A DNA stretch of 62,893 nucleotides, counting the filler, from Diploschistes diacapsis (lineage: Eukaryota): the NCBI GenBank assembly GCA_023645945.1. It is 10 parts of 10 records of this genome, joined end to end, with 100 filler letters (N's around TTAATTAATTAA, not from the genome) between each part and the next. Parts side by side here need not be neighbours in the genome. Positions count along the whole stretch, not along the records: positions 31,534 to 55,199 come from JALAIB010000258.1; 9 more parts are not named here. One strand, given 5' to 3'. Shown piece by piece: positions 1 to 62,893 of this stretch (its first letter is position 1; every line of letters begins with the position of its first letter). Both the position numbers and the translations under genes were made by a program. Under the pieces are notes generated by a model. The model did not search any database. It worked only from the letters and a program-made list of their open reading frames with translations, and was not told the origin of the DNA.

Positions 1-876
1 CTCGTGGTTCGAGGGTGGAGGGGAGGGTGTGTGGTGTGCGGTATGGTATGGGAAACGGGGTTGCGGTTTTGAATTAAAGAACTCGGTCCAGCTTTTCCGT
101 TCACTAACCTTCGTCTCGACCCATGGGGGGGCCACCGAGTCGCTTTTATATAACTCATCTCTCTTCTGCCTCCTGTCTCTCCTCTCCCTCCTCTCCGGAC
201 CTCGCGCAAAACAATCTTAAAGCCCACGGGATTATCCCCTTCATAGATGCTGCTTTTGATACCTCTCACCATCGTTCCCCCTCTCTTTCAGGGGAACCTG
301 TGTGGCAACTCCAGTTCGTCGCCTTATAAGTCCCTTGCAAACGCGATGAGTAATGCCAGTTAGCAGGGGCGGGGCTCGTTTCCGTCCATGTTCTCGCTGC
401 TTGCTCGGTGCCGAGGAATGGGGGTTTGAAGGGGGTTGTATGGGATGTGGGGTCGGATAGGTACGGATATAAAACCGATCGGGTTTGGGGGGGGATTGAG
501 GCGTCGTTGAAGAGATCATTAGGCTGCAAGGGGTCCGTGGAATATTCCTTTGGCGTAGGAATGCATGATGCAGCATTGAGAAAGGTCGACTATGGAAATC
601 GAAGCTCGTTTTGTGACATGCACGGTGCTTGGTGCTGTCTGAAGGGTTGCGCCATACCACTCGCATTATTCAAATACCCAGGCTGAGCATCAACATTCGG
701 GTTAATAGATATATAAATATAATATGGGACATGTCGCTTTTGCCATCCATGTTCGCTCGTATAGTTGTGGTTTCTGAATTTACGTATAAGACCATTTCAG
801 ACCCCACCTTTGTCCAACGCTCATCCAGATGTGAAATGGGGGCTGAAATGCGCCTCGTTGATCATCTTCTTACATC

Positions 877-3647
877 TCAAAATCCTCCAGTGTATCCGTG
901 AAACGGATTGCTCTTGTCGCCAGCCAGAGTATGCAGCGCCCGACTCCCGGTCCTTGCCATTGGAGTTCTGTCTTTCAGGAGTCTCTCAACGATTCGATGC
1001 TTTTTAACTTGAGCATGATCCAGGCAAGTGCTGCCGCTCTTGCTCATCGCGTTGTAGTTGGCACCCGCCTCCAGCAAACACTCGACTAGCTGGATCGAGC
1101 CATTGTGACATGCAGCGATCAGTGGCGTCCAAGCGTGGAGATCTGCCTTCTCGAGGTCCGCTCCCGCCGCCATCAGCATCATGGCATCGCTACTATAATT
1201 TTCCTTTGCAGCGATGAAGAGTGCCGTCTCCCCTTTGTGGTTCTGCGCGTCGAGTACGGAGAGACAGGAGGTGGACGCGACCAGGAGCGAGATGCAAGCC
1301 GTGCGTCCCTCGCGTGCAGCAGACATGAGCGGAGTGTTCGAGTGGTCATCGGATATGCTTGGATCGGCGTGGTAGGAGAGAAGGAGAGACACAGCATCCG
1401 CGTGGCCTTTCCCAGCAGCGAGTTTCAGAGCTGTTTGACCGAAACTGTCGCAAGCATTGGGGTTGGCGCCAGAGTTGAGAAGGATGCGCAGGACCTCCGT
1501 GTCGTTGGCAACGTGCAGAGGATTTACTCTACGAACAGTGTCGCATGCCGCCTTGATCGCGTCCGGCCGAAACAGGCGAACAATCTCCGCGAGGCCGAGC
1601 TTCGAAGCCAACAGAAGAGGTGTTTGCCCCTTTCCGTCAACTCGATCTGCAATAGCGCCGTGGTCCATGAGCGAGCGAGCAATAGTGACTTTTCCCTCGG
1701 TAATTGCGAGCATGAGGGGACTCGGGCTGCCCTTTGGGAAGTCGTTCGGGTCGGCCTTTTTCTCCAGCGATTGTTCCTGGAAATAAAACTTTCTACGCGC
1801 CCGAAAGGTGCGCCCCTGGAGCAGCATATTGACCGTTCGATCGGAGCCTTCCTTGATCGCTTGATGCAGAGCCTTGTTGGCGTCGAAATCTCCAGCAAAG
1901 CCCCAAGACTCGAGCGTACTCAGAGGGTCCTGCTCGTTGCTGGAACTTGAAACAATAACGCTGGAAGGCATACTGAGTCTTCTGCGTGTGCTTGATACTT
2001 CCGTTGTACTTGAATCCGTCGCTGTTGGGTGAGCCTTGGTCGGTGACCTCAGGTCCCTGGAAGTTTTGCTCCTGAACGCTGCGAAAGGCTTGGGCTTTCT
2101 TATCTTAGGTTCCACCTCGAAAGTGTTATGCCTCGGGGGTTGGGTGGATGGCCTGGGTAACGAAACCGACGCCTGTTCTTGATGTTGCGCGGGGAGTCCC
2201 TTCCGTAGGGCCTCCGCAAGCAATCTGTCGCCCAGCTGATCGTATACCTTGGCCATGAGCGATACAGCATCATAATGCTGCTCAGAAGAGTCACCCCATT
2301 TGTCGGCAAAACCGTTTGCTGCCTTCTCGCTGAACTTGAGAGCTTCGTCCAGGTCATTCTTCGCCAAGCAAACCTCCCCAAGTTTCAGGTAGCAGAGCAA
2401 AGCAAGTTCCAAATCGTCCGAATCCTCATCCATGACCAAGGTTTGGAAATGTCCCTCAGCTTTCGCAAGTTCTCCCTTCCGAAGACAAATGGAACCCAAT
2501 TTGAAGTACACCTCGTTAAGATCCAAAAGGGCTAGAGCATCGGGACTGAGGTTTGACACCTGAGCCAGAGCGCTATCGAAGCACTCGCCTGCTTGAGCCC
2601 AATTCTCTAGGCTGTACTGTTTCGTGCCATCGCTGATGAGCGTTTTCGCCACTTTCACCATGATGTTGAACCCGGTGGGAGCTGCACGGTCCGGGAGAGA
2701 CGTGTTTATGGATGGTCTATTCCTATCGTGTCTGGCCGGTTCAAGGGAGTTTTCATCATCAGTCGGCACTGTCGATGTTCCGGAGGTTGAAGGTCTGTCG
2801 CTAGTCGAAAGAGCTTCGTCGTGTTGAGCCTTCCGAATACGTTGTACCCAGCGCGTAACATCTTCGTTGCCCTCTGACGAAGAGCTGCCGCAAAGCGACA
2901 TCGAGACAAAGCCGTCTCGGCTCTCGGCTAGACTCTCAGCGTACGCCGATTCCAACATCTCTTTGGCGGTCTTCTTCAGTATTGTGCGGCCGCTTGTCTC
3001 CATTGGCGAATCGACTGGTCGTAGCGACACTTGGTCCAGTGCAAACCGCATTTGGTTTGCTAGCTCAAGCAAAGGATTGTCCTGCGGCCGTGCTGGTTGC
3101 TCCGGTGCCTGAGGGGCCTCGGAGCATACGAACCTGGGGCCAAAATGTCAGAAAGGTTTGAAGTTGCAACTATACGGGGGAAATCATACCAGCCAACGAT
3201 AGTGAGGGAAAGGATGAGGTTGAGCTTGTATTCTTTGATTTTTGAACGGCACTCCTCGAAGTTTCGACGTTGCTGGCGAAGTCTTATGGCTTGTTGCGTG
3301 CTTTCGATCACCCCACCGCTCCCGCCATCGGCTCCGCGCACGCGTCCCAAGATGTTGAAGAGCGTCTTGAGCGAAGAATCGCAGCCGGCGACGGACCGAT
3401 TGACGGCTTCAAGAACGTGCTGTCGTTGGTTCAGGCCGGTGGAGCGGGATTGTATCTGCTCAAGGCTGTCTTGTATTGCTTTCAGGACGCAATCCAGGTT
3501 CTCGACCTCCATCTTTATCTCGTTCAATGACTCGTCCGCTCTTTGAACTTCGTGTATGAAATCGATGATTGCCTTGATAACCGTTGTGCACGCCGTGATG
3601 GCTTCTCCAGTGGCCTCGACGATACTAATTACGGATGCTGGATCCAT
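877..3647 (-). CDS. HeLo-like/fungal STAND N-terminal domain + TPR + ankyrin-repeat protein (~904 aa; exons 3647-3190, 3133-877)
   Basis: ORF 3060-3647 starts MDPASVISIVEATGEAITACTTVIKAIIDFIHEV, typical of fungal NLR N-terminal helical domains. A 56-nt intron 3189-3134 (GTATGA...CTGAC...CCCCAG) joins it in frame to ORF 877-3072. That ORF has TPR-like helices (YFKLGSICLRKGELAKAEGHFQ; YLKLGEVCLAKNDLDEALKF) and many ankyrin repeats (GQTPLLLASKLG, GQTALKLAAGKGH, GETALFIAAKEN, WTPLIAACHNG). Confidence 0.85.
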
Positions 3648-4473
3648 GGTGTGCTAATGCGTTTTTCGCGACGATGTACCGGAGGTGGAACTAAGTGTAT
3701 ACAAGATGTGTATACAAGATGTGTGTAAACTCAGAGCGTAATTATCACGGCTTGTTGACTGGTAGTTTGAGCTTCAGAGCATCAACGCAATCGCGCACTA
3801 GCAGGTGCAAAAGATCGGACGAACTAGATCCGACGGCTGGGAAATAGGCGGCATAAGCTTAGAAACAGAGGGCACAGGGAGACGTAATACAAGCATGAAA
3901 GCTGTAAGGGAAGAGAGCACCTTGATTGGTTATTTCACAAAGGGTGATCCTGAAGAGAAGCAGCACCCCTAGAATGAGTAGTGAATAGTAGATTGTAAAC
4001 AGTGTAAAGGTGGAACAAGGAATAATATGTAGAACAGTTCGCGTCTGGGTCCGCAGAGCCTCCCGAAGTGCAAGTTCGGGAAACTCTACCTCCAATATGG
4101 GTAACATCATGAAATAGAAGCGATTACGAATCAAAGGGTGTGTGTGTGTGTTGGGCACAATGTGGCTACTTGCCAGCAAGTTACAACTCAAATTGGAAAG
4201 GCATTAATAAATGATAAAATAAAGTAGGGGGTGGAGAAAGTCTCTCATACTTCTGCCAAGCAAATGCCTTGTTTTGCCCTTTGCCTTGCCTTGCCCGGCC
4301 TGTGCTTACGAGTTCTGAATAGGAGTTTTGAATCCGAGTTCTGAGTCCGATTGACCTGAGCTCGGCACTTCGAAGATTGGAAGACATCATGGCTCGGAAA
4401 GCTCAAGCTCAAGCTCAAGGGAATGCAGAGAGTCAAGGCCAGAAGGCACGAATGCATAGCGAAAGCGGAAGAA

Positions 4474-4557
4474 TGAAAGATGAAGATGAAGATGAAGATG
4501 AAGATGAAGATGAAGATGAAGATGAAGATGAAAATGAAAATGAAAATGAAAATGAAA
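4474..4557 (+). repeat. Hexanucleotide microsatellite (GATGAA)n grading into (AATGAA)n
   Basis: Tandem array read directly from the sequence. Confidence 0.95.
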
Positions 4558-5139
4558 CCAAAAAGATGAAAATTCAATTCGATCAACTGGAAGGGTTGAA
4601 ATGGGGTAAGCGAGAGTACTAACCCGAAATGGAGAGGGTGTCCCTTTAACTTTGACGTACAGAAGAATAGGCCAGGCCAGTGTCCCAATTGCCAGACCCC
4701 TTGGATGCCCCCCTGCTCCTCCTCCACCTCCTCGAACCAGCTTGGGGGTTTGGGGAAAGCTAGCGTACTAGGTATTCAGCACAGGTACTGCTGCTGGGTA
4801 GGCATGTTAGTAGTTGGCTCATATCAAGAGCTGTACAAGTACAATAAATCGAAATGAGTGCCACAATTCTTAACCACTTGAAAACACTGGCCTCTTTTGC
4901 CAATCTCTGCCCCTGTCTTGGAATGTGCCACGGTGGAAGATGCCCCCCTCTTTAGGTTTATTCAAAACTAGTCAAAAACTTGACAGTCCAATAGGCCGAA
5001 GTGGGAACCCGTAGGTATCTGCTCATATGGCAAGCAATTCCGACCCCCCTCGGAATTCCTAAAGGTTCACCTGTTCAACTAAGCAGCCAGCCACACATTC
5101 GCTCAGCCTCCCATCCACGCACCCCTTCGACGCAAACCC

Positions 5140-5560
5140 CCTCCATTGGTGAATGCGACACTCCCGGATCATACTTGTCCTTGATATTGATTAGCCTGTC
5201 CACGTTGTGGCGGTAGTCTAGTTCGCTCCTCACTGGTAGGCAATAAGCAGTCGATACCGTCATGTCATCGAGCGTCACATTATGGGGTATGTGCGTGGCA
5301 TTCATCCACGATAGATCAGTGACAGACCTCGTGGACGAGGAAGCATTGGGTCTGACCATGCTCTCCGCTCACAGAACCCAAATCTTTCCCTAATGCCGAG
5401 GTCGGCAGGATAACGAGGGCAGGCGTCCTTCGAGTATTGTTATTCTCTCCAGTAACGGGCCGGCACCGTGAAGCTGCAGCGCTGGAGCCTCGGCGCGAAG
5501 ATGGCTGCGTTGGGAGAGAGCGGCTGGTTCAAGGTCTGCAAGGCGGTGTCGGTCTGGAAC
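5140..5560 (-). pseudogene. Remnant of a FAD-linked oxidase (berberine-bridge-enzyme-like C-terminus)
   Basis: YRHNVDRLINIKDKYDPG fits the BBE motif YxxNxxRLxxIKxKYDP. Upstream, PLSPNAAIFAPR...YW resembles the preceding 'ATAFPHR' region but is cut off by stops and frameshifts. Confidence 0.45.
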
Positions 5561-5911
5561 GCAGTTGCCTTGCACGACTCGTTGCGCACGCAGAAGGGGG
5601 TTTGAGGTCCCAGAGATCAGGGGGCCAGAGACATCCTCTCGCACACATCCACACTGACCCCAAGTCTAGGCAAACACAGTCCCCCCCTCCTTAAAAGGAC
5701 GTGTGGTTGTTTTTCAGGACCTGCATCTTTGCATAGCCTCTCTTTTGCCGATCACAAACCTGCCAAACCCACAAATCAGACACCAAAACGCTCCAGTTTC
5801 AAGTTAGAAGTCAGCCTCAAGATATTCGACTGATTCAAGGGATCAGGATCTCAAGTAAGATCCGCCATGGTGGGAAACTCTGATAATGGTGACTGTCCAT
5901 CTTCACGAATT

Positions 5912-6005
5912 TACCACCCAGAATAAAAAGGTTAGCGCCGATTAGTACGCCTTATTTTATATGGTGCCACAACTAATCAGCGCTAACCTTTTATTCTGGG
6001 GGGCA
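5912..6005. mobile_element. MITE-like inverted-repeat element, copy 1
   Basis: CCCAGAATAAAAAGGTTAGCGCCGATTAGT ... ACTAATCAGCGCTAACCTTTTATTCTGGG forms a ~30-bp imperfect inverted repeat; related copy at 47129-47249. Confidence 0.7.
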
Positions 6006-6707
6006 TTGAGATGCTCCCACGTGCATCAGCCTGCTTGGTGCTTGGTGGTAGTAGACGACCCTTGAGGATTTGCTAGATACAACGAGTCTATCCGGTGTTC
6101 CGAGTCCCGGTGTCGCCTACTATGCTATCATCTTCCAGACATCCTTTCAAATACATACTTGTTCAGCTGCTACAAACTAATCTACCTACCCTACAGAGCA
6201 CATTCAATACCTTTGTTCCCAATGCGGGGTCATGCAGGGACAAAGATGGGTTGACATCTTTTGCTCCCACGGCTATGTCTGAAGGTTCTGCCTTGGGCAA
6301 GTCCAGAATCGGGCCAGAGCCCATAGACCAGGACCGGCGTTTCCTTTCCTATGACCTGGAAATAAATATACTTTGGATTTGTTTAATTGTTTGTGCTTGC
6401 TATAGTAATGTGCACTTTCTCAAAATAACCGCTGCCCGTCCCTTCAACATGACCGGCGTGGCAGAAGCTGTAATAGTAGTATATGTGCTCTCGCACTATA
6501 CGTCAGGAAGGTTCCGGAAGTATCCGCTCCCGCTCTCTCTCTTTCCTGAGCACGACCCCTTTGAAGGAGAGTTAGTGATGCTCATATCATACCCATACCG
6601 CCCGAATACCGTAAACCCAGCATTCGTCTGCCCAGAACTCCATGCTACACTGGAACCAAAGACCCAATGCGTGTATGCCTCCTTTACCTGTTACGAAAGA
6701 AGCACCA

Positions 6708-8666
6708 CTAGATCGCCCAACTCCCCCTCCTAGCCCTGGCTCTCCAGTCCTTACGCCCGCTGTCTACCATCCGCGGCTGTTGTCTCGCCCATTCTCTGAT
6801 GTAAAGCCGGAGCGCCCACCATCGTCCACAGTTCCCCTTTACCTCCTCCTCTGCCCACCCCTCTCCCTCCGGAACCCCGATAAAGCCTTTGCTATTCATC
6901 CGTGCATCACCCTTTCTGATCTCCTCGACAGGGACGCGGCTGATCTTGCTCAGCTCGTCGTCAAACTTCCGTGCCAGAGCTGGGTAGCCGAGGGAGAGGT
7001 AGTTGTAGAGCTGGGTAACGAAGGAATCCGGGTACTCGTCATCCAGAGACGATTCGATAGTTCGAACTGCGTCCATGTTGGCAAGTGCTTGGTGTTGCTG
7101 CTTTACCGGCCTTGGACATGGACATGGAGACGATGGAAGGACGTGCGCTGGGAAACGTGAGATATGTGGTGACCGATCCTCCTGCTCTACACGGGGCGTC
7201 ATGATGCCCGTCTGCATCTGTGATTTGTGTGGCACAGAAAGATTATCCGTTTCGTGCTTCGGTGCGTTGCAGAGCCCAGCCCAGAGTGCCGGACCGAGGG
7301 CAGAGACGGAGGCGAAAGCGGAGGCGGAGTTCTTGTGTGTGGCGGTTGGCGAACGACCACGGCCGGGAGTCCAGAGACCACTGTGTTGTCGCGGCTTGGG
7401 CTCGCCGCCCCACCCGGTGCGGCAACGCGGTTTTTGCGTCGCATCGATCATGGTGTGCTGAGGGGACATAGCTTCAACGAACACCAAGTCGCTGCCGAGC
7501 ATTGGCGGGCTTGCGGCGGAGCGCATCTTTGTAAGCTCGTTAGCATCACGAACGTGGCCGCCCATGTGCTCGTTCGGTTGCTCGCGCGGGAATGGGTTCT
7601 GCACAGCTTTGAGGTTGTAAGGGTCTTGCCAGGGATCGCTTATGGGTTCATCTTTCTTCGGGGCGGTAGAATCAGCTAGCCTTTGCCTCCGCCTCTGCTC
7701 TTCTAGCTTCTCCTTGTGCTTTGGCATCTCGACCAAGTCCCAACCGGTCGCAGACATTCGACGTTGCATAGCGTCGGCAACGTCGAGGATTTCGCTCATC
7801 CCGTCGTGGCCATAGTCATCCGAGTCCTCGCTATCGCGCCCAAAAGCAAAATGGTCGACAGGCTGATCAAACCGTTCGTTAGGGAAGGCAGCTAAGGCTT
7901 GCTCTCGCAGCTGTTTCTTAGCCGCCTGTGCTGCCAGAGCAAGAAGGTATCCTGAGAATTTCTCGTCGCAGGACTCGCGCAGCCGGCGAGCTTGTTTCTG
8001 CGCCTCGCTCCCGTCTGATGTGGCAGAAGGCGTCGTTGACAGCGAGGGCACTTCGGATTCATTGGACTTGTCACTGTACCCTGGCGATGCGATGGGCGCT
8101 AATTGTGGGACACGAAACGAAGCTTGACGCGGAGCCTTCTTGCTCAAATTTGCGAACGAGAATCGGGATTCAGGAGGCCGCGTGGTCTGCTTCGGGGTTC
8201 GCTGAGCAGGTATGTTCTGAAGTGGCCTCTCAGACGATGACGACTGAGCAAATCTCATGTCTCGAGGGAGATGCACCCTGTCCCCAGGCGACAGGTCCGT
8301 CTTGTCTGTATGCTGCATGGCTGGCGCCGTGTCCCCCCTCTTCCTCGTCCGCTTTGCCGTTTCTACAAGCTGCGGCGTGAAACGCCGTGATCCCGAGCCG
8401 CTCGCGGAGGCCGGTACAGTATATGTTTCCTCCGCTGGCCCATTTCGCTGCGGATCTGCATGGTTTCCGCCTCTTCGGTGACTTCTTTCGCTTGTCTCTT
8501 CCAACTGGGGCACAAACTTCCGGCGTGGAGTCGACCCGTTGGCCTCTGTACTCTCTCCCCTAGGCGTGGAAGCATGGTGATGTTTGACAGTGGTCTCGAC
8601 CGGCTGGACGGGGAAGCGTCGCACAGGGGCTGGTGACTGGCTCTGCTCCTGAGCTGGTTCGGTCAT
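6708..8666 (-). CDS. Conserved Pezizomycotina hypothetical protein (652 aa, largely disordered, conserved C-terminal block)
   Basis: Long ATG-initiated ORF with repeated RRFxP(Q/V)xxET motifs and the C-terminal block FVTQLYNYLSLGYPALARKFDDELSKISRVPVEEIR...RWWALRLYIREWARQQP...RRGSWAI that I recognise from uncharacterised fungal proteins. Confidence 0.8.
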   Translation of the reverse strand: MTEPAQEQSQSPAPVRRFPVQPVETTVKHHHASTPRGESTEANGSTPRRKFVPQLEETSERSHRRGGNHADPQRNGPAEETYTVPASASGSGSRRFTPQLVETAKRTRKRGDTAPAMQHTDKTDLSPGDRVHLPRDMRFAQSSSSERPLQNIPAQRTPKQTTRPPESRFSFANLSKKAPRQASFRVPQLAPIASPGYSDKSNESEVPSLSTTPSATSDGSEAQKQARRLRESCDEKFSGYLLALAAQAAKKQLREQALAAFPNERFDQPVDHFAFGRDSEDSDDYGHDGMSEILDVADAMQRRMSATGWDLVEMPKHKEKLEEQRRRQRLADSTAPKKDEPISDPWQDPYNLKAVQNPFPREQPNEHMGGHVRDANELTKMRSAASPPMLGSDLVFVEAMSPQHTMIDATQKPRCRTGWGGEPKPRQHSGLWTPGRGRSPTATHKNSASAFASVSALGPALWAGLCNAPKHETDNLSVPHKSQMQTGIMTPRVEQEDRSPHISRFPAHVLPSSPCPCPRPVKQQHQALANMDAVRTIESSLDDEYPDSFVTQLYNYLSLGYPALARKFDDELSKISRVPVEEIRKGDARMNSKGFIGVPEGEGWAEEEVKGNCGRWWALRLYIREWARQQPRMVDSGRKDWRARARRGSWAI

Positions 8667-9871
8667 GGCAGGCTCTGCGGTTGCATCGCCTTTGGTTGAA
8701 GGTTTTCAATGCTCCTAGTCTCTATCTAGAGAGGGACAGGTAACGAGAGGAAGGTGCTGGAGCGGAACTGAGTGTTTCCCTCGGCTTTAGTAAAAATAAA
8801 CACATGCACGGGCATCAGACCCAGGTGGTGCACTGATTCGGGCGAAGTAGGAAATGAACAATAAAGTACAAAGCCACAAGTGGGTGTGTGGTACCAACAC
8901 CGGGAGAGGCTAGAAACCTAAAGTGGACTGATGCCTGAAAGGGGAATTAAAAAACAGGTATATACTAGAAATACAGGTAGAAGAAAAAAGGATTAATAGG
9001 ATAGAAGAAACAATGAAGGTATAGGAGAAGAAGAGTTGGCATCGAAAAATTCCGAAGCGTTATCGTGACAGCCAGGGGGGTGGGGGGGGCCAGTAAGTAA
9101 GACAATTTCTGGGCCCCCGTCAACCAACCACCTGGAATTCGCTTTAAAGGGCAAAGGGGGGCAGCAGCAGCAGCGGCAGCCAGGCCCGGCCGGGGCACGA
9201 CTGAATGATAGATAGATACAACTCGAGGTGTTTATCTTTGACGGACTCGAACCATGCTACAAGTAAGAACTTAGTTTGGAAAACGGTGCTCGGGGATTCT
9301 TGGATGCGGGGGAACCGGTATAGTTAGTTGTGCAGAGAAGGAAGGGGGCGGTTGGCTACCTCTTTATGAGCGAGCTACCAGCGCGCGCGAATCAGAAAAA
9401 GCCCAGCCAAGGCTCACGCGACAGCACCGGATCTCAAATGTCGCTACAGCCCCATTGAATAGGAACAATATCGACCAAATTCTCGCGAGCTAAGTATCCA
9501 TCGCTCCCAGATCCCTTTTCGCAAAAGGAACGCCACGTGACTCATTCCCGTCGTCGCTCGGGGGTTGCTATGATACGTCAAGGTAAGGGCTGGAGGCACA
9601 CCGTGCGAGCAAACAGACTCGAACAGCAGCAAGCGACCAAGAACCCGAACAAGAACAACAAGTAAGCGAGGCCAGACTGTCCGCTTCGCTATGGCCCCCC
9701 CCCGTAGCCGTAGCCAAGCCGAGCACTCCGCTCCATTCATCTTCACCAGACGCCGGTAGCCATGTCGCCCGTAAAAAAGATGCAAGTACTATGTGCCTTT
9801 CAAACACCTTTTCACATATGCCAAGCGAGCTTGCTTCGGAAAATAAAAAGTAAAAAGATTCGGTCGGCCCT

Positions 9872-11897
9872 TCACTTGAGCCTTGCGCTCGCACTCCCGA
9901 CCCTCCCGCTCGTCTTCCGCACCCCGTTCTTGACCTCCCTGCTCTCCGGGCTCCTCCGGCCCGGCGTCCTGGTCTTCGACAGGCCAATCATGCCGCTGCC
10001 GCTGCCACTCTTCGAGCTGCCGAGGGTCTTCATCTTGGGTCTGTCTTCCGTCACGGCGGACTCGTGTCCCCAGTTCTCGACGTCGGACATGATCGCCTGG
10101 GCCGCAGCAATTTCGTCGTCGTAGTTGTAGGTAGTCGTCGTCGTCGTCGTGGTGTAGCTGACGGCCCTCTTCTTGTCCGCGCTGGTGGGCGAGCGCGAGC
10201 TGGTCCGGCGGCTGAGTCGGCGCAACTGCCATTCCTCTTCCGTCTCGCCATCCTTCTGCCCTTTGCTGCGGCGGTGCGTGTGCATCTCTATCACTTCCTT
10301 CTCTGGCTGCTGCTCGTCGTCGTCTTCGACGATACCAAAGCTAGCGGACTTGGCGCGCGCCTGCCGGGTCGGCGACAGACGGCTGGTCTTGCGCGGCTGG
10401 CCTGGCGTAGGTGCCGGGAGGCAGTCATCCATGGCCTGGGAGTTGCCGGAGCCTTCGTTGGGATTGATCTCTCCCAGCGCTGCGCGCTTGGCGCTACCAT
10501 GCGGAGGTGTAGCTGTCTGGCTGGCCATGGGTCTTCGGGCGGATCTGGTGGGCGTCGTAGGCATGAGGAGCGCCAGCTTCTCCTTGTAGCTGTCTTCCCA
10601 CCACCATTGACGGAAGGTGCCTTGGTTGAGGTGCAGCCAGTGCTGCTGTGGGCCGACGACCATGCCCGGTCGCATGAAGCGCATAAAGGCGATCAGGTCG
10701 TTTGCTGTGAAGCCGTAGCGGTAGATCAGGTAGGCGCCAATCAAACACCCCGTGCGGCCCAGACCCGCCTTGCAGTGAACGGCGATATTCTTCTTTTGCC
10801 GCGTTATCATCTCGTGCGCAAGCTTGATGAACTTTCTGACCATCCCAAGGGCTGGGTACGTTCCATCATCGAAGATCATGTCAACATGCTCAATACCGAG
10901 CGCAGTGAAGTAGGAAGGCGAGTAGAGCTCGGAGTTCAGACGAACAACAAGGCCGATGTTGCGCTCCTTGAAGTGGGCAAGGACGTTTTTGAATGGGGTG
11001 GGGATAAATGCACCATCGATTTCTTGGATGGAGTGTGGCAATAATTTGTACTCTGGCGAATTCGGAGATAACGCTGCAACTGGCTTGTGCTGTGGCGAAG
11101 CCAACGCGACGAAGTTGGGGGTTATCCAATTGAAGTCTCCCATGTCTACCCTCTCGTATCTCTCGTACCTTGTGGACTCCGTCAGTGCTGGGCTCGGCCA
11201 GCATGTATGGGGGAACTTACTCTTCTAGGCTGAAGTCTTTGAGACCGCAGAGTCCCTCCTCCTTGGCTTTCCAAACACCATATACTACGTCTTGTACCGA
11301 GAGTCCGTAGTCTGCCTGACTGTACCCTGCATCGCGGAATGGCATCAACGGTGGATCCACCTGGGAGATGGGCGCCAGGGCCAGATGAGGTGGCCACGAC
11401 TGGATCAGCACCATGTAGCATGCTAGCATACAAGCTGCATTGGCACGAGCGCGCGGGTCGGCTCTACTCCAGAATACAACTCCTCGCCCTTCGTTCTGGG
11501 GATCAGCTAGTATCTCGTGCAGCTGCACCGCAAATCGATAGAGGTGTCCGATGTGTAGTGGACCAAAATCCGCATGGAAGCGATTGTAGAGGAGACTGTC
11601 ATCAATGGTAAAGTACACCGGCGGATGCACCTTTGGCCCTGTCCCTGTCGATGTCTTGTGTGATTTTGAAGACCGCTTGCGCGGCGAAGTGGAGGCAGAT
11701 TGGTACGGGAACGGAGTCTCGTCGCTCGGGGCATGAGTGTATGCAGCAAGGTAGAGGCGGTCTGCGATTCCTTCAGTACGTGACTTTCAATTGAAGCGAA
11801 TCTGGGAGACAGAAATATCATCGCTGCATTCTAGGGAGAACGCACCTTGAATATACTCGATGACTTGACCATAGCTGGTGTTGCCTGCTTGGGCCAT
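9872..11897 (-). CDS. CDC14: Cdc14 dual-specificity protein phosphatase (exons 11897-11846, 11761-11221, 11168-9872)
   Basis: YGQVIEYIQDRLYLA, FHADFGPLHIGHLYRF, MPFRDAGYS, GDFNWITPNF, catalytic VHCKAGLGRTG and RPGMVVGPQQHWL. Both introns (GTGCGT...GCAG; GTAAGT...CTGAC...AAG) restore the frame. Confidence 0.97.
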
Positions 11898-13958
11898 TGC
11901 TGCCGTTTTAAGCGGCACACACAACCGCTGCTGAACACCAATGACGGACGACCAGCTCGAGAACAGGAAGGCGCTCGACGACCGATGGTGAGCCAAACGG
12001 CAGGCTTGAAAGCTGTGATGCAAGAGCTGGAACCAGGCAACTGCGACTGCTTTGCTGGCAATTCGCTTGATCTGGCGGGAGCTGCACACCGGGAGACCAA
12101 AGTAAACAAGAGATGCTCCAAACGCTGCCGTAAAAGATAAGGATCTAGTCCATGCAACCTATCTGGCAGGTCCAAGCTGGAGAAGAGAGCAGTGCGGCGA
12201 CAACTTGCGAGTGATGCTCCTTTAAGAATAATGTCGATGTCAAGGGCAAGACTTGTAATGAGCCTCTGTTTTGGAAATATGGTCATGTTGTGGTCTGGGG
12301 GTTACACGTTATCCGCGAATGGGAACAGAGCTTGGCAGATCTGGTTGCTCAGTCAACAAGCAGCTGACTCAACGGTCGCCAAACAATGCCACAAGCACCC
12401 TAACGACGAATTGGGTAACTTAGCCGAAGAGCTACTACCACGGCTGTTACGGGTATAAGAGAATGAAGGCTTACAAGTAGATGCTCTAGCAATTAGAAGC
12501 CCCAATAATGGCAAGGACGAGTCGCAACAACTCGAGGATGCACCAGATTCATGGGGCGAGCAGTTGCAGCATTCACCCTGAGTAATGTAATTGACTGGCG
12601 TGTTACTCAAGTCGAACGATGAACAAGGTATATTGTACTTCCACCGATGCATCTCTGTCTCTCCTGTAGCGACCATGCTAAGCTATCCACTGTGCAACCC
12701 ACTTCATACAAGCCATAGCTCCCAAGGATGTACCTAGTTTCAAGGAACTAGTTACTCTCCGCCGTCCACCATCTTTGTTGCACAGCGCAGGCCCGGTCGT
12801 TATTATCATCCAACTGCCGAACAAGGAGGGGTCGAAGAACACAGCGAGCTAAGGCGGTACACTCTGACCTCACGACCAGAAGGCAGCAGCTGATCAGAAT
12901 GTCTGACGTTTGATGTGTTCAATCTGACTTGAGCTCCTCAATCAGAGACACGATCTGGCAAAACTCAGAAGCCCAAGGCTAGGGCTAAATAAAGTAAAAT
13001 GTTGTCAAGAGTCGGTCAACAAACCGCTGCATCCCACCCTTTTGCCCTCATCCCAAGCCTCACCAACGTGACCAGCGAGCCAAGGAAGAGCTCGTCGAGG
13101 TATACTCAGCTGAGATGGAAGCGAGCGTAGTTGACTGTCAGATTATGCTGTGTGTTGAAATAAGCTGATATGCAATGCTCACACACACATACACACACCG
13201 AAAAAGTTCCAAGAAAAGGCGGGTAGAAAGCAAGAGACCAAGAGCGCATTAATCAAGGAGTTGCAGGTCCAATGTCCATACATTTAGTATTAGCACGTAA
13301 CTTTCTCTGCATCTGCGTGTGTGCGTGTGTGCGTGTGTGTGCCGTTGCAGCGGGTCTGAGTCTGAGTCTGAATCTGAGAGAGTAGACTGTACGCGCAGTC
13401 GATGACTCCCACTCCCACTCCCACTCCCACTCGTTTACATCCCTTGTCCTTTACCACGAGGCTCTCGGGGACTAGTGATGCACAAAGAAGGTGTACAGGT
13501 AGCATAGGTAGCCAATTGGTATTGATGTCCAGGTAGGTAACTAGGTCCCTGATAGCATTTTGCCTTGGCGCTTAAACTAAACTTTGAAGTTCTGTCACCG
13601 CCAGAAAAATTTCTCGCTCTAGTCTACCACCACCGCTACAACTGCTGCTGCAAGCAACAACTTCACCGGCACAACCCCCCTGACGCTCAAGAGCCTTTTC
13701 TTTCTTTCTTTTTCCTTTTCTTCAATCAATCAGTATTTAGATCCAGTGCTAGCTGAGCATTCTCTGTAACTCTGACTCTGTACCTGACCGACTTCCCGCA
13801 CGTCTGGTGCCTGAAACCCTAATAAACGGCCTGACGTCCCCCACCGCTTTCTCCTCTTCTCTTCTTTTCTATTCGGCTCTTGCTCTTGCTCTTGCTCATC
13901 AACTCTCCATTCATTTCTCTTCCCCCCCCCTTTCTCTCCTCTTGCCCATATGCACAAT

Positions 13959-14684
13959 ATGGCAAAGAAGCAGGTCGACCCAGAGTTCCCTTGCTCGCTG
14001 TAAGCCTCATACACCCTTCCCTTTCTCCTTCACCGTGACATGCAGGTGTTGGCCTGCAGTGGCCAACACCATCTCCTACTACCATTATATAAAGAATATG
14101 GCCTTCACTTCACTCCCCTTTCATTTCACCACCACACAGCCTTCGATCTTTCTCTTGCAACTTCCATCATGGACATGCACAGACTCTACCCAGCTAACCC
14201 CATCCTCCCTCCCAGGGTAATCCGCACCCCCTTTCCCACCCACCGCCTTGCCTCTTCCGCTCTGAAGGCCCTCCAAGTCGACGCCGAGCTCTCGCCCCTG
14301 GTCCGGCGGTCATTCTCTCTCGTGTCGCCCAGCAACCACTCCCCATCCTCAAGCACCAGCAACCCCGCTACCACGGCTACCACGAACGGAACCTCGAACC
14401 ATAGCTCTACCCCACTGAGCTCCACCGGCTCCACCAACGGCGATCCAGGCGCTGGTATCAACAGAGACTCTACCGACAACGGCTCGAGCAGCAAAACGGT
14501 TCTGGTGACCGAGTACAAAGCCAAGACGAACCGCATGCTAAGGGTGGCGGTCAACGGATTCATGGAGAGCTTGGGAGTGGTCCTGGGCGTTATGGAGAGG
14601 CTGGACGTCGATGTCCTACCTTCCGCGGCGACAGTAGGGCCGGCGCCACCAACAGCAACGGCGCCTGTTGCTGCAGGGAACTGA
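13959..14684 (+). CDS. PCC1: EKC/KEOPS complex subunit Pcc1 (exons 13959-13999, 14216-14684)
   Basis: MAKKQVDPEFPCSL|VIRTPFPTHRLASSALKALQVDAELSPLVRRSF...YKAKTNRMLRVAVNGFMESLGVVL. The 216-nt intron (GTAAGC...GCTAAC...CCCAG) keeps the frame; Ser/Thr/Asn-rich internal insertion. Confidence 0.88.
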
Positions 14685-16001
14685 AGACTTCAGGCACGAG
14701 CAGCAAAGAGCAGAGGACGACTGATACGTGCGCAACTACGGCTACCACGGGACGCAACGGCGTTCAAGAAGATAACATTCGGTCTCAGATTGATAGGTTA
14801 CCCATTGGGGGGTAAGGGCTTCTCCGATAGGGCTTGGGTTCCGAAAAGCAGCCACTATCACAAACCTCACATTCTCCCACCTTCACTGTACAACGAGTAT
14901 GTGCCGGGGACCTTCACCGTTGACAAGGGCCGGACCCAGAGATCCTTGCTGGGAAATGGAACAACTTTCGCAGGTCGCTCGCGTACTACTCGAACGCAGC
15001 CACACCCGCACAAACATACTTTCACGCTCCCTTACAATCTTTCCTCATATATTCAACTGGTCCAAAAAAGGGAGAGGGGGCAGGGAAACAAAAAGGAACC
15101 CGGCGTTTTTGATTTTGGAATCGCAACACGACTAACGAACGACACTAGACTTTCCACGGCTCACTGCTCACGCTGTTCCTACAGACCTGCAATTTCTTTC
15201 CGTTGCCCCCTCCCCACTACAGCCTCGGCGTTGGTTAGGTTTCTGGATGCCAGGGCTTTTCTCGACGGGCCGACTTTCTACTTGTACTTCGTCAGTTAGA
15301 TTATAGAAACATAGACTAGCTCCCGCTTAATAATGGACAGAGACGAGGCAGCGATGCCTCCTCTTTTTCTATGCTTGTATGGAAATCTTCGAAAGAACAT
15401 TGAATCGGGATAGATGTATCGGTGCTGCGCTCGCTGTCGTTGCCGCCTTGGAAAAAAGCGAGTTCCGTGCCACAAAAACAAAAGTGCACCACCTGTCCCC
15501 AGCACAGGAAAGGCCAGTATGTAGGATGGTTGTATTCTATAGGGAATTTACAAGGGGAAAAAAAGTCAACCCATCGCTAAGCATACTAATGGCATGTCCC
15601 TCTCCCCCCCCCCTAGTTCTCAACCCTCGCCCTTCGCAACGACCCCACTAGTCTCCTCCAGAGCACCGTCTGTCCCCTTCCGCCGTTATCGCTTATGCCC
15701 CGCACAAAATCCAAATTCACATCCATGTCCTCATCTGCTTGCCTCCTTCCTTTGCCTTTGCGGTGCCTCTTTTCGCTCCGTGCTTGTTTGCCATCCGCGC
15801 GCACTGTAGAACTCGTGCGACCCGGACCGTCGCCCGCTCGGTCGGCGCTTACTCTTCTCCCTCGTCGGGCACCAACCACCCCTCTTCCGTGAAGTGCACG
15901 CCTTAGAGACGTTCCAAAAGACGGCGCGCGCGTGTAGCTTGGCTCTGCCCATGCGGTTACAAACGCATCCTCTTTCCACAGCCATTTCTGATGCCGTGGC
16001 G

Positions 16002-17995
16002 TCAGTCCGCTCTTGTACGCTTTTCCCCGGCCCGTCGTTTGGGCTTCCTGGAAAGATATGGTTCCGCAAGACGCCTTGATACACTCCTTTCGCTGTAGCT
16101 GAGGTCCACAAACGGCGGCAGCTTCGTCCTGACCACGTTACCAAGCCGTTCGTTGCCGACCATGCGGTCGTCCGCGCCGGTCTGGGTGTCGACGGACACG
16201 CTCAGTCCCTGCTCGGATAGAGCGCCGAAGTGACCGAATGCGGCCATGGCTTGATATTCTTCGTGAGCATGGTTGCGATAATCAGATACGCTGTCTGGCT
16301 TTTGCGAGCCGTCCATTGATCGGAAGGTATCTTGTTCGGGAGCTTCCTCATCCTCTATCGCGGGCGTGGCTCCAAAGCGAAAGCTCGTTTGTGTTCTGAT
16401 ATGGGCCCAGTGTTGTATGCTCTCCTCTGCTGTACTTGCTCGCAAAGGCTGAGCCCTGCGCAGACGCAGCTTAGCGGACTTGTTGAGCCAAGTAGCAACG
16501 AAGCGTACCACGTCGCCCTGACGAATAAGCTGGGGAAAGGGTGTGGCTTCGGAGCTGGGTTCCTGATCACCAGAGCCCTCATCGCTTGAATCAAAAGTCG
16601 CATCCGGATCTAGGGCGATCAAGCCCCTCTTTAAACCCCATCCTCCACCGCCACTGAGGACCCTCAAGAAGCGGTCTCCTGTATCGAGACTATCGTGAGG
16701 ACCTCTGTTATTTGGAAGCCCTGACCATCTCTCCTTTGGAGTAACTTGTGCCCATATTTCGTAGTAATCCGGCGGCGTTGCTCCGGGAATGATTATCCGT
16801 CCGGTAACCGCTGCCTCGAGTTCCTCCGATGCAGGTATCTCACCCGCAACGCCCATTGCGGATTTGAAGCTTCGAATTATGTTTCCGGCAGACTTTGCCA
16901 CGGCCCTCGGCGGAGTTAGAGCGTGCCACTTTTGAAAGTTTGGTTCAAGGGGCGTGTGAGGGTCATCAAGCTGAATATTTACTGTGGCGTGTGAAAGGTG
17001 CCTCTCTTGAGTCATATTGGCTTCAATCCCACCGGCTGGGGTTTTTTGCACCTTCCAGCGTTGCCCCATAAGCGTAGCAGGCCTTCCATTTCGAAAGATT
17101 GTATTTGTCAAAGGGAGCTGTACTGTATGACGAACAAGAGGAGCGACATACTGTCCGGCCACTCTCTTCGAAAAGTCATCATAGGAACGCATCGTAAAGG
17201 CGATGATCGAGGGGTTTCCACCATTTGGTATTGTGGACCCCTCGGATACGGGATTCCTTCTCGGAAAACCCTCTTCCCCGAATGCAGGATTAGAGAGGCT
17301 GGGAGTGCTTCGGTCTTCAGAAGCACCCCAAAGATTCAACCCAGCAGCTGGATGGTTGGTGATAAGGATAGACAGGCCCTCCAACCCACTTACATATGGG
17401 TGTTTATACGAGACTGGCTGAATGTGTTCAGCTGTGGCTGGGAAGGATATCTGGTCCACCACAGCGCCTAAGATATCAACATTAATGCTGTTTTCAAACC
17501 TCGTGTACAGCTTCTTCAATGTTCTAGCGATAAAGCCGTTGGAGGGATCAAAGATGTGCGTTAAGGATGGCGTAGCAAGGATCACAATTAATGGCTTTCC
17601 ATGTACCGGCAGGTGGGAAAATGGAATAGGAATTGTAGCCGTCGGCGCTGTCTTGGTACCTAGAACGTTAGTCCCCCAAATAGTAAGTGGAGCAAGCCGT
17701 ATGAACGCACAAATGTATCAGGCCATCTTGTATACAGCGACCAGCAGCAGGCCTCCCCATTTTGCCTCGCAGGCCCGAACGAGCGCTTGGCAGCTGGGGC
17801 TGTTGCATCCGGCGTTTGCTCAGCCTTCCGGTATGAAGAAGCATCTCGATACCAGCCGATCTGCAGGCTAGGCAGAGGTAACAAATGCCTCCATCCTAAA
17901 ACTGGAGGAATTGTAAAGCGCTGGAGATACAACAAGCTCTCACGGTTGAGCTTTTGGACTGTGGCAAGTAAGCGACAACTTGAAGCTGATGCCAT
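16002..17995 (-). CDS. Conserved fungal hypothetical protein, possibly mitochondrial (exons 17995-17711, 17651-16002)
   Basis: Intron 17710-17652 (GTGCGT...CTAAC...AAG) fuses ORFs 17660-17995 and 16002-17585 in frame. Family-like motifs VDILGAVVD, LPLTNTIFRNGRPATL, PASEELEAAV, RVLSGGGGWGLKRGLIALDP; Arg/Ser/Leu-rich N-terminus. Confidence 0.75.
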
Positions 17996-18459
17996 CTCAC
18001 GGCAAAGTAACAGAAGCGATCAGTGGATAGCAGGCATTGCGCTTCCATAAGAAGAATGCATTTGATTCTAAGCTAGAATTAGCACTAAGCCCAAAGAAGG
18101 CCCGAACTCTGCTTCCCCTTGTCATCCATTTCTTGGCAAACAACTGCGGGTTGGGGGAAGATAGATCAGGTTGTACCACTACAATAACCTTGAGAATCTT
18201 TAAGAATAATGCTCGATTGATATTCGAGAAGACACATAGAATTAAGTATATTATATTTCATCCGGATTATAGTGTTTGTTGACTTCGTACCGTCATATCG
18301 CTTTCTCTCGGTCCGAACGCTTGTTCGATGACAGCTTGCAAGTACCCAAGAGATTGCTTTCCCAACATATATACCCAAATAGAAATCAAATGTGTATAGG
18401 AGGCTGAAAATGACCCCGTCGTGCGACTTTGTCGCCATCCTTTTCCATCGTTCCGTGTT

Positions 18460-20610
18460 AATGGCTCTTCAAAAGCTTCATTATTTATTTGTACCCCTTT
18501 TCCTTGGCCAGATCTAGTGCAGTCTCACCATAACTTATTCGGTAGATCTTTTATTGGCGCCACCATTAAGAAGCACTTCAACAACCTTGTTGTGTCCACG
18601 CACCGCCGCAATAAAAAGCACCGTGGTCCCGCTCCTGTTCTTTACATTAGGTTCCTTTCCGCTGTCACAATTATCCCGAACGAGCAGATGATAGCTTTTC
18701 TCAGCCGCAAGCGTAAGTGGGAAACCGCCATTGTCAGCAGAAATATCCGCTCGCGCACCATGTCTGACCTGCAACCTAGCCAGCGGGACCTCCTTGAATT
18801 CTATGCTGCGGACGAAGCGGAGTGCGACCCTTGCTAATTTTCCCGTTGACGTTGGCACCAGCTTGCAGCAGTAGTAGAATCACATCAAGCCTATCGTGAG
18901 AATGATATGAAGGGAAAACCGCTTCCGAAAGATATTTCTTCTCGGATGGCTGAGTCGTTGACCTCTATCTTCAAAAGTTTGTCCGCAACAACTTCTTTTC
19001 TCCCAATAATAGACGTGCCAACAGGAATGCGGTTTCCCTGATTTTTTAGCAATTGCTGCGCTCCTTTCTGTAGCATATACTTTTAGGCAGCCATTTGCAA
19101 TGGTCCGTCTCTGCACGGGAGCCCATTTGGGTTGGCGCCTAGCTCCAGCAAGTAGTTTCCCATGCTTTCCACGTCCTCGTGGGCTTTGCCCTTCTCGGTT
19201 GATCCGGGAAGAGAAATCATTCGCTAAGGTCAGTAGATGCAATCGTAACTTCACTTTGAGAACAAAGTTCGATTACTGCCCTTGCTGTTTCGTAGCGATC
19301 CCCTCCACAGTCTTTTCAAAAGGTGAATGTTCCCCACCAGCAGGGTCTATTCCTCCTTCCAATAAGATTGTTACTGCGTTAGTGTGCCCATTACGAGCTG
19401 CCGCTTCTACAGCGGTCATTGCTTTGCACAACCATTTTCCTGTTCCAGTTGCATCTTTCTTCTTTCTAGTATCAAACGCAAGGCATCCGCATGGCCCCTT
19501 TCAGCAGCCTCAAATACGGGAGTATTGTAGCCAGGCGCCTCCCAGATTGCATTAGTTCTCGTCTTCATAGTCTAGTATCATATTGACAATGGAGGTATGA
19601 CCGCCACTTGAAGCCCAGCGAAGAGCTGTGAAGTCGCCACCAATGCCTGCTTTAAGCTTCGGATCGGCACCTTTATCGAGTAGTACCCGTACAACCTCTG
19701 TCATACCACTCATGGCCGCACGGTGGACACAAGGCCACCCGATAGATGTGATAGAATTTGCTTCTGCTCCAAGGGTAATTGCGCGCAGTGCTTCTTCATT
19801 GACTTTGTCCTCGAGTGTGGCGCAGAGCTGTGTCTGCAGGCCCTTTCGCTGTTCTGATGTAAGATATTTAGGAGTTTTTGTTAGCGTTGCCCAATATGCA
19901 TCATGAAAATGTATGCGGCACAACCAGGCTTAGGCAACAGGTCAAATATATCTTCAAATGCAGCCTCGTCAAAGCCACGAAGAAGCAGCGCACGGGAAGA
20001 ATTTTCGAATAAATTTGATTTTTCAGAATCAGAACCTTCTTCGGAGCGGCGAGCAGCCGTTGCTGCGTTCTGTAAGCTGAGAGTCAGTGTCTGGGGACTC
20101 GATGCATTGAGCCAAAACATGGTTCTGAAATGTCCCAGATCGTACATTCGGTGACAGTAGTTCAAAGTAAGCTGCGTCTTGCCAACGCCAGCTGCCCCGA
20201 AGAGTGTAACCGAGACAGGAGACGCAGTCTGGGACGTCTTGACATTTTTCCAGATACAGATCGATTTCCTCGATCAAGTGATCACGGTCATAAAATGGCG
20301 ACACCTGTTCCACGGGAACCCTCATAGTAGGTGGTTTCCTCAGCCGTCACGGGCGTAGCAACATGGGCGTCGATCACGTGGTGGAAAATAACATGGGTCT
20401 GCAGAACCTTTCCCGATAGCAGCGAGCTTTTCTCACCGCCTTAGTGTTTCCCGCCGCGCTGAGCATCTTGTCCACAATCTTTTCCATCCTGACCCAGACG
20501 ACCTGGCCCACACAGCCGGCGACGACGCCCCGCGTTTGCGTATTCCGACCGAGTCGACGAATTGCACAATGGCCGACGCCAAGCTCAAAGCAGATAGTGG
20601 ATCGATCCAT
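18460..20610 (-). pseudogene. Decayed fungal NLR: SesA/HeLo-like N-terminus, truncated NB-ARC, ankyrin repeats
   Basis: M-DPLSALSLASAIVQFVD at 20610 (broken by a GATC duplication), FYDRDHLIEEIDLYL, Walker A TLFGAAGVGKTQLTLNYCHR, TMFWLNASS, degenerate Walker B LLLRGFDEA. Ankyrin fragments follow (CVHRAAMSGMTEVVRVLLDKGAD, FTALRWASSGGH, TVLFIAAVRGHNKVVEVLLNGGAN, YGETALDLAKEKG), with multiple frameshifts and stops. Confidence 0.85.
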
Positions 20611-23600
20611 TAGTTTAATGTACCCAGTTTGCTGGTTCGTTGGCATCAGCTTGGCAAAAGTCTCTAGCTTTGGGAGGAGCAGACGGGATTGAAAGATGAT
20701 GTTATTTAATCACTCTTACTGTGTCTTCTGCAATGATATATAACAAATATCCTAGTACTTAATGCATTTCGGATTAGTGCGTTCCGTACGTTAAACTTTT
20801 CTATACACGGTTTTAATTACCACCCGTGAAACGTAAATGATTCATAAATGAATAAAATAATACAGGTATAAAATTAGGGGAGGGAAACTATGTCATACTT
20901 ACATGACGTGTGAAAAGTCCCGCATTATAGTGGTGGGATGGCCCCAGGCGATATCAAGAATAATTTTATACATCGGATACCTCTTCTACCACTTTATGCC
21001 TGCCTACCCAAGAACTCCACGTGTTTTGTATACATGATCGTAAGTATTCTCGGAGCTCTTGGTATCAAACCCCATTGGCGTGTCTTAGTCCTTCCTAAAA
21101 GAGTATAAGCTTGTAGCATTAGGGTCCATGGAAACCATTAATAATTTACGGAAGAAATAGACCTTTAGGGCAGAAACATTTTCTGGTTGATTTGGAGCAC
21201 TTGCCCAGCCTTCGACTCGTCCCCTCAATTCTCAACAATGAGGAATGCCACAAGCGTCTTGGGTTGTTCGAATATATCGCGGCCAGAAATAGAGACAAAA
21301 CAAAATCACCCCCATGCCACTTGCCGAGTCCGATTCAAGCTTCGCTTGGGAACATCAGCAATGCTGCGAAACGCGCACACAATGTTGATCCTGTGTCAGT
21401 TTACACCCAGGCATTTGTTCAAGTTATTAAACGTATCACCTTGGCAAGAATCGAATGCGGATGTGAAGTGACGGTGCGCTTGACTTCCGAGGCCCCAAAG
21501 ACAATGCATGACACCGAGGTCGCTATTCTTATTCTCGCAAGGTGAGACAATCAGATCGATCCAGAATTCCCGATATAGAGATCAGCCCTCGGCGTTTTCT
21601 CACTTCTCGCCGGCATCTTCGGCCCCAATTCAGGCGAGCTTGCCGGAGGCGGCTCAAGCACCCATGCAAGATCGCATCTAAAAGGCCTGAAGCGACTCCA
21701 CAGCATCTGGTGGGTGCAACTGTAACGTGGCCTGTGTTGAGGGATCTACAGACTGCGGCGGTGTTTCTCTCCTAGCCTATGCAAGGCTGACGGAGAACCT
21801 CGAAGGAGAACAAAGCCTCTCTATGGTTTGAAGCGGAAGGGGCAAGTCTACATATCCGTACATGCATAGGTGCATGCACAAGTACGGAGAGTAACGGATT
21901 ATTCCACTTTCTTCCGAATGCACCACGGTGTAGGCAGCAAGCTTATCCGCTTCTACGCATGGCTGCTGTTGCGGACGTTTTGCAGATGTGGTTGCTTCTC
22001 TTCCAGCCTTTTGTATTATCTCCAAACTTCCCACGTCATAAAGCCACAAAGAAAGGTTATATGAATACGAGTGGTGTGGCGAACCAAAGTCGTATGGACT
22101 AACCACGACTAAAGTGATAAGAGTCTTTAGCGCATACGCGATTGAACAGTTGGTGGGGACTGATAGTGTAACTGCAGCCTGAAAGGCCTCGTTCAAATCA
22201 AAGTGGCTGCTTCAGGATTGCTGTAGTAATTTTGTACGATTTTTCAAAAAGTGGAAGAAGCCGAAGCATGAAATGCCAGCAGAGCCTCGAATGTGCTCCT
22301 TTTCCACTGCACGTGCAATCCAAGGACGAATTCCATATCTCGACATGCTCGTCGATGGTCTGCAGAACTAACTGTAAAAAAGGATTAAGGTTCAGGCCCC
22401 GTTGACAGCGGAGTACGCGGTCTAGACTGCTTTGAGCATCCATGCCCTGCCTGCCTGCCTGCCTGCAATATCTTAAACCTTGTACTAGGCACAGGAACCG
22501 TTGCTGTAGATCAATGCAAGTGATTAACACCAAGTGCCGCGGTGGGGGTAGAGCTTTCGAGTGTTCGCTTGCCAATGCAGCTTGGATGGGCATAAGAAAC
22601 AGAGACAAATACCAACAGTTAGCTCGCTAGGAGTCTGGTATATCTCTGTTGTTGTTATTGTTATTGTTGTTGCCGTTGTGGTTGCGGTTGTTCGTTGACG
22701 TTGAGCAGAATGGATAGTCGATGGAAAAGTTGGTGTGGGTTGAGTTTTGCGCTATTGTGGCGGCTGGGTCCTTGATTGAATTGGGCTTAGCATCAGCTCT
22801 CTAGCAGCCACATCAGCAAGAGACAGGCAAGGCCGCTTTGGGTGGTTTGAGGTAGGGGGCCGAAAAACATTGGAAGTAAGCACTACTTCAATTCATATTA
22901 CTCGCATTGGAGTAAAACATCATGCTCTTATCTTGAAGGGACGGCAGAGGATCATGTGCGCGTGGTCGGGGTGTGGTCGCTGGTTCTTCATGGATGTACT
23001 CTGCCTGGTATTTCGGTATTGCCTTTTAAATTGCGTCCCAGATGCATAGTGAGATAGTGAGTGGAGAGAGATTTGCACCAGGGAAAGCAGGTAAAAGGCC
23101 ACGTGACGAGCGCAAGAGTAAAGGATATCTAGTACCTCCTTTCTTGGGACCACAGACAATCCACAATTCCATGCAATGTAATGCAATGCAGTGCATGAAG
23201 CGAAACAAAGAAAAAGTGAGAGAATAATGATGCCTGAAATGAATTGGAAGCCGGGTGTTGCTGGCCTCTCTGTACCTTACCTTGTTGTTTTGTTATCATG
23301 GATATCTACCTTTTGCTGTCCTGGGCTTGTCCTGGGCCATCCTGGCTGTCCTGAGCTTCGTGTGGGAGATTAAGCGAATCAAAACGGGGGGGCTGAGACT
23401 GTGACCAATTGGTGTCTTATGGGTCTGCCCACAGACTAGTAGTTCAGCTGTAGTTACTTTTGCTCCCCCAGTTGCTGTTACTCTCCCCACTTTCCGAGTC
23501 TCTTGGCCCTGCCCCTGCCTGCCTGCCCTCCCCATTCCCTAGTGGGCTTTAGTATCTACTCCTAGAGTCCTAGTAGAGATTGGCCTGCAAGTTCAAGTCC

Positions 23601-23717
23601 ATGGGATGGGTGTTTGCTCTTCGCTTGATCCGTGCTTCCACGCCAATTTGCTCCAATATTATCGCTCCTCCTCCTTCTCCAATCCCGTTCCACCGTCAAT
23701 ACCCATCTCTCCCCCCC

Positions 23718-23817
23718 NNNNNNNNNNNNNNNNNNNNNNNNNNNNNNNNNNNNNNNNNNNNTTAATTAATTAANNNNNNNNNNNNNNNNNNNNNNNNNNN
23801 NNNNNNNNNNNNNNNNN
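23718..23817. other. Artificial contig spacer N44-TTAATTAATTAA-N44 (also 25648-25747, 27577-27676, 29506-29605, 31434-31533, 55200-55299, 57126-57225, 59049-59148, 60972-61071)
   Basis: Nine identical 100-nt spacers carrying stop codons in all six frames. Confidence 0.99.
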
Positions 23818-25000
23818 CCCCGAATGTCTTTCGACATCGATAGAATAACGGAACAAGGAATTACTACTCGAAAAAAAATAAACAACCGAAATGTCAATAT
23901 TATTATCGAAATTATATAAGATATTTAAAATTTCGTTAAAAGATATATGGTATTAATATAATAACGATAAAAGCGATACGCGGACGAGTATCGACGTTTC
24001 GTTAAAAAGATTAATCCCGACGACTCGATTTAATTAAATATATATAATATTAAAATTATTCGGGCCTATAAGAAATTAAATAATAAATAAAGCGGCCTTT
24101 ATAACGTTTTACGAAAGATAAGCGATATAGATTTTAAGCTGGATTTATTAGCGTCGATAAAGTAATTTAAAACCATTTATTCGTTTTTATTTTTAAAAGA
24201 CCCGTAAGACTTTTTAGAAAGATAGACGTATCTTAGATCATTTTCGGTAAAGACGGAGGACGGAAAAGAATAAGAGATCGAGGAAATTCTCGACGTTAAA
24301 AGAAATCTCGGGCGAGGAATGAACGTCTAATATAGAGTACGTTAAATGAAATGATTTACCGACGATAATTAATATCTCGCCGTTAATTTCGAAAATGTTT
24401 TCGAGATTTTACGGAAATTTTATTAATTAAATCTCGAAAAGATAAGATTCCCGTAATTAATAATATCCGGAAATAAATAACTTACGTGAATAAGAATTAT
24501 AAACGGAAACGAATTTTTAAAATAAGGTAATATCGATTATTACGACGATTATATTTTTTTATAAAATTTGAAAGCGTATTTAATTAAAAACGACGTTAAA
24601 AGAGTTTTAAAGAAACGGAAACATTTATTACGAAAGAATAACGGGTATCTTTTCAAATAAATTAAAAAAAGGGGTGAAGATCGAGGTGGAGATTGATTAA
24701 AAAAGAATATCGCGTTTATAAGAGACATAAGTATCTGGAGAAAGGGGTAGTGAGATAGTTTAGTCTAGGGGTCTGTTAAGCTGGGCCTGTTAAGCTACGG
24801 TAGGGTTAATGTTTAGATGCTTGTCAAGTTACGGCAGGGTTAATGCCCAGGGGCCTGCTAAGTCACGGTAGGGTCAATGCCTAGGTGCTTGTTAAGCCAC
24901 GGTAGGGTTAATGCCTAGGTGCTTGCCAAGACACGGTAGGGTTAGGGGGTGGTTGTGTAGACGGGTAGTCCCCGAACCCTGGTAGGTCTGGCATTTATAT
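23818..25000 (+). mobile_element. RIP-mutated Ty3/Gypsy chromovirus 3' region: integrase tail/chromodomain, PPT and start of 3' LTR (24751-25000)
   Basis: ~24250-24430 reads EDGKE*EIEEILDVKR...YRVR*...YLAVNFENVFEILRKFY (chromodomain). Purine tract GGAGAAAGGGGTAG precedes TGAGATAG; the LTR contains five 34-bp tandem units. Confidence 0.8.
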
Positions 25001-25002
25001 TA

Positions 25003-25647
25003 ACGTGTTTGACGGTGAATCCGGCCACCCCCAGAGTCCGGCCACCTTAAATCACTGTTTTCATCTTATATTCGATTTTTCTCAATAATGACGACCTCGC
25101 ATCGCAATAATTCGATTTTAATAAAATTTAATATTAACGATTGTTTATAGGCCCTAAAATTATAATAATATATTAATATTCGAGAAACTATTCGCGTATT
25201 TAAAGTATCTCGATCGACCATTATAAATCGATTTAACGGAGCTCAATCTCGCTTTAATAACCATAAAAACATTTAAAATCTTTTAATTTTAATAAAAAAT
25301 ATTAATACGATGGATTACACGTTTTACATAAACTGGTTTTCCTGCATCGTTTACGTTAATAATAGAAATAGCCGAAGAAATTCGACGCGAAAGAATTCGA
25401 TTCAGTTCGAATCTAAAAGTTATTATCGCGAATCTTTAACTTATCGGCAAAAATTAAGTATCGCGATTTCATAAATGATTTCCTAAAATTACTAATATCT
25501 GGACGAGATAGATCGAGTCGAATAAATTTAATACGATAAGTTACGAGATTATATAACGGTGGTTCGATGTAATAATAACTTAATATAATAAAGGGCAATA
25601 CGCGCCCGAATATATCTATAATATAAACGAGTTAGGTTTTAATATTA
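25003..25647 (+). mobile_element. Fot1/pogo-type DNA transposon left end (TIR + RIP-mutated transposase), inserted at TA within the Gypsy LTR
   Basis: TA|ACGTGTTTGACGGTGAATCCGGCCACCCCCAGAGTCCGGCCACC TIR with internal direct repeats. Decayed HTH (FKVSRSTIINRFNGAQSR) and IYNINELGF, the RIP version of IYNMDExGF. Confidence 0.8.
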
Positions 25648-25804
25648 NNNNNNNNNNNNNNNNNNNNNNNNNNNNNNNNNNNNNNNNNNNNTTAATTAAT
25701 TAANNNNNNNNNNNNNNNNNNNNNNNNNNNNNNNNNNNNNNNNNNNNTCTAGCAGAGATCTAGCCACCGAATAGCCACTTATCTGCCTTATTGTCACACT
25801 GTAG

Positions 25805-25891
25805 TAAAAGCACGGACACGGACACCGCAGCTAAAAAATCTAAAATACTAACACTGACACCGCGGTGTCAGTGTCAGTGACGACCAGCCTA
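25805..25891. mobile_element. hAT-like element terminus (...GTGTCAGTGTCAGTGACGACCAGCCTA)
   Basis: Ends in CCAGCCTA, the reverse complement of the TAGGCTGG terminus at 27124; has CACGGACAC/CACTGACAC subterminal repeats. Confidence 0.55.
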
Positions 25892-25941
25892 ATTTGAGGT
25901 GGCCGGAACCTAGGGGTGGCCGGAACCCCCGTAAAACACGT
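25892..25941. mobile_element. Fot1/pogo-type right TIR followed by TA
   Basis: GAGGTGGCCGGAACCTAGGGGTGGCCGGAACCCCCGTAAAACACGT|TA is the reverse-complement homologue of the TIR at 25003. Confidence 0.8.
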
Positions 25942-25943
25942 TA

Positions 25944-26506
25944 TATAAAATATATATTTACCAATCAATAAATAACCGATAACCTTACTAAGGCAATACT
26001 TAATCAAAAATGGCAGGAATTTATATCCGCAATAAGACTAATGCGAGTTCATTAGTCCTATCAGTCCTATCCACTGATTAACCCATTTTAGTTTATGGGG
26101 GTGTGTCAGAATACTAACCTAAATAGGTTAGTCAGATTGCTTACTAAGCTTCTAGCATGTTTAAATATTCTGGAAGGTTCCAGAATATTCTAGAACATAA
26201 TAGAATATCATCGAAGATTATAGAATATTATCGAATATTCGGCTTACTAATGCATGGAATAATTTGGAAGGATAAGGAACATTCTAGAATAATGATCACT
26301 AATTAAACTAGCGTGAAATGTGCCTATAAAAGGCCTCTCATCCTCCATCGTTCTCAGTTATAACCTTCAACCTCTTCAATATATTATTACTGAACAATAG
26401 TCAGCTACCAGGCTAGGCAGGCTAGGGATTATTTCCTAGTTAAGATTAGCTGCTGAATTCATCTTAGTCATCTGTTATCTATTAGGAACTTCCACCACTT
26501 TCAACA
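25944..26506 (+). mobile_element. Ty1/Copia 3' end: RNase H tail, PPT and LTR (26104-26506)
   Basis: TNQ*ITDNLTKAILNQKWQEFISAIRL matches the Copia 'QxADxLTK' RNase H end. A G-rich PPT is followed by an LTR bounded by TGTCAGAA...TTTCAACA. Confidence 0.75.
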
Positions 26507-26811
26507 CTAAGCTTTACACAAAAACCAACCACATAATCAGAATCCTAAATAATATTTTAAGTATTACAATATAGTTAAACCGCATTATATTAAACTTCTT
26601 ATATAAGTGTTATTCCCATTCACTTCTTCAACCTTTTACGTTTATACGAAAATTTTTTGTCCATAACTTTTTGTTTAACGTTATTGATTTTTCGTCCGTA
26701 ATTTTCGATCGAATATCTTATCTATTAAATACCGAATGCCGTTTATTGGAATGAGGTTTAGCCGCTTAAGATTTAAGCCAGATTATAAGGCCTAAAGTGA
26801 AGAATTTTCGG

Positions 26812-26898
26812 GGTAACACTAATGGATATTGAACCCATGACCTTTCGATGAAAATCGAGGTCTTCCAGCAGTCATGTTCATTGTTCGACTATGCTGCC
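26812..26898 (-). pseudogene. Degenerate tRNA-like sequence (possible tRNA-derived SINE head)
   Basis: Minus strand GGCAGCATAGTCGAAC...CTCGATTTTCATCGAAAGGTCATGGGTTCAATATCCAT...TGTTACC shows A-box-like and B-box-like motifs, a T-arm, a TTC anticodon-like loop and an acceptor stem with transition mismatches. Confidence 0.4.
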
Positions 26899-27123
26899 AT
26901 GTTTATCATATAATCATGATTATACAAAAAAATATTTATAAATTTCGCGGGTTCCGTGGATTTTATTAATCCCACCACGTTTCGTTAATAAATTTAACAA
27001 AAGTTAGAAATTCCTAATAAGTCCCTTAAACATTATTTATTGCAGGTTTCGCCGGTTCTGCGCTCTATAGAACTTTTCGCCTGCTTTGGCGGGATTTTTT
27101 TTCGTGATATTAAAAGTTTAAAA

Positions 27124-27576
27124 TAGGCTGGCCGTTTCGTGCCACGGACACTTCCACGGACACTACCGAGAAATTTTTTAAAACACGATACTGCCACGGA
27201 CACTACGGCTAAAAATTTAAAACACGGACACTTCCACGGACACTATACTATAATAAAAGCACGGACACGGACATTACGGCTAAAATTTTTAAAACACGGA
27301 TATTTTTACGGACATTATCGCCAAAATTTTTAAAACACGACACTACCACGGATATTATATTATAATAAATCTATTAAAACATTACCGTGAATCTACCGAA
27401 ACATCGCGATAAAAAAATAAAAACATAAAAAATAGACGTAATAATTCTAAAACTATTACAAAATAAATATTATTTAAAAACATTTCGGTGAATGCACGAA
27501 CACGGCAGTAAATTTATTAACACGAATATTATACTTAAAAATTTTAAAATACGGACCCTTCCACGAACATTATATT
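27124..27576. mobile_element. hAT-like element terminus with dense CACGGACAC subterminal repeats
   Basis: Starts TAGGCTGGCCGT, followed by many CACGGACAC(T) copies that are increasingly RIP-eroded inward. Confidence 0.6.
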
Positions 27577-27676
27577 NNNNNNNNNNNNNNNNNNNNNNNN
27601 NNNNNNNNNNNNNNNNNNNNTTAATTAATTAANNNNNNNNNNNNNNNNNNNNNNNNNNNNNNNNNNNNNNNNNNNN

Positions 27677-29006
27677 ACCGGTATCGGTACGTGAAAATAA
27701 TTATTTATTACGTATAAAAATTTTATATTTAGATTCTCGTCGCTATCCGGATTTTATAATATGCATAAAAGCGTACCGTATTTTTTTAAAACGGCAATTT
27801 AAGTTATCGGGTTTGAAATAAGCTCGAACGCTTTAATAAAGAAAAGAAGATAAACGGATCCTTTAATTATAGAAGAATAAATAAAGATTTTCCGGTTTAA
27901 AATTAAGGATATTTATTTCCGAGAATGGATCGAGAAGGTAACCTTAACGCTAAAATAGCATTTCCTTACTATTAAATCAGCCGAATAGGAGCTATATAAT
28001 CCTATTAGAAAGAGCTTCTTTGGAACACTGACAAGGGAAGGGATAGACTATTAGGAAGTGGGGAGGTTTGCGCCTCCTCCGGACGAGGAGGAGAAAGGGG
28101 ACGAGGAAGAGGAGGAGGAGGAGGGAGAAGAAGAAGAGGAGGAGGAGGAAGAGGAAGAGAGCGGGGATAAATAGATGGTATATTAAAAAGAAAGGATATC
28201 ACAAGACCCTAGGGGCCTATAATTATAATAAGATAGAATCTATTTATTTATATGGCTGTTCGGTTATTTATTGGTTTCGTAATAAGCTTATTTTCCTATT
28301 TGTTTACTTAATGTTTTTTTGTTTACGATTTTTTATGTGATCGACTTTCTTATTTAGTGTTTTCTTATTTATTTATTATTCATATATCGATCTGCTTATT
28401 TACTGTTATCCGCTCGAGAAAGGTAACGAAAGAAGAAATAGAAAAAAAAAAGAAAAGGACGTGTTATTAATTATACCTGTCGGGCGGAGTATTTACGGAT
28501 AATATAAATACGATCGGAGATAAAGATGTTTTTAAATAAATACCGCTTTTCAGTTTAGCTGTATTTAGGAGAGTAAAATATAGAAAGATAGGTTTAAAAG
28601 CACGGCTACGTCGAGGAAGGAATATTAAGGATAATAAATTTTTGAGTATTTTAATTACCGGAGAGGTACAGGACTATATTAGGATATAAAGATAACGGGA
28701 TGAAGATTTTTTGTTAATAAGACTTATATAAAATTCGCTATAGGATAGCGAATTATTAAAAAAGGGGTCGTATATAAATATAAAAGTAGGCCGCAAACTT
28801 AATAGGGGTGGTCCCTATAAAGCAGTTCCATTTAAGGAGGCCTGCTAGGTAGCTCTAAATAAGCAATACATCCTACACTTCACAAATATCCTACCTAGGT
28901 ATGCTGTTGACTACGAAATCACACTACATTCCCCTACTACACCACCTACGACTATCTACCTACTACAGCAAGGGAAGTCTCCCTAGACAGCGCGCCTTGT
29001 GTTTAT
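27677..29006 (+). mobile_element. RIP-mutated dispersed repeat, copy 1, with conserved LINE-like 3' terminus
   Basis: Colinear with 57226-58574, differing mostly by transitions; both end in the identical ACCTACTACAGCAAGGGAAGTCTCCCTAGACAGCGCGCCTTGTGTTTATA. Confidence 0.8.
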
Positions 29007-30035
29007 AATAATAGCGCCGTCGGAATATATAAGTTAAGAATTTTAAGAATTATAAGCATTTTTAAGGCAATTTAGCAAGTAAACGGGATTTTAGAATCTA
29101 AGGTTAAAAAAGAAGCTATAATAATAGAATAAGCGACTTTAATTAGTAGAAAGTTAAAGGCAGAGGTTATTAACTTTAAGGCTACTGATTTGGATGTATT
29201 AAATTATTCGATTATATTTATTAACTTAAATAAGTCGTTTAGGTAATTCATGATCACGACGTTTGAAACGTTAACTTCATCGGAAGTGAGAGGTATTCCC
29301 ATTAGGAGAGAAGATAGTGATAAAGTGGGATAGGAAGAACTAAGAGTGCAAGAGTAGAGCACCTTAGGGTCCTTTAATGACTAAAATGTTTTTAATAAAG
29401 AATCGTTTTCTACTATATAGTCACCGAAGTCTCCTATAATAACTACAGTATTGAAAAACAGAACATTCATTATCTCGAATAAGGAACAGAATTGTAACTA
29501 TAGGCNNNNNNNNNNNNNNNNNNNNNNNNNNNNNNNNNNNNNNNNNNNNTTAATTAATTAANNNNNNNNNNNNNNNNNNNNNNNNNNNNNNNNNNNNNNN
29601 NNNNNGGATGGGGGGCCGGGATGCGACGAGAGGGGGAGAGGCGGAGAGGAGGGACTGTACCGAGCCACACGGTTTGCTGAAGCGCTGTTCGGCCCTCGTC
29701 ATGGCCAGACTCCCATTCGTTTCGGCGGAACGAGGCCCGTCAAAGTCCAGCTTCCTCCTGGCTTCTTTCGCCCACAGCAAGCGGCGTCTTTGTGAGGCCT
29801 GGCGTGCGACCGCCAAAAGGGGCCTCCTCCCCCGGGCCCCCTCTGTCGGACTAGGCGTCACGTTGACGGAATCGGCAAAGTTGAGATCCTGGCCTCGTGT
29901 GCTGAAGCCGCCCATCACGTTGTAGCCCAGCGCCTGGTGTATTCGTCGTTAACGACGGCTTATCCCGCCCCTACCCCAACGCCCCTTCAGGAATGAAGGA
30001 TGTGTATATAACAGTCGGCTGAAACGAGTCTCTCG

Positions 30036-30200
30036 GACCGATACCGATGCGGTGGATGTAGTTCTCCCTGGAATCTGAGAGATCATGGTTGAGGACCAGG
30101 GACACCCGATACCGCGCGCAAGAAGATCGGTAGCGATGAGAGCACGGGAGAGGCGCGAATGGGAGATTCTTCAAGACCATCTCACGCTGGGCTTGGGATA
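30036..30200 (-). pseudogene. eIF4A (DEAD-box helicase motif V-VI) gene fragment
   Basis: [22 protein letters not shown] / [21 protein letters not shown] versus eIF4A [38 protein letters not shown]; DVQQ is deleted with a frameshift. Confidence 0.8.
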
Positions 30201-31533
30201 TGTTTTGATTTCTTTCTCGTGCATATTGGTGCTAGTTTTCGGCTGGGAAGCCGCGCTTCTGTTGGTCGGGCAAGAGCTCTGGCGAAGCCAGGGAAATCAA
30301 TATTTGGGAAGACGGGATGTGCTCGTCGGATCTGGGCGCCTTAACGAAGAGAAGAGGAAATCCACATCCCAGAATGAAACTTCAAACAGCGGGAACTGTC
30401 AATTTAAAGATGAAGACGAGTTACAAAAGTACCCTCCAAAAAAGTCTTCTAAAACGAAGCAGTGCATGATTCACGTCTCGATCCAGCTGAATCTAGACAA
30501 CCATAATCTACGGAGCGAGGGGCTGTCGCCGACTAATCGACGAAGCGCAATGCAACGGGGGCTGGGTGGACGCCGACTAATCGACTAATCGCTAGAAGAA
30601 TTTGTCCGCATGAGAGGGCCGGAAGACAGCGGAAGTAGACGGGGACTGTCCTCAGAAAAATAGCATCTTGGCCTAGAATACGGGGAACCATGCACGATGC
30701 ATGACTTGCAGCATCGATACCATCAACCATCAACCCCCAAAAAAAAACCCTCCTACCCGCACTGATCTCATCTCACAACTCACAAAAGACATCTCGAAAA
30801 CCAAGCAAAAAAAAAAGGTGCGAGCGAGTGACGGCAGATGGACCGTGCGAGGGCATGAGGACAGCAGACATCGAAGATGGCAGGATGGGCAGACAGAGGA
30901 TACGAAAAAGAAGAAAAGGCTCCAGAGAAACTCCGATGAAATGAGCGAGAGGTGGAGGGATTGCTAGCAGTAGTGGGAGTATGAAAGGGGGTGATTCCAC
31001 GCTATCAACGCCATTAGCCATTGACGCTGTACAAAGTCAAACTAGAACGTAACAGCAACAGCATCCGCGACCGATAGCAGGACCACAAAGGCAGGCCATG
31101 CGGCCGTACTCCCCTAAGAATAGGATAGGGCGTGTGAGATGACGAGCAGAGCTTGTGCTTCTGGCTCGGCTCTGCTGGGAAACTGATTGGAAGGCGGAAC
31201 AACGACGCGGCTGGCATGCATAGCACCGGCGTAGCAAGTCTCAACACTTCTAGCAAATACAGTAGGTATAGGTAGTACCGTATGTACCTGGCAATAGATC
31301 GCCATAAGTATCGCTACCACCATCACGTACCTTGCTCTTCCAACCACCCAGATACCGATGGCGAAAATCCGCATGCTCTCGGTGACCCACAATGGAGCCT
31401 TGATAGATCACTTTCTAGCTTATAGTAACACCCNNNNNNNNNNNNNNNNNNNNNNNNNNNNNNNNNNNNNNNNNNNNTTAATTAATTAANNNNNNNNNNN
31501 NNNNNNNNNNNNNNNNNNNNNNNNNNNNNNNNN

Positions 31534-32386
31534 TCTTTAATTCGTTAATAAATCTCTTCTGCTTATTTTTATAACTATAAATCCATCACGTTCTCGATAA
31601 CGTTGTCTTAATTAACTTATTCTTTTATCGGGTCTTTAAACGAAGATATTCGTCGCTTGGGTTCGTCGCGGAAGTACTTCTAGAATCCTTTTTATATTGA
31701 TTCTTCGTTAATATTGAATCCTTCGAAGGTCTCTGGCGTTGATGACTATTATAACGCGGAATATTTTACGGATTATTTCTTAATTAACGATTTATTTATT
31801 GAATCGTATTTTTTAACCGATGGTATTTCGATTAATTCTTTAAAAGGCGGAAATATTATCGATTTTCTTCTTTTTTTTTAATACTTTTTACCAGCGAGGG
31901 CCATTGTTTACAATAAATCGGCGGGTAGTATTTTCGAGTTCCGGTTATCGTGGATTTACTCGAATACTTAATGTTCGATTAACGTTTTAAATTCTCGTCA
32001 CGAGTGCGAAAATAAAGTAAGCTTTTCGAATGTAAAACGCTAGCGTAGGAAAGAATACTTCTCCATCGGGGGCTAAATCTAATCCGGAAGGATTAAGTGT
32101 AGTTTAGGTATCTATAGGTAAAAGATCTCGATTCGAAAAGCTGAAAAAAAAATTATTTAGGTGGGAAGAAGGCACCGTTAAGTAGTGTAGATGCCAGACC
32201 TACCGGGGTTCGGGGATTACCCATCTATACAGCCACCTCCTGACCCTGCCGTGTCTTGGCAAGCACCTGGGCATTAACCCTGCCGTGGCTTGGCAAGCAC
32301 CTGGGCATCAACCCTGCCGTGGCTTAGCAAGCCCCTGGGCACTAACCCTGCCGTGGCTTGGCAGGCCCCTGGGCTGGGCTGTCTCA
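31534..32386 (-). mobile_element. Gypsy LTR (31996-32386) with adjacent RIP-mutated internal sequence; same family as 24751-25000
   Basis: The reverse complement begins TGAGACAG and aligns with the LTR at 24751; four 34-bp units ACCCTGCCGTGGCTTGGCAAGCACCTGGGCA. Confidence 0.8.
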
Positions 32387-32791
32387 ATAACCGTCTTAAT
32401 ATATCGGATAATATTTATTTATTTAAATAATTGTTATTTTGCGCTACCGTTATTCTAATTTAAATAAAAAAACGTATCGTAATATTCTTTCAATTAAATC
32501 AATTTTAGTTTTAATTTATGAACATCTCTTTTAAATTCTTCCGTTTAGTATAATTTAGTAAATTAATTGGTTTAAATATTTTTAAAAATGTTATAAATTA
32601 CGACAGTAGTTTTAATATTACGAACGATAATAATTATAAATACGAAGCAATAAATCCCGGGTGAAAATATATCTCTATTAACTAAAACTATTATAAAGGG
32701 GAAAAAAATCGAATTACAGCTACCGTTTAAACTAAATACCATAATAATTAAAAAGCGTTAATCCTATTAATAACTCGATTAATCTTAACAT

Positions 32792-32890
32792 ATCAACGAC
32801 GCGTGAATAACATGTCAACAACGTATAAATAAAATATCAACGATGTGTCAATAACATGTCAACGACGCGTGAATAGTATATTAACGACGC
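32792..32890 (+). repeat. Degenerate 22-bp tandem repeat (~4.5 units, TCAACGACGCGTGAATAACATG)
   Basis: Read directly; lies in AT-rich RIP-like DNA. Confidence 0.75.
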
Positions 32891-33313
32891 TTCCAGATCG
32901 TTACACTTATGATATCTATTTTATATTTAAAAATTAATTTCTATAGTTATATTGCTTGACATTCACTAATCGGCTGCTTACGCTAAGAATGCCAAGCTAA
33001 TTCTATTAACTTTTGTAACGTACTGTAGCTACAGCTATTTCTTTAATACTCGGGTCATACTTTCTTTCTTCTGAAAGTGTTCAGACAACAATCGAGCTAC
33101 ACTCACCCTAACCCCGTGCTAACTCCGCTGGCTGGGGTTCTGCATCTCGGAGAGAGCGTTCTACCTATACACATGAGCCTGCCTTAATAACAGTAGTAAC
33201 ATGTGGTAGGGGCTTTATCGCCATCATCCATAACCAGCAGTACTCTCGTGCTGTTCTATGGTTTCTATTGTTCTGTTGAGTGCCTTTCGTTTCGTCTCTC
33301 TTCAATAGATAAC

Positions 33314-35216
33314 ATGGGCGAAAACATTGGACAAGGAATACTGGCTTCGCCCTTGTTCTGGGCCACTGCATCTCTGGTTGGGTTTGTCTCCATTTTCAAA
33401 CTTTCAAGGCCCAAATTAGCTTCCCTTGACCAAACCAGTACTGAAAAATGTTGATGAGATGGACTATCGTAAAGTGATTATGGAAAGATACAGAGATGTA
33501 TGGTCTTAGCACTAGTCGTTTACGAAGCAGTCGTGCCTAATAGCAGAGCCACTCACAGAACCCGGGCCAGGTGTATCATGTCGGTATATCGAGCCTCACT
33601 TTGATATCGTAGTAAGATCACTGTTAACAATGCCCAAGCCGATCTTGGTACGACTGTGCTGCCGCCAAAGTTCATACCCGAGATATGTCGCTTGCCGGAA
33701 AAGCAAATGTCATTCGATCAAGAAGTCTACCGAAGGTTCTTGGGGCAATACACCCAACTAGCAAAGAACGTCCCGATCCGGAACCTCGCGCATCTCGTAC
33801 GGGCAGAGGTAGCTCGACATACGGTTCGACGTGATTGACATAGTCTGTGACGAGGTTGAAGTGGCCCTTGCCGACAGGATCCGCTCGCCCGAGGATTGGA
33901 CGTCGCTCCCATTGCCAACGACTTTAAAGTTCATCGTGGCCCAGATTACGGCAAGGGTGTTTGTTGGTGCTCCTCATTGCAGGTACACTGAGTGGGTAGG
34001 GCGACTATTTTTCACAGCTTTATGAAACTTTCCAAAGGCGCCAGTTGACCTGCTTGTAGCTTGATCTCTTTATCAATCACATCAATTCGGTTCGAGACGG
34101 AGCAGCAGCCATTCGAAGATACCCAACATGGATATGGCCACCGGTAGCCCCTTTGACCAAAGAAATTCGCGAAGTGGATAATGCTCGCTGGCGAATGAAG
34201 GAGTTCATGGCTCCTATAATAAAGGAAAGACGGGAGCAGATGGCTGTTAATCCCAACCATGATGTTCCATCCGATATGCTTTCTCGGACGATCAAGGAGA
34301 CTCAAGGCGAGGCTCTAGACCCTGAAATTCAGGTCGAGTATCAAGTAGGCATAGGTAAGCCAGACATTGGCGTTTCAAAGGGATTATTCACATGTCTGTA
34401 CTAATACTCGTATTCAGCCTTCGCAGCAATAGGCGCAACATCCGTTTCGCAATCCTTTCTCATGCATCCACCAAAAACTAATCATGATCAAGAACTACCC
34501 TTCTGGTCAACACCTTTTACGACCTCTGCGCACACCCAAGATCCATCCCTATTCTCCGAGAGGAATGGACGCAGATGCTTGCCTCCACACAAGACACTAT
34601 CTCCAAGCAGAGCCTCATGCATCTCCACAAGCTTGACTCGTTCCTCCGTGAGTCCCAGCGCCTGCACCCCAACCATGTGCTTGTCATGTCCCGCTACGTC
34701 GGAGTGGACACCACTCTTTCCGACGGGACAGTGCTTCCCAAGGGTATCTCAGTGGCCATGCCAGTATACGCGATCAACCGCGATCCGACCATTTTTGAGG
34801 ACCCGGATAGATTCGACCCCGAGCGCTTCGAGAGGCTGAGGAAGCAAGAGGATGCGGAGGGTTCGGGTGCGGGTTGGGACTCCGGTAGTGGGACAAGATG
34901 GAGCCTGACGCATACGGATCCGGTGGAGAACGTGAATTTTGGTTACGGAAAGCATGTGTGTCCCGGGCGTTTTTTGGCCGCGAGCGAGGTAGGCGTCACA
35001 TTCTTCATCCCTTTACAGCCTTTGTTTATGACGGCGTGTTTCTGACTTGAATGGGTATAGGTTAAGATTCTCATTGGGCGTATTTTGATGGAATACGACA
35101 TCCGCTTTAAGCACGAAGAGGCTGGGAGACCGGAGCCTGTCGCGGTGGGTGCTGCATTAGTGCCGGATCCCACGGCGGAGGTCATGCTTCGGAAGAGGAA
35201 GGCAGGGGCGGCGTAG
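33314..35216 (+). pseudogene. Cytochrome P450 (ent-kaurene-oxidase-like secondary-metabolism type) with two apparent +1 frameshifts
   Basis: N-terminal anchor, ARVFVGAPHCR, I-helix AFAAIGATS, KLDSFLRESQR (ExxR), FDPERF and heme motif FGYGKHVCPGRFLA; stop at 35214-35216. The frame breaks near 33415-33450 and 33820-33835 with no intron that explains it. Confidence 0.85.
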
Positions 35217-36220
35217 TGGACAGATAGCATGAGGAAACGGGGAACTACGGATTATTATAGGAGCGTATTGCCCTGAAGATGATCCCAAGTGCAAACTCAT
35301 CCATTGGTGCATTGTGTATATGAACCTTTCATGATAGCCAACAGCTCCAGTACCAGGTGTGAAAGTAGCTCATACGGAACATGGGAACGTCGGAGTCTTG
35401 GATGTCCCAAACAGAATCGCGGAGTTATTTCGGACATAAAGTAGGTAGTACTGAGTTGTGTATTTTCCAGTGTTCATTTGTTAGCGTAGGATGGTAGTCA
35501 GGGATCAAGTTCATCGTCGAGCTACCTTGACCATGAGCAAAAACCAATGATAACACGCCATAGCATGTGTATGCTAGCAGTTGAATATGCAGTCACAAAC
35601 CACAAGGTCTTGTTCCCCTCGGTTAAGCCCTATCAGGCCTAACGCCTATCCTGCTAAAGGCAGCCCAGGTTGTTAAGTCTTCAAGCTCGACGTTGCTATA
35701 CTCCCAATACCGGACCGGTTTCTTACATTTGCATCACTCGAAAAGAAGTGAGAATTTGAGGCTGAGCAGCCTGCTTTGGACGTTCAAGCAAAGGATTTCG
35801 GACAGCGCCCGCGCATGCCAGGGACGAACATGCTTGAAACTATCTCTTCTGTCCTGTACGGACCTGAGGATGAGTCAATGATTACCCCGCTGCAAAGCTG
35901 TCTGCATAAGCTTGCATGCATAGTTTGAGCGCACCTTGGTCTTCACGAGCTTGGAGACTTGGCCATTGGCTCGTTGTCGTCAACATCGAAACTAGACACC
36001 CCAACTAGGTAGGCTCTTGCTTTCTCTTGCATATACGCTTACGTCTGCTGCCTGTCCTTGTGCCTCATTCCCTACGTCAATACGAAAAACGGCGACGAAG
36101 GATCTTGAGAGCTTAATTATCTGCCGTTAGACCTGCAGCCCTCCAGCTCTTCTTTAAGAGCACTATTCCTAGTCTTCATCATGCCTGTCTCGCGCGTTGG
36201 TTTCCTCTCTTTCCTCCCCA

Positions 36221-38331
<2,111 letters not shown>

Positions 38332-39229
38332 GGTGTGTGTGCTGATGGTGGTGATGTTGATGTTGACGTTGACGGTGGTGGTCGTGGACGGTGCAGGGGA
38401 ATGCGTTGGGTCGTTGGATACGTGCGGCATTGGGGTTGGAGGTGGATTGGATCATATTTGGATTTGGAAGTATGGCTGTACATAAGTGAAATAGTCCGGA
38501 AAAGTACTTTAGTGTCCGTTACGCGTGGGCATATATGTATGGCTGGCTGTCGTACACCTACAGTAAGTCGCCCCGCGGAAATGCCCACGAGTTACATGCA
38601 TGTGAGATTTCTTTTGCAACGCACGTGGGGGGGTGCTAAACCCGAAACAATTAAAAACCTCATAACTTGTAAGTCATTCAAGCCGGTAAGAGAGTTTTAT
38701 TCTTTTTTCCGTATCGTAGAGTTGTTAGGAAGTTCTTTCTGGCGGTGACTGGGAGCGCCCCGCCGCTTTGCTCACCCTCCCGCTCACCCTGCGCTGCCTG
38801 CGTTTTCTAGTCGGCCCTCCCCTGTGTTCTTTTTGCCGCATTCATCTGTCAACTTTAGACCATGGGGACCCCGTTCCTGGATCCCTGGCGTTCTGATTGG
38901 GGCTCTCCTCGAGATGTGCTTGTTGGTCACTATGCTGGCCTTCTTTCTTTCCTTTCCCCTGTTTTCGACCGGAGGTTGTGGCGGAACGTTCGTGTCCTTG
39001 TTCCTGGTCTGGCCATAAATGCCTGTTCCTTTGTCCTATTATTGCTATTATTCTTCCTTGCAGTCCTCTCAAATGTCTCTCTTTCCTCCCATCGGTTTGG
39101 GGCCCCTCTTCGATTTCCCCGCCTTCTCTCTGCTTTAGCTGCTCGTCTCTGCTCTTTCCCCGTGGGAACCTCCGCGACTCTTTTATTTCCCCTCTGTCTT
39201 GCCTTCGTTATCTCCGTCCCTGAGAACCG

Positions 39230-41700
39230 TCTCTGCTCTGGCTGGGCCTTGTGAGTTTCTTCGCTCGGGCTCGTGAGAGAGGCTCGAGGCAGGACTGGAG
39301 CGGTATCAACGGCGATCAAGTCCACAAAGAACTCGAAGCTGGAACGGAGAAACGGGACGGCTATGCGCTCCGTCTCCGGCATGGGTAAAGTTTTTTTGCG
39401 TCCTGTGACCTTCTCGGGCTCTTTCTTCTTTCCCCTTTGCCGCCAATGACTCTGCACCCCTCGTTCGTAGTTGTTGCACAGAATATGGGTAAAGATGTTG
39501 CCAACGATGTCTACGATCTGGAGACGTTGAAAGACTTCGTGCATCAAGTTGGCCACCGCATGAACGGCGTCGAGGGCGTCGAGGGCGAGGATGATACGCC
39601 CTCTTTCGAGAGCGTCAAACAGGCGAGGAAAGATTTCACGGCCGAGTTTCGACGACACAATGATCCCACCCCTGGCAACACCACCCTTTCGGTCTCGAAT
39701 GTACGCAGATCCTTGTTATGGACCCTCTTGATTCTTCATCTACCCCTCCCCGAAACATGCTGATCAGGCTGTAGTTCATAAGAGATATTCCAAAGAAAAA
39801 GCTGAATCTCCCGCTCTACAAGCGAAAGCAACGCTACGGCACCAACAACCACCTATTCTGTCTGGGTAGGCAGCCACAGGAAAACGACCGGTATTTCATA
39901 CCTAAGGCCCGGTTATCAGAGCGGCTACATGGTCAGAGATGCCGGACTACGTCTTCACCCCGTCAAGGGTAGGCGAAATACATGAGTCCAGCGCTCGGGC
40001 AGGCTCCGGTCGAGGCCTTTGTCATCGCTTGATTCAGCAGTTGCGACTCCAGGTCGTGGATTGAACTGACGTATCGTCCCGGGGTTCTCAGGATGTTATC
40101 TTCGCAGTTTTTCGGATTGAGCATGGGAAGGCCGACTTCGCTGCTCAACTTGCATGGGATGCAAAAGCCACAAGCTGGACGCCCGACAAAGGGTAAAAAC
40201 CATCTCGCCTCAAGCTTACAATCGATTCTGGCTGTTATAATAGACCCGAGCAGGCTATTCATGAGGGCTTGGAACCGCGACCTTTCTTCCTTAGCCCTAT
40301 CTTCCAAGCTGGCCATGTGCCTAACTCGAGGCGCCTTCCGAGACTACAGCATGATGGAACAGCTCCTTGTGATTACCCCGCTAACTGAAATGCAAATGTA
40401 CCATCTCGGGTGGGAACCGCGGGTGCTGGACACACCCTTCTATGACGGTAAGGAGCGGGATATGGAGAAAGCAAACTCGTTCTCCAACCGACTTAATGCT
40501 CTGTGTTGCCATGCCCACTACCTCGGCCTCCAACAACCCATGACTTCAGAGCCGAGGGCCTTCATATCGTTTGTAAACCCTCCTTTATCGCCTGGCATTT
40601 CTTTTTTTCTCTTTGATTTTCTGCTCCCGCTCTAACAGATCACATAAATAAACTTTATTCCAAGTCGCTGAGAATTGAACATGGGGGCCACCTCAATTCT
40701 ATTACCCATCGTAATCATAATCATTATCAGCCCAACAATCCTGGGATCGACGGTCAGGATGCTGGCCTCGCTGGACAGCTCCGCACCCCTTCTGGCCCAT
40801 CTATTTCGTGGTATGACTGTGGCACACAATCCCAACCTCTTGCAGGAGTTGCCCGCAGAGAAGAAATACGAAATTGAGCCGGGTCCGGAGTTTGTTGCAT
40901 TGAGTGGACAAATGTGGGATTTGAAAGCTGAGCCTCCATCGGAAGAGCGGGAAAAGCGGCCCCGCAAGCTGTAATCTGAGAAGTACAAAGCTAATGAATC
41001 CCAAGCTTCGCGAAGCCCTAGAAAACCAAGAGTGCAGGCAGCCCGCAACGGCCGCGGCAGAAATCCAATATATTTGGAGGTCACCTCGCACGCTCTGGCC
41101 GCTTTTGTCGCCCTGAGCAACAGCGCCTGTTAAAGGACATGTTGTGGTTTGTTGGCTGCGAAGCCCCTAAGATCGGAACGTTCAGCAGGGCATAAACGCT
41201 CTGTATCAACAGAAGACTGAAATTGCCTTTCGTCCAGGTCTAAAGCCGAAAAATTGTCATTGCTTTCGGAGCAAGACGCGGGGGTCAACCAGATAAGTAT
41301 GTCATTCCCGATATCCATCCTCTGCACCAATATTTTTTATTTGCAAAGCATAAAAGACAAAGCTGACTCACTGGGTACGTTCCTACCGTTTCAGGCGCTC
41401 GCCCACGCAGAGACGGAAGCATATCTATACGTGCCATAAAAGGAACCTTTCCAAAAAAGGTGACTTTCTAGAGTTGACACATCTCGAGACCATTGATCTC
41501 GGAACATTGAGCATAGGATCTAGAATCTGGAGCATGAGTGACACATACTCGCCAATATAGCAGTCCCCAACATCGTTCTTCAACTCGTCAAGTTCAATGG
41601 GATCCCAAAACAAGCACAATTGAACCCTAATAGGCACCATTAGGAACGAAAGGGATCAAATTCGGGGTCGCATCTTCAACAAAGGAGGTCAACGAGCCGA
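39230..41700 (+). pseudogene. DUF3435-type tyrosine recombinase (Starship 'captain'), decayed
   Basis: Fragments across frames and introns: YDLETLKDFV, KQARKDFTAEFRR, YVFTPSRVGEIHESSARAGSGRGL (catalytic R, ~39966), DVIFAVFRIEHGKADFAAQL.WDAK, RGAFRDY, PPTTHDFRAEGL (HxxR, 40539-40550), HGGH...HYQPNNPGIDGQ (H and Y), LFRGMTVAHNPNLLQELPAEK, LYQQKTEIAFRPGLKPKNCHC, WKHIYTCHK. Confidence 0.85.
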
Positions 41701-42101
41701 AATGGGGACGTCGAGTGTGGAGTCAAAACAGGAGCCAGTCACCATAAGGACACCCATGATAGACGACAAGGCGGAGCCCGAGGGAAGGGGGCCAGAAAGG
41801 TTGGAAGCAAGGCTCGTAGCGCTGCACCCGTTCAGATTCCTGGCATAACACAGTTAATGCTCAGCTTGCGGTTGGGTTGAATAGCACAAGACTCTATGAA
41901 TTCTTCAAATGGTGAGGTTCATGTTCTAGTTGCGGCCTGGCCGATTGCGACGTTCCCGAATTCTTGCAGAAGACCTCGTATTGCGCAGTTTAGGAATTTT
42001 CTTTGACATATCTACGTTCGGCGCAAGGCGGTCATTGCGTCCAGAACGCACTGGATCGGAAGACTGGGGAGTGATGCAAATAGCATCCACTTCCAAGATA
42101 G

Positions 42102-43700
42102 TCAGAGATCGGGTGGCGTGGGCCTGTCGACGAGTACGTAAGGCTCACTGACAACCCCAACCGAACCACCAGCGCTGCTATAGCCATTCTCGTACTCAAG
42201 ACATCCATCTTCCTCTGGGGTTAGTTTTTCATTGCTTTGAGCTTGTGAAAGCTCGTAGTGGTTCAACAACTCCTTCTTGAGCGAGTAGGGATTTTTTCGA
42301 GTCCATTCTTCGAGGTTTCGTAACTGTTGACGGCCGGTCTTAAAGCTTCTGGAATTCAAATGCATATTTGTGTCAGTAGCGAGCGTCTGGTGATTAGTTA
42401 CTTTCCCTGAAGCATCCTTTATCGCATAGCGTGCGGACGTGATTATGTGTGCCATCTGAGATGAAGCTACAGATGCGCGCTGTACCAGGTGGATCTGCTC
42501 TACCCATTGATTCAAGAGCCCTATTCCGACCATAGACGAGGCTCGTTGCATCGTAAGCTGCCTGCTCTTGTGCTTGGATCAAGTCCCCGCCTGGTTCTTG
42601 AATTCTCCAGCCATATGTGCAAGGGTAATTGCATGCTTGCCTGCAGTCGGAACAGCAGACCCACCAAGTTTTCCCCTAGCTGGATATGGCTTGAAGTCCT
42701 GGAGGTTGATGCCTCGAATTAAATCAGGCTCTGGTGCAGATAGGCCGTCATTAATCCGACGTTATCAGGATACTCGGTGAATTGCTGATTATAGGCAGAA
42801 CGATAGCTCCCATCGTTATACTTCTTCAGTAACCCAATGACGGGTTGCTTCACAGTGTCTTCGTTCTCCGCTGTTGCTGTGTCGAATAGATACTGCCTAG
42901 ACTCGTCGAGGTCGGGCGAGGCAGATTCGCGTGGTCGATTGAGATATTCACAAATTTCGTCAAAGTTGCTGGGTTGTGTGGATTCCATTGGCACCAGGAT
43001 GCCATTGGTTACTGCAATTTCTGGAAACCTAGGGTCACTAGCCGAGACAGTTTTTGCGCTCGTGGAGGTATCCTCGGTCCGTCCCGATTGGGTCCCAGTC
43101 TTCCGAGATCTCGGCATGTTCACGAACTCCCACTGTCGAAGTACCGACTTCTCAACAGATGGTAGATGTTGCGAGTGGGTTTGACGGTGGAGATGCTTTA
43201 AGTGTTTCGAGGTAAGCGTAAGGGCATCCGTGTCGACCGCTCGCGAGGATTGAGCTTGATCCCGGATAGCTTTTGTCGTTTGGCCTGCGGCTCAACGACG
43301 CCGTCTTGATCCCAGTGCCTTTTGCGTGTCGGAAGAGGATTTTCGTTGACGGGAGAACGGCTTCTCGGGGTAGGGTTGTTTTGACCTAGAGTACAGTGTA
43401 TGGATTAGCACGGTGCAACGACGATGAAGGAACGGCTTCGCCAATAGAAAAGCTCCGTAAACATCCACAACAGAGGATTAACTGACCTTTTGGGGTCTTT
43501 AGAATCTTCCGTTTAGCCTGAGGTCGCTTTTCGTTGGACGCAGCAATGTGTTTGGTTGTTCCGGGTGGCGATCTCGTTCGTTTTCCTTCGTGCTCAATTC
43601 TCTGTTGGTTCAAGTCATGAATCCTCTGCAATCGTAAGCTCTTGCGAAAAGGTTGACGTTGAAATTTATTCTCGAAGTTGCGGCGTTGTTTGCTGGCCAT
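42102..43700 (-). pseudogene. PD-(D/E)xK nuclease-like (DUF7924-related) protein, frameshifted
   Basis: SAYNQQFTEYPDNVG/NDGLSAPEPDLIRG...LAHMAGEFK/GDLIQAQEQAAYDATSLVYGRNRAL...FISDGT/...FKTGRQQLRNLEEW, with at least three frame breaks; basic N-terminus containing RKSLRLQ. Confidence 0.7.
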
Positions 43701-44378
43701 AGATCATAAGCCAAGGACCATGGTAAGGAATATATAAGTATTAACGATTCTTCTGTAGTCTTGGACTCTTGTGTGTGTGCTCGGTTGGTTTCTCGTTTTC
43801 AGCGGCTCGATCTCGTTTATCTACATGCAGTTAATAACGATGACCCTGTAAGGATGAAGAGTGCTCGCACGACTTTGCTGATCTGATTCGACCTGCTTGT
43901 CGGATTTGGTGTTCTGGCCTTTACGTGCTCTGTCTGTGTCTTCCTTCGTGTCACGAGCTTTCATATTGATTGGAATGATTGGTGGAGGGATGGGGGATTT
44001 GGCATCTTTCTATAGTTCGGGCGGTAAAGACGATAATTCCTTTAGAATGATACAAAAGACGTGGGTCCTTGCTTGCTGAGAGCTTAGCACGAAATATCAA
44101 GAGCCAAAATCATTGGCTGCTGGAAGTCCATAATGATCCTCAGCCTCGCACTCTCTCTCAAAGCTTCCAAAATTCCAAAAAGAGGTGAAGGCAAGGTGTA
44201 TAGTGAAGAACTCGATGAGGCAATTTGTGTTCGATTTTTGTTGACCGCATCGCTCGGGTTTTCGGCCTTGCGCCAAGCGCGACGTCAGCAACCAGGATGG
44301 ATAAACTCTCAGCATGTCTCTGAATTTCTTCCTTTTCCATTCCCTTCCATTTCCTTGTTACACATATCTCGTCCCGCT

Positions 44379-45943
44379 ATGGCCATCGACGGCATGGAGT
44401 TCAGCCTGTCGGACGAGGCGCACGTGATGCAATTCGACGCCTTCAATCAGAATGCCGAGAACCCCAAGGACGTCCGCAGGTCCAAGCACCACCGGGGATG
44501 GCGCAAGATCGTGCGGAATTTTACGCCAGCGTAAGCACTCTCTTTCCCCTAGCGGCCCTTCCCTCCTTGCGTCTTCCTCATCTCACCTCCTCCCCTCTCC
44601 TCGCCCCTCCTTTCTAACCCCACTCTCCCTGCCAACAGCTGGTTCTCCGTCAATATGGGCACGGGCGTCGTCTCGCTGCTCCTCTACAGCCTCCCCTACC
44701 CGGCCCCCTGGCTCTATTACCTCTCCATTGCCGTCTTCTGCCTCAACATCCTCCTCTTCGCCATCTTCCTCCTCCTCTCCCTCCTCCGCTACACCCTCTA
44801 CCCATCCCTCTGGCTCGCCATGGTCCGCCACCCGGCCCAGTCCCTGTTCCTGGGCACCTTCTCCATGGGCTTCGCGACGATCCTAAACATGCTGGTGCTC
44901 GTGTGCGTGCCGCTGTGGGGCCCGTGGGCGCTGACCCTCGCCTGGGCGCTCTGGTGGGCCGACGCGCTCGTTGCCCTCGCCGTTTGCGCCACCATGCCCT
45001 TCATCATCATGCAGGTCCACCGCCCCGAGCTGCGCAGCATGTCCGCCGCCTGGCTTCTGCCCATCGTGACCACCGTCGTCGCCGCCGCCAGCGGCGCCCT
45101 GGTCGCCGGGGCGCTGGGGGTTGACAAGCCGCAGCACGCGCTGTGGACGCTGGCCGTCTCGTACGTGCTGTGGGGCACGGGCGTTAGTCTCGCGATGAGC
45201 GTGCTGGTTATCTATTTCCACCGCCTGGTGCTCTACAGGATCCCGCCGCGCGAGGTCATCGTGTCAGTCTTCCTGCCGCTCGGCCCGCTCGGGCAGGGCG
45301 GGTACGGAGCCATGTTACTGGGAAAGGTGGCGCGGGCGGTGTTCCCATTGACGGGGACGCTGAGCGCGGGCGAGACGCGCGCGGGGGATGTGCTGTATGT
45401 GGTGGGGTGGGTGGTGGCGATGGTGATGTGGGGTTATGGGCTGCTGTGGCTGTTTTTTGCGGTCGCGAGCATTAGTCGCAGCAGGTTCCCGTTCAATATG
45501 GGCTGGTGGGGGTTCACGTTTCCGCTGGGAGTCTATGGGCTGTGCACGATCCAGCTGGGGAGGGAGATGCCGAGTATGTTTTTCGACGTCCTGGGCACGG
45601 TATGTTGTCTTCCTTGTATTTGTCCAGTCGACCGTGGTGCTACAGCATCGGCTTTCTTATGTTTTAAGAACCTTCCCTACGTTCGAGCGATCTCCTACGG
45701 TTGTCACACATTGTCCATCATTATTAAAGAAAACATATCGTCAAGCCACTAACATCCCCGCAGATCATCGCAGTCTCCGTCATCCTCCTCTGGATCATGG
45801 TCGCTTCCATCACCATCAAAAAGGCCGTGTCGGGCGAGATCTTCGTCGCCCCCTGCCTGTCCAGCATAGACCGGGACCACGACCACGACCAGGGCCAGGA
45901 GCAGAGCCAGGCCGGGGAAAAGGATGAAAGGGCACAGGTGTGA
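44379..45943 (+). CDS. SSU1: Sulfite efflux pump Ssu1 / TDT (SLAC1) family transporter (exons 44379-44530, 44639-45599, 45764-45943)
   Basis: GWRKIVRNFTPAWFSVNMGTGVVS, HPAQSLFLGTFSMGFATI, AAWLLPIV, REVIVSVFLPLGPLGQGG, FPFNMGWWGFTFPLGVY, GEIFVAPCL. Two canonical introns keep the frame; about ten hydrophobic helices. Confidence 0.88.
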
Positions 45944-47128
45944 AAAAGGATGAATCTGACTGCTACCAAACGACGGTGGCGCGTCCAAGAACTTGACAGG
46001 CCAAAAGCTTTGACCCGTGAGAAGCCCGTTTGGGTCTCCTGGGGATGTTCGCTACGTTGTCCTTTTCTCGTCTCATTCTTCACGACGAGAACCTCCGCCA
46101 AGGGCTGAAGCTAGGGCTGGAACGGAGAAGAGATCGCCAACGGCAAAACGGTGCGGCAAAGGCAGCAACAAAGACGTGGTGCAGAAGGACTAGAAAGGCC
46201 TGAAAGGCGGATGGGGATAGAAGACAATGCCACCAGCGCCGGTGACTATTCAGAATCGAACCGTCTGGCCATCCGGCTTTTTAGCTCTTTTTTCGATTAA
46301 CGGTCACCGAATCAAGCCCGGTCCTCAATCCGCTCATCCACGTCGATATCAGTGAGATAATGGGCCCTGTACACGCCAGCCTGGAGTACACCAGGGAGAA
46401 AAGCAGGAGCGAAGGCCTCGACTTCTTACTAGTAAGCAGATGGGTGAGAGTGGCCACAAGACGCGGAGAGAAACAGGAGGGACGAGGGGCTGGGCTGGGC
46501 TGCACTGGACTGGGTCTACTATCCATTAGATGTTTCTAGCATGTAATGTCGGTGATAGTCGCTGTCAGCGCAAGAAAGAAGCCGGCCCTGTCCTCTCCTA
46601 GATTCTGGAGACTGGAGAAAGTGGTTGGCTTTGTTTTCGGTGAGTGCTCATCGAGGGGGATTGGTTAGGAGGAAGGGCCGAGAAGGAAGTGTGAGTAAAG
46701 GAGGAGGAGCGAGGGTGAGGTGGAGGAGGGAAAAGAAAAGAGGAGGAGAAAGAGGAGGAGAGAGAGGAATGTCGTGTTCCCAAGAGACACGGGGCGCTAT
46801 TTAGGATATCTAGATTCGGAGTGTCTAACAATGGGATTCTTCTGGGGTGTACGTTCAGTCCCATCGCTCTGTTGTATATAGAGATAGCCCTGCGACCTCC
46901 AACCAGCTGTGTCTACCCTGCGTTCTACTCCCGAAGCGTGGGCGTTTACCTTGGATTATTGTACAGGATATAGTGAGAAAGGCAGATACGTACGAGCTAC
47001 TCGAGTAGTTGGAGGTGTGGTTTCGCTATATATATCAGTTTGGTTCAATACTGGCACAAAGCAGTTGGTCTTTCGGCTATGTGGCCTTAGCGGTACTAAA
47101 CTGGCGCTTGCAATATCACAGAGGTAAA

Positions 47129-47249
47129 GTACCCCCCAGGATAAAAGTCAGCGCTGGTTTAGTGCGCTCAGGGGCCTTTCACCGTTGTATCAGGACATGT
47201 TGAGCCTTTTTTTCATTCTAGTCAGCGCTAACCCTTATTCTGGGGATAC
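47129..47249. mobile_element. MITE-like inverted-repeat element, copy 2
   Basis: GTACCCCCCAGGATAAAAGTCAGCGCTGG ... CTAGTCAGCGCTAACCCTTATTCTGGGGATAC; same terminal motif as 5912-6005 with a different interior. Confidence 0.7.
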
Positions 47250-47407
47250 TTCGTAGGACAAACGAGTGAGCCGCCGGGCAGGCGGGGATTGGCTCTAAGT
47301 CTAAACTCGTCATCCCCTGCCTTCGCCAACATCCAGCGTTAAATTGATAACTAGCCGCTCAAGATTCATTCTGCAATCCTCCATTCCAAACCATCATAGC
47401 TTCGGTG

Positions 47408-47415
47408 TATAAAAA
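47408..47415 (+). promoter_or_regulatory. Candidate TATA box
   Basis: TATAAAAA 40 nt upstream of the proposed ATG at 47448. Confidence 0.35.
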
Positions 47416-47447
47416 CTCAGTACATCCTCCTCCGTCCGCTAAACAGT

Positions 47448-49644
47448 ATGGAAGCTGGCGCTACGAAGCAAAACACGGGCAGAGCGCAAACCTGCCGGTC
47501 GAAACCAGACAAACAGGTCAAACCAGATCCTCCAGATCCACCAGATCGTCAGACTTCCTCACCCTTCTGACATCCGGCATGGCTAACTGTATACAGGTAA
47601 ACGGCGCCGTGACGCCAGAGACGAAGTTGCATCCGAACGCATATCCAAGAGGCAGAAAATAGAAGGGAATTATCAGATTACACAGTCCCGACCTTGTCGC
47701 AGAAGCACCAGATTGCAGGAGAGACGGGGTTCAAATCAACGAACCGCGCGGGAAATAACATTACCAGGGTCGCTTCAGAACACTGAATCGCGCCGTAACG
47801 GCAGGCAAGAACAGCGGATCGGTCGTAAAGCGTCTAGGGCTTCAAGATGTCAGTCAAACTGCGCTGCCACATTCATTTCCAATGCTAATCAACACAGCCA
47901 AACAACGCAGCGTCCTCGGAAGCAATAACAACAAGCAACACTCATCCTCTTCATCGAGCGTAAAGGCTCCAAGGAGTGGCCCGCCCCCCTCACCATTCTC
48001 AGTTGGGGATAAAGCTATTAATTTGAGAGCAGTCGAACGGCTACGAGCTATTAAGAAGGCATGTGGTTTTTTCTCAACATGAAGTCACGAAGCTAACCCA
48101 AACACCAGTCTCCCCGAAGCCTGTCAACTCCGCGGGAAGGCAAAGGACGAAACCGAAAACGATTGGAAGACCTTCAAGGTGTCCCGGCCGAGCCAGCCCC
48201 AAAGCAAGCGCAGAAGTCCCTCAAAGACTCTGCTGCGGAACCCACACAAGGTGATAAGGGATCCCACACACCCAGTGGAAGCAAGATCGATCCGATTGGA
48301 TACTGGACGGAAGAAGGAACTTGGCCCAAGGAATACTTTGAGCAAGACGATCAGACCAGGGAATATCTCAACAGAGATCTCGACGAAGAGAGCTGGCTTA
48401 GGAAATACTGGGTACCAAACATGGAACATGCCCTGGCAAGACCGAAGTCTTACTCTTCCCTTGGTGGAAAACAATCGCAATCCGGCACTACCGCACCAAG
48501 CGCCACCACACCCAGCGATCAGAAGGCACGGGAGGAAAAGAGTAGTGCATACACTGAACTACGTTATGAAATTCTACTCCAGACCAAGGGCAGCTTTATG
48601 AGTGAGTCCAAGCTAGGGATCACGAATAAAAGCCAAGAGGAATATCAGGCCTTGCTCGACGCGGACCAGCCGGTTCCAACAGACTCGCTGTTTCGTGACG
48701 ACCTGTTCAAATCGACCTGTCAAATGATAGAAAGCAGAAACGAGGCGAGAGTCGTTCGTGATATATCCTTGCTAATCGTCCCGTCTGCAGAAGCCCTGGC
48801 CATACGGGGTGCCAAACAACTCGAGATTCTGGTCGAAAGCGTCAACGAAGGCTGGAATAGCTCCATACGTTTGACTAAGCCTCGCCCGCAGCCCGACTAT
48901 TCCGTGGGATTCAGACGGGACGCCTTTACCGACGAACAACTGACTATACTTGAGCCTTTTGTTGGCAACATAGCGGATACTTCCACGTCCCTCTTCATGG
49001 CCACCTGGTACATGTATTTCCCATTCCTCACTTGTGAAGTCAAGTGCGGCGCCGCGGCGCTGGCTATCGCAGATCGCCAGAATGCCCATAGCATGACTCT
49101 TGCGGTAAGAGGCATTGTGGAGTTCTTCAAGCTCGTGAAGCGCGAAAAGGAGCTTCACAGGGAAATCCTCGCCTTCTCAATTTCGCACGATCAAACGGCG
49201 GTGAGAATCTACGGTCATTACCCCGTGATCGACGGGAATAAGACTACCTTCTACCGCCACACTATTCACAGATTTGACTTTACAGGTTTGGCTGGCAAGG
49301 AGAAGTGGACGACATACAAATTCGTCAAGAGCGTATACGATATATGGATGCCCGCCCACTTCAAGAGAATCTGCTCGGTTATCGACGAGCTGCCATCCGG
49401 TGTCAACTTTGACCTTTCGAAGAAATCCGAGCCGCTATTTCCCGAGCCTTCCGGTCTCTTGCAGCAGCTAGAAGGTCATCATCTTTCCCAACAGTCAACC
49501 GCCGAGTCGGCATCTCTGCCGGAGAAACATGACAGTCAGCCAAGCCTTGGTGGTTCACAGGACGTGACCTCGAACACAACCCCATCTCAAGGAACACAGC
49601 GAGAGACATTTCAAGTACCGAAAAAGCGGCGTACAGCAGGGTAG
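47448..49644 (+). CDS. Intact PD-(D/E)xK nuclease-like (DUF7924-type) protein with basic disordered N-terminus; three short introns, the third GC-AG (48059-48108)
   Basis: ORF 48163-49644 has IDPIGYW, RNEARVVRDISLLIVPSAE, ESVNEGWN, PRPQPDYSVGFRR, YFPFLTCEVKCG, ADRQNAHSM, ILAFSISHD, VRIYGHYP. It extends in frame to ATG 47448 through GTCAGA, GTCAGT and GCATGT donors, each with a GCTAAY branch point; ends in an NLS-like PKKRR. Confidence 0.85.
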
Positions 49645-52134
49645 TGGTGCATCGTTAAGGCGCGGTGTGCGCGATATCAGGGGACAGCAAATGCTGTTAT
49701 TATGAAGGAGAAGGACGAAAAATGCAGTGCACTAGCTGGACTTGAGACAGCCGTGGAAAAGCTTCACTCAGCTCAAATTGCATGAATACGCACATGCATT
49801 ACCCTCATGGCAATCTTCGGAGGTCCATCTGGATTGTCTGGGTCCCGAGTCAAGTAAACCACAAGATCCTTCTTCATCATCATGATGCTCTCGCATGCGA
49901 CTGTCAAGTACTTTCCCGCCATTTCAAGCAGCGCCCGGACTTGCGACGAGCGCTCGACTCCTAAATAGCACCTTTCGAGCACCCCGTACTGCTCAACAAT
50001 GCAAGTCCACCGCTTGACTAAATTTGATCACGGGAGAAGTCTGCGCGGATGCAACACTTCAGATCATTGCCATGGAAAAGCGGCTTGGGCTTGCGCGTCC
50101 CTTTGATCAAGCCTTTCCCCTGTTCCGATATTTCTGTCACCTACTGAGCCGGGCTAGAGGTTTGACCTGGCATCAATCATATGGAAAAAGGTACGCATCG
50201 AACTTCCCAAGTATATTTCTCAAGTACTAGCCTCTCAGAATGCTTCTCGAAGCTGGTGTAGAAGCGGCTGGGCGTTTTGAAGATAATCCTCGACTGGGTC
50301 TCGAGGAACGTTTCCCATCTTCGTCTCGAATCCTCCCACTGTGAGAATCTATGTAAAATCGAACAAATTATTTAAAAGTTTCTCGCCGGGGCAGAGTAAA
50401 CCTTAGGAAGTGTGGGCTCATCAAGAAGCTGTTTCGGAAAGGAATCCACAGATTGACCCAGTAACCTCTTCTTTGCCAGTGAGAGCGGAACAAAGTTACT
50501 CTGTGAACCATGCAAGATGCAAACTTTCGGCCTCTCTCCACAGCATCAACCGTGATTTTGCCATTCGGTGCATACCCGCCCTGAAGAGCCACCGCTCGCC
50601 TTTCATCTGGATTTAAGTCGGGAGAGACGGTTGAAAAGCATGATGACTCAAGAAGGGATTGAAGACATAGAGACGACTGAACCAAAGGCTGGGGAGTTGT
50701 AGCTGCCTTTATAACGACAGACAGCATCTTTGCCGCTGCATGTTGGCCATAACAGCGACCGAGACGTTCTGAGATGTCCTGAGGTCGACAACATCCTTCG
50801 GGGCGGCGAGGTGGAACTGCGCGCACACTAACCACAATTTTGAGCTGCGTGAGGTGTTCTTACCTAGGATATACTGGGTACCATGCAGGTGTTGCTGGTC
50901 AGGGTAGGTAGGTAGACTGCGACGGTGTGGAAATTTGCTTTTTTTTTGTAAGCAGTGCTGCATATTCTAGATCTCCAAGGAACGTTACATGGATAATAGC
51001 CCCTTGATCAAAATTCCTGTATTTTCAATCCTCATTCCTTGGGGGGGTGCCAGTTGTAAGGCTTATTGTTCCTCTTGCGCTGTCCTATGGCTGACGATGG
51101 TTCTGGTGCGCATACATCACTTCTACTTCGTGACCCATGTTTAGACAATTAATATTAACGAAACTAGTTAATCGTTAATACTTTGTAGACTCCTCAGAGT
51201 GGTATTAATCCACTCATTTAAATTATATCCATCTGCGCATCCTCCCGTGTCGTAGATGACGGTGGTGGAACACAGTTGCAGACACAAATTTGGAGGCTGA
51301 GGCTCCAAATGCAAGGTCGACACGTTTTTCTGTTAGCCAGCGATCATCCTATTATACCCACGGCATCATCAGAAAGCTTCTCAATTCCGGCTTAGAAACC
51401 GACATGCATCAAGCATTGCAGGACATGCCGATTGTTGTCGTCGCTGTTGCTTCTGAACCCGACATGGAAGCTGAATGCATTTCTGGCAATTGAATGCGCA
51501 GAATTCATGGGAATCGCTGGTGCCGGCGCTACGAACAAGCCTCCCAAAGCCTAGTATTGTATGGCCAAACCAACGCCTCGATCTGACTCGCCCAGTTTCC
51601 CCCTATCGGTCCCTACTTGCATATCAGGCCAGTTGGAAATACCCCTTGCGGGTCGTTATCCGGAATTGCTCGAACCAGAGAAGGCTCGTATCTTGATGAT
51701 TGATTGTCTAAACACCGCCTCCGCTTCAGCCAACTTCAGCCTCGTCCAGCACCGAATAAGCTGTGCTGGCCCGTGTCTGTCTTACTTTGGAACCTTCTCC
51801 TCCTTCCCGGAGTGACGACCGACAGCAAACCTGTGTAACTTTATGTGCCTTGTGCTGCAACCTAATAAGTTTGAAGTCATCCTTCACCATTTGGAACTTA
51901 CAATCTCAATCCACTACTAATGAATCGTTCATGCTTACTTCCCTAGCTTCTGTTTCTCTCAGAAGGTTGTGAAGTTGGACCTGTTATTCAACTCCCTCTG
52001 TGCGGTAATCTCGCCTTTTTCTTTACCTCAGCCTTTCGCTTGGCCCTATGAGGCTTACCAAACCGCCATGCTCTGATCAGTTGCTTTCGAGTCGTCTCCC
52101 TCCAAGTTTTGTATCCTTTCTGTAGCTTGCAGAC

Positions 52135-55100
52135 ATGGACGGCGGGCAAAGAGATGAACACTGGCTGAAGATCAGGCGTATGGCCAGCCTGAGTGCGCGT
52201 GGTGGGAAGAGCGCACAGGCGCACACCTTCGAAACTCCGCCGTCACCGCTGTTGCTTCCTCTCAAGGACGATACTTCGCCATATCTTGGCAGTCCCGACA
52301 CCGAAAGGCTTTGGGCGTCGTCGCCAGGAACACAACAACCAAACCGGTATGAGCAGCGACAGACGTTCAGTTTCTCTGGCATATCGACGCCACTTCTGTT
52401 CGCCCTATCCATTTACTCGACCCTTCTCTCCTGCGTCTGGTTCCTGATAGCAGTCATCAAGCCCCATTACAACATGTTCATCAGCGAGATTGGAGGCACC
52501 ATCAGTCCGAGTACTGCGTCGACAATCGTGGCCGGAACGGCAAAGACCATCGAATTGTCTTTCATCACAGTTGCCATTACCTGCCTGGGCCAATTCTTCA
52601 CTAAGCAAGCTTTCAATGGAGCGTCTCCCGGTATCTCTCTGGCGGATATCCAACTCAAGACAATGATTGTACAGCCCGGGTCTTTGTTGACCCAGTGGCG
52701 AAGCTACGCTCAGATCTGGAGATCCGTGATCGGACTTCTCGCTCTCCTGGCTTGTCTAACAGCGGTGCTGTATACCACCGCTAGTGACGCCCTGGGTATG
52801 TGCTGCGGCATTGAGCCCCTTTGCAACAGAACCAACCTAAGCAACTTTTGCTGACAACGCACAGTAACACCCGTCCCGAGTCTCCATCCTGCAGTCACCA
52901 TGTCCCTCGTATCTTCAGTTCGCACTTCCATAGCAAACCTCTACTATTTGGAAGGAAACTGCAAAACACCGTTTTTCCAAAACGATCCCCTCTATGCTGG
53001 TGGCGCTTGCCTTGCGGTGGAAGGTGCGGGTTCTGCGTAAGTTAAACACTTCTTTACCTTGCTATTACCAGACTAACGGCGTGCCTGCAGCTATCACACG
53101 TTCATGGCGTATTTGACAAGTTGGAATCAGTCAACTGCATCAGGAGCCAGCGTTCCGCTAGCAAAGCGGCCGCTTCCGATAGCACAAATAAACGACAATG
53201 TTACAGTTCAAGGGAGTTGGGTAGAACCTATCAGCGTATTCTCTCGGGACTCCAGGGTAGTGAGCAATGTCTCCATGGTCTTACCTCACGCTGGCCTTAT
53301 TGCTGCCTCGGCCCTTGCAAACAATGGCCTCCTCCAGGTTAACGCTGCTAACGTAAGTCGCCCTTACTTTATTCCTACAAGCCTTTGCTTACGAGCGGCT
53401 ACAGACTGCTGCCGAACTGGACGTCGATGCTCAAACCGTACTGCCTGTAATGAACGTGCTATGTGCCACCAGCAACGCGAGCGACTTGCTTCCTCTTTCC
53501 TACAAGAACTTTACTAACGCAAGCCCGAACATTACTACAAACAATTGGCCGTTCGGCTTCGATTCGGCCGGCTGGCGCAACGAAACGGTCTTCGACGGGA
53601 TCTTTAACTTCAGTAGCTCACGCCCTCCCCCACTCTTTTATAAACTTCCCATGGTGTACAACACCATACTCAATGACTCTGGAGCCTACCCGGACGCACT
53701 GTACATTCTCTCGAATTCCAACATCTCCTCCCCTCAGCCCTACACTTTGTGCTCCTTGTCCATGACCGTCCGTTCCGGCTGCTCGACCAAATACCGCTCT
53801 CGAGTCTCAGGATCGCTCCTCAGCTCTGACTGTAGCCCTGGCAACCCCATGGCCTACATTCCCACCCCCGCAAACAATGGCTCAACCTGGATGCGCAACC
53901 GCGATTGGGTCTCCGTTGCCTCAGACTGGGCATTAGCCACCTCCCTGCATGGTGGCATTTCCGACACGAATGCCTCGACTTCGCGTGTTGTAACGGAATT
54001 TGCCTCGAACAACGACACGCTGAGCCCCTACCGTGCCACTCTTCCCGAGGTCCTTGCCATCCTCGCTTCCAACACCCTCCTCACCTCCACAACAGACGCC
54101 GCCTTTGACGGTGAGTGGCCCTTCTCCAAGGAGATCGCGCCAACCAACGTCCTGGCAAACCCCACTCTGGAATCCTTCACCGCCAACGTTCAAATATCAG
54201 ACTACGCATCGGGTGGCTCGGCACCGTGGCAGAACGTCTTCGTTCTCATCCTCATTCCCTTGTTCCTGCTCAACTGCCTCTGTCTTGCGTACCTGGTCTA
54301 CATCACCCTGCCCCAGCGCTGGCTTCCGAAAGGGCACTACGTCCATCTTCATCGACGCAGCGTACGGGGTGAGGAGGACACGTATAGCACACAGCCGCTA
54401 CAGCACTATCACCCGTATCTTCACGCCGGCGTACAGCGCGACTTTACAGACTTACAGAATCTCTTCACCCTAGCCCTTGGCACTGCCGAGCCGAGAGAGG
54501 GCAGCCTCATGAAGGGAACGGGCGGGGGGACATGGCCCAAACCCCACAATGAAGGAAACCCCAACCCCGGCGCAAGGACATGGTTCCTAAACCGCAGCAC
54601 CCTCCATCCAGGCATCCAGGCCGAGCGAGAGGAACGCTACAGACTGCTAGCCACGAAATGGCACATCAAAGAAAAACCCCCGGCGCGCCCCTTGCAAGAC
54701 GACAGTGCAGGCCTGGGACTAGGAATGGGACTGGACAGCAGCGTCGAGGGAACGCCCAACCTCGACGGCGGCCTCTCGAGGAACATGTACGGCCACACCG
54801 GCTACTTCGGCGCCGGCAGCTACCACAGCAGTCCGGGCACAGGCGCAGCGCCGGGCACGAAAGGATACCATATCGTCATCGACGGCGAGGAGGGCGGGCA
54901 GCAGCACCATTTCCGACGGAGAGGATCTTCAAACGCACACATGATCACGAACGCGCGGGCAAAGATATACGGGGAGGCAGGAAAAGAAAGAGTGCGCGGC
55001 CGGTTCGAGAAGTATCTCAGTCCACGAAGCCAGAGCTTTCCGCTGCCGAGTACAGGAAAGGAGCACTCGCCGAGCACCTCGGTCGAGGGCGGTAACGCGG

Positions 55101-55199
55101 ACGTGGCCCGGGAACGGCACATCTCCGGCCCCATAACCGTGCAGAACTCCGTCGGCATCGAGCCGACCCATGCGCCTGCCCACGTCCACACCGCCGACC
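52135..55199 (+). CDS. Uncharacterised fungal membrane glycoprotein, 3'-truncated by the contig end
   Basis: Four exons (approx. 52135-52795, 52865-53036, 53091-53352, 53405-55199) with canonical splice sites. N-terminal TM helices (LSIYSTLLSCVWFLIAV, AKTIELSFITV, LYTTASDAL), many NxS/T sites and a late TM helix (WQNVFVLILIPLFLLNCLCLAYL). Confidence 0.8.
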
Positions 55200-55299
55200 N
55201 NNNNNNNNNNNNNNNNNNNNNNNNNNNNNNNNNNNNNNNNNNNTTAATTAATTAANNNNNNNNNNNNNNNNNNNNNNNNNNNNNNNNNNNNNNNNNNNN

Positions 55300-57125
55300 A
55301 TATCGTAGGACCTAGAACGCTTATTCGTCGCCATTAACGTCGCCTTCGACGGGCCGTTAGTCCTTATATTCTTATTTTATTTTTTCCGTTGTCTTTTTTC
55401 GCTTTTCGATATCGTTTTTCGATCTATACGTCTTTCCCGACGATCTCGTCGCGTAACGGAAACGTTTCTTCGTCGTGAATAAGAAACTTATATTTTTCGT
55501 CGCGTAATAAACTATTTTATAATTTTTCGTCGATAACGTTTAATTTTTTTAAAATTATTATAAAACGACGAAAACTTTTCGATATCGCCGATAACGAAAG
55601 AAATAAATTATCGATTTATACGTCGTCAATTTTAATAAAAAAAAAAGATAACCCAAGACGCGTTAAAATATAAAATAATAATTAAAACTATTTATATATT
55701 TAACGACGACGTCGTTTTATCGCGCATTCGTAAATACGTCGACGTTTACGTCGATAATTTTAAAAAGATCGACCGCGTTAAAATCTCGAATATTTTTATA
55801 AATCTCGCGGCTCGATAAATTTCTTTAAACTTTTTAATCGCCGATATCGCTCGATAATTTCGCGGTATCGACGATTCCGATCTTCGTACCGCTATTAAAA
55901 CCGCCGACGATAAATAATTTTCTTATCACGATATCCGTAACGCCGGCGCCGTTTATCTTAAAACGCATCCGAATACGAAAAAAAAAAACGCGAAAACCGA
56001 CTAAAAAAATAACGAAAAATTACGTTATAATTCTTACTAATGTTCCGGAACAAAAACGACGCGCCGATATAAAAAATTATTAATATCGAAACCCGTCGCG
56101 ATAACGATATTTCTTTTCTCGATCTCGTCTTCGCGAAACGCGCGAGATTCGATATTCTTCGCCGCCGTAATCGTCTCGTTTTAATAAACGCGACCTATAA
56201 TATTAACCGCCTAAAATAACGGTTATTCATCTTTATAATCCGATATAAAATCGCGCGTTAATTTTTCGTCGCGTATATATTAATACCGAAAAAAAACGGC
56301 GACGTCGTCGTTATTAAATTCCGTCAAATAAATTTATTTTTCGTCGAAAGATCTTACGTTTCTTAATAATAAATCGATTAATAATCCGTAAATTCGACGC
56401 TAATACGTTTTCCGATAAAATCTTTAATAAATATTAACGGACGACTTTACCGTCGAATAACGCGTCGTTCGTTTCGCCTTTCTCCCGATCGTCGAAAAAA
56501 CGGAAATTTTATATTTTTTATACCGGATCTATTTATAAAAAATTTTAAATCGCCGTTTCTCGAAATTTAATTTAAAATACGCCGTTTTCCGCCGTTATAT
56601 TATAACGATCTTTTATAATAAAAAGACCCGGGAGAAATACGAACGAAAAATGAACGTTACGATTAACGCCGCTCTTATTCGCGACGATAAAATTTATTTA
56701 AAAAAAAAATAACGGACCCGAACGAAGATATAAAAACATTACGCTCGATATTCTTACTCGATCCTTTTTTAAACCTCCGATACCAATAACGTCGAAATTT
56801 AATATTAAATCTTAAAATACGGGTAAACCGTTAAAATATCCGAATAAAACCTCGCCGGTCTAATAAAACGCCTCGTATCTTATATTCGAAAATACGACTT
56901 ACGAACGGAACGAACGGAACTAAAATTCCGTTCCGTATATATAACGTAATACTTATTTTAATTCGAAATACGCGCGTTACTCGCCTCCATCTAAAAACTT
57001 TACGTTAAAGAATTAAAAAAAATAATAAAACGTTTAAAAACCGAACGTTTAATTCGCGCGCTCGTCGACGCTATTCGTTACGATTATTTATTTTAACGAA
57101 GCTATCAATTCCCCTATAAACATAT
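55300..57125 (+). mobile_element. Heavily RIP-mutated MULE (Mutator-like) transposase remnant
   Basis: ~56175-56330 reads LVLINATYNINRLK*RLFIFIIR...FFVAYILIPKKNGDVV, which reverts by transitions to the MULE core LxxDATHNTNxLxWxLFTLMVR. Confidence 0.65.
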
Positions 57126-57225
57126 NNNNNNNNNNNNNNNNNNNNNNNNNNNNNNNNNNNNNNNNNNNNTTAATTAATTAANNNNNNNNNNNNNNNNNNN
57201 NNNNNNNNNNNNNNNNNNNNNNNNN

Positions 57226-58574
57226 CATCCGGCCTTTATAACATGCATAAAAATATGCCGTATTTCTTTAAAGCAGCGATTTAGGTTATTAAACTTGAGG
57301 TTATTTCTAACGCGTTAATAAAGAAGAGAAGATGGACGGATCTTTTAATTATAAAAGAATCAATAAAGATTTTTCGACCGAAAATTAAGAATGTTTATTT
57401 CCGAAAATGGATTACGAAAATAACCTTAGCGCTGAAGCAACATTTCATTATCATTCGGTTAGCGGAATATAGCCTATATAATCCTATTAAAAAGAGCTTC
57501 TTTGGGACAATAAGAAGTAAAAAAATGGGTTATTAGGAAATAAGGAGGTTTGCTCCTCCTCCTAACGAGAATAAGGAGAAAGAAGAGGACGAGAACGACG
57601 AAAAGGAGCTCGATCCGGCTGATAACCTGGATCTAAGTGTAGAAGAAATGGGAACATTGCGAATAAAAGAGGAAGAATAGGAGGAAAGATTTACGAATAT
57701 TAGCGGTATTATCTTCTTAAAAAAGAAGATTAATAGCTTAAAGAAAAACGAAGCCGTTTCGATCGAAGGTTATATAACTAGAAATCGGGTACAAGCGTCA
57801 GCATCATAGGACCCTAAGGGCTTATAATAAGATGAAAATATTATTTACTTACTTAATATTTTCTTGTTAATAGATTTTTTATGTGATTAATCTTCCCGCT
57901 TGATGCTTTCTTGCTTGCTTATTATTTATATATTAACCTGCTTGCCTGCTGTTTTGCTTACTTACCTACTACTACCTGCTCGAGAGAAATAACGAAAGAA
58001 AAGATAAAAGAAAGGAAAGGGAAGGACGTGCTATTAATTATACCTGTTAAGCGGAATATTTACGGATGATGTAAATACGATCGGAAATAAAGATATCTTT
58101 AGATAAGTACCGTTCTTCTGTTTAATTATGTTTGGAAGAGTAAAATATAAAAAGATAAATCCAAAAGCACGATTACGTCGAGGAAGGAGCATTAAAAATG
58201 ATAAACTTCTAGGTATTTTAATTGCCGGAAAAGTATAGAACTATATTAAGATATAAAGTTAACGGGATAAAGATTTCCTATTAAAGAACCTTATATAGAA
58301 TTCGCTATAAGACAACGAACTATTAAAGGGGGGGTCGTATATAAACATAAAAGTAGGCAATAGACTTGATAAGGATAGTCCCTACAGGACAGCTCTATTT
58401 AAAGAAGTCTGTTAAGTAGTTCTAGACAATCAATGCATCCTATATCTCATAAATGTCCTATCTAAGTATGCTGTTGACTACGAGATCACACTACATTCCT
58501 TTATTACACCACCTACGACTACCAACCTACTACAGCAAGGGAAGTCTCCCTAGACAGCGCGCCTTGTGTTTATA
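57226..58574 (+). mobile_element. RIP-mutated dispersed repeat, copy 2 (homologue of 27677-29006)
   Basis: Colinear similarity and an identical ~50-nt terminus. Confidence 0.8.
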
Positions 58575-59339
58575 GTAAGAATCGAATTTAATATCTTTTT
58601 TAATATGATATAATATATTTTTTATATTAAAGAGCTTGCTCGTATCGATATCTTCATAGAATCGATGTTTCGATTTAGATATATTAATATAATAAATTTG
58701 ATAAAGGTTTTTTTTAATTGTTTAAAGATCAAAATTTCTTTTTCCGTAAGTTCTTTCAGTTTCTACTTCTTCGTTGTAGATTTGCGTCTGTTTCTTTAAA
58801 CAGGATTTCTGGACTTCTGGTTCCGGGACTTGAGTTTTTGGTTAAGTATGGTTTTGCGTTTTTTAAGCGGTTCGACTATCGTAATATAATAAGAAACGTA
58901 TTTACGTATATAATTTATTAAATCGATATAGAAATTTAGTTACGATAAGATTGTTGGAAAATTAAGTTCCGTGATTATTTTGAGTTTGTTTTCGGACGTA
59001 ATCAATCTAAATCTATTTATTTTTTGATTTAATAATTTTATAGAAGGGNNNNNNNNNNNNNNNNNNNNNNNNNNNNNNNNNNNNNNNNNNNNTTAATTAA
59101 TTAANNNNNNNNNNNNNNNNNNNNNNNNNNNNNNNNNNNNNNNNNNNNAATATAAATCATTCCTTATAATTTTCCTTGCTCAATACTAAAGCTACTTTTT
59201 ATTTATTTATAATATCTTTTATGATTACAGTTTTCGTAAACAAAGAAGATTGATATAATAAATAAATCGTAGTTGATAAATCGTTAATAAATGGAACAGA
59301 GAGGTGTGAGTTTTCTACTAAAGAAGTGAAAATAATCGA

Positions 59340-59944
59340 GTAAGTTCAGCGAGTTCAGCTGAACTTCGATGCTTGTCTAGAATGGTCGAATGAATGCAGC
59401 AATAGAACTCTGCTGGATTTCGATGATTATCGAGGAAAAGAATTTTCGGGTGTCAACTAAATAAACCTAAACTCAGGTCCTAAACTTTAACTTAATTCAA
59501 CCAATTTAGCTCTCTTAGAGCAGCGTAGTCGGTGTTCGCGTTTTATTGATAAATAATTTAACTTCTACTTTAGATCTAATTATTCTAAAATATTATAATT
59601 TAGATCTTAAGCTTTTAAGATTTCTTTAATTTAACTTATAATAAATAACGTAATTAAATCCCGTAATCGTAACGATAACACCTGCCCAGAAACATTACTT
59701 TCAATATATAAACGCGACAGGATAATAAATTAATTCGAGATTATAATCTATTAAATAACGCATATATTAAAATCTAAATATCTAAAAATTTAATTAAAAA
59801 ATAATCTATATACAAGTTCTTATACCGATAGGATCTATTAAGCCCTATAGAACTTACATTACTCCCGATTAGGATTAACAAGAACCCCAGTAGGTTCAGC
59901 TGAACTGAACCTGAACCTGAGGTTCAGCTGAACTTCCCAGCCAT
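59340..59944. mobile_element. DNA-transposon-like end with repeated palindromic GTTCAGCTGAAC / CTGAAC subterminal motifs
   Basis: GTTCAGCTGAAC at ~59352, ~59894 and ~59922, ending in CCCAGCCATG, within RIP-like DNA. Confidence 0.45.
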
Positions 59945-60173
59945 GCATTCTGCCTGCCTGCTCAACATAATCAACTATTTCCTACCGAAATAAATTAGTA
60001 GATAGATAGAATTACCGTTCTTCCGTTTTATTTATAGAAAGTAAAATAGATTTTAAGGTTTTTTACTTATCACGTGATCAGCGTTACTATAATTAGACTA
60101 TATATAATGAATGATTGGGTTAGGCCCGATCAGCTGTGAAGTGCCAAGTGGCTACCACTTAATCACTTGGATC

Positions 60174-60971
60174 GTAACACAGATCAGCCCAGGCGTGCCA
60201 AGCCACCGGGGTCACGTGACGGCAGGGTCACGTGACGTGTACCAACCGTGCCAAGGATGTTAGGGGGTGGCTGTGTAGGCAGGTAGAACCCGAACCCCGT
60301 AGGGCTGGCACCCACACACTATTTATTCCTGCCACCCTCCCATTTAGATAGTTTCTTCTCTAGCTTTTCGAATCGAGACCTTTTACCTACAGATGCCCAG
60401 CTCCACGTAATCTCACCGGATCAGGCCCAGCCCCCGGTAGTGTAGTATCCCATTCCTGCGCTGGCGTTTCAAAACGCCTAAATTCTATCATTCGTCTTCG
60501 AGGTTATCTAGATATACTACTTTACAACCATTGTCTGTTTTTTCACGATTATATCAGAATATCTTCTATTTCCGTTAAATACGTTCGCTATATTAAATCT
60601 AATAAAAAGGATTATATTTTTATTATTTAAAAGATAATTAAACGAATTATCCTTTCGAAACGAGAAGAGATCGATAAGGATAAAAAGCTTGTTAACGAGG
60701 ATAATAAATAAGAAAAAAAAACTAAAAAAATAACTTCGTAAAATTAAAGATCGTCGTCTTTAACGTAAACGTCACATTCGCCGTAACCGAAAGATTTTTA
60801 AATTAACGGAAGGTCGTATTAACAAATAAGCGCGTTATTTGACGAAGAAATTAGATTTAGAATCGTTCGAGGCATATATCAACGTTTAAAAAGATTTATT
60901 ATTAGAATTCGATCTAGAATTATTTAAATTAACGATAATATCGCCGGGTCAATTAACTGGATCTTAAAAGA
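60174..60971 (+). mobile_element. LTR related to the Gypsy LTR family (shared core, different 5' repeats) plus RIP-mutated downstream sequence
   Basis: TTAGGGGGTGGCTGTGTAG...CCCGAACCCCG...CTTTTCGAATCGAGACCTTTTACCTACAGATG...AGCCCCCGG aligns with 24940-25000 and with the reverse complement of 32040-32245. Confidence 0.7.
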
Positions 60972-61249
60972 NNNNNNNNNNNNNNNNNNNNNNNNNNNNN
61001 NNNNNNNNNNNNNNNTTAATTAATTAANNNNNNNNNNNNNNNNNNNNNNNNNNNNNNNNNNNNNNNNNNNNGGTAACGAATATAAATTAATCTCGAGTAA
61101 TAATTAAGGATGTTTATGAAAGTAAACACGTTAGAATTTATAAGAATTATAACGGGCGGCGTTATATACTTAGCGCTGTTTAAATCAAATAAACGAAGGT
61201 TTAATTCGTTTATCTAAACCGTTTAAACAGAAGTTTAGTTCGTTTAGAT

Positions 61250-61832
61250 GTTACGTGACCCGTGTTACCGTGATTGGTCTATATATAAAGAAAAGCTGGG
61301 ACGTGTTAAGTAGGTTATTAGGTAGCTACTTGGATCGTAATACTTGGCCCGTAACAGCCATTTTTTATGTAATTAACCAGTCGCGGTGACACGGGTCACG
61401 TGACGAGTAGTTAGCGATAATTATTTAATTATTTTTGGGATTGAGATCTATTATATAAAGGACGTCGCTATGGCTTTTATAAATTTTGGCGTGTTTAGAT
61501 CTTATGCTATCTTATTAAAATAAATTAATATTATATTGATTTTTTTTATCAATTTGCATTTTTTTTCGAGATAATTTAATTTATATATTGATTTATTTTA
61601 TTTGATTCCCTTTAATATTCTTTTTGCGCTACGAGTTAAATCTTTAATTAATATCTCGTGTCTACCTTGTGGAGATAGAGATTATAACATACTTCTTCCA
61701 CCCCTTTCATCCCTTTTTCTGACCTTTCTTCCTTTTCCCAGCCCTCCTGTTAAGATCCTAGGTTCCTACCCAGTCACGTAACAGCTATTCCTTGTATATA
61801 AGACCAATCAGGGTGACACAGGTCACATGTGT
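61250..61832. repeat. ~55-bp imperfect inverted repeat pair (61250-61305 / 61776-61832) with a partial third copy at ~61376-61404
   Basis: ACGTGACCCGTGTTACCGTGATTGGTCTATATATAAAGAAAAGCTG versus reverse complement ATGTGACCTGTGTCACCCTGATTGGTCTTATATACAAGGAATAGCTG. Confidence 0.65.
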
Positions 61833-62893
61833 CAGCCGTAGAAGGCTAGTTCCCCCTGATGACACTAACCAGACTAGGCTAGCGCGCACAGATGGATTCT
61901 ACTGTAGATAATCCCTCTCGATAGTCCTAGATAATAATCAAGAAAGTACAACCCCGCAATATTGATTTTTGGTTCCTACAATCTGGCAGTCCATTAAGTC
62001 CAACAGTTATGAGCCCGGATTAGCTAGATAATCCAACAACATGACTGACAGATAACCGATAGCGGCTATCTGGCATTTCGCCAGATAAGCAGTGCCAACT
62101 ATCTGACATCTAGCAGCCCGCTAGATAAGGGTTATTAATTGTCTAATATCTGGTATCTAATAAAGACGGACAGGTTTATATAAAGAATATATTCAAGATT
62201 AAAGGGCTTAAGTATGTTTTTATCTTATTATCTATCTCGATATATAAATCAATATTAATTATTTTTTATATATTTTAATATTCTTCCGAGATAGTTAATA
62301 CCCGTAATTATTCTACTTCTTCTTTTATTAGCGCTTCTTTTCGTTACGAGTATCAACCTTGATCGATACCTCGTGTCTATCTTATAGAAATAAAGATTAT
62401 AATACTAGAATACCCTCTAAAATAAACGCTACAGGTAACACGACCGGACGATCGCTTTAAATAACTAAATCCGCATTACCAAAAACAACAGTAAAGTTAA
62501 ACGCGAAATACGAAATAAGCTTCTTAAACTAATTATAATTTATAAAAGAATTTTCTTTATATTTAGCTTATAAATTGCGAACGGAGGATCGTCGGACCGT
62601 TAGGCCTAGAAAAAAAGAATAATGTTACGATTTAGGTAATCTAAAGTAACAGCTGGCCTGAAGGCCACTTCGGAGGAACCCCGGGTCGGGTCGCGATGGT
62701 TGTTTGAGCGAAAAAGGGCCGTTTAAATAGGACTGTTTAAGCGTTCTTTTTTGTTTTTAGAGCTTTTTTTAAGTAAGAAGGTTCGCCCTGTCTGTTTAAA
62801 GAAAATAATAAATATATAACTCTTACCGTCATGGCATTAATGAATTCTGGCGAGTTTTTATTTTATATTATCCTATTAAATAGATTAATATAC

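Follow-up and report, generated by a model that had tools for sequence, protein, structure and literature searches.

Was the intact Ssu1-type transporter gene found in Diploschistes diacapsis, the host being a lichen-forming Lecanoromycete, once carried by a Starship whose recombinase has since decayed? Starships are giant transposons excised and inserted by tyrosine recombinases of the DUF3435 type, the so-called captains, and an earlier note on this DNA had proposed that an immobilised element of this kind still holds the transporter. We explored this question in the window, that is, the whole 62,893-nucleotide stretch that was analysed, made of ten joined parts of the genome assembly GCA_023645945.1, to which all positions refer.

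A decayed captain-type recombinase gene

The plus strand at 39224-41485 contains a decayed tyrosine-recombinase gene, which phmmer and tblastn placed among the DUF3435 genes of the Starship-captain type. When the ORF at 40033-40632 was used in an exhaustive phmmer search, 35 matches were obtained at E ≤ 1e-3; DUF3435 was found at E ≤ 0.01 in 17 of these 35 relatives, six of the 17 scoring above the Pfam cut-off. In tblastn, residues 62-585 of the nearest full-length relative seen, a Fusarium oxysporum protein of 1034 amino acids with DUF3435 and Chromo domains (P0277), mapped colinearly to 39509-41485, switching frame along the way, and E values of 3.7e-23 and 5e-24 were obtained with P0017 and P0021, respectively, so that the relic is colinear with DUF3435 proteins across about 2.2 kb. 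Since, in addition, the ORF at 39224-39385 matched the N-terminal part in 16 of the 36 metagenome loci that carry related recombinases, we set the extent of the relic at about 39.22-41.49 kb. Aligned to P0017 and P0021, the catalytic R/HxxR/H/Y residues are still readable on the plus strand, with the motifs SRVGE at 39957-39977, HDFR within 40536-40559, GGH at 40677-40697 and NHYQPNN at 40719-40757. Homology and motif residues thus bear out the proposal, made from the sequence alone, that the ORFs at 39.2-41.7 kb stitch into a tyrosine recombinase with an R...HxxR...H...Y signature.

The same gene was invisible to several other searches. Pfam gave no DUF3435 match on 142 window ORFs of at least 55 amino acids (E ≤ 0.01), nor on 14 ORFs at a relaxed E ≤ 10; the word-indexed homologue search for longer proteins returned nothing for the captain; ESM Atlas scores for the captain ORF were uninformative (best ≤0.83), and the captain was absent among the annotated proteins seen for the contig. 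The DUF3435 assignment was therefore obtained through the phmmer relatives and the colinear tblastn alignments, and not through a direct Pfam match on the window ORFs, which makes this an unannotated captain relic recoverable only by exhaustive, frame-tolerant searching.

The relic is no intact ORF. A reading of the DNA alongside the tblastn alignments shows that the gene contains at least six frameshifts (near 39868, 40308, 40521 and 40787, and at about 41100 and about 41170) and two premature in-frame TAA stops (near 39897 and 40972), and its start codon is missing. Intron-like inserts lie at the places where relatives have introns, as with a 51-nt GT..AG insert within 40185-40235. Because the motif residues stand in different frames of the broken gene, no active enzyme is encoded. 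The relic decayed by indels and stops; RIP was rejected as the cause of decay at 38-55 kb, since the composite RIP index stays below zero over this whole stretch.

The Ssu1-type transporter and its relatives

On the same strand as the relic and 2.9 kb downstream of it, at 44379-45943 (+), lies an intact Ssu1-type (SLAC1/TDT) transporter gene, recognised by Pfam and homologue alignment, with exons at 44379-44530, 44639-45599 and 45764-45943. The ORF at 44553-45749 matched the SLAC1 profile with 319.8 bits, while the spliced three-exon model gave a stop-free product of 430 amino acids that scored 335.7 bits over the full-length profile (positions 1-331 of 331) and was identical at 430 of 430 residues to a protein annotated in the Diploschistes diacapsis MAG (P0276). 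Exons 1 and 3 were also covered by homologues, with conserved exon ends, and the GC3 of the gene was 0.89, against 47-51% GC in nearby non-coding and decayed DNA. Ssu1 is the sulfite efflux pump of Saccharomyces cerevisiae and belongs to the TDT/SLAC1 family, which also includes malate transporters (Mae1). The top database relatives of the window gene carry the source name 'Sulfite efflux pump SSU1', and on the strength of these family names the transporter probably exports sulfite, Mae1-type malate transport being the alternative.

Among the best 120 matches, the closest non-self protein, from Oculimacula yallundae, was 68% identical, no homologue exceeded this value and no other protein was labelled Diploschistes. 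By comparison, CDC14 from the same window had nine ENA relatives at 73-87% identity. The protein sets in which relatives lack SSU1 orthologues come from incomplete metagenome assemblies. The terminal branch of SSU1 was 1.09 against a median of 0.23 in an 83-row tree, and 1.51 against 0.24 in a 60-row tree. A clade of the window SSU1 with Lobaria and Stereocaulon was rejected by the AU test (lnL difference 24.6, p = 0.009); this group was chosen after the first tree had been seen, and no Lecanoromycete homologues other than these two carry a name. When metagenomes were scanned with P0058, the long-branch neighbour of SSU1 in the tree, no locus was confirmed. The gene tree that the earlier note had called for thus delivered a long branch and a rejected Lecanoromycete grouping but named no donor, and long-branch effects may have distorted the placement. 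The long branch, the AU test and the lack of a close orthologue, set against the many of CDC14, incline us to regard SSU1 as an accessory gene of the lineage; none of the three ties SSU1 to the recombinase.

Neighbouring genes and the search for an element

Between the relic and SSU1 there are only ORFs without detectable family. Minus-strand ORFs occupy 42105-43964, the part at 42722-43964 being annotated in the MAG as a hypothetical protein of 274 amino acids; neither Pfam nor BLASTP assigned a family to this gene at 42.1-43.9 kb, and ESM Atlas scores (≤0.75) were uninformative. As the coding sequence seems to run on in a different frame beyond the stop at 42722, we suspect that this gene is truncated or decayed. 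On the other side of SSU1, Pfam and the MAG annotation place an apparently intact DUF7924 gene at 47448-49644 (+), with a small 5' exon at 47448-47516 (MAG annotation) and a large ORF at 48097-49641, and a DUF7924 score of 364.6 bits. A relationship between the minus-strand ORFs and DUF7924 was considered and discarded, BLASTP between them showing none. Of the two genes around the intact Ssu1-type gene that the earlier note had read as putative nuclease-fold genes, one is the DUF7924 gene and the other, the minus-strand gene, has no recognisable family.

A PDB sequence search with DUF7924 gave no match, and the AlphaFold2 single-sequence model of the domain had a mean pLDDT of 38.5. A study of the Neurospora crassa pangenome ranks DUF7924, on the basis of the Fano factor, with the families showing the strongest overdispersion (PMC13412767). 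On a different ENA contig, an ORF of 127 amino acids (P0002) joins homologues of a captain piece (58% identity to 40315-40512) and of a DUF7924 piece (51% identity to 49216-49362), so that captain and DUF7924 gene types adjoin elsewhere too, in the same order. The proteins of the window are identical to entries of a MAG labelled Diploschistes diacapsis, and in an exact look-up the clusters of the neighbouring proteins had no members other than the Logan and NCBI MAG entries of the window itself.

As left flank we took a carboxylesterase gene, regarded as a host gene, whose 3' part lies at 37213-38331 (+) (Pfam COesterase, 29.8 bits for ORF 37213-37563 and 19.6 bits, below the cut-off, for ORF 37567-38328; exon GC3 0.85). 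The relic begins 0.9 kb behind its stop and reads rightward; this orientation and this gap fit a captain standing first at the 5' end of an element, the 5' end itself being undefined. A gene of unknown family at 52135-55199 (+), partial in the MAG annotation and running into a masked N stretch, was taken as a possible right flank. No element boundaries were found: terminal inverted or direct repeats were limited to chance-level 14-30-mers, no target-site duplication was seen, and Rfam and tRNA scans gave no 5S rRNA or tRNA target. Pfam detected no DUF3723, patatin (PLP), ferric-reductase (FRE) or NLR gene on the ORFs of 38.3-55.2 kb. An NLR-like SesA-TPR-ankyrin gene is present at 880-3653, far upstream of the candidate interval. 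Orphan captains for which no element can be delimited are common.

Scanning metagenomes with a captain alignment (A1) yielded the 36 loci with related recombinases, 14 of which span at least 5 kb downstream. SSU1, DUF7924 and the other ORFs of 41.5-55.2 kb were in the flanks of none of the 36, bar one marginal match (ORF 49568-49702 in locus L020, E 1.6e-4). Parts of 36001-46000 occur in three sequencing runs, namely the likely source run (share 1.00), one of 'organism A' (0.36) and a rock metagenome (0.22), shares that count neither for nor against an element. Further out, a transposon remnant at 24783-32374, AT-rich and RIP-like, whose inverted ends measure 184 nt, and a related AT-rich block from about 55.3 kb bracket a gene island at 33-55 kb, with related repeats in direct orientation at 27745-28743 and 57227-58310 (77-81% identity).

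Origin of the locus and comparison with known systems

The likeliest reading, to which we give a probability of roughly 45%, is that the relic marks where a former Starship-like element began on its 5' side, and that the DNA to the right of the relic, including SSU1, was once carried by it. A captain that opens a Starship would lie and read in this way; the element would have carried the minus-strand gene, now apparently decayed, together with the Ssu1-type transporter and the DUF7924 gene; later, both the recombinase and one neighbour would have decayed through frameshifts and stops, without RIP, and selection would have kept the transporter intact as a now fixed, immobile gene. The pieces may have shared one mobile element, with the gene at 52135-55199 as its possible right flank. 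Of the immobilised Starship claimed earlier, the locus shows a derelict captain followed on the same strand by an intact SSU1; the boundaries and accessory genes of such an element were not found, which speaks for a rival account in which SSU1 is a resident, vertically inherited and fast-evolving gene. The relic would then be an orphan adjoining by chance, left by a mostly deleted element or a small separate insertion, and DUF7924 a separate selfish or volatile gene. This account is possible, if somewhat doubtful: it agrees with the 0 of 36 related loci linked to SSU1 or DUF7924, with the ordinary fungal introns and carboxylesterase-like GC3 of SSU1, and with SSU1 perhaps being the species' only copy, since no second Diploschistes-labelled SSU1-like protein appeared among the best 120 matches; the AU result could be accounted for by the long branch on its own. 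It sits poorly with the lack of homologues above 68% identity when CDC14 has nine at 73-87%, with a captain whose orientation and closeness suit cargo, with decayed or volatile genes on both sides of SSU1, and with what PMC13412767 indicates on the copy-number variability of DUF7924.

We consider it improbable that the 33-55 kb island is an accessory region built in another way, by segmental transfer or rearrangement between repeats, with the relic as mere debris. The related direct AT-rich repeats on both sides agree with such an origin, as does the termination of short-read contigs (22.6-23.7 kb) at AT-rich blocks, whereas the island contains ordinary-looking P450 and carboxylesterase genes and there is no evidence of its absence from any genome.

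If SSU1 did arrive as Starship cargo, the locus would offer a concrete and testable example of a giant transposon bringing an adaptive transporter into a lichen-forming fungus, and SSU1 would be a candidate determinant of lichen sulfite/SO2 tolerance. That this mycobiont gained its only Ssu1-type sulfite exporter horizontally through a Starship, and that the gene was selected after the transposon died, seems to us rather unlikely; giant transposons would in that case be linked to the tolerance of lichens, which are known for their SO2 sensitivity, to SO2/sulfite or sulfur-rich substrates. The secure result is an unannotated captain relic beside an unusually divergent SSU1 homologue. Like S. 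cerevisiae Ssu1, the product has a full-length SLAC1/TDT domain, but it shares at most 68% identity with any homologue found, and its branch in the tree is very long.

Published work already covers both the Starships of lichen fungi and degraded Starships in which a single gene is kept (PMC13486527). Compared with Starships in general and with Tangerine, the Starship of the lichen fungus Xanthoria parietina covered there (PMC13486527), our locus has in common a DUF3435-type recombinase that would be the first 5' gene reading inward, a Lecanoromycete host and RIP-affected repeats nearby; it differs in that the recombinase is a pseudogene, and in that DR/TIR ends, DUF3723, PLP and NLR were not found in the candidate interval. 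The nearest full-length relative of the relic seen, P0277 from Fusarium, bears a C-terminal chromodomain. From Parastagonospora nodorum, PMC13486527 reports ToxA kept in a degraded Horizon, and from Xanthoria calcicola a methyltransferase 'fossil', a degraded Starship retaining one gene. There, intact copies of the element elsewhere tie gene to element, whereas neither an intact copy nor a homologous element is known here, and decay at our locus went by indels and stops rather than by RIP; in all of them the mobility gene or element has decayed and one intact, probably useful gene survives.

Homology and decay of the captain-type relic

Consistently with the earlier note, which had read a tyrosine recombinase with recognisable R...HxxR...H...Y residues at 39.2-41.7 kb, we recovered a decayed gene of this type at 39224-41485 (+). 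Although Pfam found no DUF3435 in the window ORFs (142 ORFs; 14 ORFs at E ≤ 10), and neither word-indexed search nor the ESM Atlas returned homologues of the relic, homology to this domain, which the note had asked to look for in 39000-41800, emerged through relatives. Exhaustive phmmer against 1.84 billion representatives gave 35 matches at E ≤ 1e-3 to ORF 40033-40632 (among them P0001, the window's own ORF), and 17 of the 35 carried DUF3435 at E ≤ 0.01, six of these above the Pfam cut-off. In local tblastn, full-length relatives were colinear with the window across shifting frames: residues 30-436 of the database protein P0017 aligned with 39497-40989, the alignment of a second protein, P0021, extended to 41097, and residues 62-585 of P0277 (Fusarium oxysporum, 1034 aa, DUF3435 + Chromo), the nearest full-length relative, aligned with 39509-41485. 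The chromodomain of P0277 lies C-terminal to its DUF3435 region, and tblastn found no match to this part in the window. N-terminal parts of 16 of the 36 related metagenome loci matched ORF 39224-39385. Window ORFs on both strands at 40.6-41.3 kb matched one locus, L035 (a 1,196-bp contig), at 38-52% identity, so that it may contain a fairly close recombinase relative, possibly decayed too.

Reading the junctions against the DNA and the tblastn alignments, we found that some frame changes are introns, at positions where relatives also have introns, with intron-like inserts within 40185-40235 (51 nt, GT..AG) and downstream of 39700 and 40570. True frameshifts number at least six (near 39868, 40308, 40521 and 40787, and about 41100 and 41170). 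The relic also has TAA stops near 39897 and 40972, it lacks a start codon, and a likely splice donor (about 41293) is AT, not GT. Residues of the catalytic motifs can still be aligned (SRVGE, HDFR, GGH, NHYQPNN). Because homologues are colinear, motif residues align, frameshifts and stops interrupt the frame and the start is missing, the relic is a real captain-type gene, long dead. The composite RIP index was negative throughout 38-55 kb; RIP was therefore rejected as the cause, the gene having decayed through ordinary mutation.

The SSU1 gene and its relationships

The previously proposed intact Ssu1-type transporter was borne out: ORF 44553-45749 scored 319.8 bits for Pfam SLAC1, and the spliced model (exons 44379-44530, 44639-45599 and 45764-45943, +) encodes a stop-free product of 430 aa, identical to the database protein P0276 at 430/430 residues. 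Homologues reach the end of exon 1 (RGWRKIVRNFTPA/WFSVNMGTG) and exon 3. GC3 is 0.89, the highest among measured genes (carboxylesterase exon 0.85, others 0.52-0.76). SSU1 is intact and looks to be under selection, and its product is a putative sulfite exporter, a function read solely from family names.

By similarity, the window DNA is fungal, with Pcc1, a P450 and a carboxylesterase recognisable besides CDC14 (9875-11786, -). Among the best 120 CDC14 matches, 17 of the 18 with organism names were lichen-forming Lecanoromycetes, led by Lambiella insularis (68% identity) and Xylographa vitiligo (66%); ENA proteins reached 86, 87, 81, 82, 81, 75, 76, 75 and 73%. While named CDC14 matches were thus nearly all Lecanoromycetes, named SSU1 matches were mostly Leotiomycetes and Chaetothyriales (of 59 assigned to a class, 20 Leotiomycetes and two Lecanoromycetes, Lobaria and Stereocaulon), and such Ssu1-type genes may have a patchy distribution among lichen-forming fungi. 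The closest non-self match was Oculimacula yallundae at 68% identity, and no SSU1 homologue was found near the 73-87% of the CDC14 relatives. In two trees the SSU1 end branch was four to six times the median; in the first of them the gene grouped with two other long branches (94% SH-aLRT), a grouping flagged by the program as possibly false. Monophyly of SSU1 with the Lobaria and Stereocaulon homologues was rejected by an AU test (p 0.009), for a group chosen after the first tree had been seen. Phylogenetically, SSU1 is odd, and the tree named no donor.

Neighbouring genes and repeat blocks

By exact look-up in groups at 90% identity, the SSU1 (identical), DUF7924, P450, minus-strand and 52-kb proteins cluster with LQ340_002657, LQ340_002659, LQ340_002660, LQ340_002661 and LQ340_002662, consecutive entries of a MAG labelled Diploschistes diacapsis. 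The sequencing run from which the DNA probably stems is a lichen metagenome. The DUF7924 gene has a large ORF at 48097-49641 (+; Pfam, 364.6 bits) and, per the MAG annotation, a small 5' exon at 47448-47516. For the minus-strand ORFs at 42.1-43.9 kb we found neither a family nor similarity to DUF7924; our frame reading alone leads us to suspect a broken gene. Far upstream of the candidate element lies an NLR-like gene (880-3653, -; SesA N-terminal domain, ankyrin repeats, TPR). Ankyrin repeats also occur there in separate ORF fragments (18538-19929, -).

Two AT-rich, RIP-like repeat blocks bracket the 33-55 kb gene island. The element at 24783-32374 has 184-nt inverted ends (24819-25002 / 32183-32366, 86% complementary) made up of 34-bp tandem units. 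A related copy lies at about 55.3-62.9 kb, where 57227-58310 repeats parts of the element in the same direction with 77-81% identity. Within the element lies a GC-normal island (30079-30585) with an ORF without family. Paired masked N runs (44 N, 12 bases, 44 N; spacing ~1,925-1,930 bp) at 23718-31533 and 55200-61071 are confined to the two blocks, and the sequence surrounding these runs showed no tandem repeat of 1.9 kb.

Origin of the island and comparison with published Starships

The earlier note had proposed an immobilised Starship carrying SSU1, a reading that our results support in part, and we tentatively give a probability of about 45% to SSU1 being cargo of a Starship marked by the relic. 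The relic starts 0.9 kb past the carboxylesterase stop and is oriented towards SSU1, which lies 2.9 kb beyond the last detectable relic homology; this placement and the odd SSU1 phylogeny (68% best match, long branch, AU p 0.009) speak for the proposal. So does P0002, a 127-aa ORF on another ENA contig (10,423 bp), whose first 66 residues resemble relic 40315-40512 and residues 66-114 the DUF7924 stretch 49216-49362, homologues of both genes being fused in the order of the window; it suggests that, in a different genome, a deletion or gene-call fusion has joined genes of these two types. Against cargo, no element ends or target RNA gene were found, nor, in 38.3-55.2 kb, any of the usual Starship accessory genes, and DUF7924, SSU1 and the other 41.5-55.2 kb ORFs were absent from the 36 recombinase-relative loci, barring one marginal match (E 1.6e-4). 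The tree without a donor, its flagged long-branch grouping and the late choice of the AU group weigh on this side too. That SSU1 is instead a resident gene beside an orphan relic is a serious possibility, one that the same absences leave room for and the relic's orientation and proximity oppose; some other origin of the 33-55 kb island is improbable.

Our literature searches turned up no paper that places SSU1 on a Starship of a lichen-forming fungus, and 'SSU1' does not occur in the main text of the 2026 account in which Starships of such fungi are already published (PMC13486527). In favour of the cargo reading, that account puts the captain of Tangerine, a Starship of the lichen fungus Xanthoria parietina, at 1,390 bp from the element's 5' end and inside it.
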